A stretch of DNA of 63,820 bases, filler included, from 6 parts of 6 records of this genome joined end to end with filler, not necessarily neighbours in it; one strand, 5' to 3'. Positions 1-63,820 are shown, counted from the first letter of the whole stretch. Notes: generated by a model from the letters alone, not told the origin. Translations and numbers: made by a program.

Positions 1-402
1 GTCGGCTCCTGCGCCCAGATCGGCAAGAATGTGCACCTGTCCGGCGGCGTCGGCATTGGCGGCGTGCTGGAGCCGATGCAGGCCGGCCCCACCATCATCG
101 AGGACAACTGCTTCATCGGCGCGCGCTCCGAAGTGGTCGAGGGTTGCATCGTGCGCGAAGGCTCCGTGCTTGGCATGGGCGTCTATATCGGCCAGTCGAC
201 CAAGATCGTCGATCGCGCCACCGGGGAGATCACCTATGGTGAAGTGCCGCCCTATTCCGTGGTCGTCGCCGGCACGCTGCCGGCAGCAAAGCCGATGGGC
301 AACGGCGCGCCGGGTCCCGGTCTCTACTGCGCGGTGATCGTCAAGCGCGTCGACGAAAAGACCCGCTCCAAGACCGGCATCAACGAACTTCTCCGCGACT
401 GA
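1..402 (+). CDS. dapD: Tetrahydrodipicolinate N-succinyltransferase, 5'-partial
   Basis: Frame open from base 1: [25 protein letters not shown]...[25 protein letters not shown], the typical DapD C-terminus; directly upstream of dapE. Confidence 0.97.
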
Positions 403-437
403 CCGCTGGCAATCGCCGCGAAACTATCCAGATAGAG

Positions 438-1625
438 ATGATGAGCGCCACCGATCCCGTCGAAAACCTGAAGGCCCTGATCCGCTGCCCCTCCGTAACC
501 CCGGATGAAGGCGGCGCCCTGACGGCGCTTGAGGCGATGCTTACCCCACTCGGCTTTGCCGTCGAGCGGATGACGGCAAGCGAGGACGGCACGCCCGACG
601 TCGAAAATCTCTATGCCCGGCTCGGCACGGATGGCCCGCATGTGATGTTTGCCGGCCACACCGATGTGGTGCCGCCCGGCGACGCCGCCTCCTGGCGCCA
701 TCCGCCGTTTGCTGCCGAGATCGCGGACGGCCTGCTCTATGGCCGCGGCGCCGTCGACATGAAGGGCGGCATTGCCTGTTTCGTGGCGGCGCTGGCCCGC
801 TTTGTCGGCGAGAATGGCCGGCCCCGGGGCTCGATCTCGCTGCTGATCACCGGCGATGAGGAAGGCCCGGGCCTCAACGGCACGGACAAGCTGCTCAAAT
901 GGGCGCAGGCGCGCGGCGAGCATTGGGACGCAGCGCTTGTGGGCGAACCGACCAATCCGGACGCGCTCGGCGACATGATCAAGGTTGGCCGTAGGGGCTC
1001 GCTGAGCGGCCGGCTGACGGTGACCGGCGTCCAGGGCCATGTCGCCTACCCGCATCTTGCCGACAATCCGCTGAGGACGATGGCCGCAATGCTCGACGCG
1101 CTGATGGGCGCGCCGCTGGATGACGGCACGGACCTGTTCCCGCCCACCAATCTGGAAGTGACTTCGGTCGATACCGGCAATGCCGCGACCAATGTGATCC
1201 CGGAAAAGACCACCGCCGCCTTCAACATCCGTTTCAACGACCTCTGGAACGAGGAGACGCTGAAGGCGGAAATCCTCGACCGGCTTGGCCGCGCGGCCCG
1301 TGCCGGCGGAAAGGATACCACCCGTTTCGCGGTCGAATGGCCCGGCCGCGTCAGCCCGGTGTTTCTGACGCGCGACCCGCAGCTTGCCGGCAGCCTTTCC
1401 GATGCGATCGAGGCGGTAGCAGGCAAAAGGCCGCAGCTCTCCACCACCGGCGGCACCTCGGATGCGCGCTTCATCAAGGATTACTGCCCCGTTGTCGAGT
1501 TCGGCCTCGTCGGCCAGACCATGCACAAGGTGGATGAGCATGTGGCGGTCGACGATCTCGAGATGCTCACCGAAATCTACAGGCATTTCATCGGGAGGTG
1601 GTTCGCGCTTGCCGCTGCTTGCTGA
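438..1625 (+). CDS. dapE: Succinyl-diaminopimelate desuccinylase
   Basis: M20 peptidase motifs FAGHTDVVP, GRGAVDMKG, GDEE, GEPT, GVQGHVAYPH, GGTSDARF, TMHKVDE. Confidence 0.97.
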   Translation: MMSATDPVENLKALIRCPSVTPDEGGALTALEAMLTPLGFAVERMTASEDGTPDVENLYARLGTDGPHVMFAGHTDVVPPGDAASWRHPPFAAEIADGLLYGRGAVDMKGGIACFVAALARFVGENGRPRGSISLLITGDEEGPGLNGTDKLLKWAQARGEHWDAALVGEPTNPDALGDMIKVGRRGSLSGRLTVTGVQGHVAYPHLADNPLRTMAAMLDALMGAPLDDGTDLFPPTNLEVTSVDTGNAATNVIPEKTTAAFNIRFNDLWNEETLKAEILDRLGRAARAGGKDTTRFAVEWPGRVSPVFLTRDPQLAGSLSDAIEAVAGKRPQLSTTGGTSDARFIKDYCPVVEFGLVGQTMHKVDEHVAVDDLEMLTEIYRHFIGRWFALAAAC

Positions 1626-2193
1626 AGTCCTTTTCTACATGCGCGGACTTTGGCTGCTGTTCAGGGCCGATCCGGCTCATGCACGATATCTCGATTTCAC
1701 CGATCGGGGTGTGGCGCGCTCGTTCTGGGCGCTCGCTTATTCCTTCCCGCTGATGATGGCAAGCGAGTTGGTGAGCCTCACCCGCCTGGTGCAACCCGCA
1801 GTCGAACTCACCCTCGCCACCCTTGTGCGCACCGCCCTGATCCAGGGCCTGAGCTGGATGGCGCCGCTGGTGGTGCTCGGCGTCGTCTGCATGGTCTCCG
1901 GCCTGCCGCGCGCCTTCCTCAAGATCATCGTCGCCACCAACTGGCTGAGCCTGCCGGTCAACATGTTCGCGGCGCTGGCGATCTTCCTGATCGCGACCGG
2001 GCTGCAGCCGCTTGCAAGCGTCGTGCTGCTGGTATTCCAGACCGTGCTGCTCGGCGCGTTCCTGTTCGAAATCCGGATTGTCTACATGCTGATGAACGAG
2101 AAGGTGCTGGCGACGGCTGCAGCGATCATCGCTTCGGCGATCACCGCGCTGCTCGTCACCGATATCGGCACGCGCTATATCATCAGCGGTTGA
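1609..2193 (+). CDS. Integral membrane hypothetical protein
   Basis: About 5 hydrophobic segments; TTG start at 1609 with GGAGG upstream, overlapping the dapE end; start is inferred. Confidence 0.75.
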   Translation: MPLLAEVLFYMRGLWLLFRADPAHARYLDFTDRGVARSFWALAYSFPLMMASELVSLTRLVQPAVELTLATLVRTALIQGLSWMAPLVVLGVVCMVSGLPRAFLKIIVATNWLSLPVNMFAALAIFLIATGLQPLASVVLLVFQTVLLGAFLFEIRIVYMLMNEKVLATAAAIIASAITALLVTDIGTRYIISG

Positions 2194-2256
2194 AACCGGT
2201 CTTGCTTGACAGCGACTGCTGCTGCCGTAAAGTTTGCGCATATCGGGGGACTTGCA

Positions 2257-2721
2257 ATGTTCAAACACGCACTACCTCTGGCTGTCCTGGCGGGCCTTGT
2301 CGCCTGCCAGATGGGACCGGTTTCCGTTCTTTACAAAGAGGGCTCGACCCGCACCGAGCGGCAGGAGGCCTATGACCAGTGCTTCATTGCCGCGCTGAAG
2401 GATGTGCCCCAGAACATGGTGACGGAGGTCACCGGCGGCTACAGCTATCCGGGCTATGTCAGTTGCAACAGCAATGGCGACACCACCGTGTGCGGCGAGG
2501 TTGGCGGCTACACCACGCCGGTGGAGAGCTACAGCTACGACACCAATGAGAAGTTGCGCGAGCGCCTGATCAACCGCTGCCTTTCGGACAAGGGCTTTTC
2601 CGGCGTGGAAATACCCTATTGCCAGACCAAGGAAGAACGCGCCGCCTATCGGCTGCAGACCACGCAACCACCGCTCAGCGAACTCACCTGCGTCACCGGA
2701 CCGACCTTTTCGTCGCAGTGA
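2257..2721 (+). CDS. Cys-rich lipoprotein of unknown function
   Basis: MFKHALPLAVLAGLVAC lipobox, GGGGGA RBS, six further Cys. Confidence 0.75.
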   Translation: MFKHALPLAVLAGLVACQMGPVSVLYKEGSTRTERQEAYDQCFIAALKDVPQNMVTEVTGGYSYPGYVSCNSNGDTTVCGEVGGYTTPVESYSYDTNEKLRERLINRCLSDKGFSGVEIPYCQTKEERAAYRLQTTQPPLSELTCVTGPTFSSQ

Positions 2722-2749
2722 CGGCCGCAGCGTTTGGCAGAAACGGCGA

Positions 2750-3466
2750 TCAAGTTCCGACCTGGCGCACGAGCCGCTCGGCCGCCTCGACCCGCTCGGA
2801 ATAGCGCTCCGTCAGATATGCGCTTTGCCCGCGCAGCAGCAGGGTGAACTTGACCAGTTCCTCCATGACATCGACCACGCGGCGATAATAGGATGACGCA
2901 TGCATTCGCCCGCTCTCGTCGAATTCGCCGTATGCCCTGGCGACGGAAGATTGGTTGGGGATGGTGAACATCCGCATCCAACGGCCGAGAATACGCATCT
3001 GATTGACGGTATTGAAGCTCTGGGACCCGCCGCAAACCTGCATCAGCGCCAGTGTCCGTCCCTGTGTCGGTCGCACGCCCCCTGTAGACAATGGCAGCCA
3101 GTCGATCTGGGTTTTGAGGACCGAACTCATCGCGCCGTGCCGTTCGGGCGAGCACCAGACATGGGCTTCGGACCAGATCGAAGCGGACCGCAACTCCTGC
3201 ACCTTCGCATGGTTTTCATCCGTGCTGCCGACCAGCGGAAGGCCATGCGGATCGAAAATCCGGACCTCGGCGCCGAAAGCCTCAAGCAAACGCGCCGCCT
3301 CCTCGGTCAAAAGCCGCGAATAGGAGCGTTCGCGCAGTGATCCGTACAACATCAACACCCTCGGCGGATGCGTGATCCGGTTGCCGGAAAACAGGCGTTC
3401 CGGATCGACAGGGCGAAACGCCGTCACATCAAGCGCGGGCATCGCCTCGGCGTCCGGCGGGCTCAT
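2750..3466 (-). CDS. arsH: Arsenical resistance NADPH-dependent FMN reductase ArsH
   Basis: [42 protein letters not shown] motifs; ATGA overlap with arsC. Confidence 0.95.
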
Positions 3467-3876
3467 TCTTCGCCCCGTGGCGCAACCACCTCGCCATCTT
3501 CCTTGGTGAAGGCGTCGATTGACGGGTTGGGCAGGATTTCCAGCACAACCTCCGATGGGCGGCACAGTTTCGCGCCCTTCTCCGTCACCACGATCGGACG
3601 ATTGATCAGGATCGGATGCGCCATCATGGCATCGAGCAGCGCGGCGTCGGAAAGCGCCGAATCATCCAGGCCGAGCTCGTCATAGGGCGTGCCCTTGCGA
3701 CGCAGCAGATCGCGCACCGAAATCCCCATCGCCGCGATCAGCTCCTGAAGCTTTTCCCGCGTCGGCGGCGTCTTCAGATATTCGATGATCTCAGGCGTCT
3801 CGCCGGACTGTCTGATCATCGCCAGAACATTGCGGGAGGTCCCGCAAGCCGGGTTGTGGTAAATGGTGACCGGCAT
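3463..3876 (-). CDS. arsC: Arsenate reductase (glutaredoxin-dependent)
   Basis: [29 protein letters not shown] motifs. Confidence 0.96.
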
Positions 3877-3885
3877 TGAAGCCTC

Positions 3886-3913
3886 CTATATATCCATAAT
3901 GCTGGAAATATAG
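3886..3913. promoter_or_regulatory. Imperfect palindrome upstream of arsC, putative ArsR-family operator
   Basis: CTATATATCCA-TAATGC-TGGAAATATAG (11-bp arms, 1 mismatch) next to the arsC RBS. Confidence 0.55.
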
Positions 3914-3948
3914 ATATAATGGATCGTCGCCGGGTTCAAGCCGCCTTC

Positions 3949-4701
3949 TCAATCACCCGGATATTCCACCCTCATGAAATAGAGCCCCTCCGGCGGGGCG
4001 ACCGGTCCGCAGGCCTTGCGATCGCGCGCCTCCAGCGCCTGGCGCACATCCTCCGCCGACATCTTGCCTTCTCCGGCAAGCTTCAGCGTTCCGGCAAACG
4101 AGCGGATCTGGTTGTGCAGGAAGCTCTGGGCGGTGGCGCGGATCTCGATGATCTCCCCCGCCCGCGTCACGTCGAGCCCGTCGAGCGTGCGCACCGGCGA
4201 TTTTGCCTGGCAGTGAACCGAGCGGAAGGTGGTGAAGTCATGCCTGCCGACGAGCACCTGGGCTGCCGCGTGCATCGCTTCGTGATCGAGCGGCTTCGGC
4301 ACCCACCAGCCGCGCTTCCATTCGAGCGCCGGGTGGGCGCGGCGGTTGATGATGCGGTAGAGATAATGCCGCCGAAGCGCGGAAAACCGGGCGTCGAACT
4401 CCGGATCGGCCTCAACCACATCGACCACCGAAATACTGTCGCGGGCAAGCCTGAGATGCGCATTGACCGCATTCAGAAGCGTGAACGGGCTCCAGGGCTT
4501 TGCCAGATCGACATGCACCACCTGGCCGCGGGCATGAACGCCGGAATCGGTGCGCCCCGCGCCGCGGATGGAAACGGTCTCGCCGGAAAACCCTTCAATG
4601 GCCTCCTCCAGCGCGCTCTGGACCGAGCGCCCCTCGGCCTGACGCTGCCAGCCGACAAAGGCAGTGCCGTCATATTCGACCTTCAGGCGATAACGCGGCA
4701 T
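3949..4701 (-). CDS. truA: tRNA pseudouridine(38-40) synthase
   Basis: [37 protein letters not shown]. Confidence 0.97.
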
Positions 4702-5639
4702 CAGTCGAGCACCGTTCCGGGCGCAAGCGGCGTGCCGCGCAGGAATTCTTCGGCCGAAAGCGGCCTGCCGCCGGCCTTCTGCAACCGGAGAAGCCGCACA
4801 GCGCCCTCCCCGCAGGCGATTGTGAGGTCAGGCCCCTCAAGCACCGTTCCGGGCGCGCCCTCACCTTCGCCGAGCGCGCTTTCATGCACCTTGACCCGTT
4901 CCCGCCGCCGGCCCGCCGGCACTTCCATCCAGGCACCGGGGAAGGGTGCAAGCCCGCGGATATGATTGTGGACCTCGCTTGCGGCGCGCGTAAAATCGAT
5001 CCGGGTCTCCCCCTTGTCGATCTTCTTCGCATAAGTGACGCCGTCTTCGTCCTGTGGCGTCAGCGCAAGGTCGCCGGCCTCGAGCTTCGCCATCGCCTCC
5101 GCCATCAGCCGCGCGCCGTCATGCATCAGCCGGTCGTGAAGCGCGCCCGCGGTCATGTCGGGACCGATCGCGACCCGTTTGGTCAGTGCCACCGGCCCGG
5201 TATCGAGCCCCTTTTCCATCCGCATGATCATCATGCCGGTCTCGCGATCGCCGGCCATGATCGCGCGCTGGATCGGCGCCGCGCCGCGCCAGCGCGGCAA
5301 AAGCGAGGCGTGACCGTTGTAAGCACCGAGCCGCGTGCCGGTCAGGATCGCTTCCGGCAGCAGCAGGCCATAGGCGACGACGACCGCAACATCGGCATCG
5401 AGCGCGGCGAATGCGGCGCGCTCCCCGGCATCGCGGAAATTTTCCGGCGTGCGAACCGCCATTCCAAGCAGCTCGGCAGCCTGATGCACCGGCGATTTGA
5501 CCTCCGAAAGCCCCCGCCGGCCCGCCGCCCGCGGCGGCTGGGTATAGACACAGGCGATCTCGTGGCCCGCGTCCTTCAGCGCCCTGAGGGTCGGAACGGA
5601 AAATTCCGGCGTGCCCATAAAGATCATTCTGAGGGTCAT
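4701..5639 (-). CDS. fmt: Methionyl-tRNA formyltransferase
   Basis: [38 protein letters not shown]; start trimmed to the ATG after AAGGAG. Confidence 0.97.
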
Positions 5640-5849
5640 CATCGCTCCTTCCGGCCCGGAGCACTTCGCAGCCAGATGAAGCCATCTGCGAAAATGCGTT
5701 AAAACGAATAGATAGAACGCGCATGCCTTTCCACAAAAGGCACATCCGGCCCGAAGCGCGCAAGTCAAAGAGCGAAACCGGGTCACCGCTGTCACGGCGC
5801 GCGGACAACACAAGGACACGAACCCGTGGGCCGGACAGGCGCAATTGCC

Positions 5850-6365
5850 CTAAAGCTTGTGCCTTGCGGTCTTCGTGAACTTCTTGATCACCCGTTCACG
5901 CTTCAGGCGCGAGAGATAATCGATGAAAAGCGCGCCATCGAGGTGGTCGATCTCGTGCTGCAGGCAGGTGGCAAGCAGCCCGTCCGCCTCGATTTCCTGT
6001 TCCGCGCCGGCAAGGTCGGTATAGCGCACCCGTACGCGCGCCGGACGCTCCACCTCGGCATAAAATTCCGGTATCGACAGGCAGCCCTCCTCGTAAACCG
6101 AGCGCTCATCCGAGGCCTGCAGCACTGTCGGGTTGATCACCACCATGGGCTGCTTCTCGCCCTCGTCCTTGTTTGCAACGTCCAGAACGAGCATGCGCCG
6201 AGGCACACCGACCTGGATCGCGGCAAGACCGATGCCGGGAGCCTCATACATGGTCTCCAGCATATCGTTCGCAAATTTCTTCAGGTCGTCGTCTACGCGC
6301 TCGACCGGTTTGGAGACCGTGCGCAGCAGAGGGTCCGGCAAGATAATCAATGGCATCGTGGTCAT
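5850..6365 (-). CDS. def: Peptide deformylase
   Basis: [22 protein letters not shown] motifs; start at MTTMPLI. Confidence 0.97.
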
Positions 6366-6458
6366 GTCCTCCCCATAGCGCATGTTCGCGCCGGGGGAAA
6401 TCATTTCGTACACTGTCGATAAAGCCTCCCGTTCTGTTTATCGATCACCATCCATTTT

Positions 6459-6473
6459 GTTCACGTTTTGATC
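6459..6473. promoter_or_regulatory. Putative alphaproteobacterial LexA box upstream of rmuC
   Basis: GTTC-acgtttt-GATC, one mismatch to GTTC-N7-GTTC. Confidence 0.45.
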
Positions 6474-6523
6474 TTTATTTCAAGCAAATTTATGCTAGGG
6501 TGAAAAAATTGAGGGGTGGCGTG

Positions 6524-7696
6524 ATGGATATGCTGAAAGCACAATTGGCGGCGATGAACCCGGTCATGCTGGGCATGGCGGTTGTGTTGTGCGTCCTGAT
6601 TGCGCTTGTCTTCATTCTGACGATCCGTCGCGGCGGAGGGCGGCAGGAAAGACTGCTGGAGCGCGAACTGCAGCAACTGGTGCAGGCCCAGAGCGAGATG
6701 CAGGGGCGCATGGCGACCATGGCGGAGCTGTTCGGCAGCCGCCAGTCCGAGCTGAATGCCGCGCTCGGATCGCGTCTTGACGGTCTTTCGCAGCGGATTG
6801 GCACCACGCTTCACCAGCAACACCAGACCACCCACGAAAACCTGCGCCGCCTGCAGGAACGGCTTGCCGTCATCGATGCGGCGCAGAACAATATCCAGTC
6901 GCTGGCGAAGGACGTGGTGGGCCTGCAGGCAATTCTCTCCAACAAGCAGACCCGCGGCGCTTTCGGCCAGGGACGGATGGAGGCGATCATCGCCGATGCG
7001 CTGCCGGCCGGCAGTTTCCGGTTCCAGGCAACGCTTTCGAACGGCACAAGGCCCGACTGCGTGATCGACATGCCGAACGGCGCGCCGCCGCTGATCGTTG
7101 ACGCCAAGTTTCCGCTCGAGGCCTGGAACACCATGCGCGATGCGGAAAGCGACCAGGCTTCCCGCAGCGCCGGCCAGCGTTTCCGCCGCGATCTCGAAAT
7201 CCATGTCCGCGATATCGCCGGCAAATACCTGCTGCCCGGCGAGACCCAGGACACGGCCTTCCTGTTTGTCCCCTCCGAATCGATTTTCGCCGATATTCAT
7301 GAGCACTATGAAGCGGTTGTCCAGCGCGCCCATGCGGCACGCGTGGTGATCGTCTCGCCGACGCTTCTGCTGCTGTCGATCCAGGTGGTGCAGGCGGTGA
7401 TGAAGGACCAGCGCATGCGCGAACAGGCGCATCTGATACAGGGCGAGGTTGCCCATCTTCTGGCCGACCTGACCCGCCTCAACGAACGCGTGGCAAAGCT
7501 CGAAAACCACTTCAACCAGGCCCGCCAGGATGTCGAGACGATTCGGATATCAACGGGCAAGATCGCCCGGAGGGGCGAGCGGATCGCCACGTTGGAATTC
7601 GAATCCGGCAGAAACGAAACGGAGCCACCTTCCGGCCCGGAAGGCGAGCAACAGGGGCTTGGCCGGATGAAACTGCGCGTCGTCGACGAGGACTGA
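6524..7696 (+). CDS. rmuC: DNA recombination protein RmuC
   Basis: N-terminal TM plus coiled coil, NKQTRGAFGQ, RPDC, VDAKFP, FVPSE, IVSPT. Confidence 0.93.
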   Translation: MDMLKAQLAAMNPVMLGMAVVLCVLIALVFILTIRRGGGRQERLLERELQQLVQAQSEMQGRMATMAELFGSRQSELNAALGSRLDGLSQRIGTTLHQQHQTTHENLRRLQERLAVIDAAQNNIQSLAKDVVGLQAILSNKQTRGAFGQGRMEAIIADALPAGSFRFQATLSNGTRPDCVIDMPNGAPPLIVDAKFPLEAWNTMRDAESDQASRSAGQRFRRDLEIHVRDIAGKYLLPGETQDTAFLFVPSESIFADIHEHYEAVVQRAHAARVVIVSPTLLLLSIQVVQAVMKDQRMREQAHLIQGEVAHLLADLTRLNERVAKLENHFNQARQDVETIRISTGKIARRGERIATLEFESGRNETEPPSGPEGEQQGLGRMKLRVVDED

Positions 7697-7874
7697 TTGC
7701 CATTGCCGCTCGCTGGCAATAAAAGCTGAGGAGAATGCACCGACAGCCGTTTCGCAATCGGTCGGCACGGTGCCATGTTACATGTGTGTCGGATCGGCCG
7801 TGGCGGGAAACCCGGACCGCGCGGTCCGGTGGAAGCCTTCACGTGAGCCACGTGGGGCCGATGGGAGAAATGCA

Positions 7875-7919
7875 ATGATCACGGTCTTCGGTTCCATCAA
7901 TATGGACCTCATCGCCACC
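7875..7919 (+). CDS. Ribokinase-family N-terminus, truncated by contig end
   Basis: MITVFGSINMDLIAT after a GGAGA RBS; PfkB/ribokinase N-terminal motif. Confidence 0.7.
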
Positions 7920-8019
7920 NNNNNNNNNNNNNNNNNNNNNNNNNNNNNNNNNNNNNNNNNNNNTTAATTAATTAANNNNNNNNNNNNNNNNNNNNNNNNN
8001 NNNNNNNNNNNNNNNNNNN
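7920..8019. other. Artificial contig spacer
   Basis: N-run, TTAATTAATTAA (stops in all six frames), N-run; 100 nt. Confidence 0.99.
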
Positions 8020-8021
8020 GC

Positions 8022-10466
8022 ATCGCGAATGCGTCGGATTCAGTGTCCGTGACGGTTCGTGCCCCCGGCAATACTCCTGCCACTGCAGATGCAGGGGCGA
8101 GCCAGACGGTTGGCTCCAGCAATCCGGTTACACTCGACGGCTCAGGATCCTCAGCCAATGATAGCGGGCAGACACTGACCTATTCCTGGACTCAGACCAG
8201 CGGCCCATCGGTGACCTTGACCGGGGCCAGCACAGCCACGCCGACGTTCACGGCCCCAACGCTGACGATCGGTGATGCCAACGCGGTTCTCGTTTTCGAG
8301 CTTTTGGTCGATGACGGTTTTTCATTGGACACTGATTACGTGACCATCACCGTGACCGCACCACCCAACACCCCCGCCACGGCCGATGCCGGTAGCGACC
8401 AGACAGTTGCTTCTGGCGCGTCTGTCTCACTGGACGGATCGGGTTCCTCCGCCAATGATGGCGGGCAGGCATTGACCTATTCCTGGACCCAGACCAGCGG
8501 TCAATCGGTGACGTTGACGGGGGCGACAACTGCATCACCATCCTTCCTGGCTCCGAACCTTGCCATTGGCGCTGCTGATGAAGTTCTGGTGTTTGATCTC
8601 ACTGTGAATGACGGTTTTTCGGGAGCAGTTGATTCGGTTACGATCACGGTTTCGGCACCCGGCAACACACCGCCGACCGCGAATGCCGGTTCTGACGAGA
8701 CAGTTGCTTCCGGGGCATCAGTTATACTGGATGGCACATCGTCTTCTGCGAATGACTTGGGGCAGCCGCTGACCTACAGCTGGGTACAGACCAGCGGCCC
8801 GTCGGTCGCGCTGACAGACGCGACGAGTGTTTCGCCATCCTTCACGGCCCCCGCCCTTTCCATTGGCGATGCGGACGAAGTTCTGGTCTTCGAACTTGAA
8901 GTTGACGATGGCTTCGCGACCGCGACAGACAGTGTGGGAATTACCGTTACTGCGCCGGGCAATACGCCTCCGACGGCTGATGCAGGCGCTGACCAGGCGG
9001 TTGTCTCGGCAGCGTCCGTCACACTGGACGGATCAGGGTCCTCATCCAATGATGCGGGACAACCTCTCAGCTATGCATGGACACAGACGGGTGGGCCCGC
9101 GGTAACGCTTACCGGCGCGGCCAGCGTCTCCCCCACATTCAACGCTCCAACGCTCGCTACCGGTGCCCCCGATGTCGTTCTGACCTTCGATCTGGAGGTG
9201 AATGACGGCTTTGCTTCGGCAACGGATCAGGTCGAGATAACCGTTGCTGCAAATGGCGATACAACGCGCCCCAGCGTTTCCGTGACCGGACCGGACACGC
9301 AAGTCGTGGCGGGCGAGAGTGTCGTCGTGGAAATCCTCTTCTCCGAGCCGGTTTTCGGGTTTTCCAGTGCAGACATCGCGGTGTTGAACGGGCACGTCCG
9401 TTCGCTGAGCGGAGCAGCCACCCTGTATCACGCAACCATAGTCGCTTCGGGACAAGGGGATCTGTCGGTGTCGGTGCCGTCGGGCGTTGCAAGCGATGCC
9501 GCCGGGAACACAAACCTGGCTTCGGGAACGGTTGTGGTTTCTAATGCCACTGTGCGGGAAACGCAGCAGCAGATGGCGCGTTTCATGCAGGCGCGCGCCA
9601 CACAACTGATCAGCGGTCAGCCGGACCTCATCGCGCTTTATCGCGGGAATGGCAGTGGCTCTCTTAGTGCTCAGGCGACATCCGAAGACGGAAACCTCAC
9701 CTTCGCCACGCGACCAACAGATCCTATTTGGGCTGAATTGTCGGCGTCCTGGTCGAAGAATTCAGGTACCACGAACCGGTATGTGCATCTGAGCACCGGG
9801 ACCCATTTCGAGCTGACGCCACATCTTGCGGCCGGCGCTATGGTTCAGGTCGATCATCTGGCGCATGAAAACGAGGATACTTCCATTTCCGGCACGGGCT
9901 GGCTGGCCGGTCCTTATCTGGTTGGCCGATTGCCCGGGCATCCGCTCTATTTCAGTGCGCAGGCATTGCTCGGCCAGAGCCGGAACAGTCACGCACCTTT
10001 CGGGACCTATACGGATACCGTCAGAACGCAGCGTGGACTCTTCCGCGTCACGGTGGCAGGCGACATATCGCTCGGTCTGATCACCTTGACACCCAGCCTT
10101 GACGCCGTTCATCTTTTTGACCGGCAGCGCTCCTATACGGACAGTCTGGGCAACGTCATTCCCGACCAGTCGATCACCATGAACTCGCTCGAATTGAGCC
10201 TTGACGCCTCGATGCCGATCGACGTTCCCTTCGGCGCGTTGACATTGCGGGGTGGCGTACCCCTCACATTTGCCAGCACATCGGGCAGCGGGGAAGCAGC
10301 ATCGGTAACCTCCGCAACGGATGGCGCACGACTGGGCTTCAGGATCGGCGTTGATTATCTGTTCGAGAATGGCGGGAAACTGGCGCTCGACTTCGACTAT
10401 GACGGTCTGGGCTCGGGAGACTACGAAAAATACGGTGCCGGTCTGAAGTACAGAATCGCCTTTTGA
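8022..10466 (+). CDS. Repetitive PKD/Ig-like adhesin with C-terminal autotransporter-like beta-barrel, 5'-partial
   Basis: Four 99-aa repeats (PxADAGxDQTV...LDGSGSS...LTYSWTQTSGP...LxVxDG), a bacterial Ig-like domain (FSEPVFGF...DAAGN), and a beta-strand-rich C-terminus ending YRIAF. Confidence 0.85.
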   Translation: MANASDSVSVTVRAPGNTPATADAGASQTVGSSNPVTLDGSGSSANDSGQTLTYSWTQTSGPSVTLTGASTATPTFTAPTLTIGDANAVLVFELLVDDGFSLDTDYVTITVTAPPNTPATADAGSDQTVASGASVSLDGSGSSANDGGQALTYSWTQTSGQSVTLTGATTASPSFLAPNLAIGAADEVLVFDLTVNDGFSGAVDSVTITVSAPGNTPPTANAGSDETVASGASVILDGTSSSANDLGQPLTYSWVQTSGPSVALTDATSVSPSFTAPALSIGDADEVLVFELEVDDGFATATDSVGITVTAPGNTPPTADAGADQAVVSAASVTLDGSGSSSNDAGQPLSYAWTQTGGPAVTLTGAASVSPTFNAPTLATGAPDVVLTFDLEVNDGFASATDQVEITVAANGDTTRPSVSVTGPDTQVVAGESVVVEILFSEPVFGFSSADIAVLNGHVRSLSGAATLYHATIVASGQGDLSVSVPSGVASDAAGNTNLASGTVVVSNATVRETQQQMARFMQARATQLISGQPDLIALYRGNGSGSLSAQATSEDGNLTFATRPTDPIWAELSASWSKNSGTTNRYVHLSTGTHFELTPHLAAGAMVQVDHLAHENEDTSISGTGWLAGPYLVGRLPGHPLYFSAQALLGQSRNSHAPFGTYTDTVRTQRGLFRVTVAGDISLGLITLTPSLDAVHLFDRQRSYTDSLGNVIPDQSITMNSLELSLDASMPIDVPFGALTLRGGVPLTFASTSGSGEAASVTSATDGARLGFRIGVDYLFENGGKLALDFDYDGLGSGDYEKYGAGLKYRIAF
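8061..9248 (+). repeat. Four tandem 297-bp coding repeats
   Basis: Units start at 8061, 8358, 8655 and 8952. Confidence 0.9.
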
Positions 10467-10614
10467 CGCTGGCTTGAAAGCTCGATCACTGCTTCATTCG
10501 CAATCGCGTGCACGGGCGGCAACAACGGGTGTCTGGGATATCTCGCCAGATGCCCGTTCTTCGCACCGGGTGCCATGTCCGGATCACTACCTACGCAGGG
10601 CTGAAGGGCACTCG

Positions 10615-10720
10615 CTAGAGCGTTTTGCAATCAGGTGGAAACACCTGACGTCAGCACAAATGCGGAAAAACTGATAGGTAGTGCCGAACAGCGTTTCCGT
10701 GAAACGGTGAACCGCTCTAA
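10615..10720. repeat. About 106-bp alphaproteobacterial intergenic MITE-like repeat (RIME/BRU-RS-like)
   Basis: Ends CTAGAGCG...CGCTCTAA with internal hairpins (TCAGGTG-gaaa-CACCTGA; CCGT-gaa-ACGG); lies between convergent genes. Confidence 0.6.
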
Positions 10721-10745
10721 TCGCCGGATCGGATTTATCGCCACC

Positions 10746-13700
10746 TCAGAACCGGACGTTCAATGTGACGGTGCCTGAGTGATCATCCATACCGGAACCA
10801 AACAGCCCGCCATACGAAAAGTCCAGCGTGGCGGCGCTGCCAAGCGTCATCTCCAGGCCGGCATCCAGAACCAGCACGTCGCGCGCCAGTGGCACTCCGG
10901 CTATCGGAACGCCCTCCCCGCCGGCGGCGAACGAGACCTGAGAGGTCGGCGTCTCACCGAAGGCGTGTCGCCAGGCGACCGCTCCGCTCAGGGAAGCATT
11001 CATGCCGCCCCATCCGCCGCCCAATCCAATGTCAGTTTCAGCGCGCAGACCAAGCGTCGTCAAGGTGGCCGTGTCCGAACCAGCGGTCACGCTCAAAGCG
11101 GCAGAGCCTCCCCTCTCGGAGAAACCATCGGTGGAGTGTCGCACATGAGCAAGGTTGGCGAAGGGTTCCAGCCGGGCGCCACCAGCGTCAACGTGATAGG
11201 CTGCTTCACCCCAGGCTTGCAGCGTCCGTGCATTGTAGCTGGCCGACACCTGATCCGAGAAGCCGGTGAACGCCACCGCGCGGCTGGTTTCCAGCCTGTG
11301 CCAGCCATGAGAAACGCCCCCTTGCAGACTGAACCCGCCCCAGTGTCCGCCACCATAAATGCCAAGTGTATAGCCGTCAGCGGTGCTGGATGACGAGCGC
11401 ATGTCAACTCCGTAGCGAGAACGGGAAACGCCACCGAAGACACCAAGCAGATAAGCGTCCAGGAACGCTGCATCACCCCCCACCAACAAACCGCCAATGC
11501 TGCGGTCCAGCGCGGCGGCATTCCCGTCGCCATCCGATTGTCCCCGTGCGCCGAAGCCACGCGCCCACAGACCCGGGCTTTCAAACATCGAATAGTCTGC
11601 TTCGGCAGCCGCACCGGCATTTCCATCGGCACCAATCCCTCCCAGCGTGTCCCGAAGCCGGTTCATCGCCCCTTCTCGCGGGAAGCGGCTGTCTTCCAGA
11701 AGCGCAGTTTTCATGGTGCTGTGGATCGCGCCTGTGAGATCGTCGAATGCTGCCCGGGCATCGTCATCACTGCCGGAAATACCGAGCAACGCGTCGTAGA
11801 GGGCATTGCCCCGGCCCAGAGCCTCGAGAGGTCCTGCTACCGCCAGCTGATTGGGTGTGCTGGCGATATCGGAGAAAAACACCGCCTGCTCTGAATGCAG
11901 ATAGACATTGGTTGCGTCGTACTCGAGCGTGAAATCAAGAAACACATAGTCATCGGTTGGGCGGGACGTATCGAATGAACCGTTCAAGCTGCCAGCCGAG
12001 ATGATGGTGTAGGTTCCGGGCGTATAGGTCGACCCGTCATCGATCCCGTTCTCCGGTGTGACATGCACCATACCTCCATTGATCGTGACCGAGCCGGCGG
12101 CGTCCAAATGGTCATTGTGCGTACCGGCAGTGAAGCCGCCGTCCGCAAGCTCGACCTCATAGACCGAACCTGGATCGAAGAGGACACTGGCCGCACTCAA
12201 GGTCCCGATCGAGTTGCCCGGCGCTAGCCGTCCGCCCGATGCCGTTATGGCGGGCCCCGTCAATGTCCCTGTCCCGCCGACGATGCCTCCATTGAGAGAA
12301 ACCACGTTGCCGCCAAGGCTCCCATTGACCAAAAGCGCGCCTCCGGAGACCTGCGAAACGCCGGTAAAGCCCGAAGAATCTCCCGTCAACACGGTTTCTC
12401 CTGCAAGCTGGTAGAGCCGGCCTTCACCGATCATGTCGACTGCGAATTCGTGGGCGCTCCCGGTGTGATTGAAGAACAGTTTCGCATCCTCGTGGTCACC
12501 GAACCACAATTCCGGGGCATCAAGAATACCGGGTGCAACTGCAGCCTCCCCGGCGGCAGCGCCTATATTGAGAGTTCCCTCAGAGGTCGCGTTGAAGCCC
12601 AGATAGGCTCTGTTGGCGACGGTCACCGTTCCGTCTGCCGCGATTGTCAGCGTGCCGGCGCCCTCTTCCGCGACGAAAAGGTGGTCGCCAGCCAAACCGG
12701 CATCCGGACCGCTGACCAGAACCGCCCCCTCGCCCATGGGCGCATAGCCAAGCGTGATGGTTGAGGTGGCCGAGACTTTTCCGCCGGTGATGGCAAGTGC
12801 GCCTCTGCCTTCATCCCCAACGATCAATTCGCCATCGGCATTCAGCTCCGAATCCGGGCCAGAAACACTCACTGTTCCGACCGTGTCCTGTCGCGCGCCA
12901 ACCTTGACATCGGTGGTGCTCACCTCGCCGCCATCGGCGATGGTCAGCAGGCCGGTGCCCCCATCGGAATTGCCCAGATAAACGCCGAGATCTGTCGTGA
13001 GCTGCGAGCCGGCACCGGTGACAAGCGTCGTGCCATCACCCAGATCGCCGATAAACAGATAATCGGAAGACGAGAGCGTGCCTCCTGACGACAGGGTGAG
13101 TGTACCGCTGGCACCGACATCTGCCCCCAGAGTGATCTCGCCCGCGTCTGTCCAGCCTGCATTGTCGATTATCAGGGTGCCCAGCCCCAAACTATCGTGA
13201 GACCCGAGATACAGATTGCTATGGTTTCCAAGAACCGCCGCACCGTCTGAGAGAGTGATCTGGCCGATACCGCCCGTGCCGACATAGGTGTCTGCACCCA
13301 AAGTCCAGTTCGAGCTGGCTCCCGAGACAGTCAAAGTTCCCGATCCACCCCCTTCACCAATCGTGACAAATCCGTTGGAGAGAAATGTCGCACCATTCTG
13401 GATATTGAGCGCACCGGATTCAATGCGCCCCACTCTCGTATCGTCGGTCACCGTCAACGTGGCATTATCGAAAGTGGCGAAGCTGCCCCCGCCGCCGGCC
13501 GAATAGCCTATCAGGAGATCAGCGCCGGCAAAGACAGAGGCGCCGGTACTGGCTTCAAGAGTGCCTAGGCCGGAAAAGCCGACAATCATGTTGGCACTGT
13601 TGGCGTTCAGTTGGGCTGTAGGACCGGTCAGGCTGACCGTACCCTGCGTGTCGTTGCCCTGCGCGATCAGAATGGCGGCGGCCTCTACCGTCGCATCCGT

Positions 13701-14093
13701 TATGTTGAGTGTGCCCACCCCTTGCGAACCCACATAAAGCGTCGAGCTGTTCAGCCATTGCGAGGTGGCGCCCGTGATGACGGTCTTGCCGTTCCCCGTC
13801 GGCGTTGCGCCGAGTATCGCCAGCGTGTTGCTGACAACACCTCCGTCGGAGATGATCAGGGTTCCGAGACCGAGATTTCCCACGGTCAGTGTATCGCCGA
13901 TGTTCCATGTGTTTGGCTGGGTTCCCCCGCCCGTTCCGAAAACAGTTTCCGTGGCTCCTCCGTCAATAACCGCCTGCGCCAGTGCCGACACGGGTAGCGT
14001 GGTCGACGTCATCAGCGCCATGAACGAAGCTTGTACAGTGCGGCGAACCTGTCTGCGCTCTCTCAACTCACCGTGGTTGGACATTTCCTGCAC
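10746..14093 (-). CDS. Autotransporter (T5SS) with beta-helical passenger repeats
   Basis: Repeated VGxxGxGTLxIxxGGxV units, LAPGNSIGTL, TPNQLAVA, GLWARGFG barrel start, C-terminal LNVRF; start GTG 14093 or ATG 14084. Confidence 0.92.
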   Translation of the reverse strand: MQEMSNHGELRERRQVRRTVQASFMALMTSTTLPVSALAQAVIDGGATETVFGTGGGTQPNTWNIGDTLTVGNLGLGTLIISDGGVVSNTLAILGATPTGNGKTVITGATSQWLNSSTLYVGSQGVGTLNITDATVEAAAILIAQGNDTQGTVSLTGPTAQLNANSANMIVGFSGLGTLEASTGASVFAGADLLIGYSAGGGGSFATFDNATLTVTDDTRVGRIESGALNIQNGATFLSNGFVTIGEGGGSGTLTVSGASSNWTLGADTYVGTGGIGQITLSDGAAVLGNHSNLYLGSHDSLGLGTLIIDNAGWTDAGEITLGADVGASGTLTLSSGGTLSSSDYLFIGDLGDGTTLVTGAGSQLTTDLGVYLGNSDGGTGLLTIADGGEVSTTDVKVGARQDTVGTVSVSGPDSELNADGELIVGDEGRGALAITGGKVSATSTITLGYAPMGEGAVLVSGPDAGLAGDHLFVAEEGAGTLTIAADGTVTVANRAYLGFNATSEGTLNIGAAAGEAAVAPGILDAPELWFGDHEDAKLFFNHTGSAHEFAVDMIGEGRLYQLAGETVLTGDSSGFTGVSQVSGGALLVNGSLGGNVVSLNGGIVGGTGTLTGPAITASGGRLAPGNSIGTLSAASVLFDPGSVYEVELADGGFTAGTHNDHLDAAGSVTINGGMVHVTPENGIDDGSTYTPGTYTIISAGSLNGSFDTSRPTDDYVFLDFTLEYDATNVYLHSEQAVFFSDIASTPNQLAVAGPLEALGRGNALYDALLGISGSDDDARAAFDDLTGAIHSTMKTALLEDSRFPREGAMNRLRDTLGGIGADGNAGAAAEADYSMFESPGLWARGFGARGQSDGDGNAAALDRSIGGLLVGGDAAFLDAYLLGVFGGVSRSRYGVDMRSSSSTADGYTLGIYGGGHWGGFSLQGGVSHGWHRLETSRAVAFTGFSDQVSASYNARTLQAWGEAAYHVDAGGARLEPFANLAHVRHSTDGFSERGGSAALSVTAGSDTATLTTLGLRAETDIGLGGGWGGMNASLSGAVAWRHAFGETPTSQVSFAAGGEGVPIAGVPLARDVLVLDAGLEMTLGSAATLDFSYGGLFGSGMDDHSGTVTLNVRF

Positions 14094-14240
14094 GTCGCAT
14101 TCCCCTTGAAAAAACCTCGCGCTGCCCGAAACAGTTTTGAAATCTACTGTCGCGAGTCTGACGTTTTTACGCGTGGAGGCTTGAGGCGGCATGCGACGTT
14201 TGTGCGATCGCGGGTAGATTATCGCCACCCTTTGCGGGCA

Positions 14241-14864
14241 TCAGGGGGCTGGCAGGGTGATGGGTTCGTCCCAGAAGTAATCGACCATCATCTCGATCCG
14301 GGATTCCATGATCTCGGCACGCGTGTCCCCTTGCTGGATGGATTGCGCCGGCGTCATGGTTTTCATGTGCCGCTCGACCGGGCGCATGGTTTTGGGATCA
14401 AGCAGGGTGGTCACATGCGAAACGGACCTCACAGGTTCCATCGTCTCCTGCGTGTGCGAAAATCGCACAAGGGAGATGCCGTCGATCGTCTCCGTGTCGC
14501 AGGAAGTCTCACGGATGGTTTCCCGGAGGATTGCATTGCGCGCCAGCGTTTCCTCAAGCCAGTTTTCCTTGCGCATCTGAGAGCGTTGCCACGTCTCGCC
14601 GTCGCGGGAGGTGTATTCCTCAGACCCCAGCACCAGCCAATGGACGCCGGTCTCGCGTACAGCCTGATGAAAATGACTGTAATCTCGAAACCATTGCTGC
14701 GTGTGCTGTACGGTCACACCGCCCATGAGAGTCCGGGTTTCAATGCGGTAACTCTCCCATTTCTCACCGGCAGCGAGCATGGCCTGGATATCTTCTTTGC
14801 AGCCGGCCTGCACCGGGGTGGCGAGCGGAAAAATCACAAGAAGGCCGATGAGGATGCGGCGCAT
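14241..14864 (-). CDS. Secreted hypothetical protein
   Basis: Signal peptide MRRILIGLLVIFPLATPVQA, AGGAG RBS, beta-rich body ending WDEPITLPAP. Confidence 0.75.
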   Translation of the reverse strand: MRRILIGLLVIFPLATPVQAGCKEDIQAMLAAGEKWESYRIETRTLMGGVTVQHTQQWFRDYSHFHQAVRETGVHWLVLGSEEYTSRDGETWQRSQMRKENWLEETLARNAILRETIRETSCDTETIDGISLVRFSHTQETMEPVRSVSHVTTLLDPKTMRPVERHMKTMTPAQSIQQGDTRAEIMESRIEMMVDYFWDEPITLPAP

Positions 14865-14874
14865 GACGAAGCTC

Positions 14875-15213
14875 CTATTGCTGCATGAAACTGATGGCGA
14901 AGAGCCAGAAACCAACCTGACCGGCCAGTCCGGCAAGGAGGAGGTAAAAGAAGAACCTGCTCACCCCGCCCTGCAACTGGCGCGATAAAGCGCTGCCCTT
15001 GAAAGGCTGATTGGCGAGATAGCCGGGCAATATCCTTGCACGCAGCCAGCTGTATCGGGGACCTGCCGCATCCTGCTCTATCATGGCCTTCGCTCCGGTG
15101 AAGAAAGAGCTGATCTTCCAGCCGATAAATCCGATGAATGTGATCGCCGCAGAGCCCAGCATCCACCAGGTTGTCCATGCGACATCAGCAATTGGGACGC
15201 CATAAATCGTCAT
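14875..15213 (-). CDS. Small two-TM membrane hypothetical protein
   Basis: Two hydrophobic segments; ATGA overlap with the upstream gene. Confidence 0.7.
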   Translation of the reverse strand: MTIYGVPIADVAWTTWWMLGSAAITFIGFIGWKISSFFTGAKAMIEQDAAGPRYSWLRARILPGYLANQPFKGSALSRQLQGGVSRFFFYLLLAGLAGQVGFWLFAISFMQQ

Positions 15214-15725
15214 CGCCCTGCCCTCTTCACAGACGTTCGACCGTACCTGGCCTTGCGTGCCATGCCCAGGTTAACAAGGCCGATGAACAGAAGCAGCAAA
15301 ACTATGGTCATAGCATTCCGCATGGACTTGCCGTGCATGGCCGGGTCAATCGACCGGATCTGCGGGTCTGTTGGCAGATATCGGATCGGGACGCGCTGAG
15401 GGGGTTCATGGCGCTCGTAAAAGCCGGAGGAAACCTGAACAGTACCCCGGCGCATGGTTTCGCCCACGGTGAAACCGATCGTCATCTCATAGCGATATCT
15501 CGGGCGATCCGTACCGTGGCGCACCACGCGCTTGTCAAGGATGGTGGCCATTGTCTCGACACCGGACCTGTCGAGCGCGCCATAGTGGCGGTCGGACGAC
15601 GTGAAGCTCCAGAACCCGTAAAGCAACGCAGCAGCAAAGGGAGCCAGCAGAACGGCGGTTTCGGCAAGACGCCGCCATGGTCCGACAGCCGAGCCGTTTC
15701 GTTCCGGGGGCGTCGCCTCAACCAT
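15210..15725 (-). CDS. DUF3592-like membrane protein
   Basis: TM, GVETMATI, IRYLPTDPQ, TM architecture. Confidence 0.7.
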   Translation of the reverse strand: MVEATPPERNGSAVGPWRRLAETAVLLAPFAAALLYGFWSFTSSDRHYGALDRSGVETMATILDKRVVRHGTDRPRYRYEMTIGFTVGETMRRGTVQVSSGFYERHEPPQRVPIRYLPTDPQIRSIDPAMHGKSMRNAMTIVLLLLFIGLVNLGMARKARYGRTSVKRAGR

Positions 15726-16251
15726 GAGCCACCATCGGGGGCGCTCTCAACCATCGCAGGACAAGGAACGTCGCAATGAACGCCGGCACCAGCAGCACAA
15801 GTCCCATAGCCGCAATCACCGCAGGCACAGCCCAAAGCTGTTCGAAATTGTTCTGACGCACATCCCGCTTGCGGTCCGGTGTAAAGAATATTTCGTGCCG
15901 CGAACCAACTGGAAAATTCCAGTTGGGGGAAGATTGACCGGTGCTGGCCTGAGTCATCTCACCATCTGTAAAGCGGTATCGAAAAACCGGGCTGTAGTCC
16001 GTCGTCACGCCATCCCAAGGATTCCAACCGTCCCAGGCATAGACATGAACGACCTCCCCCATGGTGCGTTCCGCACTGTGCAGAAAGCTGCGGGTTTCCC
16101 ATGCGATCGAGGCGGCAGCTCCCAGAAACAGCACAGGAGCCAGAAAGATGAGAACCCAGACCCGCCACGACGCTTCACGCTTTCCGTCCGGTCCGGTTCG
16201 CAGCAGATAGAGCTGCGTCATGTTCAACCGGATCAGGGCGGTGTGTATCAT
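15718..16251 (-). CDS. DUF3592-like membrane protein
   Basis: TM, AERTMGEVV, YSPVFRYRFTDG, VGSRHEIFFTPD, TM. Confidence 0.75.
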   Translation of the reverse strand: MIHTALIRLNMTQLYLLRTGPDGKREASWRVWVLIFLAPVLFLGAAASIAWETRSFLHSAERTMGEVVHVYAWDGWNPWDGVTTDYSPVFRYRFTDGEMTQASTGQSSPNWNFPVGSRHEIFFTPDRKRDVRQNNFEQLWAVPAVIAAMGLVLLVPAFIATFLVLRWLRAPPMVAHG

Positions 16252-16289
16252 TGGGTGATGCCTCTAATGCGTCAAAGCGCTTTCCCGGC

Positions 16290-16769
16290 TCAGGTCGCCT
16301 GAGCTTCGTGCATTGTGCGGAGCGGGTCAGGACCATAGGTATTGTCCCCCTGCGTCCCCTTGAGAAACCCCAGTTCGACGATCATCCAAAGCGCAACCGC
16401 CATGGCGGCCCACATCACAGCCATGGCCGCAACTCCCGGTACCATGACGCTGGTGCCCCCCAGTTCCACCGCAGAATAGCCGATCTTGAGAATGCTCATC
16501 ACCTGCATGATCACGCCGGGGGCCATGAAGATGGCGACCCATGGCAAAGCGGGCTTTCCGTGATCATGCAGCCGCTTCACCACCACTGCCGACCACATGT
16601 AGACGATGGCGCCTGACAGCAGCACCTGCCCCAGAACCAGAACAGTCCCTTCGGGCAGAAGAAACATAATACCAAGACCGGTGATCATCGCCATCGCCGC
16701 AATGCCGACAAATCCAAGCCAGAAACGCCGGCGCGAAATGCGTCCCTCAAATTTGGTGAAAAGATCCAT
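16290..16769 (-). CDS. DUF805 (YhaH-like) inner membrane protein
   Basis: FEGRISRRRFW, VKRLHDHGK, KGTQGDNTYGPDP motifs; GGGGAG RBS. Confidence 0.9.
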   Translation of the reverse strand: MDLFTKFEGRISRRRFWLGFVGIAAMAMITGLGIMFLLPEGTVLVLGQVLLSGAIVYMWSAVVVKRLHDHGKPALPWVAIFMAPGVIMQVMSILKIGYSAVELGGTSVMVPGVAAMAVMWAAMAVALWMIVELGFLKGTQGDNTYGPDPLRTMHEAQAT

Positions 16770-16953
16770 CGCTCCCCAACCGCGGTGCACAAACACCGTC
16801 TTTCAAGCTCATTACTTCATCTGCAAAGGATCTTAGGCCGGGGAAACCATCCGGTCATGCGACGTTTGTGTGAGGCGCCACATCAGATGGGCGCCCGTTC
16901 AAACAGGCACCGGGCGCTCGCCCTCATTAAGCGGCGTCAGAATGTCTGCGATC

Positions 16954-17053
16954 NNNNNNNNNNNNNNNNNNNNNNNNNNNNNNNNNNNNNNNNNNNNTTA
17001 ATTAATTAANNNNNNNNNNNNNNNNNNNNNNNNNNNNNNNNNNNNNNNNNNNN
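16954..17053. other. Artificial contig spacer
   Basis: N-run, TTAATTAATTAA, N-run. Confidence 0.99.
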
Positions 17054-17054
17054 C

Positions 17055-18578
17055 AAGGGCGACTATTTCGGCCCCTTCGCCTCGGCCGGTGCGGTGAACC
17101 GCACGATCACGGCCCTGCAGCGCGCCTTCCTGATCCGGAACTGCACGGATGCGACCTTCGCCAGCCGGACCCGGCCCTGCCTGCAATATCAAATCAAGCG
17201 CTGCGCCGCGCCCTGCGTCGATTATGTCAGCAAGGAAGACTATGCCGAGCTGATCGAGCAGGCGAAGGCGTTCCTGACCGGCTCCAGCAGGAAGATCTCT
17301 CAGCAGCTCGCCGAGCGCATGCAGGAGGCGAGCGACGCGCTCGACTTCGAGAGCGCAGCCCGGTACCGGGACCGGATCAGGGCGCTGGCCCATGTCCAGT
17401 CGCATCAGGACATCAATGTCGAAGGCGTCGAGGATGCTGACGTGATGGCGCTGCATGGCGAAGGCGGCTCCGCCTGCATCCAGGTGTTCTTCTTCCGGGG
17501 CGGCAGCAACTACGGCAACCGGGCTTATTTCCCGAGCCACGACAAGAGCATGGAGCCGGGAGAAATCCTCGCCGCTTTCGTCGGCCAGTTCTACGACAAC
17601 AAGCCGCCGCCCAAGCTGGTTCTGGTCAGCCACGACATGCCGGAACAGGAGCTGATCGCCGAGGCCCTCGGGACCAAGGCCGAACGCAGGGTCGAAGTAT
17701 TGCGCCCGCAGCGCGGCTCCAAACGCAAGCTGATGGAGCACGCACTTTCAAACGCCAAGGAAGCCCATGCAAGACGGCTGGCCGAAAGCGCGTCCCAGCG
17801 GCGCCTGCTGGACGGCCTCGCCGAGGCACTGGATCTGGACGGCCCGCCGGAGCGGATCGAGGTCTATGACAACAGCCACATCCAGGGCACCAACTCCATC
17901 GGCGCCATGATCGTTGCCGGTCCCGAGGGGCTGATGAAAAACGCCTACCGCAAATTCAACATCCGCAATGTGGTCCCGGCGGACACGCCTTTGCCGGAGT
18001 CGGTCGAGCCTGACGAGAACGGCGATGTGCCGGTTCAGGCCGGTGACGATTACGCCATGATGCGGCAGGTACTGACCCGGCGGTTCGGCCGGGCCCTGAA
18101 GGAAGACCCCGACAAAAGCTCCGGCAACTGGCCGGATCTGGTGCTGATTGATGGCGGCCAGGGCCAGTACACAGCCGTGCGGGAGGTGTTCGACGAGCTC
18201 GGGATCGAGGATGTCGCCCTTGTCGCCATCGCCAAGGGGCCAGACAGGGATGCCGGGCGGGAACGGTTCTTCTCGGGCAAGCGCGCTCCCTACTCCCTGC
18301 CGATCAACGATCCGGTGCTGTATTTCCTGCAGCGCCTGCGGGACGAAGCCCACCGCTTCGCCATCGAGACACACCGGGCAAAACGGACCAAAGCCATAGG
18401 CCAATCGAAGATCGACGAAGTGCCGGGGATCGGCGCCAAGCGCAAGAAGGCCCTGCTGCACCATTTCGGCTCCGCCAGGGAAGTTTCCCGCGCCGGGCTG
18501 CAGGATCTCGAGGCGGTCGACGGAATTAGCAAAACTGTAGCCAAAAAAATCTATGATTTCTTCCATGATGAGGGCTGA
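17055..18578 (+). CDS. uvrC: Excinuclease ABC subunit C, 5'-partial
   Basis: [53 protein letters not shown], HhH motif GIGAKR. Confidence 0.97.
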
Positions 18579-18653
18579 TTGGTGTAGCGTCTCGACAATG
18601 GAATACGAGGACGGAATCGCCGTCCCGCACACTCTTCAGACCGACGCAGAGAT

Positions 18654-19286
18654 ATGACCGGCCTCCCCAATCTGCTCACCCTGTCGCGCATCCTTGTGAT
18701 CCCCCTGATTGTGGGGTTCATCTGGTATGGCGAGGACACCTACCGCTGGATCGCCTTCGGCCTCTACGCCTTTGCCGGGGTTACCGATTATCTGGATGGC
18801 TATCTGGCTCGGTCGCTGAACCAGCATTCCGATTTCGGCCGCCTGCTTGATCCGATCGCGGACAAGCTCCTGGTCGGCGCCGTGCTGCTGATTCTCTGCG
18901 CTCTGGACCATATTTCCGGCTACAGCCTGCTGCCCGCGCTGATCATTCTGCTGCGGGAAATCCTGGTTTCCGGCCTGCGCGAATTCCTCGCCGAAATTCA
19001 GGTCCGCATGCCTGTGAGCAAGCTGGCCAAATGGAAGACGGCCTTCCAGATCGGCTCGCTCGGCTTTCTCATTGTCGGCGCGGCAGGTCCCGACTGGCTG
19101 CCAACTGTGCTGATCGGCGAAGGCCTGCTGTGGGCTGCGGCTATCCTGACCCTGATCACGGGCTACGATTACCTGCGCTCAGGTCTGCTGCATGTGACCC
19201 CGGAAGCAGAGGCTGAACGCGCCCGGCGGAAAATGGGCGCGGCCGGCAAAAGCGCGACAAGTAAAAGCGCCCCCGTGGACGCATGA
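18654..19286 (+). CDS. pgsA: CDP-diacylglycerol--glycerol-3-phosphate 3-phosphatidyltransferase
   Basis: LPNLLTLSR, TDYLDGYLAR...GRLLDPIADK; follows uvrC. Confidence 0.96.
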   Translation: MTGLPNLLTLSRILVIPLIVGFIWYGEDTYRWIAFGLYAFAGVTDYLDGYLARSLNQHSDFGRLLDPIADKLLVGAVLLILCALDHISGYSLLPALIILLREILVSGLREFLAEIQVRMPVSKLAKWKTAFQIGSLGFLIVGAAGPDWLPTVLIGEGLLWAAAILTLITGYDYLRSGLLHVTPEAEAERARRKMGAAGKSATSKSAPVDA

Positions 19287-19336
19287 TGCGGATGCATGAC
19301 TTGAGTCCGGCCCATCCGGCCCTCTAGACTTCACCC

Positions 19337-19843
19337 ATGAAAATTTTTGGCCTTGTCGGATGGAGCGGCAGCGGCAAGACGACATTGCTCGTCAAGCTGT
19401 TGCCTGAACTTGTCGCTCGCGGCGTCAGCGTCTCGACCATGAAGCATGCCCACCACGCCTTTGACGTGGACAAACCGGGCAAGGATTCCTATGAGCACCG
19501 CGCCGCCGGGGCCAGCGAAGTGCTCGTCACCTCTGCCAATCGCTGGGCCCTGATGCATGAAAATCGCGGTACGGCGGAACCAGGCATCGAGGAGTTGATC
19601 CGGCATATGAGCCCGGTCGACTTGCTGATCATCGAAGGCTTCAAGGATCATGCGCACGACAAACTGGAGATCTTTCGGGAGGCCACCGGCAAATCACTGA
19701 TCCAGCCGAACGATCCACTGATAAGGGCCGTGGCGTCGGACGGGCCGGTCGCGGCCGCGACTGTTCCCGTGCTCGATTTGAACGATATTGCCGGGCTGGC
19801 GGACTATATTCTCGACTTCACTGGATTATCGAAAGCCGCGTGA
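19337..19843 (+). CDS. mobB: Molybdopterin-guanine dinucleotide biosynthesis protein B
   Basis: GWSGSGKTT, KHAHH.FDVD.PGKDS, IEGFK. Confidence 0.95.
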   Translation: MKIFGLVGWSGSGKTTLLVKLLPELVARGVSVSTMKHAHHAFDVDKPGKDSYEHRAAGASEVLVTSANRWALMHENRGTAEPGIEELIRHMSPVDLLIIEGFKDHAHDKLEIFREATGKSLIQPNDPLIRAVASDGPVAAATVPVLDLNDIAGLADYILDFTGLSKAA

Positions 19844-19846
19844 GCC

Positions 19847-21118
19847 ATGTCGCAACTGACAGATGACTGCTTCGCCTTCGGCGGGAAGCTGATCCCGGTC
19901 GCGGACGCGCTTGCCCGCTTCCGGGAAATCCTGGTGCCGGTGGTTGAGCCTGAAGCTGTACCGCTGGCGACGGCTCTCGGGCGGGTGCTGGCAGCGGATG
20001 TCATCGCCGGCCGTTCCGTGCCGCCTCACGACAATTCCGCCGTGGACGGGTTCGCCGTCTATTTCGACGATCTGGCCGACGGAGCGGAGACGGTGCTGCC
20101 GGTTACCGCCACTATCGCGGCGGGACATCCTCTGGACGGGCCGCAAAAACGCGGCACGGCCACCAAGATCTATACCGGCGCCCCGATGCCCACCGGCTCG
20201 GACGGCACATCCCCCGACACCGTCCTGATGCAGGAAGATTGCCGCGTCTCCGGTGATCATGTTGTCATTCCGAACGGTATCAAGCGTGGTGCGAACCGGC
20301 GCTTTGCCGGAGAGGACGTGACCGAAGGTGCCTGCATTCTGCAAGCGGGTACACGCCTGCGCCCGCAGGATATCGGGCTTGCCGCCGCTGTCGGCCGGAC
20401 GGAGCTCACCGTCTGCAAGCCGCTGCGCGTGGCGATCTTCTCGACCGGCGACGAGGTGCGCGATCCCGGAACGGACGCACCCGGCGGCACCATCTACGAT
20501 TCCAACCGCCACACCATCTCCGCCCTGCTGCGCGGCCTCGGCTGCACGGTGATCGATATGGGCATCCTGCCCGATCAACTCGATACCATCCGCGACGGAC
20601 TTGAAGATGCGGCGGGCAAAACCGACATGATTCTGACCACCGGTGGTGTCTCCACCGGTGGCGAGGATCATGTGCGGAGTGCGGTCGAGGCTCTGGGCTC
20701 CCTGCATTTCTGGCGTCTTGCCATCAAACCGGGGCGCCCGGTTGCCCTTGGTCAGGTCGGCAAGATCCCCTTTATCGGCCTGCCGGGAAATCCGGTTGCC
20801 GTGATGGTGACGTTTCTCCGGGTTGCCCGGCCACTGATCCAGCGATTGGCTGGTGCGGCGGATACGGACCCGGCACTGTTTCCCGTCCGGGCCGCCTTCG
20901 ACTACAAGAAGAAGCGGGACCGGCGCGAATATGTCCGCGTCACCCTGAAGCGCACCGGCGCGGGCACTCTCGAAGCCGTGAAGTTCGAGCGGGAGGGAGC
21001 CGGGATACTCTCCTCAATGGTGGCGGCCGACGGGCTTGTCGAGCTGCCGGAAGACTGCACCGGCGTGAAAACCGGAGATATTGTCGACTACCTGCCCTTC
21101 AGCGAGGTTGGCCTGTGA
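19847..21118 (+). CDS. moeA: Molybdopterin molybdenumtransferase
   Basis: PPHDNSAVDG, IYTGAPMP, STGDE, TTGGVS, KPGRP, GLPGNP. Confidence 0.96.
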   Translation: MSQLTDDCFAFGGKLIPVADALARFREILVPVVEPEAVPLATALGRVLAADVIAGRSVPPHDNSAVDGFAVYFDDLADGAETVLPVTATIAAGHPLDGPQKRGTATKIYTGAPMPTGSDGTSPDTVLMQEDCRVSGDHVVIPNGIKRGANRRFAGEDVTEGACILQAGTRLRPQDIGLAAAVGRTELTVCKPLRVAIFSTGDEVRDPGTDAPGGTIYDSNRHTISALLRGLGCTVIDMGILPDQLDTIRDGLEDAAGKTDMILTTGGVSTGGEDHVRSAVEALGSLHFWRLAIKPGRPVALGQVGKIPFIGLPGNPVAVMVTFLRVARPLIQRLAGAADTDPALFPVRAAFDYKKKRDRREYVRVTLKRTGAGTLEAVKFEREGAGILSSMVAADGLVELPEDCTGVKTGDIVDYLPFSEVGL

Positions 21119-21366
21119 AGATTCTGTATTTCGCCTGGATGCGCGGCAAGACCGGCATCGGAGAAGAAGATGTCTCCCCGCCTGAAACCGTGACCGACGT
21201 TGCCGGTCTGGTAGAATGGCTGAAGACGCGCGGCCCGGGCTTCGAGGATGCGTTCTCCGACATGAAGATCGTGCGTGCTGCCGTGAACCAGGAATTCGTC
21301 GAACTCGACGCAACAGTCGGCCCGAATGACGAAGTCGCCTTCTTCCCGCCGGTAACGGGAGGCTGA
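21115..21366 (+). CDS. moaD: Molybdopterin synthase sulfur carrier subunit
   Basis: YFAW, AVNQE, C-terminal FFPPVTGG. Confidence 0.96.
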   Translation: MKILYFAWMRGKTGIGEEDVSPPETVTDVAGLVEWLKTRGPGFEDAFSDMKIVRAAVNQEFVELDATVGPNDEVAFFPPVTGG

Positions 21367-21370
21367 CGCC

Positions 21371-21817
21371 ATGATCCGGGTGCAGAAGGAAGACTTCGAC
21401 CTCGCCACCGAACTTTCCGCACTCAGCGCCGGGAACCACAATATCGGCGGTATCACCAGCTTTGTCGGACTGGTGCGCGATATGGCTGATGGCCAGCATG
21501 TCGGCGCCATGACGCTGGAGCATTATCCCGGCATGACCGAGAAGATGCTGGAGCAGATCGATGCGGAGGCCAACAAGCGCTGGCCGCTCGAAGCCAGCCT
21601 GATCATCCACCGCTATGGGCGGATGGAGCCGGGCGAGCAGATCGTGCTGGTCGCCTGCGCCTCCCCGCATAGGGAAGCCGCCTTCGAATCCTGCCATTTC
21701 CTGATCGACTGGCTGAAGACCAAAGCCCCATTCTGGAAGCTGGAAGAGAAAGACAGTGGCGCCGAATGGGTGGATGCGCGGGAAAGCGACGAGGATGCTG
21801 CGGCAAAGTGGGATTGA
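21371..21817 (+). CDS. moaE: Molybdopterin synthase catalytic subunit
   Basis: FVGLVR, LEHYPGM, HRYG, HREAAF, LKTKAPFWKLE. Confidence 0.96.
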   Translation: MIRVQKEDFDLATELSALSAGNHNIGGITSFVGLVRDMADGQHVGAMTLEHYPGMTEKMLEQIDAEANKRWPLEASLIIHRYGRMEPGEQIVLVACASPHREAAFESCHFLIDWLKTKAPFWKLEEKDSGAEWVDARESDEDAAAKWD

Positions 21818-22114
21818 GGGCCCGACACCAGGCCCTTTTCAGCGCTGGATTTGTCGCTCAGAGACCAGTTTTCACCGCCCTCGCAAAACTTTCCCCGGAA
21901 CGACACAGCCCTCTGAATTAGCAAGTTAAATTTCGCCTTTCCCCATGCGCAAACTGCATGCACCCCATGCGTAAAACGCAATTGCTGCAGCGCACGCCGT
22001 CACCCATACGGGGGGCGGCAATTACACGGGCCGATTGGCCGTTCGCACCACCCTGCGGACGGCCTTTGCTCTTCCCGGAGCAGTGCACGCCCGTCGCCGG
22101 ATGAGAAACCGACG

Positions 22115-22501
22115 ATGTGGCAGGGAGACCCGGCGATGGGCATTCGCTTGGTAGTGCGCGATTTACTGGACGTGGCGACGGAGTGCGGCCTTGAGGATTA
22201 TCCTTATTGGGCCGGTAGCGAGCGCCGTATCACCGACGCGGATATTCACCGCGCGCTGGCCGAAGACCGGCTGATCGCCCCCGACGACAATCGTGATCCG
22301 AATACCCCGATGAGCGCGGACGACCATGCCGCACGCGTTGCCTGGCTGGTCCGGCATGGTGACCAGAAGCGGATGAGCATCATCATCCGCAACGGCCGGC
22401 TGTGTGACGGCAACCACCGTTTCGCCGCCTGCCTCTTCGCCGGGATCGAATATGTCCGCTGCGTCATGATGGAATCCGAAGAGTTCGCCGCCGCAGCCTG
22501 A
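22115..22501 (+). CDS. Small hypothetical protein with ParB/sulfiredoxin-like motif
   Basis: IIIRNGRLCDGNHRFAA resembles the ParB/Srx DGxHR motif. Confidence 0.6.
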   Translation: MWQGDPAMGIRLVVRDLLDVATECGLEDYPYWAGSERRITDADIHRALAEDRLIAPDDNRDPNTPMSADDHAARVAWLVRHGDQKRMSIIIRNGRLCDGNHRFAACLFAGIEYVRCVMMESEEFAAAA

Positions 22502-22583
22502 CCCAGTTATCTCCGGGAGTTTGTTGTTAACCACCGGAGAGCGGCGCTAGACTCCGGAGTGTCTTTGTCTCCGGAGGTCCCCG

Positions 22584-22955
22584 ATGATCGGTGCCATTAC
22601 CCTGCTGCTCGGCTGTCAGCTGCTGGGAGAGTTATTCATTGCCGCCACCGGCTGGCCCCTGCCCGGCCCCGTCGTCGGCATGGTCATCCTGTTCACGGGC
22701 CTGATGATCCACGGCAAGGTGCCCGCACCGGTCGCCGCCGTTTCCGACACATTGCTGCGTAATCTGTCCCTGCTGTTCATCCCGGCCGGTGTCGGGGTCA
22801 TGCTTCACCTTGCCCTGATCGAGCGAGAATGGATCGGCGTCACCGCCGCCCTGGTCGGCAGCAGCGCCATCACCGTCGTGGCAACGGCCCTGCTCATGGT
22901 CGGCCTGAAGAAATTCTCCCGAGTCGGTCCAGATAGCGCCGGGGGAGATCTCTGA
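22584..22955 (+). CDS. CidA/LrgA family holin-like membrane protein
   Basis: QLLGE, PLPGPVVGM, LSLLFIPAGVG. Confidence 0.92.
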   Translation: MIGAITLLLGCQLLGELFIAATGWPLPGPVVGMVILFTGLMIHGKVPAPVAAVSDTLLRNLSLLFIPAGVGVMLHLALIEREWIGVTAALVGSSAITVVATALLMVGLKKFSRVGPDSAGGDL

Positions 22956-23674
22956 TGGAGAACGGCTTCAGCGATATCTGGGTCTACCTGTCAGCGAGCC
23001 CGCTGCTGCATCTTTTTCTGACCCTGCTTGCCTATCTTGGCGGCCAGAAACTCTATGAACGTCTCGGCATGCATCCGCTGGTCAATCCGGTGCTGATCGC
23101 TGTCATCGTTCTGGTGGCGATCCTGATCGTGACCCGTACGCCCTATCTGGTTTATTTCGAAGGCGCGCAGTTTGTGCACTTCCTGCTAGGCCCGGCCACG
23201 GTCGCGCTGGCCCTGCCGCTCTACCGGCAGGTCTCCCGCATCCGCAAATCCCTGCTTCCGGTTTTACTCAGCGTGATTTTCGGCTCTCTGGTCGCGACCG
23301 GCAGCGCCGTCGCCATCGCCTGGCTTTTCGGCGTCTCCGAAGCCACCCTGATTTCCATCGCTCCGAAATCCGTGACCACGCCGGTTGCCATGGGTATCAG
23401 CGAGAAACTCGGCGGCCTGCCCTCGCTCACCGCCGTCTTCGTCATTCTGACCGGCATTCTCGGCGCCATGATCGGCCCGCTGATGCTGGACCTGTTCCGC
23501 TTCAAGGACTGGGCGGCACGGGGTTTCGCCATCGGCATCACGGCCCACGGCATCGGCACCGCCCGTGCCATGCAGGTCAGCGAGGTCGCCGGCGCCTTCT
23601 CCGGCCTCGCGATGGGCCTGAACGCGCTCGCCACCGCAATCCTGCTACCGCTGCTCTGGCGATTGTTTTTCTAA
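22955..23674 (+). CDS. LrgB/CidB family membrane protein
   Basis: LLGPATVALALPLY, APKSVTTPVA, AHGIGTARA. Confidence 0.93.
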   Translation: MENGFSDIWVYLSASPLLHLFLTLLAYLGGQKLYERLGMHPLVNPVLIAVIVLVAILIVTRTPYLVYFEGAQFVHFLLGPATVALALPLYRQVSRIRKSLLPVLLSVIFGSLVATGSAVAIAWLFGVSEATLISIAPKSVTTPVAMGISEKLGGLPSLTAVFVILTGILGAMIGPLMLDLFRFKDWAARGFAIGITAHGIGTARAMQVSEVAGAFSGLAMGLNALATAILLPLLWRLFF

Positions 23675-23680
23675 ACGCCC

Positions 23681-24655
23681 ATGACCAGTTCACCGCGAAT
23701 CAACAAGCCCGCCGCCGGTATCGCGCTCGTTCTTGCGGCTATGCTTTCGATGTCGATCAACGATGCCCTGGTCAAAAGCCTGTCCGGTGACTATCCGCTC
23801 CATCAGGTGGTCTTCACGCGCGCCCTGATCGGCTTGGCCCTTTGTCTCGTCTTCGTCCAGTTCGAGGGCGGCTGGGCGATCCTGAAAACCCGGCAACCCG
23901 GCCTTCATATCTTTCGCGGCCTGTTGATCGTCATCGCCAACTCCTCCTTCTTCGCCGCCATCGCCGTGGTGCCTCTCGGCGAGGCGACCGCGATCTTTTT
24001 CGCCGCCCCGCTCCTGATCACCCTGTTTTCCGTGCCGGTGCTCGGCGAACGGATCGGGCCGGTCAGACTGGCGGCGGTTCTGACCGGTTTCGCCGGCGTG
24101 CTGATCATGCAGCGCCCCTGGGCCGATGCGGGCACCCTCGACGTCAGCCGGATTGTCCTTCTGCTGCCATTACTGGCAGCCAGTGCCTACGCCCTGCAAC
24201 AGGTGATTACCCGGCGCCTTGGCCTGGATTCCAAGGCCTCGGCTATGGCCGTCTACATCCAGTTCATCTTCCTCGTGGTGTCGATCCTTGTCGGTGCGGT
24301 CGCCGGTGACGGCCGGTTCGCCGAGGGGTTGGAAAACCCGAGCCTTCTGTTCCTGCTGCGCCCATGGATCTGGCCTGAGATGTTGGATATCTGGCGTTTT
24401 CTGGCCCTCGGGACCAACATCGCCATTGTCAGTTACTGTATTTCGGCGGCCTACCGGATGACCGATGCTGGAACCCTCGCGCCCTTTGAATATGCAGGCC
24501 TGATGATGGCCGTGTTCTGGGGATGGGTGATCTGGGGCGAAATTCCGGGCCCCGAAGTCGCGGCGGGGATCGTTCTGATCGTTGCTGGAGGTCTCGCCGT
24601 ATTCTTTCGGGAACGGCATCTGGAAGCACGCCGGAAACGGGAAGAGAACGCCTGA
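23681..24655 (+). CDS. DMT/EamA family transporter
   Basis: About 10 TM segments, FAAPLLIT, LGERIG, LAPFEY. Confidence 0.9.
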   Translation: MTSSPRINKPAAGIALVLAAMLSMSINDALVKSLSGDYPLHQVVFTRALIGLALCLVFVQFEGGWAILKTRQPGLHIFRGLLIVIANSSFFAAIAVVPLGEATAIFFAAPLLITLFSVPVLGERIGPVRLAAVLTGFAGVLIMQRPWADAGTLDVSRIVLLLPLLAASAYALQQVITRRLGLDSKASAMAVYIQFIFLVVSILVGAVAGDGRFAEGLENPSLLFLLRPWIWPEMLDIWRFLALGTNIAIVSYCISAAYRMTDAGTLAPFEYAGLMMAVFWGWVIWGEIPGPEVAAGIVLIVAGGLAVFFRERHLEARRKREENA

Positions 24656-24751
24656 TTTTCCCGAACTGTTCCCCATGCGCCGCAGCGCCGGGGAGAAGGC
24701 GGCGCCTCGGGACAAGACATGACGGATGTTAGGGATTAGGGTCCCCCCGCA

Positions 24752-25753
24752 ATGAGTGATACATCCGTGACCTCCATTAACCGCCCGACTTTCGGGATCG
24801 CCCTCATTCTGGTTGGAATGCTCGCGATCTCCATCAATGACATGCTGATCAAGCAGCTCTCCGGCGGCTATCCGCTGCACCAGATGGTCTTTACCCGTTC
24901 GGCGATCGGTATCGCCTTCAGTCTGGTGATTGTTCAGTTCGAGGGCGGCTGGCACATTCTGAAAACCCGCAGGCCTGGGCTGCACGCCCTGCGTGGCCTG
25001 CTGGTCGTGATCGCCAACATGTCCTATTTCGCCGCGCTCGCGGTGCTGCCGCTGGCCGATGCCACGGCGCTGTTCTTCGCCGCCCCTCTCTTCATCACCC
25101 TGCTCTCGATCCCGGTTCTCGGCGAGAAGGTCGGGCCGTTCCGCCTCGGTGCCGTGCTTGTCGGTTTCATCGGCGTGGTGATCATGCAGCGCCCCTGGGC
25201 CAGCACGGACGATCTCGGCGTCAGCCGCCTGGTGCTCGTGCTGCCCGTGATCTCGGCGATCACCTATGCCGGCATGCAGATCATGACGCGCAAACTCGGC
25301 ATGAGCAGCAAGCCCTCGGCGCTCGCGGTCTATATCCAGGTCATGTTCCTGTTGGTCGCGGGCCTGTTCTGGGTCTTTGCCGGTGACGGCCGTTTCGCGG
25401 AGGGAAGCGACAATGAAAGCCTGATCTTCCTGCTCCGCGCCTGGGTCTGGCCGGAGGGGATAGATTTCTGGCTTTTCGTCGGACTCGGCTTCAACTCGGC
25501 CGCCGTCGCCTACTGCCTCTCCGCTGCCTACCGTTCGGCGGACGCGGCAACCATTGCGCCCTTCGAATATACCGGCCTCCTGCTCGCCGTATTCTGGAGC
25601 TGGGCCATCTGGGGCTATCTGCCCGGCATCGAAGTGAAGATCGGCATCTTCCTGATCATGGCATCCGGCCTGTTCGTCTTCCTGCGCGAGCGCCAGCGCA
25701 ACCGCCCGATGGCAAGCGACCCGCCCGCCGGAACCGGCGCAACCCGGCGCTAG
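24752..25753 (+). CDS. DMT/EamA family transporter, paralog of the upstream gene
   Basis: Same motifs and colinear with 23681-24655. Confidence 0.9.
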   Translation: MSDTSVTSINRPTFGIALILVGMLAISINDMLIKQLSGGYPLHQMVFTRSAIGIAFSLVIVQFEGGWHILKTRRPGLHALRGLLVVIANMSYFAALAVLPLADATALFFAAPLFITLLSIPVLGEKVGPFRLGAVLVGFIGVVIMQRPWASTDDLGVSRLVLVLPVISAITYAGMQIMTRKLGMSSKPSALAVYIQVMFLLVAGLFWVFAGDGRFAEGSDNESLIFLLRAWVWPEGIDFWLFVGLGFNSAAVAYCLSAAYRSADAATIAPFEYTGLLLAVFWSWAIWGYLPGIEVKIGIFLIMASGLFVFLRERQRNRPMASDPPAGTGATRR

Positions 25754-25810
25754 GGCGCGGGCTCAAATGGCCGGCTGGAGCCGGAAGAGATTTTGGGCTC
25801 AGGGCAAGCG

Positions 25811-26704
25811 TTACAGAAGATCGTCTGGAAATTTTGCGGCCAGATGATCGATCAGGGCACGAACGGCCGGGGGAAGACCGCGCCGGGTCGTGAAAACCAG
25901 ATGCACAATGCCTTTCTGGCCACGCCATTCCGGCAGGACCCTGGCCAATTGCCCGGCTTCCAGCGCCCGCAGGCAGACATGCCAGGGCAGAAGCGCCACC
26001 CCGAGGCCGGCGATCGCCGCCTCGCGGACCGCCGTCATGTCCGCGCAACCGAGCCGTGCTTCCTGCCGATGCGTCATCTCCTGACCGTCAGCCGTCTCCA
26101 GACCCCATTCCGCTTCCGCGTCTGAATCATTGGTCGCCAGCATAGGCATTTTTGCCAGATCGTCCGGTTTGCGCACGCTGCTGGCCAGCGCCGGGCTCGC
26201 GACGAGTATGCGGGTCGAGCTGCCAAGGCTGCGCATGGTCAATTCGGCATCGCTGGCAAGCAAGACCCGGACACGCAGCGCCAGATCGATCCGCTCGCCG
26301 ATCAGATCGACCGGCCGGTCAGTCGCCAGCATTTGCAAGCGGACTTTGGGATGTTGTTGAAGGAAGCTGCCGATCAGGCTTGAGATCAATTCGACCATCC
26401 CGGTCGGACAACTGAAACGAATGAGACCCTGGGGTTCGGACCGGGCCTGCCTGACAAGCGCCTCGGCCTGCTCGGCTTCCTGCTGAACCGCCTTGCAGCG
26501 TTCGTAGAAAGCCTGTCCGATATCGGTCACCCGAAAGCGCCGGCTGGAGCGTTCTATGAGCCGCAGCCCCAAACGGTCCTCCAGTCGGGCAATGCGCCGG
26601 CTGAGTTTCGATTTGGGCTCCCGCAACACACGCGCCGCAGCCGCGAACCCGCCATGGCTCACAACTTCGGCAAAATAGGCGAGATCATTGAGATCAGATT
26701 TCAT
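25811..26704 (-). CDS. LysR family transcriptional regulator
   Basis: DLNDLAYFAEVVSHGGFAAAAR...KSKLSRRIARLE HTH, DLIGERIDLALR; start trimmed to MKSDL. Confidence 0.94.
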   Translation of the reverse strand: MKSDLNDLAYFAEVVSHGGFAAAARVLREPKSKLSRRIARLEDRLGLRLIERSSRRFRVTDIGQAFYERCKAVQQEAEQAEALVRQARSEPQGLIRFSCPTGMVELISSLIGSFLQQHPKVRLQMLATDRPVDLIGERIDLALRVRVLLASDAELTMRSLGSSTRILVASPALASSVRKPDDLAKMPMLATNDSDAEAEWGLETADGQEMTHRQEARLGCADMTAVREAAIAGLGVALLPWHVCLRALEAGQLARVLPEWRGQKGIVHLVFTTRRGLPPAVRALIDHLAAKFPDDLL

Positions 26705-26819
26705 CGTTCCACCAATAGAACGATACAACCCAATTTCAGCTACTACAAGAGCCAGCGTTTCAAGTTCATCTCTTATGCACACGGCGAGATGGTCTCGGCG
26801 GATAGCAACGGAGGGTAAA

Positions 26820-27569
26820 ATGGGAAAGTTCGAAAATCAGGTCATCGTGATCACCGGCGGCACCAGCGGGATCGGTCTCGGAACGGCCAAGGCCTTCGCG
26901 GCGCAGGGTGCCGCGGTCTACATCACCGGCAGACGCCAGGAGACGCTTGATGCCGCATTGCAGGAGATCGGCGGCAACGTGACCGGCGTGCGCGGGGATA
27001 TGTCAAACCTCGCCGATCTCGACCGGCTCTACGACACGGTCCAGCAGAAGCACGCCCAGATCGACGTCCTGTTCGTCAATGCCGGCGGCGGTGAATTCGC
27101 GCCACTCGGCGCGATCACGGAAGACCACTACCAGCGGACCTTCGACACGAACGTGAAGGGAGTCCTCTTCACCGTTCAGAAGGCACTGCCGGTCCTGCGC
27201 GATGGCGCGTCGATTATTCTGACCTCGTCGACCACCGGCACCGCCGGCACGGCGAATTTCAGCGTCTATTCCGCCAGCAAGGCCGCGGTGCGCAATTTCG
27301 CCCGCAGCTGGATCCTCGATCTCAAGGATCGCAACATCCGCGTCAATGTCGTCAGCCCGGGACTGACCGAAACCGCGGGCGTCACCGATCTGTTCGGCGG
27401 CGGCGACCAGGCAGAGAGCATCAAGGATCACTTCATCGGCTCCATTCCCTCCGGCCGGATCGGTCAGCCGGAAGATGTCGCCAATGCGGTGCTCTTCCTC
27501 GCCTCCAAAGACTCCAGCTTCATCAACGGGATCGAATTGTTCGTCGATGGCGGCATGAACCAGGTCTGA
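26820..27569 (+). CDS. Short-chain dehydrogenase/reductase
   Basis: TGGTSGIG, VNAG, YSASK; GGAGG RBS; divergent from LysR. Confidence 0.94.
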   Translation: MGKFENQVIVITGGTSGIGLGTAKAFAAQGAAVYITGRRQETLDAALQEIGGNVTGVRGDMSNLADLDRLYDTVQQKHAQIDVLFVNAGGGEFAPLGAITEDHYQRTFDTNVKGVLFTVQKALPVLRDGASIILTSSTTGTAGTANFSVYSASKAAVRNFARSWILDLKDRNIRVNVVSPGLTETAGVTDLFGGGDQAESIKDHFIGSIPSGRIGQPEDVANAVLFLASKDSSFINGIELFVDGGMNQV

Positions 27570-27675
27570 GGCGTGCCAGGCAGATCGATAGAAGGGGCAA
27601 GGACCAACGGGTCCTTCGCCCCGGGCCTGCAATTTCGGCGACTTTCACTCAACGCCATCTTAAGGAGAACTCACA

Positions 27676-28290
27676 ATGAACATCGGTATCTTAGGGGCGG
27701 CCACGGTCGGGCAAGTTCTCGCACACCATCTAGCCGCTGCCGGACACCAGGTGGTGATCGCCAACAGCCGGGGGCCTGAGAGCTTGCGCGATCTGGCAGA
27801 GCAGCTCGGGAGCCGTGTCTCCGCCGGGCATGTCCTGGAAGCGCTGGACAACCCGGTCGTCATCCTGGGTGTGCCATGGACAAGGGTACGCGACGTTCTC
27901 ACCCCCGAAATCGATTGGGACGGCCGTGTGCTCATCGACGCGACGAACATCTTCACAAGCTACGCCCCCAATTTCGAAATCGACAACCTGGGCGGGGATT
28001 CCGGGAGTGAAATCGTCGCGCGCCTGGCACCGTCCGCACGGGTGGTGAAAGCCTTCAACACGCTCCCCATCGAAAAGATGTTCGCACCAGTGCCAGCTGA
28101 CGGTTTGCGCCGGGTCCTGTTCGTCGCCGGCGATAACACCGATGCCATCGCCCTGGTGGAGCAACTCGTTACCGACATCCGCCTTGCGCCCGTTTCGATC
28201 GGCGCACTGGCGTCCGGGGGAAGACTGATGCAGCTCGGCGGGGCATTGAACAACCTGGAACTGTTTAGAGAAAGCACTGCACAGGAATAG
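27676..28290 (+). CDS. NADP oxidoreductase (F420-dependent NADP reductase-like)
   Basis: IGILGAATVG, ANSRGPESL, IDATN, VVKAFN, LFVAGD. Confidence 0.88.
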   Translation: MNIGILGAATVGQVLAHHLAAAGHQVVIANSRGPESLRDLAEQLGSRVSAGHVLEALDNPVVILGVPWTRVRDVLTPEIDWDGRVLIDATNIFTSYAPNFEIDNLGGDSGSEIVARLAPSARVVKAFNTLPIEKMFAPVPADGLRRVLFVAGDNTDAIALVEQLVTDIRLAPVSIGALASGGRLMQLGGALNNLELFRESTAQE

Positions 28291-28468
28291 GCGAAACGGC
28301 AGAAACCTCGTGTTGTTCGCGATGCGCCGTGGCCGGGTGACGGTTATTCAGACGGATATTTTGACAGCGGCTTCCGACCTCGCAGACTCCGGTGGCTTAT
28401 GCGACCGCTTCGACCCTAAGCGGTCGTAAGATTTTCTGGATAAGTTCCGACCGGTAAGGCAACTCAAT

Positions 28469-28696
28469 TCATCGAGATTTTTCAGCGAGAACCATCAGCC
28501 GTTTGATATGGGCGGCGAAAAACCATGTGGCGGGAATGCCCAGGACAAGTCCGCCGGCAATGGATTCATACGGGGTCAGCACAGGCCAGCCGAGCCAGCT
28601 GGAAATCAGCGATGCAAAGAACAGATTGACTGCGGCAGCGCCCGCACCGAATGGGTACAACCCTGCCAGCAGCTTCCATCCGGGCGCTTCCTTCAT
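28469..28696 (-). CDS. Small membrane protein of nor clusters (NnrT-like)
   Basis: LYPFGAGAAAVNLFF...; ATGA overlap with the upstream small ORF; downstream of norD. Confidence 0.7.
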   Translation of the reverse strand: MKEAPGWKLLAGLYPFGAGAAAVNLFFASLISSWLGWPVLTPYESIAGGLVLGIPATWFFAAHIKRLMVLAEKSR

Positions 28697-28872
28697 CGTC
28701 GGCTGACCAGCCATTGCACTGCTGCCAAAGCCAGCAGCAGGGCCACCGATGCCAGCAGGAACCAGCCCTCCGCCGTCGCGGTTTGCGGGTTCGGGACCGG
28801 GCGCTGGAAACTCGCTGCGTAGGCCTGGAAGGGTAGCAGCATAATAATACCGAGAAAGAGCAGCGATCGCAT
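28693..28872 (-). CDS. 59-aa NnrT-like small protein, absent from the ORF track
   Basis: Hand translation MRSLLFLGIIMLLPFQAYAASFQRPVPNPQTATAEGWFLLASVALLLALAAVQWLVSRR; begins 1 nt after the norD stop. Confidence 0.75.
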   Translation of the reverse strand: MRSLLFLGIIMLLPFQAYAASFQRPVPNPQTATAEGWFLLASVALLLALAAVQWLVSRR

Positions 28873-28873
28873 G

Positions 28874-30796
28874 TCAGGTCTCCTGTATCAGTGAGCGGTA
28901 GATATCCGGAAGGGCGCGGGTTAGGCGCATTGGATCGGGCAAAAGTGTGAAGCCCGCGCGGTTGAAGATCCGGGCGAACCAGTCCTGGCCGTCGGCGTCG
29001 ACGACGATGCCGTAGACCGACTGCCCCTGCATGCGCGCCTCGTGCACGGCCATGCGGCTGTCCTCGATACCGTGCACGCCTTCATAATGATCGAGATCGT
29101 TGGGTTTGCCGTCGGTAAGCACCAGCAGGAGCTTGCGCGCGGCAGTCTCTCCGGCGAGTTGTGCGGCGGTATGGCGAATGGCGGCGCCAAGCCGCGTGTA
29201 ATGGCCGGGACGCAGGCTGCCGATCCGCTCGGTGACCCGGGGCGACATCGGCGCGTCGAAACTCTTGCAGCGGGTCAGGAAGACACGGTCGCGGCGGAGC
29301 GAGGAGAAGCCCCAGATACCGAAACGGTCGCTGGCAGCATCGATACCGCCTGCAAGCGCCATCAAGGCCTCGCGCGCCGTGTCGATCACCGACCGGTCGC
29401 CGATCACGGCCTCGGTGGAACGCGAGCAATCCATCAAAACGGCAACGCAGAGATCGCGCTCGGTGACCCGCAGGCTCTGATAGATCCGGTCACTGGCCGA
29501 GCCCGTCACGCGCAACGAGACCTGAGCCGCGATCAGCGCGTCGAGATCAAGTTCCGCCCCTTCAATCTGACGCGGACGCATGATGCGGCGCGGATGCAGC
29601 GCCTCGAATTGGCGACGGACACGGGCAATCAGGCGCTGGTCGACCTTGATGTCCCGCGTTGGGTCGGCCATGGCTTCGGCCTCCAGAACGCGGCAGTGAT
29701 CGGGCATGTAGGCCCGCGCCCGGTGGTTCCATTCGGGGTAGGTGTGATGATCTGCCAGACGCTCGTGATCTGCATCCTGCGGTGCAAGGTCGAGATGCAG
29801 TCGCAGCCTCGTCGCGGCGCGCTTGTGATTCTGTGACAGGGTGATGTGATCCTGATCCTCCGCCGCTTTCTGCGCATTGTCCTGATCGTCATCATCGACC
29901 GAGCGATTGAGGTTCATGCTTTCGACCCAGCTCAGGATCGCCTCGAAGCGGTGGATGATGAAACTGTCCTTGCGATCGGCCTGCTCGCGCTCCTCGCGCT
30001 TGCCGATTTTTCGCGTGGTTGTCGCCAGCCCTGGCGGGGCCGTGCCGGGATCCTGCTCAGCGGCCGCATTGCTTGACGTGGCACGATCCAGCCGGAGCCA
30101 GACCGGCACCTCGGGCGGGGAGACATATCCCCGGGGCGCGCGTGCCGTTTCTGCGCGCGCCTGACGGATCAACGCGCACGCAGCTTCCGATAGCGGCGCA
30201 GGATCGCCAAGATACCGGCAGATCAGCTCCTCCATTGCGCTTTCCGTCCGTTGCGATGTGTGGGAAGTGCGTTTGTCGAGCACGTGCAGACGCAGCGCCT
30301 TATAGGCGTTGCCAAGCCCCGGACAGGCGGCAAGCGTGCGCGCCGTGGCAGCTTCCATCGCCAGAAGATGCGCCAGATCCCGGGAAAGCGGGTCTTTGGG
30401 TTGCTCCCGCGGGATCAGCTCTTCGCTGCTGGCGGCCACTGCCGCAAGCCACAGATAGGCGGCCCGGTTGAGGTCGGGTGTCGGGAACACGTCCATGACG
30501 GGCGGCAACCGGAGACGCTCGCCATCGAAGCTGGCCAGGTATTCGAGCTCCCGGCCGTCGCCAATAGTGCGTATGACACCCCGCCGATGCCGCGCCGCTG
30601 TCGCGGGTGATGCACCGATTTCAACGCCTCCATCACCACCCAACGCCCGGAACAGAACCGCAAGCGAGGCCCGCATCGCCTCAAGCGGTACGGCGCTCTC
30701 TTCATAGCCTTCCGGCGCAGCCATGCGGCTGGCCCAGTCATGCCAGAGATTGCCGACCGTCTCTTCGGGCTCCATCAGATCCAGCGGGCTGATCAT
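28874..30796 (-). CDS. norD: Nitric oxide reductase activation protein NorD (VWA)
   Basis: EPEETVGNLWH, YPEW, DCSRST MIDAS, YTRLGAAIRH, LTDGKPND.D.YEG. Confidence 0.95.
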   Translation of the reverse strand: MISPLDLMEPEETVGNLWHDWASRMAAPEGYEESAVPLEAMRASLAVLFRALGGDGGVEIGASPATAARHRRGVIRTIGDGRELEYLASFDGERLRLPPVMDVFPTPDLNRAAYLWLAAVAASSEELIPREQPKDPLSRDLAHLLAMEAATARTLAACPGLGNAYKALRLHVLDKRTSHTSQRTESAMEELICRYLGDPAPLSEAACALIRQARAETARAPRGYVSPPEVPVWLRLDRATSSNAAAEQDPGTAPPGLATTTRKIGKREEREQADRKDSFIIHRFEAILSWVESMNLNRSVDDDDQDNAQKAAEDQDHITLSQNHKRAATRLRLHLDLAPQDADHERLADHHTYPEWNHRARAYMPDHCRVLEAEAMADPTRDIKVDQRLIARVRRQFEALHPRRIMRPRQIEGAELDLDALIAAQVSLRVTGSASDRIYQSLRVTERDLCVAVLMDCSRSTEAVIGDRSVIDTAREALMALAGGIDAASDRFGIWGFSSLRRDRVFLTRCKSFDAPMSPRVTERIGSLRPGHYTRLGAAIRHTAAQLAGETAARKLLLVLTDGKPNDLDHYEGVHGIEDSRMAVHEARMQGQSVYGIVVDADGQDWFARIFNRAGFTLLPDPMRLTRALPDIYRSLIQET

Positions 30797-30811
30797 CGCA
30801 ATGCTCCCCGG

Positions 30812-31621
30812 TCAGCCGTAGACCACGGCGATCAGATCGCGGAGGGCTTGCTGGATATCGGGCTCGTCCGTCAGCGGCTCGATTACAGCGGCCTCAAGCG
30901 CCAGTTCGAGTGGCATGCCGCCCGCAATCAGCGTCGCAGCGTAGATCAGCAGACGGGTGGAGGCGCCCTCCTCCAGATCCATGCCCGACAGGGCCCGGAT
31001 ATGGCCGGCCAGCCGGACCAGCGGCGCAACACGGCTTTCCTCAAGCCCGCTTTCGCAAGACACGACGGCTGTCTCGGTCGCCGTATCCGGGAAGTCGAAA
31101 CCGATCGACAGAAAGCGCTGCCGGGTTGAGGGTTTCAGTCGTTTCAGGATGTTCTGGTAGCCGGGATTGTAGCTCGCCACCAGCATGAAGCCTGGCGGCG
31201 CGGTCAGCTCTTCCCCGGTGCGGTCGATCATCAGCGTCCGCCGGCTGTCCGTCAGAGGGTGCAGCACCACGGTGACGTCCTTGCGGGCTTCGACAATCTC
31301 GTCGAGATAGCAGATCGCGCCCTCGCGCACGGCCCGTGTCAACGGCCCGTCGATCCATTCGGTCTCCCCGCCACGAAGCAGGTAACGACCGATCAGATCC
31401 GCTGCCGAGAGATCGTCATGACAGGCAACGGTGTAGAGCGGGCGGCCAAGCCTGGCCGCCATATGCTCCACGAACCGCGTCTTGCCGCAGCCGGTCGGCC
31501 CCTTCAGAAGAAGGGGCAGACCATTGGCGTGGGCCGTTTCGAACAACGTGCATTCATTGCCGACGGGCCGGTAGAACGGGACGGGCTGGGTGCCCGTCAA
31601 ACCTCTCGTGTGCGCGTTCAT
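30812..31621 (-). CDS. norQ: CbbQ/NirQ/NorQ AAA+ ATPase
   Basis: KGPTGCGKTRF, YLDEIVEARKD, LKPSTRQRF, STRLL. Confidence 0.95.
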   Translation of the reverse strand: MNAHTRGLTGTQPVPFYRPVGNECTLFETAHANGLPLLLKGPTGCGKTRFVEHMAARLGRPLYTVACHDDLSAADLIGRYLLRGGETEWIDGPLTRAVREGAICYLDEIVEARKDVTVVLHPLTDSRRTLMIDRTGEELTAPPGFMLVASYNPGYQNILKRLKPSTRQRFLSIGFDFPDTATETAVVSCESGLEESRVAPLVRLAGHIRALSGMDLEEGASTRLLIYAATLIAGGMPLELALEAAVIEPLTDEPDIQQALRDLIAVVYG

Positions 31622-32826
31622 GCCTTGCCGCTTTCAGGAATAACGGCTTCACCGGGCTCGACGATTTCCCGCTGTGGCACAAGCTGGCTGTACAGGAAGA
31701 GCAGAGCACCCAGCACAACGGCAACACCGGATCCGAAGCGCATGAGATAGAAGATCTCGAGCGTGTCCTGCACATCCATGTAGTAGTCGCCGACAACCCG
31801 CTGCATATGCGTCTGGATGGTCCCGGCAAAGGTCAGTACGAACGTCATGAAGGCCATGCCGCCAGTCATCAGCCAGAAGCTAACCATGTTCAGCACCTGG
31901 TTATAGGGTGAGCGGCCCAGCAAAACCGGCATGGCATAGGTGAACATCGCGAGGTTCAGGGCGACATAGGCGCCATAGAAGGACAGATGCCCGTGCGCTG
32001 CTGTCACTTGCGTGCCGTGCGTGTAGTAATTGACGCCGTGCAGGGTGTGCAGAAAGCCCCAGACACCGGCACCGAAGAAGGCGACCGTCGCCGAGCCGAG
32101 CGACCAAAGCAGCGCCGCCTTGTTCGGGTGATTGCGCCGTCCCTTCCAGACCATCAGGAAAGCGAAGCTCATCATGGCGAAAAAGGGCACCACCTCGAAG
32201 GTCGAGAAGATCGAGCCGACCCACTGCCAATATTCAGGCAGACCGATCCAGTAGAAATGGTGGCCGGTCCCGAGAATGCCCGAGAACAGCGCTGTGGCGA
32301 CAATGACGTAGAGCCATTTCTCGATCACTTCGCGGTCGACGCCGGTCAGTTTCAGCATCAGGAAGGCGAGGATCGACGCCATCACCAGCTCCCAGGTGCC
32401 TTCGACCCAGAGATGGACGATGAACCACCAGTACATCTTGTCGAGACTGAGGTTCGACGGATTGATGAAGGCAAAGATCCAGAGCAGGGACAGCAGCCAA
32501 AGCCCGGTCAGAAGCACATTGGTGATCGCCGTCCGGCGCCCCGCCAGTACGGTCAGCGAGATATTGACGAGGAAGATCACCGCCGCCACCAGAATGCCGA
32601 ACTTGACCCAGAGCGGTTGCTCGAGAAACTCGCGCCCGCCATGGATGCCGACGAGATAGCTCGCGACCGCGCCAAGCGTGCCGACGACGAGAATGATCAG
32701 CTGCAGATAGGCCAGCTTGACCGAGTAGATCTCCCGTTCGCTTTCTTCCGGAACGAGATAGTAGGCGGCGCCGAAGAAGCCCAGCAGCAGCCAGACAATC
32801 AGCGCGTTGGTGTGGATCATGCGGAT
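31618..32826 (-). CDS. norB: Nitric oxide reductase large subunit (cNOR), 5'-partial
   Basis: HTNALIVW, HLWVEG.WE, GTGHHFYW, HTL..VNYYTHGTQ.TAAHGH. Confidence 0.96.
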   Translation of the reverse strand: MRMIHTNALIVWLLLGFFGAAYYLVPEESEREIYSVKLAYLQLIILVVGTLGAVASYLVGIHGGREFLEQPLWVKFGILVAAVIFLVNISLTVLAGRRTAITNVLLTGLWLLSLLWIFAFINPSNLSLDKMYWWFIVHLWVEGTWELVMASILAFLMLKLTGVDREVIEKWLYVIVATALFSGILGTGHHFYWIGLPEYWQWVGSIFSTFEVVPFFAMMSFAFLMVWKGRRNHPNKAALLWSLGSATVAFFGAGVWGFLHTLHGVNYYTHGTQVTAAHGHLSFYGAYVALNLAMFTYAMPVLLGRSPYNQVLNMVSFWLMTGGMAFMTFVLTFAGTIQTHMQRVVGDYYMDVQDTLEIFYLMRFGSGVAVVLGALLFLYSQLVPQREIVEPGEAVIPESGKA

Positions 32827-32926
32827 NNNNNNNNNNNNNNNNNNNNNNNNNNNNNNNNNNNNNNNNNNNNTTAATTAATTAANNNNNNNNNNNNNNNNNN
32901 NNNNNNNNNNNNNNNNNNNNNNNNNN
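32827..32926. other. Artificial contig spacer
   Basis: N-run, TTAATTAATTAA, N-run. Confidence 0.99.
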
Positions 32927-33141
32927 ACGCAATCGGTGGGCGTGCCGCGCAGCGCAAAATGCCGGTCGTCGATCTTGCGCATCCTGAGCGGCTCGGACAA
33001 TGACAGCGAGTGGGCAAAGCCCGACTGGTCGGTCTCGGGCGCCACCACCCACACATCGTCGCTCAGCGTGCGGGCAATCCGCTCCAGCGTCGCCAGCCCT
33101 TCCGCGTGAATGCCATCATCATTGGTCAACAGAATGCGCAA
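32927..33141 (-). CDS. surE: 5'/3'-nucleotidase SurE, 3'-partial
   Basis: RILLTNDDG...VAPETDQSG...GTPTDC; TTG start. Confidence 0.95.
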
Positions 33142-33145
33142 AGTC

Positions 33146-34657
33146 TCAATCCTCTACTGCTTCGATTTTCTCCAGGCCGCCCATATAGGGTTTCAGCGCT
33201 GACGGTATCGTGACACTGCCATCCTCGTTCTGGTAATTCTCCAGAACCGCGATCAGCGCCCGGCCAACCGCCGTTCCCGAACCGTTGAGAGTGTGCACGA
33301 AGCGCGTCTGCTTCTCGCCTGCAACCCGGTAGCGCGCATTCATGCGCCGCCCCTGAAAATCGCCGCAGACCGAGCAGGACGAGATCTCACGATAGGCGTT
33401 CTGCCCTGGAAGCCACACTTCCAGATCATAGGTCTTGCGTGCGCCAAAGCCCATGTCGCCGGTGCACAGCACCATGGTGCGGAACGGAAGATCGAGCTTT
33501 TTGAGCACGGTTTCGGCACAGGCCGTCATGCGCTCATGCTCGGCAATCGCGCTTTCCGCATCGGTGATCGAGACGAGCTCCACCTTGTAGAACTGATGCT
33601 GGCGCAGCATGCCGCGCGTGTCGCGTCCGGCCGACCCGGCTTCCGATCGGAAGCATGGCGTCAGCGCGGTGAAGCGCAGGGGCAGCTTTTCGCCATCGAG
33701 AATTTCCTCGCGCACCAGATTGGTGAGCGAGACTTCTGCCGTCGGGATCAGCCACTTTCTATCTCCCCGAACAGCCTCAATCTTTAAAGCATCCCATTCC
33801 AAGCCCATAGCGGCGAGCTTGGCTCCCGTGCCTTCAGACTCAGCAAGTAAATTCAATTCCAACAAGTCTCGATTGAAATTTCCTTCACCGAGACCACTCT
33901 CTGACTGCCTTGAAACATCAGCTATGTGAGACCAGTTCTCCGCAAGCACTTTCATTGCCTCCTGTCTGATTCTCAATGCGGACGCTTCATTAGCTATCTC
34001 AAACAAATCCTCGCTGAACTTCGGCAACTGCCCTGTGCCGAACATCGCATCGTCGCGCACCAGAAGCGGCGGCTGGACTTCCGTATAGCCATGCTCCTGC
34101 GTGTGCAGGTCGAGCATGAACTGCCCCAACGCACGCTCAAGCCGTGCAAGCTGCCCCGAAAGCACCGTGAAGCGCGCGCCCGAAAGCTTCGCCGCACGCT
34201 CGAAATCCATCTGGCCGAGTGCCTCTCCGATCTCGAAATGCTCCCTGGCCCAGTTGGCGCGCTTCGGCTCGCCATGTTTGCGCACCTCCACATTGTCGTT
34301 CTCGTCAGCGCCGACAGGCACATCGTCGAGCGGAACATTGGGAATGCGCGCCAGCGCGTCGTTCAACGCCGCATCATGGCGCCGCTCCTCGGCTTCGCCA
34401 TCCTGCACAAAACTCTTCAGCTCCGACACCTCGGCCTTCAGCTTCTCGGCAAGCTCCCTGTCGCCGGAGGCCATGGCCTTGCCGATTTCCCTGGAGGCGG
34501 CATTGCGGCGCTCCTGCGCTTCCTGCAGCTGTGTAAGGTGCTGGCGGCGCGCTTCGTCGAGCGCGATAAGCTTCGCGCTTTCAGGGTCCGCGCCGCGCTT
34601 TTTCAGCGCTTCGTCCAGCGCCTGCGGGTTCTCGCGAATCCATTTGATGTCGAGCAT
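33146..34657 (-). CDS. serS: Serine--tRNA ligase with internal insertion
   Basis: [50 protein letters not shown]. Confidence 0.97.
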
Positions 34658-34723
34658 GTCAGATTTCCAATCGCGGAGAGATTGCGGTGAACCGCCTCGA
34701 ACGCGACAGGAAAGCCTGCAAAT

Positions 34724-35557
34724 CTAGGCGGTCGGCTGGTCCGCTTCGTCGGTCTCGTCCTGCGCGGTCTTTTCCTTCTCGCGCTGGCGCTCGACCATAC
34801 GGGCGGCCCAGATGGCAATTTCGTAGAGAAGGATGGTCGGAAGCGCAAGACCGATCTGGCTCACCGGGTCCGGTGGCGTCAGGATCGCCGCCGCCACAAA
34901 GGCCGCCACGATCGCATATTTGCGCTTGTCGGCGAGCCCAGTCGAGGTCAGAAGCCCCACCCGCGCCATCAGCGTCGTCACCACCGGGAGCTGGAACACC
35001 AGGCCGAAGGACAGGATCAGCGTCATGATCAGCCCGAGATATTCGGAAACCTTGGGCAGGAGCGAAATCTGCACCGTATTGTCCGGCCCCACCTGCTGCA
35101 TCGACAGGAAGAACCACATCACCATCGGCGTGAAGAAGAAGTAGACGAGCGCTGCACCGATCAGAAACAGGATCGGCGAAGCAATCAGGAACGGCATGAA
35201 GGCCCGCCGCTCATTGCGGTAAAGACCGGGCGCGACAAACTTGTAGACCTGCATGGCGATCACCGGAAAAGCGAGCACCAGTCCGCCGAACATGGCAAGC
35301 TTGATCTGGGTGAAGAAAAATTCCTGCGGCGCGGTGTAGATCAGGTCCACCTTGTCCGCGTCCAGCCCCGCCCACTGGGTAGCCCACTGGAACGGGATGA
35401 CAAGCAAATTGAAAATCTGCTTGGCAAAGAAAAAGCAGACGAGGAACGCCACGAAAAACCCGGCAAGCGCCCACATCAGACGCGATCTGAGCTCGATCAG
35501 GTGGTCGATCAGCGGCGCGGAAGACTGATCGATATCGTCGTCACGTTCGGCGTTCAC
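34724..35557 (-). CDS. tatC: Twin-arginine translocase TatC
   Basis: PLIDHLIELRSR, FVAPGLY..E, FQLP, LTPPD, LLYE. Confidence 0.97.
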   Translation of the reverse strand: MNAERDDDIDQSSAPLIDHLIELRSRLMWALAGFFVAFLVCFFFAKQIFNLLVIPFQWATQWAGLDADKVDLIYTAPQEFFFTQIKLAMFGGLVLAFPVIAMQVYKFVAPGLYRNERRAFMPFLIASPILFLIGAALVYFFFTPMVMWFFLSMQQVGPDNTVQISLLPKVSEYLGLIMTLILSFGLVFQLPVVTTLMARVGLLTSTGLADKRKYAIVAAFVAAAILTPPDPVSQIGLALPTILLYEIAIWAARMVERQREKEKTAQDETDEADQPTA

Positions 35558-36129
35558 GACTTGGCTCCGCTAGTCTTTTTTGCCGGAGCGCGCTTGGTCG
35601 CGCCCGCCGTTTTGGTTTTGCTGCCTGCCTTTGGCCTGGCCGTCGTCGCGGGCTTTGTTGCCGCTGCTTTGGTCGCCCTCGGCTTTGCTGCCGTTTTCGT
35701 CGCCGTGCGGGGCTTGGCCGTGGCCTTGGGCTTTGCCTCACCCGGCATGCGGGTCGCGCCCGCCTTTGCCGGCGCCGCCGCTTGCGGCTCCTTGGACGCC
35801 GGCGTGCCCGATTTCGCCGCCTGCGGCTTCATCGCCGCATCAAGTCCGGAGCGGATCTCCTGCCCCACCTTCTCGATCGGGTTGAGATGTTTCTTGATCT
35901 CGTTGCGCGGATCGAGCTTGCGTGCGTCGTCCACGAGGGATTTGACGTCATCAAGCTCCGCCTCCTGCAGCGCCTCATCGAACTGCTTGCGGAAATCGCC
36001 CGCCATAGTCCGCAATTTGGACGTCGTGCGCCCGAAGGTGCGCAGCATACGCGGCAAGTCCTTCGGCCCGACCACGACGATCAGGACGATGGCGATCACC
36101 ATGATTTCGGGCCAGCCAAGATCAAACAT
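35554..36129 (-). CDS. tatB: Twin-arginine translocase TatB
   Basis: MFDLGWPE...VVGPKDLP; Ala/Lys/Pro-rich tail. Confidence 0.95.
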   Translation of the reverse strand: MFDLGWPEIMVIAIVLIVVVGPKDLPRMLRTFGRTTSKLRTMAGDFRKQFDEALQEAELDDVKSLVDDARKLDPRNEIKKHLNPIEKVGQEIRSGLDAAMKPQAAKSGTPASKEPQAAAPAKAGATRMPGEAKPKATAKPRTATKTAAKPRATKAAATKPATTARPKAGSKTKTAGATKRAPAKKTSGAKS

Positions 36130-36183
36130 AGGTCACCGGAAACGGATAGCAGGAAGTGGAAACGCTGCGCGGAACGCGGCGAA

Positions 36184-36408
36184 TCAGCCGGACTTCTTCT
36201 TGCTCGGCTTGGTCGCTTCCTTCACCGGCTCATCGGCCTGATGTTCGACCGTCTTGGTCGTGTCCTCATCATCGTCGGACATGCCCTTCTTGAAGCTCTT
36301 GATGCCCTTGGCCATGTCGCCCATCAGCTCGGGGATCTTGCCGCGTCCGAAAAGAAGCAGCACCACGACGAGCACGATAAGCCAGTGCCAGATTGAAAAG
36401 GAACCCAT
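36184..36408 (-). CDS. tatA: Twin-arginine translocase TatA
   Basis: [12 protein letters not shown]...[24 protein letters not shown]. Confidence 0.96.
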
Positions 36409-36443
36409 GATCAGTCTCTTTCACCAATTGCCATTGATTTGAT

Positions 36444-37562
36444 TTATGCGCTTTCGCGCGATGTTTCAAACGATTGTCTCGCGAATACGAGAACATCGCT
36501 CTCGATCACGTTCAGCCAGATGTCTCGCACGCCCGGCTGCAACTGTCCGCAGCGCACACGCGCCCGCACGTGATGGTCAGCCCCGGGTATCGCAAGTTCG
36601 AGGAACTCCACCACGCCGAGGAAGCGGCGCGAAACGATGCGTGCCGGTACCGAGCCCCGTTCCTGATCCACCTGAAAGCCGGAAAGGCGTACAGCCACCG
36701 TGGCGTCCGTCCCCTCTTCCAGACCACCTGCCGGAAAACGCCCCAGAGGCGTTTCCACGCCGCCTCCATGTACCTGCCCCTCAAACTCGTTGATCTCCGA
36801 AAAGAAGCTGGCGACGAAGACGTCGGCCGGACGTCGATACAGTTCTTCGGCGGTCCCCACCTGGACAAGCTTACCATCCTTGAGCAGCGCAATCCGGTCC
36901 CCCATGCGCATCGCTTCCTCTGCGTCATGCGTCACCACAACGGCGGTCGCACGGCTTTGCCGCAGAATGGAGAGCGTTTCCGCGCGCACACTGTCCTTCA
37001 AACGGGAATCGAGCCCTGAGAATGGCTCATCCATCAAAAGCACAGCCGGCCGTGGCGCCAGCGCACGTGCAAGGGCAACACGCTGCTGCTCACCGCCCGA
37101 CAACACGTGCGGATAGGCACCGGCGTAACCTTCAAGCCCGACGCGCTCAAGCGCGATCATTGCCTCTTTCTGGGCTTCCTCACCCGAAAGCGCGGTCAGT
37201 CCAAAACGCACATTGTCGAGAATCGTCAGATGCGGAAACAGCGCAAAATCCTGAAACACCAGACCTATCGAGCGCTTTTCAGGCGGCAGGAAAACACTGG
37301 GCCCGGCAATTTCCCGCTCGTTCAGAAACACCTGGCCGGAGCGTTGCGCCTCGATGCCGGCGGCAATCCTGAGCAGGGTCGTCTTGCCGGACCCCGATGG
37401 GCCGAGAAGACAAAGCACCTCACCCGGCTCTGCGCAGAGAGAGACATCCCTGAGCGTCTGCGCTCCCGAAGCATAGGCATGACTGATATTCTGGAAAGAA
37501 AGACGCGCCGCGAAGCTGACGCCGGCCGTTCCACGCGCCGAACTTTGCTTCTTAATGTCCAT
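36444..37562 (-). CDS. ABC transporter ATP-binding protein (Fe3+/polyamine FbpC-like)
   Basis: GPSGSGKT, FQDFALFPH, LSGGEQQR, LMDEP, VTHD; start trimmed to MDIKK. Confidence 0.9.
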   Translation of the reverse strand: MDIKKQSSARGTAGVSFAARLSFQNISHAYASGAQTLRDVSLCAEPGEVLCLLGPSGSGKTTLLRIAAGIEAQRSGQVFLNEREIAGPSVFLPPEKRSIGLVFQDFALFPHLTILDNVRFGLTALSGEEAQKEAMIALERVGLEGYAGAYPHVLSGGEQQRVALARALAPRPAVLLMDEPFSGLDSRLKDSVRAETLSILRQSRATAVVVTHDAEEAMRMGDRIALLKDGKLVQVGTAEELYRRPADVFVASFFSEINEFEGQVHGGGVETPLGRFPAGGLEEGTDATVAVRLSGFQVDQERGSVPARIVSRRFLGVVEFLELAIPGADHHVRARVRCGQLQPGVRDIWLNVIESDVLVFARQSFETSRESA

Positions 37563-37615
37563 GCACCGGTATCCCTGGATGGATCGCAGGCGGCCCCTGT
37601 CCCGCAGGACTTCCG

Positions 37616-38347
37616 TCAATCATCCTCAGCGAGCGGTGTCAACAGACCAAGTTCTTCCAGGTCGATATCCGTCAGCGGATCTTCATCTTCTGTGAGTTCG
37701 TCCGGATCGCTCATTGGCTGCGGCACCGAGAAATTGGCCGGCATTCTGGCAGAAAGCAGCCCGGCCCCTTTCAGCTCATCGATGCCCGGTAGATCGCGCA
37801 GTTCCGTCAGCCCAAAGTGATCCAGAAATTCCGTGCTGGTTCCGTAGGTTACCGGGCGTCCGGGTGTGCGGCGGCGACCGCGCATCTTGACCCAGCCCGT
37901 TTCAAGCAGAATGTCGAGCGTGCCCTTGGATGTCTCGACACCGCGAATTTCCTCAATCTCGGCGCGTGTCACCGGCTGGTGATAGGCGATGACCGCGAGC
38001 ATTTCGAGCGCGGCACGCGACAATTTGCGCTGCTGAACAGCGTTCCTGTTCATTAGAAACGACAGATCGCTTGCCGTTCGAAAGGCCCAGCTGTTTTCAA
38101 CGCGAACCAGGTTTACCCCGCGCTTTTCATAGTCTTTCTGGAGTTCGGCAAGAGCTTGAGCAACATCGGTTCCATCGGGCAGACGCTCAGCCAGCGCCTT
38201 TTCGGCCACCGGTTCCGCGCTTGCGAAGATAATGGCCTCCACCATCCGTTTGACCTCGACGAGATGCGGCGAACGCGCCTGAGAGGTGTCGTTTTCCTGC
38301 TCGCCCTCGTTGGCGACAAAGGGAACCACATTGCTGTTGTCAGTCAT
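37616..38347 (-). CDS. scpB: Segregation and condensation protein B
   Basis: EAIIFAS, LSRAALE.LA.IAY.QPVTRAEIEEIRGV, GRP..YGT...FL..FGL. Confidence 0.95.
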   Translation of the reverse strand: MTDNSNVVPFVANEGEQENDTSQARSPHLVEVKRMVEAIIFASAEPVAEKALAERLPDGTDVAQALAELQKDYEKRGVNLVRVENSWAFRTASDLSFLMNRNAVQQRKLSRAALEMLAVIAYHQPVTRAEIEEIRGVETSKGTLDILLETGWVKMRGRRRTPGRPVTYGTSTEFLDHFGLTELRDLPGIDELKGAGLLSARMPANFSVPQPMSDPDELTEDEDPLTDIDLEELGLLTPLAEDD

Positions 38348-39188
38348 CGGCGTTCTCAAAAAGGCTGGCTGGCGCCTTCTTGCCCGTCCGCATATAGATG
38401 GGGGCGAAAGGCTCCTGCTGGCGAATTTCGAGCGCTCCTTCCCGCACCAGTTCAAGAGAGGCGGCGAAAGAGCTTGCAGTTGCTGTCGCCCGGTCCTCCG
38501 CATTGGTCATGTAGCGGATGAGAAAATGATCGAGCGCAGTCCAGTCGCCGAATTCGCCGATCATTCGAACAAGGATTTCACGCGCCTGCTTGAGCGACCA
38601 GACACCCCGCTTGGCAATGCGCACATTGGTAACCGCACGGCGCTGACGCTGCGAGGCATAAGCGGTGAGAAGGTCGTAGAGCGAGGCCGCAAAAGCGCTT
38701 TCCTTCTGAACGATCACCGGTTCCGGCATTCCACGGGCAAACACGTCCCGGCCCAGGCGATTGCGATTAACGAGTCGGGCTGCTGCATCTCGCATCGCTT
38801 CCAGCCGTTTCAGCCGAAACTGCAAAAGTGCTGCCATTTCCTCACCGGTCGGCTCTTCGTCCTCCGGTTTTTTGGGGATCAGCAGGCGGGATTTCAGATA
38901 GGCGAGCCAGGCCGCCATCACCAGGTAGTCGGCGGCCAGCTCCAGCCGCATCTTGTGGACCTTTTCGACGAAAGCGATGTATTGCTCGGCCAGGGCCAGC
39001 ACGGAAATCCGCGCCAGATCCACCTTCTGCGTCCGCGCCAGATGGAGAAGCAGGTCGAGCGGACCTTCAAAACCGTCGACGTCAACCGTCAGCGCAGGCT
39101 CGGAGACACCACGCTCCTTTGCCTGATCGTCCCACAGCTTGTCCATGGGTGCCGGTTTGACGGCCGTCTTTTCAGCGTTCTGCGCCAA
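38340..39188 (-). CDS. scpA: Segregation and condensation protein A
   Basis: FEGPLDLLL.L, AADYLVMAA.L..LKSR.L.P, F.A.LELVREG. Confidence 0.95.
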   Translation of the reverse strand: MAQNAEKTAVKPAPMDKLWDDQAKERGVSEPALTVDVDGFEGPLDLLLHLARTQKVDLARISVLALAEQYIAFVEKVHKMRLELAADYLVMAAWLAYLKSRLLIPKKPEDEEPTGEEMAALLQFRLKRLEAMRDAAARLVNRNRLGRDVFARGMPEPVIVQKESAFAASLYDLLTAYASQRQRRAVTNVRIAKRGVWSLKQAREILVRMIGEFGDWTALDHFLIRYMTNAEDRATATASSFAASLELVREGALEIRQQEPFAPIYMRTGKKAPASLFENADD

Positions 39189-39207
39189 GCGTCATTGACC
39201 CTTATCG

Positions 39208-39645
39208 TCAAGCGACCGCCGCGAAGCACTCCTCGAATTCCGCGCGCGCGGCCAATTCTTCCGTATCGTCCCCCGGATTGAGGCAAGCCAGTGCACGATT
39301 GGCCCGCTCCAGGCTCTTGCCCGACAATTCAGGCGCCTTTTCGGCGACAGCCTGCATTTCCGGCATAATGCCGTGACAGTGAAGGACGAGATCGCAGCCC
39401 GCCGCAAGGATTGCTTCGGCCCGTTCTGAGAAATCCCCAGAAAGTGCGTGCATGGACACGTCGTCGCTCATGAGGAGTCCGTCGAAGCCGATCTCCCCAC
39501 GGATGATGTCGCGCACCACCTTCCCGGATGTGGTTGCCGGGCGTTCGGGATCTACCGCATGGAAGACAATATGCGCGGTCATCGCCATCGGCAGGTCAGC
39601 CAGCGCCTTGAAAGGCACGAAATCGTGTGTGCGCAGTTCCTCCAG
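39208..39645 (-). CDS. nagZ: Beta-N-acetylhexosaminidase (GH3), 5'-partial
   Basis: PF..L, MTAH, IR.EIGFDGLLMSDD, AGCD; conserved nagZ-scpAB order. Confidence 0.9.
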   Translation of the reverse strand: MEELRTHDFVPFKALADLPMAMTAHIVFHAVDPERPATTSGKVVRDIIRGEIGFDGLLMSDDVSMHALSGDFSERAEAILAAGCDLVLHCHGIMPEMQAVAEKAPELSGKSLERANRALACLNPGDDTEELAARAEFEECFAAVA

Positions 39646-39745
39646 NNNNNNNNNNNNNNNNNNNNNNNNNNNNNNNNNNNNNNNNNNNNTTAATTAATTA
39701 ANNNNNNNNNNNNNNNNNNNNNNNNNNNNNNNNNNNNNNNNNNNN
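39646..39745. other. Artificial contig spacer
   Basis: N-run, TTAATTAATTAA, N-run. Confidence 0.99.
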
Positions 39746-39773
39746 GGGGGTTCAAGTCCCTCCTCCGCTACCA
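39746..39773 (+). tRNA. 3' end of a tRNA, probably alphaproteobacterial elongator tRNA-Met; gene or att duplication, cut by the contig edge
   Basis: GGGGG-TTCAAGT-CCCTC T-arm plus CTCCGCT-A-CCA; isotype is from recalled similarity, the anticodon is not visible. Confidence 0.75.
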
Positions 39774-39841
39774 TTTTTCTCTCATAAAAACAGTAAGTTA
39801 GATTTTCGCCCTGCCTCGGCGAGCCGCCATTTTTGGCTCTT

Positions 39842-39860
39842 GGGGACAATTTAGGGACAG
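39842..39860. repeat. Tandem GGGACA repeats, putative integrase arm-binding sites beside the tRNA-Met end
   Basis: GGGGACAATTTAGGGACAG about 70 nt downstream of the tRNA CCA. Confidence 0.5.
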
Positions 39861-39996
39861 TAAGAACAAGAAAGCTTCAATGCGTTACCGCAAAACAGAA
39901 ATGAGTTTGTAGAAGAAGAATCCATGCCGCTTGCAATGCCCCAACCCGAGGGCAATACCGTGTGAGGTACGGCTCTTAAAATTGAAAGAGGTGATG

Positions 39997-40587
39997 ATGG
40001 CCGAGTTCGTCCAGCTTCGAATTTCACTGAACAACATTGAGCCCGAAATCTGGCGACGCATCATCGTGCCCGGAAATCTGAACCTACATGAACTGCATGG
40101 CCTTCTTCAGGGGGCAATGGGATGGGAAAACTACCACCTTTATGGCTATACGATTGCAGACAAGCGTTACGAGCTGCCAGAGCGCAGTGCGGACGGCCCA
40201 GAAGAAGGCAGCCTGGATGCGCGTGAGGTGCGGCTAGATAAAACCGTGCGCGTCGGCGAGTCGATTTTATATCGCTATGATTTTGGCGACGGTTGGACAC
40301 ATACCGTCACCCGTGAACGCCTGACGCGGCCAATTCCAAACGTTTTTTTCGTCGGCTTGTGCCTCGAAGGTGCAAACGCTTGCCCGCCGGAAGATGTTGG
40401 CGGTGAGCCCGGCTACGAACGCCACTTGACCGATTTAAAGAAGGGAAAGGGCGACGCATACAGAAATGCTATTTCATGGCGAGGCGCATTTGACCCGAAG
40501 CTATTCAGTCCGACACAAGCGACCCAAGCGATGTCGATGTTCGCTGTGATGATGAATTTGCGGCGCGAGGGGTTTGACTGGCTTTGA
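39997..40587 (+). CDS. Plasmid pRiA4b ORF-3 family protein
   Basis: PEIWRRI.VP, LH..LQ.AMGWENYHLY, Y.YDFGDGW.H, CPPEDVGG..GY. Confidence 0.9.
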   Translation: MAEFVQLRISLNNIEPEIWRRIIVPGNLNLHELHGLLQGAMGWENYHLYGYTIADKRYELPERSADGPEEGSLDAREVRLDKTVRVGESILYRYDFGDGWTHTVTRERLTRPIPNVFFVGLCLEGANACPPEDVGGEPGYERHLTDLKKGKGDAYRNAISWRGAFDPKLFSPTQATQAMSMFAVMMNLRREGFDWL

Positions 40588-40612
40588 TCTAATTTGACTG
40601 GCTTTGATCTAA
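40573..40612 (+). repeat. Perfect 20-bp tandem duplication
   Basis: TTTGACTGGCTTTGATCTAA twice, spanning the stop codon of the pRiA4b ORF. Confidence 0.9.
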
Positions 40613-40636
40613 CAAGAACGTTCCGCTCCCTTTGCT

Positions 40637-41563
40637 TTAGATCGCTTTTTCGCTGAGCTTTCGCTCAAGTTGTTCCACAAGTTGAGACCGGGCGTGCGAA
40701 GACATTTTGTCTAAGTTGAGCTGGCGCCACTGGACTGCCGGAAGCTCCGGAACATGCTCGATCCCTAGCAGTGACCAGTCTGGTGACCCTTTCTCAAAAC
40801 CAATCAGAAATGCTTTGTGGTCCTCTGGCATTTCTCCGACAACAGCGTTGATCAACGATTCTCTCGCATTGAGGAGTTCATCCAGATCAATCGGTTCTTT
40901 GGTCATGCCTGCGAAACCACGTTCAAATTCCTGGCCAATATCTTTTCTGGTAGGCCCGATCACTTCATGCATCGGTCGGTCATGGCTCAGCAGATAGACG
41001 ATGAAGGCTCGCCGCAAATCGTCGGTAATGCCTTCATTGGCAAGCAGGTCTCGGACGTCGAATAAGTCTCTTGGGTGTTGGCGATCAAGCGCGGCGACGA
41101 CCTTGCCACCATATAGGTCGGCAAAAGAGACCACCTGCATTTCGGCATAGCCGAAAACATCCTCAACAGCAGGCATCACGGTGCGTTCTTCCGCCTCGAA
41201 CACGCAGCCGCGTAGCACTGGGGTTACCTCGATTTTGATTTGCACGCCGTTACCGCGTGCCAACAGCTTTGTGACGGCACCTTCTTTGTTGGGAGAGGCG
41301 GGTACAATATCTTCCGCCGGAGATCCCGAACCCGATGCAACAGCGATACGCTTCATTGCGGCATCTATCGCTTCGAGCGAATCCGAGCGCGATTGTACGG
41401 GTAAATAAGTGAGGTCTATATCCACCGAGAGGCGCGGCATGTCACGGACGAACAGATTGATTGCTGTTCCGCCTTTTAGGGCAAAGCACGGCTCGTCCGC
41501 GACAAATGGCAGGACGCGTACCAGTAGCTCCACCTGACGCCGATATTGTTCACTATAGGGCAT
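40637..41563 (-). CDS. abiEii: AbiEii/AbiGii nucleotidyltransferase toxin (type IV TA)
   Basis: FALKGGTAINLF, PRLSVDIDL, KIEV, GKVVAALDRQHPRDLFD; start at MPYSEQ overlapping the antitoxin stop. Confidence 0.92.
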   Translation of the reverse strand: MPYSEQYRRQVELLVRVLPFVADEPCFALKGGTAINLFVRDMPRLSVDIDLTYLPVQSRSDSLEAIDAAMKRIAVASGSGSPAEDIVPASPNKEGAVTKLLARGNGVQIKIEVTPVLRGCVFEAEERTVMPAVEDVFGYAEMQVVSFADLYGGKVVAALDRQHPRDLFDVRDLLANEGITDDLRRAFIVYLLSHDRPMHEVIGPTRKDIGQEFERGFAGMTKEPIDLDELLNARESLINAVVGEMPEDHKAFLIGFEKGSPDWSLLGIEHVPELPAVQWRQLNLDKMSSHARSQLVEQLERKLSEKAI

Positions 41564-42401
41564 CGAGATCCCCCGGTACTGTGATCCGGTAGACGGGATC
41601 GAATTTACCGCCACGCACCAACATGCGGTCGCCGGTCCCCAGATCGAAGTCTTTCGGGTCGACACGATTGCGCCATCGCGGTTTGTGGCGATCAGCAAAG
41701 TAGAAAAACAGTCGCTTGACCTTGACGCTCTTGCAATCCGCGAGAAGCTTATTCAGGCGGTTGGGGCTGAGATTGAGCAATCCCTCGGCCAGCTTATCGA
41801 CCATATGAAAGCTTTCATTGTTGGGTAGCTCGTCCAGAAGCTCAAAATATGCGCGTTCTGGAGCAGAGACGGTCATGGGCCAATCCCATTGGCCCCACGG
41901 CATCACTTTGAAGCTGTTGCCGTGAATGGGATCGTTGCTCCGAACGTCACTAGTTTGTGTGTTCCAATTCAAACTTGTCAGCGCACGTGTGATCGGTTGG
42001 TTTTTGAATAGGCGGGTGCTCTTGTGCAGCACAAATTTCTGCGGGATGCTCAGCTTATTCATCCAGCCAGGCAGCTTCTCCTCTCCGTAGAGGTGAACCT
42101 CTTTTTGTTCGTGCGATAGAAAATGCGCGTAGCCCTGAAGTTCCAATGCTGTGCGCCCACCCACAATCAGGGGAATCTGCATGATGTCTTGCAGAGAGAT
42201 AATCACCTGCTCCCATCGTAGCGAGCCTCGTGGTCTGCGAAATACGCCCCTTGCAGGCTGTTCCAGCCAGCCTGATTTCAGGTATTGCGCTCGCAAAGAT
42301 CGCTCATAACCATGCTTGGTCAGCCAACGCGCTGATACCAGCAGGCCCTCAGGCACCTCGTGCTCTAAACGCTTTAATTTTGACAAATTTCGTTCATTCA
42401 T
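41553..42401 (-). CDS. abiEi: AbiEi family antitoxin / transcriptional regulator
   Basis: N-terminal wHTH (Y.KSGWL...RGVF), GGRTALELQGYAH, SAPERA..E, C.SVKVKRLF; upstream of the toxin. Confidence 0.9.
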   Translation of the reverse strand: MNERNLSKLKRLEHEVPEGLLVSARWLTKHGYERSLRAQYLKSGWLEQPARGVFRRPRGSLRWEQVIISLQDIMQIPLIVGGRTALELQGYAHFLSHEQKEVHLYGEEKLPGWMNKLSIPQKFVLHKSTRLFKNQPITRALTSLNWNTQTSDVRSNDPIHGNSFKVMPWGQWDWPMTVSAPERAYFELLDELPNNESFHMVDKLAEGLLNLSPNRLNKLLADCKSVKVKRLFFYFADRHKPRWRNRVDPKDFDLGTGDRMLVRGGKFDPVYRITVPGDLDAL

Positions 42402-42470
42402 ACTGAACAAAATAACATTTTTTCAAAGTGACGGCAATGCCAGCTTTAAAAATGATTAAATTTGTTCAGT
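42402..42470. promoter_or_regulatory. Long imperfect inverted repeat over the abiE promoter, putative AbiEi operator
   Basis: ACTGAACAAAATAACATTTTTTCAAAG versus CTTTAAAAATGATTAAATTTGTTCAGT; the outer 10 bp pair perfectly. Confidence 0.7.
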
Positions 42471-42578
42471 TTCACTGTGCAAAGCGCTTCTGGTGTCAAA
42501 GTGACGGGTTGGGTGATGTCAGAGTGAATGGAACGGTCAACACATCAAATGGGGCGCCTGAGCGACGGATGAGCTATT

Positions 42579-43709
42579 CTATGATGACTCATTCTTGAAA
42601 ACCGCTTTGTTCATGCGCTCTACGACGCTGATCGTATGCGGCTCGCTGAGGTGGGCATAACGCTTCACCATTTGTAGCGTCTTATGTCCGAGAACCTCGG
42701 CAATTTCAGATGGTGTCGCGCCGTTCATGGCTAGGTACGACGCGGCAGAGTGTCTTAGGTCGTGAAAGCGGAAGTCTTCAATGTTGGCTTTTGCAAGAGC
42801 GATGGCCCAGTCGTTGTCAATGTAGACTGGCTTTGCGCCATCTGGACGAGGGAAGACGTAGCCTGTTGAGTTTGGAGCCGATGCTCGTAGCTGCGTCAGA
42901 ACCTTGTGCGCTAAGCTGACGATAGGGATGGAGCGGCGCTCGTCGTTCTTGGTTTCGTGTAAGCGAATGACGTTGCGCTTCAGGTCAACCTCAGGCCAAC
43001 GGAGGTTTAGCATTTCACCCCGTCGTGCACCCGTTGAAAGAGTGACGATAACAAGTGGATACAAGAGCTTGTTAGAGCTCTCACGGCAGGCGCTCAGGAG
43101 CCGCTGTCGTTCGTCATCAGATAGAAACCTTACCCGTCCTCTTGGCTCTGACGGACGCCTCACTTTTCGAACGGGATTGTCGTTTACCCAACCCCACTCG
43201 TTGACGGCGTGGGTGTACATGACTGACAGGCTCGCAAGGTAGCGATTAACTGTCGCCGGAGATTTTGCCCGTCTCGCGTTGCCGTCAGTATCGCGGAGTT
43301 CTTTGCCATTAGAGTCAGTTGTCGGTGTGGTCAGCAATTCATCGCGGAGCGCTGCAATTCGAGAGGGTGTTATGTCTGCGAGGATGTAAGGGCCTAGTTT
43401 AAGCTTCCACCAAGTCAGGTGGCATTTTATGGCCCTTGCTGCTGTTGGTTTTTTATGTCGGAAGGGAGCGACTTTGGAGAGGTATTGGTCAACCAGTTCC
43501 CCAAATGTACGTCGCTTTTCCTCAACGGTTTTGAAGTAGCGGTTTTCACGCAAGGCTGCTTCAGTTTGTGTCGCCCAGGTGCGTGCATCAACTTTCCGCT
43601 CGAACGTCGCGGTTTGCGTTGGGTAACCTTTAAGACGGATCACGACTTTATAGTGTGTTTTCCCATCTTTTGTCGTTCTTTCTTTAATCCAAGCCAATAA
43701 AAATACCAA
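42579..43709 (-). CDS. Tyrosine recombinase / integrase
   Basis: Catalytic R (TGARRGE), K (ETKN), HDLRH, LGH, RYAH; N-terminal arm-binding region; the start may be TTG 43697. Confidence 0.95.
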   Translation of the reverse strand: MVFLLAWIKERTTKDGKTHYKVVIRLKGYPTQTATFERKVDARTWATQTEAALRENRYFKTVEEKRRTFGELVDQYLSKVAPFRHKKPTAARAIKCHLTWWKLKLGPYILADITPSRIAALRDELLTTPTTDSNGKELRDTDGNARRAKSPATVNRYLASLSVMYTHAVNEWGWVNDNPVRKVRRPSEPRGRVRFLSDDERQRLLSACRESSNKLLYPLVIVTLSTGARRGEMLNLRWPEVDLKRNVIRLHETKNDERRSIPIVSLAHKVLTQLRASAPNSTGYVFPRPDGAKPVYIDNDWAIALAKANIEDFRFHDLRHSAASYLAMNGATPSEIAEVLGHKTLQMVKRYAHLSEPHTISVVERMNKAVFKNESS

Positions 43710-43763
43710 TAATTATTTTTCATATACTGTATTTATATAAGTATTTCGGGGGCTTTAGGCAAT

Positions 43764-43994
43764 AAAAATGGTGCAAAAATGGTGCAGTAAAATGTAAAAA
43801 TTGGCTTTATTTAACATAATTATTAAAAATCACTATTAAGTAATATATTGAAATTATTGATATTCATAAAATATCACATCAGGGAATAAAGGCGTGTGCG
43901 GGCTTAAAATCCTTCCAGTGTGGGTTCGACTCCCACCGTGGACACCAGCTTTCGCGATGCTCGACGGAAAAATGGTGCAGAAATGGTGCAGCAA
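43764..43994. mobile_element. attP-like site: tRNA-Leu core flanked on both sides by tandem AAATGGTGCA arm repeats
   Basis: AAAAATGGTGCAAAAATGGTGCAG (43764-43787) and AAAAATGGTGCAGAAATGGTGCAG (43968-43991) around the tRNA fragment; AT-rich left arm. Confidence 0.75.
43903..43947 (+). pseudogene. 3' half of tRNA-Leu(TAA), short variable loop type; att core
   Basis: CT-TAA-AA loop, TCCTT, CCAGT, GTGGG-TTCGACT-CCCAC, CGTGGAC-A-CCA; no complementary 5' acceptor strand or D-arm upstream. Confidence 0.8.
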
Positions 43995-44134
43995 CAATCA
44001 GGCATTCACCATAAAGCTCATAAATACTTCCATCAAACTTGATCCCAGATACCGTCGCGGGAAGTGGAAAATTTCTTTTCATGATAAATGTAAATGCAAT
44101 GATTCAAGAATATCCTATTCCACCCTTAGGTGGC

Positions 44135-47100
44135 CTAACTGTATTTGCGCGCCATAGTGCGTAAACGAATCAGGTTTGCGTCTCTTGCGAGCTCGGGAGC
44201 GGAAGCTTCAATAGCATCAAGGCAAGCAGTCAAATCTTTAGAATACCAGGGGCTGTCACCAATTATGCTGGCCAGTAAGGTAAGTGCCTCTTCAGGGAAC
44301 GCCGTAGCGAGTTCCTGTTCGCCGAGTTTTTGCAACACCAGCCCGGAAAATCGCACATGCACAAACCAGCCATTGAATAGCTGAACAGCGTCTGGGAAAT
44401 TTTGTCCGGCAGAGACGCATACTTGAGCTAGCTGCTCACTGAGTTCTGGCGATCTCAGTTCATCCTGCTGCGGCCAAATGTTCCGCCAGAATGGGAGTAC
44501 ATGGTTGACCCAATAGTCATGGCGCTGGTCGTCTGTGCCGCTGAGTGCGTTGTTCATGGCCAAAGCGGCTTGTGGCAAGGCGTCGGCGGTAAGATGCGAG
44601 AATGCTTGGCGGTATGCCGGAGCCTTATCGGAGGAGATTGGGTCAAGAGCGGCGAAAGTTAGAAACTGAATGTATATTTTACCAAGATTTTCTAGCGCCG
44701 TGACGTGTGATGCAGTCTCCAAAAAATCTGGCTCAATCTCCTCGATCAACGGCGTTACCAGTCGGGGAGCCCTCATGAAGCCTTGCCACATACGAGACGC
44801 CTCCTCCGGGTCGCTGTCCCAATGCATGCGGGGAAGAAGATTCTCCCTGGTCCATTCAGGAGCAACGACGAAAAGACGCGCTAGATTGGATGCGAGGACC
44901 ACTCGACCGTGACGGAACCGAGGTTCGTGTTCGTTGCTTACACGCGTGAACACTGGCCGTAAATCGTCGGGGAGGCCTTGGCCGTTCGTTAAGCCGCGAG
45001 ATTCCCAAAGAATAATCAGGGCCTCTGTGGTCTTGCCAATGGGATGATTAATCGCTGCAGTGACTGCATCTCGTTTCTCCTGACCATAACCTATCTGCAG
45101 CTCCAGGATTCGCTCGCAGATCCCAATAAAGGTAGCGGCTCGTTCGTTCACAGATCTTGCAACATCCGTAAGCCAGAAAGAGAGCGCATGATCAACGCTT
45201 TCTAGGGAAGGATCTGGTAAAGACGCGACCGTATCCGCCATTTCTTCCCAAGACGGCCGCGCGTGCTCGCGGTCCCCCCATGCATAAAGGGCAGTTTCCC
45301 ATCTAGTCTCCGGCCATTCTCCTTTATCTGCGAGGCGTTTTAAAGCCGCATAAGAGCGCTGAGGCTCTTTCTTACAAATGTCTCGCCAGTCATCGTCTTG
45401 CCGATGATGGCGGGTCGCGACAGGACGGCGTAGCCACTCGGTAAGTTGGTCAAGGTCTCTAGGAGCGCGCTCTCTTTTGAACTCGGATTCAAAACCTGGA
45501 TCTCCCGTGCCGTAGGTCCAAATGGAAAACTCTTCTCTTTCGTCGTCTGCGAACTGCCAGTCAGGGAATTTTGTCCGGATGGTCTCTAAATTTGTTGCCG
45601 CGGCCTCGCCCAGAGGAGTTGCGAACCGCTCCAATTGACCCAGACGTTTGAAGATTTCCTTCTGAGCGATATTGTCCCAGTCCTCCTCAGATAGGTCGTC
45701 GACATACATATTCCTGGGCGGGCCAAGTAAGATAGCAGCCTCTATGTGCTCCCGATCCGCTTGCCCGAGATGTTGGGCCCGTGTTGCGAGAAGCCGCATT
45801 GTTTCCCTGAGGGTATCATTCGCCCAAAGCCACCATGCTTCGTCTGCAATTAGCCAGTTCACCCATTGCGCATTCTCAATGCTCTCGACTCTGCTCGCGG
45901 CAAAATAGGCCAAACGCTTGAATGTAGGATACTCGATTGATTGCCACTCTGTGGCAATTGAAGCGGCCCGATGACTGTCTTGAGCACAAACACCAATCCA
46001 GGCGTCGCGTAGTAGCCGGATTAGAATGGTCCAGTCCCGCTGATGGTGATCGCGGTTTTGCCAATGATCTTCGATTGAAGGGATATCCCAAGATGAACGG
46101 TCGCCTCGGTGGCTTGCAATTTCAACAGATGCCTGCATATCCAATGAGTCGTGCAGAAGTGACTGAAGGGCCGGAAGCATGGAAATGAGTACCTTTCGCC
46201 ACGCGTCAGTTTCAGGCAGGTCTGTCAACAAACTCATTACGTCGTCAGTCGATAAGCACGGTCTAAAGTCAATCGCGGGCTTCGGCGTTTTGTCGGTCTC
46301 GCCATCGCTTGAAAAATCAAAAGAGCTAACGCTTCGCTCGATCTGAAGCCTTGGAGAGAGCATTTCCAAAAGCTCATCGCGGAGAGAAAAGGTCAGCCCC
46401 TCCCGTTCAAAGCGGCGACGCCAGGTGACAGCGTTAAAATTCTGCAATGAGTTAACTATACGGCCTCTCAAGAATAGGCCCCAAACGGCGCGCATTCTCA
46501 TGTCTGGAATGGAATTTGGTGCTGCAGCGCGCATCGCCTCTTTGTCGTCGAGACGATCATCTGTCTCTAGGTCCGCAATGCGGTCCAGAGCCCATTGTAT
46601 TTGGTTGGCAAGCACTGGGTGCAATTCGCCACCTTGGTTGGCGAGCCAGAGAGCCAGCGCTGGGTCGTTCAGGTGCCGAGAAACCCATCGACACAGATGA
46701 TGTAACACGGGATCTAGCGATGAGCTTTCGTGGGCCGCTGCGGCGAGCCTCATGCGAGGAGCTAATTTGTATGGACTGGGTCTGTCGATCAGGCTGAACG
46801 TGGCCGGATGTTGTTCATCCAGAGTGGGTGTAACCCCGAATAATGGCAGGTCATGCTCCGCAAAAAGCCTTTCATCGAATGCGAATAGCCAGTCCAGCGA
46901 AGGCACGGGATCTAGATCCGCGAATCGTCGGGCAGGCAAACCGGAGGGGTCTGATAACGCCCATAACAATCGACCAACGAAATCGTCTTGATCGGTACTG
47001 GCTTGGGGAATGGAGAGCGCCGTTTCGCTAACGATGCGTTCCTTACCTTGAATGCCATCCTTGTATGTCTCTGCCCATGCCCAGAGCGTTTCATGTAAAG

Positions 47101-47947
47101 CGGAGTGATCGTTTGTATTGCCTGTGGGGATTTCGTAGAGGATCGGAACTACACCCTTGGCGCTCCATTCTTCATAATTGTCGGTCATTTTCTCTGGAGA
47201 GGAACCGGCAAATGCATAAGCTTGGGGAGGCATCTCCCCAAGTCTCCGGTCGGCTGCTAGCGCGTCCATCAAGTAACGAAGAACCGGATCCTCTATGCTA
47301 TATCCCACAAAACATACGACGAAGTTCATGAAGAGATTAACGGTAAACTCGGCTGCCCATCCCTCGCTCAGATATGCGAGGCCAAAATCTCCACTTGTCA
47401 GGACGAGCTCGTTCAAGCGCTCAGCGTCGTTGATTTCCGGTAACAGGCCATGAAGGTAGACGAGCCCATTCCATCTGCTTTTCTTCGCTAGAGGCAACTG
47501 AGGGGCGGCAAAGTGCCGGATGGTCTCACGATCCCCCTCGGTAACATGCACGAACAACCTATCGAAGTTTGTTGTGACAACCCTTAGTGCTCCGTGCCGG
47601 TCCCGACCCAGTCGTATGAGCGATTCATGGGTCCTAGCCGCATTCGGTGGGTCAAGATTTGGCTCAAGCGAGCTCAACAAGGCTGGCCGGACAGCAGCGC
47701 GGCCTCCCGGGTATCGTCTCTCTAGTTGATCCAACGCGCTATCAAAGCGATTGGCTTTTAGATCCCGTTGCTCCAAAGATCCAGGTCGGTAGCCAAGACG
47801 GCCATAAAGGCGTTCGACGAGCCCTTTGAAACTTGGAAGGTCCGCAGGATATGAGATCCCTGCACCGCAAAAGAATACGACTTTTCCTTCTTCATGCGAC
47901 TGTAGCAACGAGTCAGGGATATTTGGTCCATTGCGAATAAATTGCAT
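44135..47947 (-). CDS. dsr1: Defence-associated sirtuin Dsr1-like (SIR2 NADase domain plus long helical C-terminus)
   Basis: MQFI.NGP.IP..LLQ.HEEG.VVFFCGAGISYPA.LP, TTNFD, YLHG, LVLTSGDFGLAYL, FVGYS..DP; 1270 aa, matching recalled Dsr1 size and N-terminus. Confidence 0.85.
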   Translation of the reverse strand: MQFIRNGPNIPDSLLQSHEEGKVVFFCGAGISYPADLPSFKGLVERLYGRLGYRPGSLEQRDLKANRFDSALDQLERRYPGGRAAVRPALLSSLEPNLDPPNAARTHESLIRLGRDRHGALRVVTTNFDRLFVHVTEGDRETIRHFAAPQLPLAKKSRWNGLVYLHGLLPEINDAERLNELVLTSGDFGLAYLSEGWAAEFTVNLFMNFVVCFVGYSIEDPVLRYLMDALAADRRLGEMPPQAYAFAGSSPEKMTDNYEEWSAKGVVPILYEIPTGNTNDHSALHETLWAWAETYKDGIQGKERIVSETALSIPQASTDQDDFVGRLLWALSDPSGLPARRFADLDPVPSLDWLFAFDERLFAEHDLPLFGVTPTLDEQHPATFSLIDRPSPYKLAPRMRLAAAAHESSSLDPVLHHLCRWVSRHLNDPALALWLANQGGELHPVLANQIQWALDRIADLETDDRLDDKEAMRAAAPNSIPDMRMRAVWGLFLRGRIVNSLQNFNAVTWRRRFEREGLTFSLRDELLEMLSPRLQIERSVSSFDFSSDGETDKTPKPAIDFRPCLSTDDVMSLLTDLPETDAWRKVLISMLPALQSLLHDSLDMQASVEIASHRGDRSSWDIPSIEDHWQNRDHHQRDWTILIRLLRDAWIGVCAQDSHRAASIATEWQSIEYPTFKRLAYFAASRVESIENAQWVNWLIADEAWWLWANDTLRETMRLLATRAQHLGQADREHIEAAILLGPPRNMYVDDLSEEDWDNIAQKEIFKRLGQLERFATPLGEAAATNLETIRTKFPDWQFADDEREEFSIWTYGTGDPGFESEFKRERAPRDLDQLTEWLRRPVATRHHRQDDDWRDICKKEPQRSYAALKRLADKGEWPETRWETALYAWGDREHARPSWEEMADTVASLPDPSLESVDHALSFWLTDVARSVNERAATFIGICERILELQIGYGQEKRDAVTAAINHPIGKTTEALIILWESRGLTNGQGLPDDLRPVFTRVSNEHEPRFRHGRVVLASNLARLFVVAPEWTRENLLPRMHWDSDPEEASRMWQGFMRAPRLVTPLIEEIEPDFLETASHVTALENLGKIYIQFLTFAALDPISSDKAPAYRQAFSHLTADALPQAALAMNNALSGTDDQRHDYWVNHVLPFWRNIWPQQDELRSPELSEQLAQVCVSAGQNFPDAVQLFNGWFVHVRFSGLVLQKLGEQELATAFPEEALTLLASIIGDSPWYSKDLTACLDAIEASAPELARDANLIRLRTMARKYS

Positions 47948-48332
47948 GCGATATCCCTACTTGGTTTGAGCGGGTGTCGAATACTCTGTTGTGGGTAGAG
48001 ATTTATTCGAAAATTTCAAAATGTCTTCTCTTTGTTTCTCCTTCCCCTAAATGCGGGATGTTCACAAGTGTGATGGGAGTTGGCTTCTTTTCTCCTTCGG
48101 TCGTTAGAGCAATAAATCATAGAGCCACCACGCCTTTCACACACCTGATACCAATTTCCCGTTCGGGCCTTCAAAAAGCGTGTCATCGCTCTCAATTTGC
48201 GCCCGCAAATCTCAATAGTCAGCCAAAGCCCAGTTCGCAGATGCGAGATGAGAGGGCTTTAAACCGCAGAATTCTGCCCCCATAATAATTGTATACAACT
48301 TATTAGTGTAAACAAAATTGGGGAGGGTGGAA

Positions 48333-48557
48333 ATGAATGTTCAGAATATTTTGACGGTCTCACAACTGGCTGAGCTGAACCCCGCCTTTACGGAGCCGAC
48401 GTTGCGTTGGTGGATATTTCATGCGGATCGTTTTGATTTCAACAAATGCCTGATCCGCGTCGGCGGGCGGGTCTATATCGACCTCAGGGCTTTTACCAAG
48501 TGGCTGGACGCGCACCGCGCAGAGGCCTTTAACGACAATATTGAAGTCGTTGAGTAA
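48333..48557 (+). CDS. Small HTH DNA-binding protein, excisionase-like
   Basis: LTVSQLAE..PAFTE.TLRWWIF...IRVGGRVYID...F.KWL; GGAGG RBS. Confidence 0.75.
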   Translation: MNVQNILTVSQLAELNPAFTEPTLRWWIFHADRFDFNKCLIRVGGRVYIDLRAFTKWLDAHRAEAFNDNIEVVE

Positions 48558-48696
48558 GCCGGATCAATGAAATGGGGTTGGTTTAATTAAGTGGGCCGAT
48601 AGCGAGATCGCGATCAAACAATCTGCTGATTTATAGCTCATTTTCGCCCCGCGCCGCACTGCGGAAAAATGCGATTTTCCTTGTGCTATGCGGGCG

Positions 48697-48757
48697 GATT
48701 GCAAACTGGTGTTTGCAATCACGCTGCGCCAACACGTTGGCAAAACAGCGTAAGCCA
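48697..48757. other. Candidate oriT
   Basis: Two adjacent inverted repeats (GATTGCAAAC-tggt-GTTTGCAATC; ACGCTG.GCCAAC-ac-GTTGGC....CAGCGT) followed by TAAGCCA, upstream of the T4CP-relaxase genes. Confidence 0.55.
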
Positions 48758-48870
48758 TCACTACCGACCCTTTTTCTATTCTGGTGACGGTATCCGAAAA
48801 TTTCTAGTGCGTGAGGCTGTTTAAGCCTTTCGGAACCGCTTCCGTGTGACGGAAGGGGAAGGATAAATCT

Positions 48871-50391
48871 ATGTCATTATTACGTTTTTTATGGCGGTTC
48901 TATAAAGTCGCCTCTCTCTACCTGCCGCTGATTGTCGGATGTATGTTCGTGGCGCTTGGTGCGCTTGGCGGCGATTGGCTGCTGCATCCTGCCCTATGGG
49001 GCGTTCTGGGACTGATTGCTCTCATGGGGGCGCTGTTCCTGCGCCACTCGGTCAATCTCCCGGCCCGCGATACGCACGGCTCAGCATCATTTGCCAATTC
49101 TCGCGAGATTTCGCGCAGCGGGCTCTTTAAGCGCGGCGGCGTGATTATTGGCAAGTGGCGTGGTCGGTATCTGCGCTTTGCCCGCGAGGGGCATTTGCTC
49201 ACCTTTGCGCCAACGCGCTCCGGTAAGGGCGTGGGTTGCGTGATCCCAAACCTACTCGATCACCGGGGCTCGGTCGTGGTCTCGGACATCAAGGGCGAAA
49301 ACTACCGGGTCACCGCCCCCTGGCGCGCCGGGTTTAGCCGCGTGCTCGCTATTGCGCCCTTTAGTCGCGATATCGCGGGCGCCTGCTTTAATCCTTTGGA
49401 CTATATCCGGACGAGCCAGCCCGAAGACGTGGACGACGCGGCGATGATTGCTGATCTGTTGGTTGTCCCAAAGGGCCAGGACACATTCTGGGACAGTGAG
49501 GCCCAGAACCTGATCGCAGCGCTCTTGCTCTTTGCGGCCCACGATCTATCGCCTGAGGAGCGAAATCTTCATCACGTCTGGTCACTGCTTATGCGGGACC
49601 GGGATGAGTTTGATGAGGTGATTGCCGATATGCGCGCAAGCGATCATCAAGCTATCCGGCGTGCGGGCGACGGGTTCTCCCAGAAGGAAGAACGGGAGCG
49701 CTCTGCGGTGATCTCGACCGCGCAAACCCATATGAAAATCTGGAAGAGCCCGCTGCTGGCGGAAGCGACCAAACACTCGGACTTTGCACTCGAAGATATC
49801 AAGCGCGGCTGCCTCTCTCTCTACATCGTCATTCCGCCGGAACTGCTTGGGGTCTACCGGCCCTTCATGCGGTTGATGGTTGGGCTTGCGGCCTCGGCCA
49901 TGACGCGGGTTTCCGCGCTACCGGAAAAGCGCGTGCTGTTTCTGCTTGATGAGGTGGCCGCACTCGGGCGCATGTCGCCAATTGAGACGGGCATAAGCTA
50001 TCTCGCCGGGTACGGCGTGAGCTTGTGGCTGTTCTTCCAGGACTTGGATCAGCTCCAGAAGACCTATCCGAAGTGGCGCTCCGTCATCGCAAACTGCTCG
50101 GTACGTCAGGCCTTCGGTGTGTCCGACTATCAAACCGCAAAAGAACTCTCCGACATGATGGGCCAGCGCACCGTGCCTGCGATGAGCAAAGGGCTCTCGC
50201 GGGATTGGTTGGTGCCGGTGCCGGACGGCGTAAGCCGTCATATGGCCGAAACGGGCCGCCCGCTGATGACGCCGGACGAGATCATGACCATGCCGGAGGA
50301 CCGGCAGCTGATCTTCGTCCAGGCACTTAGGCCAATCCTGGCACGGAAAATCCGCTACTTTAGCGAGTGGATGTATCGCTTTCGGGCTTAG
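48871..50391 (+). CDS. Type IV coupling protein, VirD4/TraG family
   Basis: Two N-terminal TMs, HGSA.FA, APTRSGKG Walker A, DIKGEN, FNPLD, FLLDE Walker B, RPLMTPDE. Confidence 0.93.
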   Translation: MSLLRFLWRFYKVASLYLPLIVGCMFVALGALGGDWLLHPALWGVLGLIALMGALFLRHSVNLPARDTHGSASFANSREISRSGLFKRGGVIIGKWRGRYLRFAREGHLLTFAPTRSGKGVGCVIPNLLDHRGSVVVSDIKGENYRVTAPWRAGFSRVLAIAPFSRDIAGACFNPLDYIRTSQPEDVDDAAMIADLLVVPKGQDTFWDSEAQNLIAALLLFAAHDLSPEERNLHHVWSLLMRDRDEFDEVIADMRASDHQAIRRAGDGFSQKEERERSAVISTAQTHMKIWKSPLLAEATKHSDFALEDIKRGCLSLYIVIPPELLGVYRPFMRLMVGLAASAMTRVSALPEKRVLFLLDEVAALGRMSPIETGISYLAGYGVSLWLFFQDLDQLQKTYPKWRSVIANCSVRQAFGVSDYQTAKELSDMMGQRTVPAMSKGLSRDWLVPVPDGVSRHMAETGRPLMTPDEIMTMPEDRQLIFVQALRPILARKIRYFSEWMYRFRA

Positions 50392-50409
50392 TGGGGCAGG
50401 GCCAGAGGC

Positions 50410-52098
50410 ATGCGGTTTAAAATCCCGGCACGCCAGCCATCAAACTTTCGCGCATCGGCACGTTATCTCGCCGGGCGCAGTAAGGGCGTGACGCCTGAGC
50501 GGGTCCAATGGGTCTTTGCCCAAAACTTGCAAACGACCGATCCGGACGCCGCTGCTGCCATCATGGATGCGACCGCTGCGCGCTCAACCCGCTGCCGCAC
50601 GCCTGCCTACCATTTTATTCTGACCTTTGATCCAAAGGATGCGAAAGCGAAGAAGATCAGCCCGGACATTATGCGGGAGATTGCTGAGGAAACGATCTCG
50701 CGCATGGGGTTAAAGGAGTACCAGGCGCTGGTCTATGCCCATCGGGATACCGATCACCCGCATATGCACTTTCTGGTCAACCGGGTGCATCCGGTTGAGA
50801 GCAGGGCTTACAGTCGTCATGAGGACGGTAAACGCCTGACCGCACTCTGCCGCGACATTGCCAGAGAGCGGGGCCTCAATATCCCCAATGACCGCACCCG
50901 TGTGCGCGAGAACGAGCGCAACACCGGCCTCGATGATATTCCGCCGATGCCGACAGACGGGGACTATTGGCAGGCCAAAAACGGAGAGCGAGAGCCTGAG
51001 GCTGCTTTTCCCAAGGCCAAAGCAAATGAAATGCGCAAAGAGTTGCATGCGCTCTTTGGCAAGGCGACGTCATGGGAGCTGCTGTCCGACAGCCTAATGG
51101 AACGCGGCTATTACCTGCGCGAAAAGGGCCAGGGCATGGTGATCTCGGACGGTCTTGGTTATGTGAAACTGTCTGGCATGGGGCGCGGCATCCGCGCGAA
51201 GGGGCTTGAGAAACGCTTTGGGGAGAGCTTCAAGGCATTCGAGGTCCGGATGGCGGATAAGCTCAAGCGGCAGATTGATCGGGCACAGCCGCCGCTCGAT
51301 CTGCCGCCAGATATGAGTGACCAAGAACGCCGCCGCGCTGAAAAGCTCCATCGCTTGAAAGAGCGTGCTGCGTTTGAGCGCAAGGATCGTGTCCCGGCGC
51401 TGGATGAGGCCGACATTGAATTCCGCTACTGGCATATGCTGGAGCAGGGCCTGCGCCGCAAGGAACGCGATGTGGCGTACTGGAAGCGCCGTCATGGGGC
51501 TTTGGACGTGACCGTCGCCCGACGAGGCAAGCGCGCGCGTGATCAGAAGGTGGCTTTATCGAAGGAGCTGGCCAAGACCTATCGCGATCCTGAAAAGGCC
51601 ATGTCTCTCTGGAACAAGCTTGAGAAGGCTTACGGTGCCCGGGCCGCAACCAGTATGGTGCGGAAAGAGCCGTCCATCATCGGACGTTTGCAGGGTATCG
51701 ATGTGCTAGGCCGCAAGTCCGGCAAGCGAGAGAAGGCGGAAGCCACGCTCAAAGACCTCACCAAGCGCCGCCGCCAATGGAAATATGCCCGCGACGGCCT
51801 TGCTGATACCCAGGCCAAGCGAGAGCAGGCACTCCATAATCTCAACATCGCCCAGCGCGATCTCAACATGATGTATTTGGCCGTCGGCTCACCGGAACGG
51901 TTCCGGAAGATCGTCCTTGAGAAGATCAAACGCCGTGCCCAGGCACTCAATCGCGTGACCGCCAAGATGATCGAGCAATCGAACCTCACCGACGAGCGCA
52001 AACGGCAACTCACCAAAGCCTGGCGCCAACATCGCGAGCGTCAGCGGGAGAGAAGGCGAAAGCAGGGATTCGATATTCATAATGATTTTCATTTATAG
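50410..52098 (+). CDS. Relaxase (MOBP/VirD2-like) with BID-like region and basic C-terminal tail
   Basis: Motif I Tyr (ARYL), YHFILTFDP, AHRDTDHPHMHFLVNRVHP; Arg-rich end RQHRERQRERRRKQG. Confidence 0.9.
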   Translation: MRFKIPARQPSNFRASARYLAGRSKGVTPERVQWVFAQNLQTTDPDAAAAIMDATAARSTRCRTPAYHFILTFDPKDAKAKKISPDIMREIAEETISRMGLKEYQALVYAHRDTDHPHMHFLVNRVHPVESRAYSRHEDGKRLTALCRDIARERGLNIPNDRTRVRENERNTGLDDIPPMPTDGDYWQAKNGEREPEAAFPKAKANEMRKELHALFGKATSWELLSDSLMERGYYLREKGQGMVISDGLGYVKLSGMGRGIRAKGLEKRFGESFKAFEVRMADKLKRQIDRAQPPLDLPPDMSDQERRRAEKLHRLKERAAFERKDRVPALDEADIEFRYWHMLEQGLRRKERDVAYWKRRHGALDVTVARRGKRARDQKVALSKELAKTYRDPEKAMSLWNKLEKAYGARAATSMVRKEPSIIGRLQGIDVLGRKSGKREKAEATLKDLTKRRRQWKYARDGLADTQAKREQALHNLNIAQRDLNMMYLAVGSPERFRKIVLEKIKRRAQALNRVTAKMIEQSNLTDERKRQLTKAWRQHRERQRERRRKQGFDIHNDFHL

Positions 52099-52429
52099 AT
52101 TGTATTTAGGGATTCCTGATGAGGAACCTGGAGATGGATAATTGGGGCATTGAAAATCGGCAGCTTGGGTCTGACATTTTTGTTCGGTGTTTTGGCTTAC
52201 CGTTTGGTTCGCGTAGATCAAGTCGGTCAACAGGCTCAACGAGCTTCTCCCCTGGGCCTACGCTCAACAATGTCATGGAGTAGTCTCGTTAGAACCGTCT
52301 CGTATTGCCTTTGGTCTCCGCACCATCGCGTAAGTTCAGTTCCTTGACTAATTCCGTAAACTGGTTCGGTGCGGGCGGGGCCTTGGAGTTGTGAGCGACC
52401 GCTCTGCGAACCTCGGATTCCGCATTTTT

Positions 52430-52529
52430 NNNNNNNNNNNNNNNNNNNNNNNNNNNNNNNNNNNNNNNNNNNNTTAATTAATTAANNNNNNNNNNNNNNN
52501 NNNNNNNNNNNNNNNNNNNNNNNNNNNNN
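52430..52529. other. Artificial contig spacer
   Basis: N-run, TTAATTAATTAA, N-run. Confidence 0.99.
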
Positions 52530-53303
52530 GCCACCAGCAACAAGGAGCCCTCCCAGCTGATGAATCTAAGCTCATCGTTCGATGCATTCGTGCCTATGTT
52601 GTACCATCACTGCGCCATCGTCGAGCTGGGTGGTGCTGACCACCGCAATAGATCTTTGAACAGGTGTGACAAGTCTATATTCCGTTACCCAAACACAGAG
52701 GAGAACTCTGAGGCGTTGTACAAGCTCGTTTCGGCTGGGTTCCGTAGCCCCCCTGTGTGGAGAACAGGCTACACTGGAGTATCAAGCTTTGGTAGGGAGT
52801 TGGTATCCCCCATGTTTACAGATGGGGTAGTCATGTACCGCTTCAGCAACCTGTGCACCGAGGCCGCCATGTTTGGTCCTACCGACTTCCAATTGATTGC
52901 CCGTACCTTCCACACAGTGATCCTTCTGGATGTCCCCCAGATAGGGGCCGTCTCTAAGAACTGTGCTAAGCAGTTTATCATACTCGTCGATGAGCTCTAC
53001 CAACACAATGTAAAGCTGTGCATGACCACGGGAGTACCATGGGGTAACATGTTCGAGCCTGACCACGAAAACCCCGACGAGCGGGACTACTACACCCAGG
53101 GGGAGGATGAGAGGTCGGCATTCATTTCAGAGACAAACGGTTCCTTCAGGACACACGAGGAGACCCTCAGCTACAGTCGTATTGCTAGCCGTCTGACTGA
53201 GATGTCAACCATGGAGTACCTTCTCACACCCCACACCGAATTCGTAGTTTCCGATTTTGATTTCGAATCACTTGTTGGAGAGCTGCAGCGAATTACGGCT
53301 TAA
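52530..53303 (+). CDS. AFG1/ZapE family ATPase, 5'-partial (eukaryotic)
   Basis: Open from the contig start: ATSN..P..L, F..LC....GPTDF, FHTVILLDVP, FIILVDELY, R..SRL.EM. Confidence 0.85.
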   Translation, partial: ATSNKEPSQLMNLSSSFDAFVPMLYHHCAIVELGGADHRNRSLNRCDKSIFRYPNTEENSEALYKLVSAGFRSPPVWRTGYTGVSSFGRELVSPMFTDGVVMYRFSNLCTEAAMFGPTDFQLIARTFHTVILLDVPQIGAVSKNCAKQFIILVDELYQHNVKLCMTTGVPWGNMFEPDHENPDERDYYTQGEDERSAFISETNGSFRTHEETLSYSRIASRLTEMSTMEYLLTPHTEFVVSDFDFESLVGELQRITA

Positions 53304-53442
53304 TTTAATTTTTAGTATGCAAGTTGCTTCTTTCTCATGGATTATGATTGCTGTTTTCTTGAAGTTGAATTGTCGCATACACAATTCACTATTTTACTAT
53401 TTTTCACATTCCAAATTTCTATTCAAATAAAGGGCATTCATC

Positions 53443-54843
53443 ATGTCGTCGGTTCCAGTTCCCAGCATCCCCGAGGGTGCAGGGCCAGCATGGTCATTTA
53501 CCGACGGATACTACAACTCGGCCCAGTCTAAATTCGAAGGCAACTTTGAGATCAAGACCCATCCCATCAAGGGAAAGGGCCTGTATTCATTACGGTCGTA
53601 CGAGGTGGGGGATACTATCCTCTCCGAGACGGCTCTGGGATGTGCCCAGGACCTCTCCTCTTCCCACATCCCCCTATGCTCCCACTGCCTTGTGTCCCTA
53701 GAGTCCCCTCTAGATATATTTGCCCGGATAGTAGGATCGGGTGATCGCTTTGAGGAGGCGGCCGAGATCCACGGATGGCCCACCGCCCCCCGTCCTGTAG
53801 TACGATGTGCACAGCCATGTGGCGAGCTCTATTGCTCCGAGCAGTGTAAGGCTAATGCTGCCGCCGACCACCATAGAGCCATTTGTGGGTCTACAATGGA
53901 TGCTGCCCAGAAGGCTGCATACCGTCATTTCAAGGAACATCCCTGGCATCAAGCCGGGGTGGATTATACAGATACACACGTCCTAGGTGTGCGTCTGGTT
54001 GCCAAGGCCCTTACTGCCCATCGGTTTGGAGGTATGACCATGGAGGATGCCTTCTCCCCCATGGAGCAGCTTATCAAGGCCCCCCTCCACGCCTTCCGCT
54101 TCTCCTTCCTCATCCGCCCCGACACTCCCGTCGACAAGCTGTTGGATGAGGAGGTACTTAACCGACGAAACTGGCAGGAGGCCAAGGATACCAGAAAAGC
54201 CTTGATGGACGAGAATGTCAAGGATAGCGAGGGGGTATCCAACAAGGAAATGATTACCAAGGGTTTGGATTTGGTCTATACTATATTTAAGATGACTGCC
54301 GAGGAGAAGAGCTACATTAACCCCATGAGGTGGTCTAGTCTCCTCGGAGCCATCCTCCTCAACGGCCAGGAACGGTCCCCCCATAGCCCCTATGTCCTCT
54401 TTAAGAACGCCCTCAAGGAAGCCGGCGACGACACCCAACTCAAACTCCTCCATCAGTCCCTCAAGGCCGAGGGTAAGGCCCTTAAGGAGATGAAGAGCAG
54501 CACCAGGGGACAGGCCATCTACAATGTGGGTTGCCTATTCAACCACTCCTGTCACCCTAACCTCGAAATGCAATACGACGATGAGAAGAATGACGAGACT
54601 TTGGTGGCTCTCTGCCTCCGACCCATTAAGGCCGGCGATGAGATATGCATTAGCTACATCGACGAGGATATGACATTTTATGAGCGGCAGGAGCAGCTTG
54701 CTGAGCACTACCTTTTCGATTGTGGCTGTAGTAAATGCGAGGCTCAGGCCATCGAGTTGGGGCTAACCAAGGCCGTAAAGGAGGCTGTAACACTGCCTGT
54801 CTCGGACGATAAAATCGACGAGGTCTACTTCACTGTCGAGTAA
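53443..54843 (+). CDS. SMYD-like SET/MYND domain protein
   Basis: KGKGLY, CSHC...C...C...YCS..C...HH..IC, FNHSCHPN, GDEICISY, FDCGCSKC. Confidence 0.9.
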   Translation: MSSVPVPSIPEGAGPAWSFTDGYYNSAQSKFEGNFEIKTHPIKGKGLYSLRSYEVGDTILSETALGCAQDLSSSHIPLCSHCLVSLESPLDIFARIVGSGDRFEEAAEIHGWPTAPRPVVRCAQPCGELYCSEQCKANAAADHHRAICGSTMDAAQKAAYRHFKEHPWHQAGVDYTDTHVLGVRLVAKALTAHRFGGMTMEDAFSPMEQLIKAPLHAFRFSFLIRPDTPVDKLLDEEVLNRRNWQEAKDTRKALMDENVKDSEGVSNKEMITKGLDLVYTIFKMTAEEKSYINPMRWSSLLGAILLNGQERSPHSPYVLFKNALKEAGDDTQLKLLHQSLKAEGKALKEMKSSTRGQAIYNVGCLFNHSCHPNLEMQYDDEKNDETLVALCLRPIKAGDEICISYIDEDMTFYERQEQLAEHYLFDCGCSKCEAQAIELGLTKAVKEAVTLPVSDDKIDEVYFTVE

Positions 54844-54998
54844 CAATCAACCTGTTAAGTTGTTCTGAATTTGTGTGTGGTATACTGTATTTGAATTATC
54901 ATGATTTCATTGTTTAAATCATAACGATTACCTTTAATATTCCTCTTTTTCAAAGTGTTGGCGATATTTTAGTAAGTTAACGCTAACTACACAACATA

Positions 54999-55802
54999 AT
55001 GACGACCCCTGCCCGCTCCCAGCGTATCCGTGGGCTTAGTTTCAAGCAGGAGTATAGCAGCCAAGCCCAGTCCTCCATCTTCCAGCGGATGAAGGCCCGT
55101 GTAAATGGGCAGCAGCGGGGCCGTGCCCCCTCTATGGTGCAGGACTTTGGCAAGGATCTCATCCCCGCTAAGGACCCCATATTTGAGGATCGCATCACGG
55201 TTGTCCTTGATCTCGACGAGACCCTTATCTATGCTCGCGAGGGGCCCCTCTACGCCCGCCCCGGTCTAGATGAGCTGATGAAGTTCCTCAAGGACCACAC
55301 CGAGGCCATCGTATGGACTGCTGGTGTTAAGACGTACGCCCAGGCCGTCGTAAGGAATATTGACAAGTTTGGTGCCATCCAGCACACCGTTTACCGCCAC
55401 CGTAAGTGGTTCAGTGGCTGTGCTGGCTACAACAAGGATCTTACCCTTCTTGGCCGTAACCTCGCCACCACCCTCATCATCGAGAACACCCCCGATTGTG
55501 TCCGTGGTAACGAGGCCAATGGTATCCTTGTGGCCGACTACGAGGGGGGTGAGCTCAGTGACAACACCCTCCCTGCTATTCTGATGCTCCTCAAGGATCT
55601 CGTTGGCAGGAGGGCTAAGGAGGGCATCTCAGTCAGCAAGTATGTGCAGACATCCGCATTCCTGTCCCGTCAGCGAATCCCCACCGACGCAGGAGACGTC
55701 ATGCACTGTTTCTGCCTGGATGTCAATGATGCTGAGCTGTTCCGCATGCAGAAGGAGGCGCGTGTTAACAAGGACCTCCCACTTGCTAGCCGTCGGCGGT
55801 GA
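54999..55802 (+). CDS. NIF/FCP1-like CTD phosphatase (HAD family)
   Basis: VLDLDETL, RPGLDE, WTAG...YA, KDL..LGR. Confidence 0.9.
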   Translation: MTTPARSQRIRGLSFKQEYSSQAQSSIFQRMKARVNGQQRGRAPSMVQDFGKDLIPAKDPIFEDRITVVLDLDETLIYAREGPLYARPGLDELMKFLKDHTEAIVWTAGVKTYAQAVVRNIDKFGAIQHTVYRHRKWFSGCAGYNKDLTLLGRNLATTLIIENTPDCVRGNEANGILVADYEGGELSDNTLPAILMLLKDLVGRRAKEGISVSKYVQTSAFLSRQRIPTDAGDVMHCFCLDVNDAELFRMQKEARVNKDLPLASRRR

Positions 55803-56091
55803 ATAACTGCCTGAATTGGCTATCCTCTCTAAAAAATCACCCCTATGCCACATTAAATATTTTGTATTTTTAATACACTCGCCCACACACAGCCTTTATT
55901 CGCCACACAATCGAATCCCGTTAGTAGTACTTGAGACTGAATGAATGTAAACAATACCGTTGTTGTCTTCGCAACGTATGAGTGGGCTTCTTAAATCTTC
56001 CAACTTCAACTTCCCCTTTTTATTTGTATGAATTGTGTTGTGTTTGATATACAGTTGATGAGATATTATATTTCAATTTTAGTTCTACTTT

Positions 56092-58935
56092 ATGGAAAGC
56101 GCACTGCGTAAGATCCAGGACCGTGTGCAGTCCAAGGTCAAAATAAAGAAGACGGCGAAGGGGTCCCGCTACTTTGGTACCGCCCACCGAGGGGAGATGC
56201 TAGAGCTCTCCCAGGACCTCCAAGGAAGCGATAAGGATAAGCAGAAGAAGGCCGTCAAGCGTATCATTGCCAACATGACCGTAGGCCGCGACGTCAGCTC
56301 CCTTTTCACAGATGTAGTTAAGCTTGGTCAGACCTTCAACGTCGAGCTGAAGAAGCTTGTGTACCTCTACATCCTTAACACCGCCCGCATGCAGCAGGAG
56401 ACGGCCCTCCTGTGTGTCAACACTTTCCTCCAGGATGTTACTCATCAGTCCTCCATCATCAGGGCGTTGGCCCTCCGCACCATGATGTGCATCCGTGTCG
56501 ATGCCGTCGTTGAGTACACCCTCGACCCCCTCCGTCGCTGTATTTCGGATGAGGACCCCTATGTCCGCAAGACGGCTGCATTGGGCATCGGAAAGCTGTT
56601 CCACGTCAACCCCCGTATGTTCTACGACAATGGCTTCATGGATGACCTCCTTAAACTCCTCGGGGATAAGTTCCCACTAGTGTCCTCCAACGCCGCCGTC
56701 GTCCTCCAGGAAATTAACACCTATGGTAGCCATCCCCACCGCCTTACCCCCGACCAGATCAGCAAGTTGATCAACGCCATGCCCGAGGCTACTGAGTGGG
56801 GGCAGTGCTACATCCTAGACCTGCTGAGCACCACCCCTGTGATTGCTGCTGAGGCCCGCACTTTGGTTGAGCGCACCATTCCCCGTCTAGGCCACACCAA
56901 CCCCTGTGTGTCTACATCCGCTATCAAGCTCATTGTGAACCTCCTCCCACAGGTACAGGATGAGGAGCTTATCAAGAAAGCCACCGGTCGTATCAACTCG
57001 GCCCTGGTAACTCTTGCTAAGTCCGACCCCGAGACCCAGTACATTACCTGCAAGAATGTCCTCATGCTCGCCCCCCTTATGCCCGGCCTCCTCCGCAACA
57101 ACTTAGATAGCTTCTACATTCGGTTCAGCGACCCACTCTACGTCAAGATGGAGAAGCTCAAGCTGTTGATGCAGCTCGCAGACGAGTCCAATGCCGCCAC
57201 AGTCGTCCGGGAGCTCCAGGAGTACACCACTGAGACCGAAATCCTCTTCGTCCGCGAGGTGGTTGCTGCCTTCGCTACCCTTGCCTTAAAGGTCGAGTCG
57301 GTGTCTGAGCCATGTGCCATCTTCTTGGGCCAGTTGGCTGGCCGTCAGCCCGAGCTACTACCCCATATCGTATCAGCCTCTAAGAATATTGTCCGCAAGC
57401 ACCCCGAGCATCTTATCCTCGGACAGCTACTACGTAATCATGCCGCCGATAGCCTGGTAGATGAGGATGCCAAGGTGTCGCTGGTATGGATGCTTGGAGA
57501 GTTCTGTGACTTTGTGGAGGGTGGCCCCGAGCTCATTCAGGGCTTCCTCGACAACCTCCTCCAACACGAGCCCGCCGTCCAACTATCCCTTCTCACCGCT
57601 GTGGTTAAGATCTTCCTTCGTAGCCCAGATCGTATGGAGAAGGCCCTCAGCACTACCCTCGAGTTCCTCACCCAGAAGTCACGCCATCCTGATATCCGTG
57701 ACCGCGCTCATTTCTACTGGCGCCTCCTTACCCGCGAGCTGGGAGTCGAGAAGATGAAGCAGGTGGTGCACGGCCGTACCGCACCCGTCGAAGTCAATCG
57801 CAGCTACGCAGAGGGTATGACCATTGCCGACCTCCGCCAGGGTCTCAATACCGCCGTCGCCATCTACGGCCGTCCTGCCCGCTCCTTCGTGCCAGTGTAT
57901 GGTGGTACCATCCTTACTGAGGAGGACATGGATGACGATGACATTATTGATGTGGAGGAGGAGGGTATTGTGGACGAGGAGCAGGAGGAGAGCATGACCC
58001 CACAGGGATCTACCCCCACCCAACCCACAGCAGGAGGGCACGCCGACCCCTTCGACGACATCTTTGCTGCACCCAAGCCAGTCACCGCCCCCAAGCCTAC
58101 CCCTTCTGCAGCCCTTGACGACGATCTCTGGGGCTCTCCAACACCCACACCAACTAAGCCTACCGCTCAAGCCGCTAGCTCCGCCCCCCAGGCAGTTGTA
58201 CACCAAGACCCTGCCCTTCATGTAAAGGCACACATTACCTTGGGTGCCAAGCCCGTATTGGCGCTAGCCCTTTCATGTGTCGGAGGTGCCCCACTCACAA
58301 ACTTCGTTATGCAGATTAACAAGAATATTTGTGGCGTGGCGTTGGCCATGCCCCTTGCCCAAGTGCTCCCTCAGCAGTCGGTCTCGTCCGGCTCCACCAT
58401 TCAGTGCAACGTACCCCTTACTTTCAGCGAGAGCCACGTCGGTGGTGACGGGCTTAAGGTTGAGGTGGGACTCAAGTCCTCCAACGGGCTGGTCCGATTC
58501 TTCGTCCCCATGTCTGGTCGCAGCATATTGTCTGCACCCCCTGCCATCGAGAGGGCCGCCTATGTATCCACCTGGAAGTCCCTTGGGGATAGCTGTGAGT
58601 TCAAGACGGGCGTCGACGGCTCTGGGGCCCTATCAGCCGGAGTGGCTGCCGTACAGCAGGAACTTGGTAAGTATATTACCATTGTAGCCCACTCTGTCAG
58701 GGATGGCGCCGAGGTGATCTTTGGAGCAGCCAAGACACACATGGGCACCTCTGCCCTCGTGGAGGTTCAACTCAATACCCGTACCCCCGCCTCTAGCTCC
58801 ATTACGTGTAAGGGGGTCAGCGGTGCGGCTACCGTCCTGGCTGGTGTTGCCGAGCTCATGATGGAGCTGTTCCCCTCACGAGGACAGGCCAAGACTAACG
58901 CTACGGCCAGTGCCCTTGATGACCTTTTTGCTTAA
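56092..58935 (+). CDS. Beta-adaptin (AP-1/AP-2 beta type) with hinge and appendage
   Basis: AVKRIIANMTVGRDVS.LF.DVV, LKKLVYLY, IRALALRTM, DPYVRKTAA, TEWGQ, DIRDRA.FYWRLL. Confidence 0.93.
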   Translation: MESALRKIQDRVQSKVKIKKTAKGSRYFGTAHRGEMLELSQDLQGSDKDKQKKAVKRIIANMTVGRDVSSLFTDVVKLGQTFNVELKKLVYLYILNTARMQQETALLCVNTFLQDVTHQSSIIRALALRTMMCIRVDAVVEYTLDPLRRCISDEDPYVRKTAALGIGKLFHVNPRMFYDNGFMDDLLKLLGDKFPLVSSNAAVVLQEINTYGSHPHRLTPDQISKLINAMPEATEWGQCYILDLLSTTPVIAAEARTLVERTIPRLGHTNPCVSTSAIKLIVNLLPQVQDEELIKKATGRINSALVTLAKSDPETQYITCKNVLMLAPLMPGLLRNNLDSFYIRFSDPLYVKMEKLKLLMQLADESNAATVVRELQEYTTETEILFVREVVAAFATLALKVESVSEPCAIFLGQLAGRQPELLPHIVSASKNIVRKHPEHLILGQLLRNHAADSLVDEDAKVSLVWMLGEFCDFVEGGPELIQGFLDNLLQHEPAVQLSLLTAVVKIFLRSPDRMEKALSTTLEFLTQKSRHPDIRDRAHFYWRLLTRELGVEKMKQVVHGRTAPVEVNRSYAEGMTIADLRQGLNTAVAIYGRPARSFVPVYGGTILTEEDMDDDDIIDVEEEGIVDEEQEESMTPQGSTPTQPTAGGHADPFDDIFAAPKPVTAPKPTPSAALDDDLWGSPTPTPTKPTAQAASSAPQAVVHQDPALHVKAHITLGAKPVLALALSCVGGAPLTNFVMQINKNICGVALAMPLAQVLPQQSVSSGSTIQCNVPLTFSESHVGGDGLKVEVGLKSSNGLVRFFVPMSGRSILSAPPAIERAAYVSTWKSLGDSCEFKTGVDGSGALSAGVAAVQQELGKYITIVAHSVRDGAEVIFGAAKTHMGTSALVEVQLNTRTPASSSITCKGVSGAATVLAGVAELMMELFPSRGQAKTNATASALDDLFA

Positions 58936-59020
58936 AATGACGACACTTAGCGTATTTACACACCCTTCAAACTTCCCTTTTTGACTCTTTATTTTTACTT
59001 TCGTGTATAATCTGAATTTT

Positions 59021-59043
59021 AAACTTTCCTTTTTTCCAGTAGG
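59021..59043 (+). promoter_or_regulatory. Polypyrimidine tract and AG trans-splice acceptor(s)
   Basis: AAACTTTCCTTTTTTCCAGTAG just before the ATG; similar tracts precede the genes at 60074 and 61988. Confidence 0.6.
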
Positions 59044-59048
59044 TCCAA

Positions 59049-59828
59049 ATGTTCCGTCGTGTCGGTGCCGCCAGCGTTGCTCGCGTGGCCGGAGCTGCCC
59101 GTCTCTACACCCCCTCCGAGGACCTTAAGAAGCTGTACGCCTCCAGCTTCGAGAACCAGGTCTACCCCGTCGACATCGTCCCCAGCGATAGCACCATGTT
59201 CGCCAAGTTCCTTTACAAGGCCACCGAGCCCAAGGGTGCCTTCGACACCGTCCTCAACGACTTCAAGGCCATCAACACCGCCTCCACCAAGCTGCCCGTC
59301 TTCTGGCAGCGTACCGCCGATATCGAGGGTATGGCCGAGTTCAAGTCTCTCTCCGCCCCCACCTACTTCACCCTGGTGTGGATGCAGAAGAACGGTATGC
59401 TCGAGCTCCTCCCCGAGGTCCAGGGTGCCTTCGAGACCTTCGTCAACGCCCAGCGCAAGAAGGTCGTCGCCACCGTCTACGTCGGAGATGAGAAGGACGC
59501 CACCTCCATCGCCACCGCCAAGAAGGCCGCCCAGGAGCTCCACAAGTCCAACAAGACTCTGTCCTCCTACTCCCTCGACTTCAAGGTTGTCCTCGACAAG
59601 CAGATCGTCAGCGGATTCGCCGTCGATATCTCCGGTCAATACATCAACGAGGCCAAGGGTCTCGTGACCACCACTGAGACCGCCGCCGGCGATGTCGACT
59701 ACACCAACATCCCCGCCGCTAAGGTGTTCGCCACCAGCTGGGACGATAACGTCGAGACTGAGGTGCTCCGTCGCTACTTCGACCAGCTCGCCGCCTATGA
59801 CGCCGAGGAGGCCAAGATGGGCGTGTAA
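59049..59828 (+). CDS. Mitochondrial ATP synthase OSCP subunit, kinetoplastid type
   Basis: MFRR targeting peptide; LKKLYAS.FEN, PSDS..FAKFLYKA, KLP.FW.RT, FTLVWMQ.NGML, WDDN.ETEVLR as recalled for trypanosomatid OSCP; strong codon bias. Confidence 0.88.
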   Translation: MFRRVGAASVARVAGAARLYTPSEDLKKLYASSFENQVYPVDIVPSDSTMFAKFLYKATEPKGAFDTVLNDFKAINTASTKLPVFWQRTADIEGMAEFKSLSAPTYFTLVWMQKNGMLELLPEVQGAFETFVNAQRKKVVATVYVGDEKDATSIATAKKAAQELHKSNKTLSSYSLDFKVVLDKQIVSGFAVDISGQYINEAKGLVTTTETAAGDVDYTNIPAAKVFATSWDDNVETEVLRRYFDQLAAYDAEEAKMGV

Positions 59829-60073
59829 ATACTAGTATGTCAGAAATCAGAGGGTTATTCGTAATTTAATGGTTAGGTGACCGTAGTGAAACAATTACCA
59901 ATGTATGTGTTCTCTTAGGGGGGTGGTTCCGTTGTATACGGATCATTCCCTTGTAGAGGAGTGAGTTAACGGTGTATTGTGATCGTGTTCAATCTAGTTG
60001 TTATGTTCCCTTTCCCCCCTCCCCTTTTTCACTTAGAAAGAAAGTCAAATCTAGTAAAAGTTATTGCTAAAAA

Positions 60074-61672
60074 ATGGCCATGCTTCGTAAGGTTGTCCCC
60101 CTTGATGGGTGCTCGTTGACCCCCGACGATCTACTCCTCCTTGGAGAGATCCCCTCACTCAAGATTGAGGTAACCCCTGAGGCTTGGGTCCGTGTCGGAA
60201 AGGCCCGTGATGTCATCGATGATATTATCAAGAGCGGTAAGATCGTCTACGGTATCAACACCGGATTTGGTAAGTTCGAGTCCACCGTCATCTCCCCCAA
60301 TCAAGTTGTGGAGCTGCAGTACAACCTCATCCGCTCCCACTGCGCCGGTGTAGGAGAGCCCCTCAACTCGGTCCGTGCCCGCATGATGTTCGCCCTGCGT
60401 ATCAACATCCTCTCCAAGGGACACAGCGGTATTAACCCCGAGAACCTTCGCCGTCTAATCGCCGCCTACAATGCCGGTGTTGTCCCCTACATTCCCGTCA
60501 AGGGTACCGTGGGTGCCAGTGGAGACCTTGCACCCCTATCCCACCTTGCCCTCGGTATGATCGGGGAGGGCAAGCTATCCACCGTAACCAACCCCACCCT
60601 GCGCCCTGCCGCCGATGTCCTGCGTGATGCCGGCGTCAAGCCCATCCAGCTCGGCGCCAAGGAGGGTCTTGCCCTCATCAACGGAACTCAGTTCATCACC
60701 AGCCTGACATGTGAGGCCCTAGTACGTGCCCGCCGCGCTACCCGTCTTGCTGACGTTATTGCGGCCATGTCCTACGAGTCCCTCATGTCCTCCGTCGGAC
60801 CCCTCAATCCTGATATCCACAACGCCCGTGGTCACCAGGGCCAGATCAACTCCGCCACCCGCCTTCGCAGCCTTCTTCACAACAAGACCCACCGCTCCGA
60901 AATCGCTGAGGCCCATGTCAACTGCAGTCGTGTTCAGGACGCCTACTCCATCCGTTGCGCCCCCCAGGTGCACGGAGTTACTGGCGACATCATCCACTTC
61001 TTGTACAAGCTCATCACCCAGGAGCTCAACTGTGCCACTGACAACCCTCTCATCTTCCCCGACTCGGAGATTAAGATCGTATCTGGCGGTAACTTCCACG
61101 GTGAGTACCCCGCCAAGGCCGCCGATATCCTTGCCATTGGTGTCTCTGAGTTGGCATCCATCAGCGAACGCCGAATTGAGCGTCTTAACAACCCCTCCCT
61201 CAGCCGCCTGCCCGCCTTCCTCGTCAAGAACGGTGGTCTCCACTCCGGCTTCATGATTGCTCACTGCACTGCTGCCGCCCTCGTCTCTGAGAACAAGGTC
61301 CTAGTGCACCCCGCATCCTGTGACAGCATCTCTACCTCTGCCGCCCAGGAGGACCACGTCTCCATGGGTGGATTCGCTGCCCGTAAGTCCCTCGAGGTCG
61401 TCGAGAATGTTGAGCGTGTCTTGGCCATTGAGCTGATGTGTGCCTGCCAGGGACTAGACCTCCTTCGCCCCCTGAAGACCACCCCCGCCCTTGAGAAGCT
61501 ATGGACCGAGGTGCGCAAGGTATCGCCTGCCTGGGATGGTGACCGTGATGTGTCCACCTGCATGAACCACATCCACACCCAAGTACGCGATGGCTCCCTG
61601 TGGCGTGCCGTACGTGACTACATCCCCATCGACGTGCAGCTGGGTGCCAAGACCGTCATGTCCAAGATGTGA
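60074..61672 (+). CDS. hutH: Histidine ammonia-lyase
   Basis: VYGINTGFG, LIRSH, GTVGASGDL (ASG MIO triad), KEGLALINGT, VQDAYSIRC, SGGNFHG, QEDHVSMG; ends SKM. Confidence 0.96.
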   Translation: MAMLRKVVPLDGCSLTPDDLLLLGEIPSLKIEVTPEAWVRVGKARDVIDDIIKSGKIVYGINTGFGKFESTVISPNQVVELQYNLIRSHCAGVGEPLNSVRARMMFALRINILSKGHSGINPENLRRLIAAYNAGVVPYIPVKGTVGASGDLAPLSHLALGMIGEGKLSTVTNPTLRPAADVLRDAGVKPIQLGAKEGLALINGTQFITSLTCEALVRARRATRLADVIAAMSYESLMSSVGPLNPDIHNARGHQGQINSATRLRSLLHNKTHRSEIAEAHVNCSRVQDAYSIRCAPQVHGVTGDIIHFLYKLITQELNCATDNPLIFPDSEIKIVSGGNFHGEYPAKAADILAIGVSELASISERRIERLNNPSLSRLPAFLVKNGGLHSGFMIAHCTAAALVSENKVLVHPASCDSISTSAAQEDHVSMGGFAARKSLEVVENVERVLAIELMCACQGLDLLRPLKTTPALEKLWTEVRKVSPAWDGDRDVSTCMNHIHTQVRDGSLWRAVRDYIPIDVQLGAKTVMSKM

Positions 61673-61987
61673 GAAACACTACGAATCCAAGTCAACACTA
61701 CTGCCAAACCATCCACACACGTAACCTAATTTCACTGCCAGGACCCAAACTAACCAACATGCCTACACTTCTAAAGTGGAGCTTAATCCGATGGCCCTTA
61801 ACTGGATAACAAAGGGCCCCTTGTTGGACCTCTGCTTTGCATTACAGACTAAAAACTATATAAAATGGCCATGTTCTCGAATTTATTTGTTAATCTACGT
61901 TTGGCTGTTACTGATTAAATTGACTACATTTGCGTTTTTTTTCTTTCCCTTCATTTTTTCTTTTCCTACTTCAAAGTCTTAAAAGAT

Positions 61988-62719
61988 ATGCCCTACGTGA
62001 GCGATCTTATTCTATTAAACACCTTCACGGAGCCCTTCTCGGCCATATCTCGTACCAATGACCGCCTCCTAAGATCAGACTACGAGCCCATGCTATCACC
62101 CATCCGCTCCATGGTCATAATGACCCTCGTACCCTGGCTCTGCTACCCCCTCTCTGCCATTAACCTCTATGGCTACATGAGATGTCTCTACACCTTCCAG
62201 CTACCCAAATCCCTAACCCAGAAGGAAACCTTTGATACGGACGCTCCCAAGGAGTATGCAGTAATGAGACGTAACTTCGATGCCCGGAGGAAGAAGATGG
62301 TGGAGACATATGTAGCTCCCGATGAGGACAAGGTACAGTATGCCCTCTCAGTGGTGAAGGATAAGAGGAATGAATACATTGACGACCCCTCCACCCCACA
62401 CACAGCATACCTAGTGCAGGAGCGGCTTACCCTTAAATACGACTCTATTTTCGGATCGGAGGATACGGCCTGGGGGATGTTCTCGGACGCCTGTAGGTTC
62501 CTGCTCCCCGCCATGATGGGGTATGTGTTCCATCCCGCCGCTCAGCGGTTTAAGGTGGATATGCTGCTCGTGTTCCAGCGCCGTCTGAGGTGGAATGAGG
62601 TACGGCATCCCGTGTCTAACTTCTTCCGCACCGTAAAAGAATACGAGGAGGTGAAGCATCGTGTCAATCGGGTAACCCCAGTTCCCAAGGATGCCCGCCC
62701 TTGGCACTACAAACTCTAG
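61988..62719 (+). CDS. Hypothetical protein (243 aa, one or two hydrophobic segments)
   Basis: Same strand and spacing as neighbours; preceded by a polypyrimidine tract. Confidence 0.7.
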   Translation: MPYVSDLILLNTFTEPFSAISRTNDRLLRSDYEPMLSPIRSMVIMTLVPWLCYPLSAINLYGYMRCLYTFQLPKSLTQKETFDTDAPKEYAVMRRNFDARRKKMVETYVAPDEDKVQYALSVVKDKRNEYIDDPSTPHTAYLVQERLTLKYDSIFGSEDTAWGMFSDACRFLLPAMMGYVFHPAAQRFKVDMLLVFQRRLRWNEVRHPVSNFFRTVKEYEEVKHRVNRVTPVPKDARPWHYKL

Positions 62720-62929
62720 TAACAACAACAACAACCATTGTAATATTCAATATTTAACTTTGTGTCTGTCATTTCGTGGATGATGATCACTTTTACGCTG
62801 CTGTCATGTTCTGTTACCCTCCTCTATGTGTATGTTACAACCAAAGCACTAGAACTCTTTAAACTTAGATTACACAACCATCCATCTACCCCTCTCTCTA
62901 CCCTCTCAACAAATATATCTCTAACTCAA

Positions 62930-63820
62930 ATGCTTCTATTGTGGTTGTCCCTTTTGCTACTACTAGGATCCACAACCGTGGACACATCCCATGCAGCAGG
63001 TGTGCCGACGGGCAATGTCTCCATATTCGGACCCAGTGAGGTGGAGCTGTCACTCTACAGCCCTGACATCTACTTCACCATCAACACCACCTTCATCCTA
63101 GGCGTTAACGACACGGTTAATGATACTGTAGTGGAGACTGTAAATGTCACCTTGTACGTAATCAATCAAACATTTGCTGTTACCGTCATTACCAACACGA
63201 GTGAGACGGTAGTTAGAATACCCATACTGGACACAAACTACCTTATGAGTGTCAGTAAGTTTACCCTCCAGGTCGAAACCAATGCCCTCCTCAATACCTC
63301 CTCGACTATCAACGTCACAATCGTCAAGGTCCCCATTATATTTACGGTGCCGACTACCTTCTACATCAACGCCGAGGTATACCCAGTACTAGTGGAGCTA
63401 CCCCCCGCTCTCGCCGCCATGCAGCGCCGTACCCTAGTGGTACAGAAGGTAATTGAGAGCACCCCACCGATCGCCATCACCCCATCGTCCCTCATATACA
63501 ACAACGGGGAGCTGGGACGTCAACAATATTTCAACTTTAGTGGGGATAGTATCACATACAACTATGAAGCCCAAGTGGTCATCTCGGGAAATGCTACCCT
63601 ATTCGTTTACATAAACAATGTGAGCGGACTGTACGTTGAAAATCAGACCAAAATGACTGTCAACATCGTCCCCCAACAAAAGTACTTTATTGGCAGTATT
63701 GTGGAGTTGGATGTATCGGTACTGTGGCTGCCCAATGTAGCCTCAGGTAATCTGTATGTTGGGGCAGTGGAGACGGCCAGTGTGACCACACAATCGATGG
63801 GACAGCTCAACAGTACAACC
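62930..63820 (+). CDS. Secreted or surface glycoprotein, 3'-partial, absent from the ORF track
   Basis: Hand translation open for 297 codons to the window end; signal peptide MLLLWLSLLLLLGS; 14 N-X-S/T sequons; Val/Thr-rich beta character. Confidence 0.8.
   Translation, partial: MLLLWLSLLLLLGSTTVDTSHAAGVPTGNVSIFGPSEVELSLYSPDIYFTINTTFILGVNDTVNDTVVETVNVTLYVINQTFAVTVITNTSETVVRIPILDTNYLMSVSKFTLQVETNALLNTSSTINVTIVKVPIIFTVPTTFYINAEVYPVLVELPPALAAMQRRTLVVQKVIESTPPIAITPSSLIYNNGELGRQQYFNFSGDSITYNYEAQVVISGNATLFVYINNVSGLYVENQTKMTVNIVPQQKYFIGSIVELDVSVLWLPNVASGNLYVGAVETASVTTQSMGQLNSTT

Follow-up and report, generated by a model that had tools for sequence, protein, structure and literature searches.

A mobilizable defence island, probably held at tRNA-Met, carries an intact and unrecombined attP for a second tRNA

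Results

Defence and mobilization genes flank an integrase and a tRNA half

The window, i.e. the whole stretch of DNA that was analysed (63,820 nucleotides), consists of six contigs joined by N44-TTAATTAATTAA-N44 spacers. The integrase and attachment site described here fall on a single 12.7-kb contig (positions 39746-52429 of the window). The underlying bin is mixed: the GC content is 52% in this contig and ~60% in neighbouring ones, and the window includes one eukaryotic contig. The following features were annotated.

39746..39773, plus strand: final 28 nt of an elongator tRNA-Met gene, comprising T arm, 3′ acceptor strand and CCA; core of a putative attL2 or attP2
39843..39862, plus strand: tandem GGGACA arm-type repeats, GGGGACAATTTAGGGACAG, 70 nt 3′ of the tRNA-Met end
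39931..40587, plus strand: PRiA4_ORF3-family protein, small cargo (PF07929, E 1e-50; no PADLOC match)
40637..42410, minus strand: AbiE abortive-infection/type IV toxin-antitoxin pair (Pfam; PADLOC)
40637..41698, minus strand: AbiEii (PADLOC, 414 bits)
41553..42410, minus strand: AbiEi (PADLOC, 308 bits)
42579..43709, minus strand: int1, tyrosine integrase of 376 aa, intact frame (PF00589, E 1e-28)
43764..43787, plus strand: attP1 P arm, two exact AAATGGTGCA copies with an 11-nt period, ~115-140 nt 5′ of the core
43903..43947, plus strand: attP1 core, corresponding to a class I tRNA(UAA) 3′ half (anticodon loop through CCA), 43/45 to the native gene L092
43968..43991, plus strand: attP1 P′ arm, two exact AAATGGTGCA copies, beginning 23 nt past CCA
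44135..47947, minus strand: DSR1, defence-associated sirtuin of 1270 aa (PADLOC Dsr1, 1452 bits, full length; Pfam SIR2_2)
48871..52098, plus strand: mobilization module (Pfam: T4SS coupling protein and relaxase)
48871..50391, plus strand: T4SS coupling protein, T4CP (Pfam)
50410..52098, plus strand: MobA/VirD2-type relaxase (Pfam), 44% identical to that of a Ciceribacter element
52400..52429, no strand: right contig end, running into a short repeat; the element goes on past it

The gene content bears out the original prediction of a small, mobilizable defence element, with AbiEi, AbiEii and Dsr1 recognised by PADLOC and the relaxase and T4CP by Pfam. No mating-pair (T4SS) family was found in the ten ORFs scanned from the window's 12.7 kb, where the element is incomplete; the complete 22.5-kb Ciceribacter element, with 16 ORFs scanned, likewise gave none. 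A megablast search of the whole contig against a plasmid collection returned no match. The cargo of relatives includes a type I R-M system, a KwaB-like protein and HipA.

The tyrosine recombinase catalytic domain of int1 (PF00589) spans residues 195-356. Its translation contains the segments ARRGE, HDLRHS and GHKTLQMVKRYAH, which by our own reading would supply the R-H-R-Y catalytic residues. The protein has 7987 homologues, the nearest of which is 98% identical, and aligns with homologues over 98% of its length. Among the small ORFs, no excisionase was recognised (Pfam, E 0.05), the sole match being to DUF7903 at chance level.

Arm repeats on both sides of a tRNA(UAA) half define an intact attP

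Upstream of int1, positions 43903-43947 read CTTAAAATCCTTCCAGTGTGGGTTCGACTCCCACCGTGGACACCA (45 nt). Compared with the native 77-nt tRNA(UAA) gene L092, this core matches the final 45 nt at 43/45 positions, whereas agreement over the preceding 32 nt drops to 7/32, placing the start of homology at the anticodon loop. ARAGORN found no complete tRNA in the whole window. The tRNA from which the core derives is of class I, 73-77 nt long with anticodon UAA, and is labelled Leu(taa) by ARAGORN. What had been described as the 3′ half of a tRNA-Leu(TAA), starting at the anticodon loop, is thus indeed such a half, but not one of a standard long-arm tRNA-Leu. As a long variable arm is expected of tRNA-Leu, we considered that the half might not stem from a real tRNA, which complete class I tRNA(UAA) genes ruled out. 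A tmRNA target was also rejected: Rfam searches of the contig gave no more than weak matches to the T arm of the tmRNA model, the acceptor end does not agree with it, and a true tRNA was matched. Pairing in the T stem is kept through paired changes, with GTGGG/CCCAC in the window and the Ciceribacter locus L002, and GTCGG/CCGAC in the Roseibium locus L001.

Exact AAATGGTGCA copies start at 43766, 43777, 43970 and 43981, all on the plus strand, forming two tandem pairs with an 11-nt period; elsewhere in the 63.8 kb, a single exact copy occurs (18457, minus strand). The tandem repeats noticed originally on both sides of the tRNA half are therefore four exact copies in two pairs. With arm sets on both sides of its core, this Leu-type site is unrecombined—that is, an intact attP—in agreement with the original prediction. 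The arm sequence co-varies with the integrase (TGGTGCA in the window, L001 and L002; TGGTGTA in L003; GGGACA for Met-type integrases), and int1 presumably binds the AAATGGTGCA repeats.

A misassembly at 43903-43947 had been raised as an objection to this site. Contigs from public runs of three studies, however, span the core without interruption; these runs are X6 and X7, possibly the source of the window, X10 and X1. No branch occurs at the core in the X6 and X7 contigs at k=31. In X1, identity to the window falls from ~99.9% to 94-95% between 43629 and 43954, an interval containing the core. The DSR1 slot adjoins attP1, and in this metagenomic variant positions 44010-48155 are swapped for 1510 other letters, the replacement beginning 19 nt past the P′ arm. 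Stretches of the element without cover in X1 were left out of the evidence.

The contig begins in a tRNA-Met gene with its own arm-type repeats

The first 28 nt of the contig show one mismatch to the 3′ end of the elongator tRNA-Met in L011 and gave a T-arm match in cmscan. The left contig edge is thus, as originally described, a Met-like tRNA 3′ end followed by GGGACA repeats (GGGGACAATTTAGGGACAG); we read these repeats as the P′ arm of a tRNA-Met system. Homologous pairs likewise follow tRNA-Met or tRNA-fMet in L011, L075 and Ciceribacter, and recur by the second integrase at attR. The window's contig therefore holds int1 plus a second att system, and both integrases are seen in relatives: a search for a second integrase with GGGACA arms, as advised by the original prediction, was positive in Ciceribacter and two Parvibaculum islands and negative on the window's contig. 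By analogy with these islands, the window's second integrase and attR probably lie past the contig end, and its copy of the element would be integrated at tRNA-Met.

Relatives share the two-module plan

The two closest genome relatives come from Roseibium (L001, 63% identity) and Ciceribacter (L002, 61%). In both loci, a tRNA(UAA) half lies antiparallel, with TTGGTGCAA-type pairs to each side, and matches L090 at 43/45 positions (counted by eye). A tRNA-fMet with GGGACA or GGCACA pairs behind it is present in both as well, 1.8-2.6 kb past the integrase 3′ end. The P-arm geometry of the window recurs in L001, L002, L003, L047 and L075. By script, arm pairs on both sides of the core were counted in 6/73 assessable family loci; L002, missed by the script because its repeats are imperfect, is a seventh. 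Six family loci other than the window's share its two-sided geometry.

The Ciceribacter element is complete on a contig of 22,506 bp. A near-full tRNA-fMet bounds it on one side and an fMet half on the other, forming a direct repeat of 47 nt with two mismatches. Two GGGACA copies are found at attL, with the tRNA-fMet, and again at attR, with the fMet half. Adjoining attR is a second integrase (405 aa), 40% identical to the element's own int1 and 42% to that of the window, while the interior holds an intact int1-attP1 module. A HipAB toxin-antitoxin system adjoins an integrase in this relative. Parvibaculum genomes G003 and G404 carry ~35-kb islands at the window's type of tRNA-Met, ordered from the left as attL with two GGGGACA copies, spare int-attP and an int2-like gene, and towards the right as a GGGCACA or GGGGACA pair, Met half and host flank. 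In all three islands, the second integrase at the far end is ~40% identical to int1 and the spare int-attP is intact. An integrated state bounded by attL and attR is hence directly seen in relatives. The genes flanking attP1 on either side differ among the three relatives compared.

The tRNA matching attP1 is found outside the hosts examined

With respect to the target of the spare site, no tRNA matching its core was found in four relatives' genomes (G001, G002, G404 and G405), and a fifth, G003, offered a diverged tRNA-Phe as its only match. The present host of the window's element, represented by a mixed bin, appears to have no cognate tRNA(UAA) gene either. Complete 77-nt tRNA(UAA) genes scoring 61-64 bits with the Rfam tRNA model occur in three genomes of one small alphaproteobacterial order, and in a metagenome scan 62 of the 81 matches lay inside a complete tRNA call. 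The matching tRNA on which the original prediction had staked itself was thus not found in the hosts examined but is present in other alphaproteobacteria and metagenomes.

This tRNA(UAA) is used by another integrase family, as seen from the attL and attR sites in L125; L171 carries an attP form. No int1-type module was seen to use tRNA(UAA): a search for attL1 (tRNA(UAA) followed by TGGTGYA) was negative in all six genomes of the order with the native tRNA (0/6), and the surroundings of the 81 metagenome matches yielded no int1 homologue of more than 30% identity. Three loci (L087-L089, in G306, G198 and G329) were considered as attL hybrids of the family and rejected; they hold a different integrase without a tblastn hit to int1 at 1e-5, adjoin an intron-bearing tRNA-Leu and are uninformative on int1. 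In G241 (L046), a spare fMet-type attP occurs together with a host tRNA-fMet, implying that lack of an attB does not fully account for a spare site in every case.

Alternative explanations for an unrecombined attP

Of the explanations that the original prediction offered, the third—an element parked at tRNA-Met while keeping an unused second site—is best supported, namely by the Ciceribacter and Parvibaculum relatives. We consider it probable, as one joint reading, that the contig covers roughly the left two thirds of an integrative mobilizable defence island, and that this island belongs to a family with two paralogous lambda-type tyrosine integrase/attP modules of different tRNA specificities, with module 2 in use. 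The same structure could arise from an excised or plasmid-like circle in the sampled cells, with both attP1 and attP2 intact and the assembler having broken the circle inside attP2, where the core repeats the chromosomal tRNA-Met. Consistent with a circle, the contig begins inside this shared core. Moreover, public contigs show a tRNA-Met 30-mer node at the contig start with ~2.4x the element's depth and an alternative continuation equal in depth to the element (59.1 vs 60.9 in X6), a picture to which an empty attB plus circle would give rise as well. The inspection of the assembly graph and of coverage proposed originally thus yields one graph at k=31 for attL plus attR and for attP plus attB, the window's 28 nt of tRNA-Met fit either state, and a plasmid with int and attP is on record in the published account of pPDL2 (PMC3516476). 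Yet the equal depth of element and alternative flank indicates that the element is not multicopy, and no replication gene was seen in the 12.7-kb contig (Pfam). On the right, the contig breaks off in a different two-copy repeat and not in a Met half, its final 30 nt being common to a 99-nt contig of ~2x depth (X6, X7, X10). All four judgeable relatives are integrated: Ciceribacter and Roseibium show a tRNA 5′ half connected to element sequence, and the two Parvibaculum genomes have both attL and attR within large contigs. All in all, a circle seems unlikely.

More improbable still is that int1 and attP1 are an inactive relic, left over from the fusion of two elements and so far undecayed. While the want of any int1-type module found in use, the hosts without a cognate tRNA and the failure to recognise an excisionase would fit a relic, the int1 frame is intact and aligned to homologues over nearly its entire length, all four arm copies are exact, and the core retains its match to a live tRNA, with T-stem pairing kept by the paired changes between elements. 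The module has further been kept in three genera, with int1 diverged to 61-63%, and the drop in identity of X1 looks as if exchange had occurred at the site. Lastly, island arrays at tRNA genes are common and their junctions look like attP. A tandem junction of two sister islands at the same tRNA, with P of one and P′ of the other around a displaced core, would hence resemble the present site, and the cargo does differ on its two sides. The inner core, however, is a tRNA(UAA) half with TGGTGCA arms and the outer site a tRNA-Met with GGGACA arms, and the left part of the Ciceribacter island would pair a GGGACA P′ arm with a TGGTGCA P arm, making an incoherent element. This explanation, also put forward originally, is contradicted by the arms and cores, and we regard it as highly improbable.

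A proposed role for the spare module

In the two-module reading, module 2 would anchor the chromosomal copy of the island at the elongator tRNA-Met 3′ end; in the window it is represented by the GGGACA arm sites, and its integrase, judged from relatives, would lie past the contig end. Module 1 is complete and unrecombined, comprising int1 and attP1 with its P arm pair, tRNA(UAA) 3′ half and P′ arm pair. We propose that, as the present host appears to have no cognate tRNA(UAA) gene, int1 is without an attB and the site remains attP. On a move to a host with the 77-nt tRNA(UAA), int1 would integrate the island there, the element-borne half restoring the tRNA. Module 1 is presumably still active.

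A further-reaching idea, which we regard as rather doubtful, is that the spare int-attP module serves as a working recombination hub. In a host with both tRNAs, recombination at both sites could split the island over two chromosomal regions. Exchange of attP1 by attP1 between co-resident islands could swap whole modules, one made up of the tRNA-Met junction with the small cargo and the integrase, the other of the defence cargo and mobilization genes. The contrast in X1 between ~99.9% identity left of the core and 94-95% right of it, along with the replaced DSR1, hints at such an exchange, and the differing genes on each side of attP1 in the three relatives hint at module swapping.

Discussion

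Islands at tRNA genes are usually read as having one integrase and one site, extra integrases being dismissed as nesting or tandem arrays. The locus shares much with lambda-type integrase/attP systems and tRNA islands: a tyrosine recombinase gene by the site, tandem arm repeats on both sides of the core, and, as in tRNA-targeting islands, a core consisting of the tRNA 3′ half from the anticodon loop to CCA. Integrated relatives also follow such islands in regenerating the tRNA at attL and displacing the half to attR. What sets the locus apart from lambda-type systems is an intact attP that stays unrecombined inside an island held—by analogy with the relatives—at another tRNA by a second integrase.

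As in the relatives, several tyrosine integrases in one element, each with its own attP/attB pair, are reported for ICE3 ICEMcSym1271 of Mesorhizobium, described as having IntS, IntG, IntM and three attP sites (PMC5882170). According to the same description, ICE3 is a large self-transmissible symbiosis ICE in which all sites are recombined at rest, leaving three separate chromosomal regions whose assembly is controlled by three excisionases (PMC5882170). Against this account, the relatives studied here are contiguous between attL2 and attR2, span 22-35 kb and encode a relaxase and T4CP only; one attP is idle and an excisionase was not recognised. If split-site residence did occur, the tripartite ICEs would have a small, mobilizable counterpart in this island. 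SGI1-type IMEs resemble the present element in being small islands with an integrase, relaxase/mobilization genes, no full T4SS, adaptive cargo and, judged from the relatives, site-specific integration, but differ, in the account drawn on here, in having one integrase and one att system, secondary sites being used by the same integrase (PMC2297512).

Composite or nested islands and accretion arrays are comparable in having two integrases within one boundary. In nested composites the inner element has its own attL and attR, whereas the site inside the present island is an intact attP, with arms to either side of its core. Two integrases inside one island boundary are described for CGI48/GI21 of Shewanella putrefaciens (PMC8978831), and such composites, as described there, also have a toxin-antitoxin system adjoining an integrase, like the Ciceribacter relative with its HipAB. 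The Gordonia phages Bowser and Oregano are temperate elements with two tyrosine integrase genes; these are phages rather than islands, and the portions of their announcements drawn on here are silent on a second attP or its state.

A family of small, mobilizable alphaproteobacterial defence islands carries two intact int/attP modules for different tRNAs, one used and the other idle and usually targetless in its present host. For annotation, it follows that an attP-like site in a chromosome is not necessarily an excised circle or a misassembly. If functional, the idle module would let the island settle in a broader range of hosts, and would offer a simple, testable route to shuffle defence cargo.

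A mobilizable defence island with two attachment systems

The window of 63,820 bases comprises six contigs separated by spacers (N44-TTAATTAATTAA-N44), the fifth of which (39746-52429; 12,684 bp) bears the element and has a GC content of ~52%, as compared to ~60% in the first four contigs. The sixth contig (52530-63820) encodes eukaryote-type proteins (adaptin N-terminal plus beta2-appendage, SET domain, NIF phosphatase, AFG1-like ATPase, aromatic amino acid lyase) without visible introns. The bin thus mixes bacterial and eukaryotic DNA, and the identity of the element's host is therefore not established by bin membership. The gene set of the fifth contig is that of a mobilizable defence island, bearing out the original prediction of a small mobilizable defence element.

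Genes of the element-bearing contig (window positions, strand)
39931-40587, plus strand: PRiA4_ORF3-family protein
40637-42410, minus strand: AbiEii and AbiEi
42579-43709, minus strand: tyrosine integrase (int1), reading away from the tRNA half
44135-47947, minus strand: DSR1 (PADLOC 1452 bits, full length)
48871-50391, plus strand: type IV coupling protein
50410-52098, plus strand: MobA/VirD2-type relaxase

The observation that had drawn attention to this contig is real. Upstream of int1, positions 43903-43947 (plus strand) hold the last 45 nt of a tRNA, spanning the anticodon loop (CTTAAAA) through CCA. The tandem repeats reported on both sides of this half correspond to four exact copies of AAATGGTGCA (at 43766, 43777, 43970 and 43981), all in one orientation, with one tandem pair (11-nt period) on each side of the half; the only other exact copy in the window lies at 18457 on the other strand. 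We refer to the half between its arm pairs as attP1. Comparison with a complete native gene revealed 43 of 45 identical positions within the half, but only 7 of 32 in the preceding nucleotides, placing the start of homology at the anticodon loop. No complete tRNA was detected in the window by ARAGORN. Misassembly at the half can be dismissed, since public-run contigs from three studies span it in one uninterrupted piece. At the left contig edge, the first 28 nt match the 3' end of an elongator tRNA-Met with one mismatch, and repeats of the GGGACA type (GGGGACAATTTAGGGACAG) follow 70 nt beyond, both as originally described.

The tRNA half derives from a class I tRNA(UAA)

The half had been attributed to tRNA-Leu(TAA). 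While the UAA anticodon stands, an origin from standard bacterial tRNA-Leu does not: bacterial tRNA-Leu is a class II tRNA, and the half lacks the long variable arm. The 19-mer CTTAAAATCCTTCCAGTGT, with at most one mismatch, was present in 7 of 401 alphaproteobacterial genomes. Three of these seven (G241, G368 and G070), all from one alphaproteobacterial order (six genomes examined), encode complete 77-nt class I tRNAs with a UAA anticodon, which ARAGORN labels Leu(taa) and the Rfam tRNA model scores at 61-64 bits. In class I tRNA(UAA) genes (73-77 nt), the variable loop has 5 nt and the D stem 3 bp. A metagenome scan returned at least 123 stretches; in the 76 loci read among those listed, 62 of 81 matches fell inside a complete tRNA call of 73-77 nt. 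An unrelated integrase family with 27% identity to int1 and tandem arms of its own (AATGCATAC) is integrated at tRNA(UAA): at one locus (L125), the full tRNA and the P' pair mark one end and the integrase, P pair and tRNA half the other, with 9.4 kb between attL and attR, while another locus of this family (L171) retains both arm pairs, that is, the attP form. The complete tRNA calls and the integration of a second integrase family together identify tRNA(UAA) as a real and commonly used attB.

A further tRNA arrangement was noted in genome G306 (L093, 18200-20000 of G306:C1). A class II tRNA-Leu(UAA) carries a group I intron in its anticodon loop (Rfam Intron_gpI, 57 bits). Its immediate upstream neighbours are an unrelated integrase, accompanied by TGCACAT tandem repeats, and a 77-nt gene resembling tRNA(UAA) in which the 5' half is class II-like and the 3' half class I. 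Similar loci exist in G198 and G329.

Some relatives of int1 share a two-module plan

The int1 family is large, and most members are preceded, at a distance of ~150-400 bp, by a complete tRNA gene in the same orientation. An integrase 98% identical to int1 is encoded on a 25.9-kb contig, which may include the right end that the window's contig lacks. The closest genome relatives, from Roseibium aggregatum (63% identity) and Ciceribacter azotifigens (61%), share the layout of the window: upstream of the integrase gene lies a tRNA(UAA) half in antiparallel orientation, bracketed by tandem pairs of the TTGGTGCAA type. The two contigs end in a tRNA-fMet, 1.8-2.6 kb past the 3' end of the integrase gene, with the tRNA 3' end toward the element. 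Next to this tRNA, Ciceribacter has TTTAGGGACAAATTAGGGACAG and Roseibium a GGCACA pair. Given that the 5' half of the tRNA is present in both, this end is attL. On its far side, the Roseibium contig stops in what by eye resembles the 3' end of an IS66-family transposase gene (L085, 1-110; start of G002:C70). The Ciceribacter contig contains the whole element.

Order of features in the Ciceribacter element
1: tRNA-fMet and GGGACA pair
2: HTH protein, HipA
3: int1 and attP1
4: type IV coupling protein (T4CP), NikA, relaxase
5: type I restriction-modification system
6: second tyrosine integrase (int2), 405 aa
7: GGGACA pair, fMet 3' half, contig end

The attL/attR repeat of this element measures 47 nt with 2 mismatches. 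The second integrase with GGGACA arms envisaged in the original prediction is found here, beside the GGGACA pair and the fMet half, and is 40% identical to the int1 of its own element and 42% to that of the window. The relaxases are 44% identical, indicating that the window and Ciceribacter elements are related as wholes.

At the window's own type of tRNA-Met, two Parvibaculum genomes (G003 and G404) harbor ~35-kb islands of the same plan, with a perfect attL/attR repeat of 52 nt in G003.

Order of features in the Parvibaculum islands
1: tRNA-Met of the GGCGGAG type, then TGGGGACACTTTGGGGACAG
2: spare integrase and intact attP, the core being a Phe half (G003) or a Met-like half (G404)
3: ~30 kb of other genes
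4: int2-like gene, 56% identical to Ciceribacter int2
5: GGGCACA or GGGGACA pair, tRNA-Met half, host flank

A mirror case (L046) combines an integrase at a true attR (P pair only, then a host gene) with an int2-like integrase ~3.4 kb away, which keeps an intact fMet-type attP. We fetched the best 80 of 475 int1 relatives and retained the 73 whose upstream sequence extended 450 nt or more from the integrase, dropping the other 7; a script detected arm pairs on both sides at six of these 73 loci. The Ciceribacter locus, whose imperfect repeats the script passed over, is a seventh.

Further arrangements were observed at two loci. In a Halomonas MAG (L003, 9290-11188), an intact attP combines a tRNA-Asn half with arms of AAATGGTGTA. 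Fragments of a second N-terminus resembling that of int1 lie on the other side of this site, and at the contig end the integrase stop codon is immediately followed by the 3' half of a tRNA-fMet. In Ferrovibrio (L047, 13036-14400; L217, G405:C2), an int2-like integrase has a GGGGACA pair followed by a tRNA-Arg(ACG) 3' half, and ~3 kb away there is a spare attP of the Met type with GGGACA arms. Similar arm motifs thus serve integrases with different tRNA cores.

An island probably parked at tRNA-Met with an idle second attP

An unrecombined attP1 had been explained in three ways: as an excised circle, as a tandem junction of two islands, or as an element parked at tRNA-Met with its second site unused. 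In the public-run assembly graph, the left 30-mer node has ~2.4 times the depth of the element and can also be extended into a contig of 10,283 nt whose depth equals that of the element. The pattern is compatible with attL plus attR, and equally with attP plus attB, as expected from an excised circle. The right contig end enters a 99-nt node of doubled depth; the contig therefore halts at a repeat rather than at the end of the element. It is the relatives that decide the choice. Those from Ciceribacter and Parvibaculum show the very plan of the third explanation, and the Roseibium one agrees as far as its contig reaches; this explanation is therefore the best supported of the three for the window element, whose own integration we infer from this comparison of sequences.

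A spare site may stay idle where it meets no partner. No counterpart of the spare core was found elsewhere in the genome in Ciceribacter, Roseibium, G404 or G405, and in G003 the host tRNA-Phe has the anticodon loop in common with the spare core while the stems differ. For the window, contigs from two runs that are possibly its source (X6 and X7) traverse the attP1 core without a branch; hence the assemblies of those samples contain no second stretch with 31 nt in common with it. A simple rule of no target in the present host is weakened by G241, where a spare fMet attP occurs together with a host tRNA-fMet.

A close relative from an aquatic metagenome (X1) bears on the history of the site. 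It is ~99.9% identical to the window over 39763-43484 (3 differences) and one contig bridges the core, with four of the five listed differences at 43954-43968, just past CCA. From 19 nt past the P' arm, 1510 other letters replace DSR1 (window 44010-48155), and the mobilization region is just 94-95% identical, as opposed to ~99.9% left of the core. Given that identity changes abruptly at the core, attP1 may be a present or past point of exchange between elements.

The individual parts found in the window and its relatives are textbook ones: a heterobivalent tyrosine integrase, an attP that includes the 3' half of a tRNA, and defence genes as the cargo of an IME. The nearest multi-integrase system is tripartite ICE3, which, in the available text of its description, is dispersed and conjugative, with three excisionases in its control (PMC5882170). 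All three of its attP sites are recombined at rest and none is idle, unlike in the proposed two-module island. The nested composite CGI48/GI21 likewise differs, as its inner element is described, in the text available, with attL and attR (PMC8978831) instead of the attP of the window island. In the open-access literature searched, no title or abstract was found that describes an island carrying a second, idle attP.

We propose that the island has two modules of the lambda type. One of them, module 2, uses a tRNA-Met core and GGGACA arms and would keep the island in its present chromosome. Module 1, comprising int1 and attP1, is predicted to be active as a second key, which would open hosts that carry the 77-nt tRNA(UAA). 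In module 1, Int1 is a putative binder of the arm repeats, and recombination within the anticodon loop of such a host's tRNA would join the half carried by the element to the 5' half of the host gene, so that an unbroken tRNA remains. Base pairing in the T stem of the half is preserved by paired changes between elements (GTGGG/CCCAC versus GTCGG/CCGAC), which agrees with selection for a working tRNA.

Follow-up and report, generated by a model that had tools for sequence, protein, structure and literature searches.

Integrative mobilizable elements (IMEs) with a relaxase and a coupling protein of their own have been catalogued for streptococci and across phyla (PMC5357655; PMC10201445), and about 31% of IMEs carry defence systems, according to the broader survey (PMC10201445). 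AbiE works as a type IV toxin-antitoxin system and stabilises a plasmid (PMC3985639). DSR1 lowers NAD+ during infection, and the depletion by the tested DSR1 is described as transient only, without culture collapse (bioRxiv 10.1101/2021.12.14.472415); the term "abortive infection", under which both systems of the present locus had been placed, may for this reason not fit Dsr1. Defence on ICEs and IMEs has been documented at scale before (PMC10201445), and an integrated element carrying AbiE is a textbook case (PMC3985639); the locus described below therefore adds an example and not a principle.

The window, i.e. the whole analysed stretch of 63,820 nucleotides, consists of six contigs with N44-TTAATTAATTAA-N44 spacers between them, and the island DNA is confined to one, referred to here as contig B (39746-52429; 12,684 nt, 12.7 kb). 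This contig is part of a mobilizable genomic island bearing two known anti-phage systems. It is not a closed element, as it starts inside a tRNA-Met(CAT) and stops inside a gene. The best explanation, with a probability of roughly 0.6, is that contig B represents the tRNA-proximal part of an island located directly downstream of tRNA-Met(CAT), the island being an integrative mobilizable element of a small family with defence cargo in a swappable slot.

Gene content and relatives of the island

The gene content proposed in the first-pass annotation is real, as Pfam and PADLOC matches were obtained for AbiE, Dsr1, the integrase, the coupling protein (T4CP) and the relaxase (Table 1). The backbone consists of (i) a tyrosine integrase with an att site beside it; (ii) a small HTH protein; (iii) a VirD4/TraG-type T4CP; (iv) a MOBP relaxase. 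The cargo comprises AbiE in the left arm and a full-length Dsr1 in a slot filled by other genes in relatives, and the placement of the two systems on either side of the int/att region was confirmed on contig B. Int, AbiEii, Dsr1, the relaxase and the T4CP all have their catalytic residues. In accordance with the annotation, no mating-pair formation or replication-initiator family was matched among the contig B ORFs searched with Pfam, and the proposal of a mobilizable module without a T4SS, equipped with an integrase and carrying AbiE and Dsr1, is supported by this gene content. The PRiA4_ORF3-domain protein gave no match in PADLOC and NCBIfam profile searches.

Table 1. Features of contig B, in window coordinates
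Feature	Position	Strand	Remarks
tRNA-Met(CAT) 3' part (T arm, acceptor 3' strand, CCA)	39746..39773	+	last 28 nt, cut by contig end
Conserved segment downstream of tRNA	39774..39883		about 110 nt, kept in all three island variants
PRiA4_ORF3-domain protein	39931..40587	+	PF07929, 172.2 bits; probable start at ATG pair 39994/39997
abiEii, DUF1814 nucleotidyltransferase toxin	40637..41563	-	308 aa from ATG at 41563
abiEi, antitoxin/regulator	41553..42410	-	PF17194, PF11459, PADLOC PDLC02227
Tyrosine integrase	42579..43709	-	PF00589, 100.7 bits; longest ORF, true start may lie a few codons in
attP-like site	43766..43991	+	two arm repeats, AT-rich spacer, tRNA-like fragment, two arm repeats
Variable cargo slot	44001..48143		here Dsr1 and about 200 nt of upstream DNA
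Dsr1, N-terminal SIR2 domain	44135..47947	-	1270 aa; PADLOC PDLC02183, PF13289
Winged-helix-like protein, candidate excisionase/regulator	48318..48557	+	79 aa, 97% identical in L008 and L009
Copy-specific insertion	48626..48751		126 nt; lacking in L008 and L009; contigs of runs X1 and X3 pass over it
VirD4/TraG-type coupling protein	48871..50391	+	506 aa; two N-terminal hydrophobic segments; PF02534, 304.5 bits
MOBP-type relaxase	50410..52098	+	562 aa; PF03432, 117.1 bits; weak BID-like C-terminal stretch
Gene entering from beyond contig end, unknown family	52292..52429	-	last 46 codons

Two relatives of contig B, L008 (11.0 kb) and L009 (19.7 kb), were found in marine metagenomes, with relaxases 93% identical to that of the island. 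The three are 90.7-95.2% identical in nucleotide sequence over the parts that they share, i.e. the tRNA-Met with the following 110 nt and the genes of the 79-aa protein, the T4CP and the relaxase. Both relatives possess a NikA-like gene beyond the relaxase, divergently placed. The left arm of L008 is wholly unlike that of contig B and L009, whereas the mobilization block is conserved. The upstream flank of L008 is chromosome-like, with an ABC permease fragment and a tRNA. Judged from sequence likeness, the island host is predicted to be marine alphaproteobacterium-like. The view that the contig holds a minimal and complete element had to be abandoned: both of its ends are cut, and the relatives have nikA and the oriT-like region past the point where contig B ends on the right.

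Defence genes and cargo slots

The abiEi gene is located upstream of abiEii on the same strand with an overlap of 11 nt, and the two form an operon. AbiEii was matched by PF08843 (149.6 bits; cut-off 22.5) and PADLOC PDLC02290 (414.2 bits; profile positions 2-289 of 290), and AbiEi by PF17194 (89.9 bits), PF11459 (125.8 bits) and PDLC02227 (308.5 bits). The translation of AbiEii contains KGGTAINL...SVDIDL, i.e. a GG...DxD pattern which we take to be the nucleotidyltransferase motif of the AbiEii class.

Dsr1 is encoded by a single gene without a conserved partner, its neighbours being the att site and intergenic DNA. The match to PDLC02183 (1452.8 bits) spans residues 1-1269 of 1270 and profile positions 1-1273 of 1275, and the SIR2_2 domain (PF13289) scored 68.7 bits. 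In an alignment with the solved NADase KomC, residues N127 and H166 fall on its TTN and H146 positions. PDB entry 9xvc is the H146N mutant of KomC.

Similarity to L009 stops at 44000 and returns at 48144. The intervening DNA is replaced in L009 by a gene for a DUF6035/CoiA-like nuclease, and in L008 by such a gene plus one encoding a 417-aa protein; contigs of sequencing runs X1 and X3 join across the slot with 1510 and 1690 other letters, respectively. The expected defence hotspot at the dsr1 position therefore stands as a cargo slot, occupied by other genes in L009, L008 and X1, and its defence character is shown for this copy only; no PADLOC model matched the alternative occupants in the relatives. 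The interval from the relaxase to nikA is variable as well and forms a second slot: ParE/ParD occupy it in L008, small ORFs do so in L009, and contig B has the gene of unknown family there. Two slots thus swap cargo between copies otherwise more than 90% identical, and the family offers a natural system for finding defence candidates, e.g. the DUF6035/CoiA-like nuclease and the 417-aa protein, and could reveal how cargo is exchanged beside an att site.

Integrase, att-like site and island borders

The catalytic residues R229, H316, R319, H342 and Y351 are all visible in the integrase translation, which is 45% identical to the L008 integrase. Of seven distant homologues, five have a tRNA gene no more than about 230 nt away, which indicates a tRNA-associated integrase family. 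In the neighbouring attP-like site, 11-mer arm repeats (AAATGGTGCAR) are arranged as two tandem copies on each side, at 43766, 43777, 43970 and 43981; with one mismatch allowed, the 11-mer occurs seven times in the window versus 1.04 expected, a count reached in 0 of 100 shuffles. The enclosed tRNA-like 3' fragment is 50 nt long (43898-43947) and carries the loop CTTAAAA. The core and the arms are conserved in L009, and the spacer varies.

The core had been assigned to tRNA-Leu. The anticodon loop does read UAA; the variable loop has only 5 nt, so that the identity is doubtful. An attP targeting tRNA-Leu is not supported, as the long variable arm is absent and ARAGORN called no tRNA, neither here nor anywhere else in the window. 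A 30-mer and a 23-mer from the 3' end of the core were absent from 185,579 species genomes, and other contigs of run X3 gave only matches of about 90% over 35-40 nt. A reading of the contig as an excised circle with its attP is not supported: the contig ends do not overlap, and the L009 DNA runs on into other genes. The site is internal and intact, with arms on both sides, unlike the attL and attR expected of an integrated element, and an intact attP-like site within a chromosome-like context has no explanation so far.

The left border of the island probably lies at the 3' end of tRNA-Met. The complete tRNA was called by ARAGORN in L008 (395-471), and contig B aligns from L008 position 444. 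Its left end is 93.5% identical to L008 444-581, after which L008 diverges, and falls within a 95% match to L009. In run X6, a 30-mer from the tRNA-Met has two continuations and a depth of 147, versus 61 for the contig (about 2.4-fold). At the other end, the last 30-42 nt of the contig are repeated in runs X6 and X10 by other contigs, with roughly double the depth. Within the 19.7 kb of L009, the tRNA-Met 3' end was detected only once. Beyond nikA, L009 contains an orphan L9-like gene and Gabija, followed up by another integrase and another T4CP; these downstream genes suggest that the unit may be larger or composite.

A composite origin would place a 4.2-kb islet, reaching from tRNA-Met to the att-like site (PRiA4_ORF3, AbiE and int), beside a separate integrase-less mobilizable module (cargo, HTH protein, T4CP, relaxase and nikA), the two parts not necessarily moving together. 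When elements of one integrase type insert in tandem, a P-core-P' junction remains, and the attP-like site would fit one. Further points on this side are a second tRNA-like 3' fragment of initiator type about 40 nt to the right of the att-like site in L009, the same fragment just past the 45%-identical integrase of L008 in the opposite orientation, the exchange of the whole left arm next to a conserved mobilization block, and the further int/T4CP set downstream in L009. However, the tRNA-Met 3' end and the att-like site share only about 60% identity over 50 nt in a hand comparison and their T loops differ at two of seven positions, which argues that they are not an attL/attR pair. Moreover, no arm repeats follow tRNA-Met, and the right-hand module would hold a candidate Xis without an integrase of its own. 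The two-part origin is accordingly considered improbable.

The internal site could also be read as a landing pad: Int and the intact P-core-P' site would then not mark the entry of the island itself, and site-specific recombination between tRNA-like att sites beside the slot would serve to exchange cargo. With this agree the start of the variable DNA within 10 nt of the last arm repeat, the second tRNA-like fragment travelling with the DUF6035 cassette, and an 85-nt junction duplicated around the extra L008 gene. Although such a landing pad seems a long shot, it would, if true, make the locus an integron-like platform for the capture of defence genes on a mobilizable island.

Mobilization genes and comparison with known systems

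Both mobilization modules named in the first-pass annotation were recovered by their Pfam profiles. The T4CP scored 322 bits against the NCBIfam model of IncP-type TraG, under the model cut-off of 674, and the relaxase 169.9 bits against NF041893 (TraI/MobA(P)), under the cut-off of 250; the relaxase motif HRDTDHPHMH is present in the translation. The Xis-like assignment of the 79-aa protein fared less well. Its Atlas neighbours bear DNA-binding, HTH or excisionase names, and its AF2 model is a winged helix (mean pLDDT 75.7) with a weak fold likeness to Tn916 Xis (TM 0.51/0.64); HMM profile searches gave no match, and the best Foldseek E value was only 0.3. The modelled fold thus hints weakly at an excisionase.

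The annotated oriT-like sequence was not upheld, as no IncP-type nick motif occurs in 48558-48870 and the oriT-like region of the family is off contig B. The 126-nt insertion probably lies inside the region taken for oriT. Neither the nick motif YATCCTGY nor the family-conserved oriT-like blocks were found in contig B intergenic DNA; among these blocks, TCTCAAGC alone is matched on the contig, twice and both times within the relaxase gene, and the short nick words of the contig are all within coding ORFs. Conserved oriT-like blocks lie upstream of nikA in nine aligned family members, where the candidate nick region reads CATCTTGC. By comparison with these sequences, the oriT-like region of the island is probably located beyond the right end of contig B.

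The IME features present are an integrase, a relaxase and a T4CP of its own, with no mating-pore genes in the DNA examined. Could contig B instead be a fragment of a self-transmissible ICE or a large conjugative replicon, the mating-pore genes lying further out? ParB, DUF2958, DUF736 and MPTase-PolyVal genes are typical of large alphaproteobacterial conjugative elements, and the distant relaxase relatives at 41-44% identity are found among such genes; in addition, contig B is cut at both ends, and L009 continues with more mobile-element genes. Against this, no mating-pore cluster, as expected of an ICE, occurs within contig B, L008 or L009, and no VirB/Trb family was detected among the 37 ORFs scanned in L008 and L009, including 10 kb past the L009 relaxase. 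The same 10 kb are free of phage structural genes and the SIR2 and AbiE HMM matches are strong, both in line with the first-pass proposal. None of 72,556 plasmids showed nucleotide similarity to the island, and no plasmid relaxase in PLSDB was matched over 80% of its length, the best reaching 26% identity. Considering also the chromosomal appearance of the L008 flank, an origin from an ICE or a conjugative replicon is unlikely.

Relaxase relatives at 41-56% identity come from Alphaproteobacteria MAGs, Stappia and Roseovarius, plus one Halomonas MAG. In the distant relatives the relaxase comes directly after nikA, and the T4CP after the cargo, whereas nikA is inverted and distal in the island family. 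This scrambled order, together with an att site not used for the present insertion, would suit a decayed immobile remnant, i.e. a defence island merely keeping conjugation-related genes. However, every backbone ORF is intact with its catalytic motifs, and across three variants differing in cargo the 79-aa protein is 97%, the relaxase 93% and the DNA 91-94% identical. Intact ORFs, high identity and the conserved att core and arms with their varying spacer point to purifying selection and recent exchange, and decay is regarded as very doubtful.

In the favoured reading as a mobilizable element, Int would excise a circle with the HTH protein as directionality factor, and NikA and the relaxase would nick at an oriT upstream of nikA. 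The element's own T4CP would then deliver the complex of relaxase and DNA to a T4SS provided by a co-resident conjugative element, and Int would integrate the element into a tRNA-type site of the recipient. While resident, the nucleotidyltransferase toxin AbiEii, checked by AbiEi, and the SIR2 NADase Dsr1, lowering NAD+ on infection, would defend the host against phage. In addition, AbiE may make loss of the island costly; by analogy, such a stabilising role agrees with the published plasmid-stabilisation data on AbiE (PMC3985639).

The AbiE pair shares with the described system the bicistronic operon with abiEi upstream of and overlapping abiEii, the DUF1814 nucleotidyltransferase toxin, the two-domain AbiEi, and a position on an integrated mobile element, the Streptococcus agalactiae system being carried by ICESa2603rplL; no structural difference emerged (PMC3985639). 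Like the tested DSR1, the island Dsr1 consists of one large protein that carries a SIR2 domain at its N terminus, and the catalytic Asn and His are retained; the tested protein was cloned into Bacillus subtilis, whereas the island protein stems from a proteobacterial-type island and its NADase role is predicted (bioRxiv 10.1101/2021.12.14.472415). With the IncP/Ti-type MOBP relaxosome the island shares the relaxase nuclease domain with HxDxDHxHxH, the TraI_middle domain, a TraG/VirD4-like T4CP and, in its relatives, a NikA-like RHH protein; it differs in equivalog scores below cut-off and in the lack of YATCCTGY in contig B intergenic DNA.

The local value of the island lies in delineating a compact marine alphaproteobacterial family of IMEs, which has its own coupling protein, a candidate conserved oriT and a relaxase lineage absent from known plasmids in the PLSDB comparison. 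IMEs with their own relaxase and T4CP resemble it in the tyrosine integrase, the tRNA adjacency, the small size, the defence cargo and the lack of mating-pore genes in the DNA examined (PMC10201445). In contrast to the catalogued elements, the att site of the island is internal and attP-like, with no att ends defined, nikA and the oriT-like region of its family are divergent and distal to the relaxase, and the relaxase lineage is without a close plasmid relative. The island is an ordinary though well-preserved case of defence genes on a mobile element.

Gene content and setting of the fragment

The window, 63,820 nt in length, is composed of six contigs joined by N44-TTAATTAATTAA-N44 spacers and is not one molecule, therefore the sequences placed beside contig B, the fifth contig (12,684 nt, GC 0.53), are not its genomic neighbours. 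The first four contigs (1-39645, GC 0.60-0.63) carry housekeeping genes of alphaproteobacterial type, including serS, tatC, scpA/B, moeA and an autotransporter gene, and the cut NagZ-like gene at the end of the fourth is an assembly break, not an island insertion site. The sixth contig encodes, in long uninterrupted ORFs all on the plus strand, proteins of eukaryote type: an AFG1 ATPase fragment, a SET-domain protein, a NIF/CTD-like phosphatase, OSCP, an aromatic amino-acid lyase and a 947-aa beta-adaptin (Adaptin_N, 333 bits, with an appendage domain). The window thus mixes bacterial and eukaryote-like contigs.

Contig B is a real, well-preserved fragment of a mobilizable island carrying defence genes. 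The first-pass annotation is in part supported in its main reading; its oriT call, the "Leu" label of the att core and the view of the element as a complete minimal circle were not upheld. The reported gene content (AbiE, integrase, Dsr1, coupling protein or T4CP, and relaxase) was confirmed by Pfam and PADLOC matches, listed in the table together with other features.

Features of contig B, its relatives and the adjoining contigs of the window
Feature	Sequence	Position	Evidence or remark
Glycosyl hydrolase family 3 (NagZ-like) gene	fourth contig, end	39208-39618	cut by contig end
Island fragment	contig B	39746-52429	
PRiA4_ORF3 protein	contig B		PF07929, 172 bits
Tandem duplication	contig B	40573-40612	20 nt, perfect
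AbiEii	contig B		PF08843, 149.6 bits; PADLOC, 414 bits
AbiEi	contig B		PF17194 and PF11459; PADLOC, 308 bits
Tyrosine integrase (Int)	contig B		PF00589, 100.7 bits
tRNA-like 3' fragment	contig B	43898-43947	50 nt
Cargo slot	contig B	44001-48143	occupied by Dsr1
Dsr1	contig B		PADLOC PDLC02183, 1452.8 bits, residues 1-1269 of 1270; SIR2_2, 68.7 bits
Junction segment	contig B	48144-48216	~85 nt
Junction segment, two copies	L008	4650-4735, 6016-6100	
Small HTH protein	contig B	48318-48557	79 aa
Insertion	contig B	48626-48751	126 nt
T4CP	contig B		PF02534, 304.5 bits
Relaxase	contig B		PF03432, 117.1 bits; TraI_middle; weak BID-like stretch
Initiator-tRNA-like 3' fragment	L008	~3140-3185	
Initiator-tRNA-like 3' fragment	L009	~4265-4309	
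oriT-like region	L009	10810-11003	
L9 homologue	L009	11622-12326	TIGR00158, 120 bits
Eukaryote-type contig	sixth contig	52530-63820	

The abiE genes form an operon with an 11-nt overlap (abiEi end at 41553, abiEii ATG at 41563). The translations contain the following features: (i) GG...DID catalytic residues in AbiEii; (ii) R229/H316/R319/H342/Y351 in Int; (iii) the HRDTDHPHMH motif in the relaxase; (iv) SGKG/LLDE in the T4CP, along with a pair of N-terminal hydrophobic segments. In an alignment with the solved SIR2 NADase KomC, for which an H146N mutant structure has been deposited, residues N127 and H166 of Dsr1 fall on the TTN and H146 positions. The nearest NCBIfam models are IncP-type TraG/VirD4 for the T4CP and TraI/MobA(P) for the relaxase, both matches lying under the cut-offs of these models. 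As stated in the first-pass annotation, contig B encodes no mating-pore or replication-initiator genes, with 0 ORFs matching such families. The tandem duplication (TTTGACTGGCTTTGATCTAA x2) spans the PRiA4_ORF3 stop, and a variant in the public sequencing run X3 is shorter by ~21 nt at this place.

The internal att site and the contig ends

The tRNA-like 3' fragment between int and dsr1 consists of an anticodon arm, a variable loop of 5 nt and a T arm, followed by the acceptor 3' strand and CCA. It is bordered by tandem 11-mers, AAATGGTGCAR, two on each side, and the four share one orientation. At up to one mismatch, this motif occurs 7 times in the window versus 1.04 expected, a count reached by 0 of 100 shuffles. 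In L009, which with L008 is one of the two marine metagenome loci closest to contig B, the tRNA-like core is kept together with the arms, and the AT-rich spacer is variable. The core and its flanking arm repeats have the anatomy of an attP site.

The assignment of this core to tRNA-Leu is doubtful. In bacteria, tRNA-Leu carries a variable arm that is long. The loop of the core, CTTAAAA, reads UAA, but the variable loop has 5 nt; furthermore, ARAGORN called no tRNA in the window and the exact 3' 30-mer and 23-mer are absent from 185,579 species genomes. Five other contigs of run X3 contain, within other flanks, versions of 34-40 nt of the core that carry 3-4 differences, and the core is therefore tRNA-derived and recurrent. 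Among distant integrase homologues (28-46% identity), a tRNA gene adjoins in 5 of 7 loci (Lys-UUU twice, Arg-CCG twice, Arg-UCU/His once), and on alignment the core was not similar to any of these tRNAs.

The att site of Int is intact (P-core-P') and internal, and the island adjoins an unrelated tRNA-Met. Contig B opens with the last 28 nt of a tRNA-Met(CAT) gene, which is present entire in L008 with an ABC-permease fragment preceding it, and its final 138 nt are the last 46 codons of a minus-strand gene entering from outside. Since the contig is cut at both ends, inside tRNA-Met and another gene, a complete minimal circle is not supported. In run X6, a 12,684-nt contig identical to contig B, and possibly its source, has its first 30 nt in common with a contig of 10,283 nt, from which it then diverges; the depths of the two are 60.9 and 59.1, and that of the shared 30-nt unitig is 147.5. 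The last 30-42 nt of contig B are also shared with other contigs of this run, at about twice the depth. Both ends are thus assembly breaks at repeats, and the tRNA-Met 3' end is present at least twice in the X6 genome. Such repetition fits an attL/attR pair, but equally two tRNA-Met genes. A search of L009 with blastn-short and 10-mers revealed no second tRNA-Met 3' copy that could represent attR, and the alternative continuation after the tRNA, found in runs X6, X10 and X3, occurs in 0 of 103 loci and nowhere in the window.

Conserved backbone and exchanged cargo

Relatives of the relaxase were found in 7 species-genome contigs, four of them at 41-44% identity over most of the protein, and in 10 metagenome loci, of which L008 and L009 reach 93%. 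A plasmid origin was rejected, with no PLSDB megablast match and PLSDB relaxase matches of ≤26%, as was a phage link, with no relaxase relative in IMG/VR.

L009 is colinear with contig B over 39746-44000 (95.2%), 48144-48625 (93.6%) and 48752-52053 (90.7%), and its slot holds 1.7 kb of other DNA encoding a 479-aa DUF6035/CoiA-nuclease-like protein. L008 keeps the tRNA-Met with 110 nt and the HTH-T4CP-relaxase block at 92-94% identity; its left arm differs, carrying DUF5677, two small ORFs and an integrase of 45% identity in the opposite orientation, and its slot holds the DUF6035 gene and a 417-aa gene. Contigs of X3 and of a further run, X1, span the slot, which in them is filled by 1690 and 1510 nt of other sequence, respectively; the zero cover of X1 and X3 over 44399-47782 is interpreted only jointly with these contigs. 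The position of dsr1, proposed earlier as a site of changing cargo, is indeed a variable slot with occupants other than Dsr1 in L008, L009, X3 and X1. A second variable slot follows the relaxase gene; ParE/ParD occupy it in L008, small ORFs in L009 and a cut gene in contig B. PADLOC gave no match for 14 of 16 proteins of the alternative cargo in L008 and L009, the only matches being GajA/GajB further downstream in L009; the alternative slot occupants are therefore defence candidates, not known defence genes.

In four distant relatives (L001, L003, L010, L013), the relaxase-T4CP interval holds defence-type cargo, including a radical SAM protein with an AAA_21 ATPase, Eco57I-type and MmeI-type methylases, and PIN_12. 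In another, L002, the relaxase is followed by a type I R-M system together with RhuM and a gene resembling KwaB.

The borders of the slot bear on how an intact P-core-P' site came to lie inside the island. Tandem accretion is a possible explanation, as is the exchange of integration modules; that the site serves as a landing pad for cargo seems improbable. Three observations favour accretion or capture. Firstly, the arm repeats abut the slot, whose left border lies ≤10 nt from the last of them. Secondly, another tRNA 3' fragment, initiator-like (…GGTTCAAATCC…CCCGCAACCA), travels with the DUF6035 cassette at its left edge, in L008 directly after the integrase stop. Thirdly, the junction segment upstream of the cargo gene is doubled in L008 around the extra 417-aa gene, so that one copy precedes each minus-strand cargo gene; it is possibly a promoter-bearing cassette junction.

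Mobilization module and comparison with known elements

A NikA-like (RHH) gene lies on the minus strand after the second slot in both L008 and L009, and in distant relatives nikA stands immediately before the relaxase gene. Upstream of nikA in L009, conserved non-coding DNA comprises GCAAGATG..AC.AAAAC, a variable hairpin, GCATTCGAC, a hairpin, TCTCAAGC and CATCTTGC, the last of which is similar to the IncP nick word ATCCTGC. A regular-expression search detected the pattern in 8 of 12 loci, and in L010 with one mismatch; the nine aligned sequences, from L009 and eight other loci, share an inverted pair, GGCAAGATG / CATCTTGCC, ~130-150 nt apart. This region is the best oriT candidate of the family.

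The oriT-like element previously placed on contig B is unsupported, because the family blocks are absent from its intergenic DNA and so is YATCCTGY (11 matches in the window versus 7.6 expected), including 48558-48870. That region contains the 126-nt insertion between the HTH and T4CP genes, which has internal inverted repeats and is missing from L008, L009 and the X1 and X3 contigs. Most likely, oriT and nikA lie just beyond the right end of contig B.

The 79-aa protein, 97% identical to each of two orthologues, gave no HMM match in Pfam, NCBIfam or PADLOC. In the ESM-Atlas it is surrounded by unnamed "DNA-binding/HTH" clusters, and the closest neighbours that carry a name are of excisionase type (0.89-0.90, a lead only). 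The AlphaFold model (three-sequence alignment, pLDDT 75.7) has a helix-helix-hairpin-helix arrangement with no Foldseek match at E <= 0.001, the weak rows including Tn916 Xis (TM 0.51/0.64) and lambda gpNu1. The description "Xis-like" is a plausible, unproven one.

None of the 37 scanned ORFs of L008 and L009 matched VirB/Trb families, and T4SS genes are absent throughout ~43 kb of family DNA. Past nikA, L009 encodes successively a coiled-coil ORF, an orphan L9 homologue with a ~85-aa C-terminal extension, a 385-aa ORF, the Gabija pair GajB/GajA (PADLOC, 52 and 138 bits), a short, unrelated integrase and a second T4CP of 37% identity. The L9-like gene, situated between the mobilization module and Gabija, has no rpsR/rpsF upstream and is unreliable as a chromosomal marker; a search for the empty site through L9 homologues in reference genomes gave a best identity of 60%, with tRNA-Met nearby in 0 of 18 loci. 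The right border of the island was not found in L009, where the DNA past nikA resembles a patchwork of mobilizable and defence modules.

In the proposed cycle, Int would excise the element, perhaps aided by the 79-aa HTH protein, a nick would be made at oriT upstream of nikA, and the element's own T4CP would dock onto a helper T4SS, with re-integration afterwards. AbiE and Dsr1 would defend against phage. According to PMC3985639, AbiE is a type IV toxin-antitoxin system whose toxin is a GTP-binding nucleotidyltransferase, and it stabilised pUC19. According to bioRxiv 10.1101/2021.12.14.472415, DSR1 blocked phi29 with a transient drop of NAD+ and no culture collapse; "abortive infection" may therefore overstate the action of Dsr1. 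Compared to known elements, the island resembles those described in PMC10201445, where about one third of integrative mobilizable elements carry defence genes, at a density above that of integrative conjugative elements.
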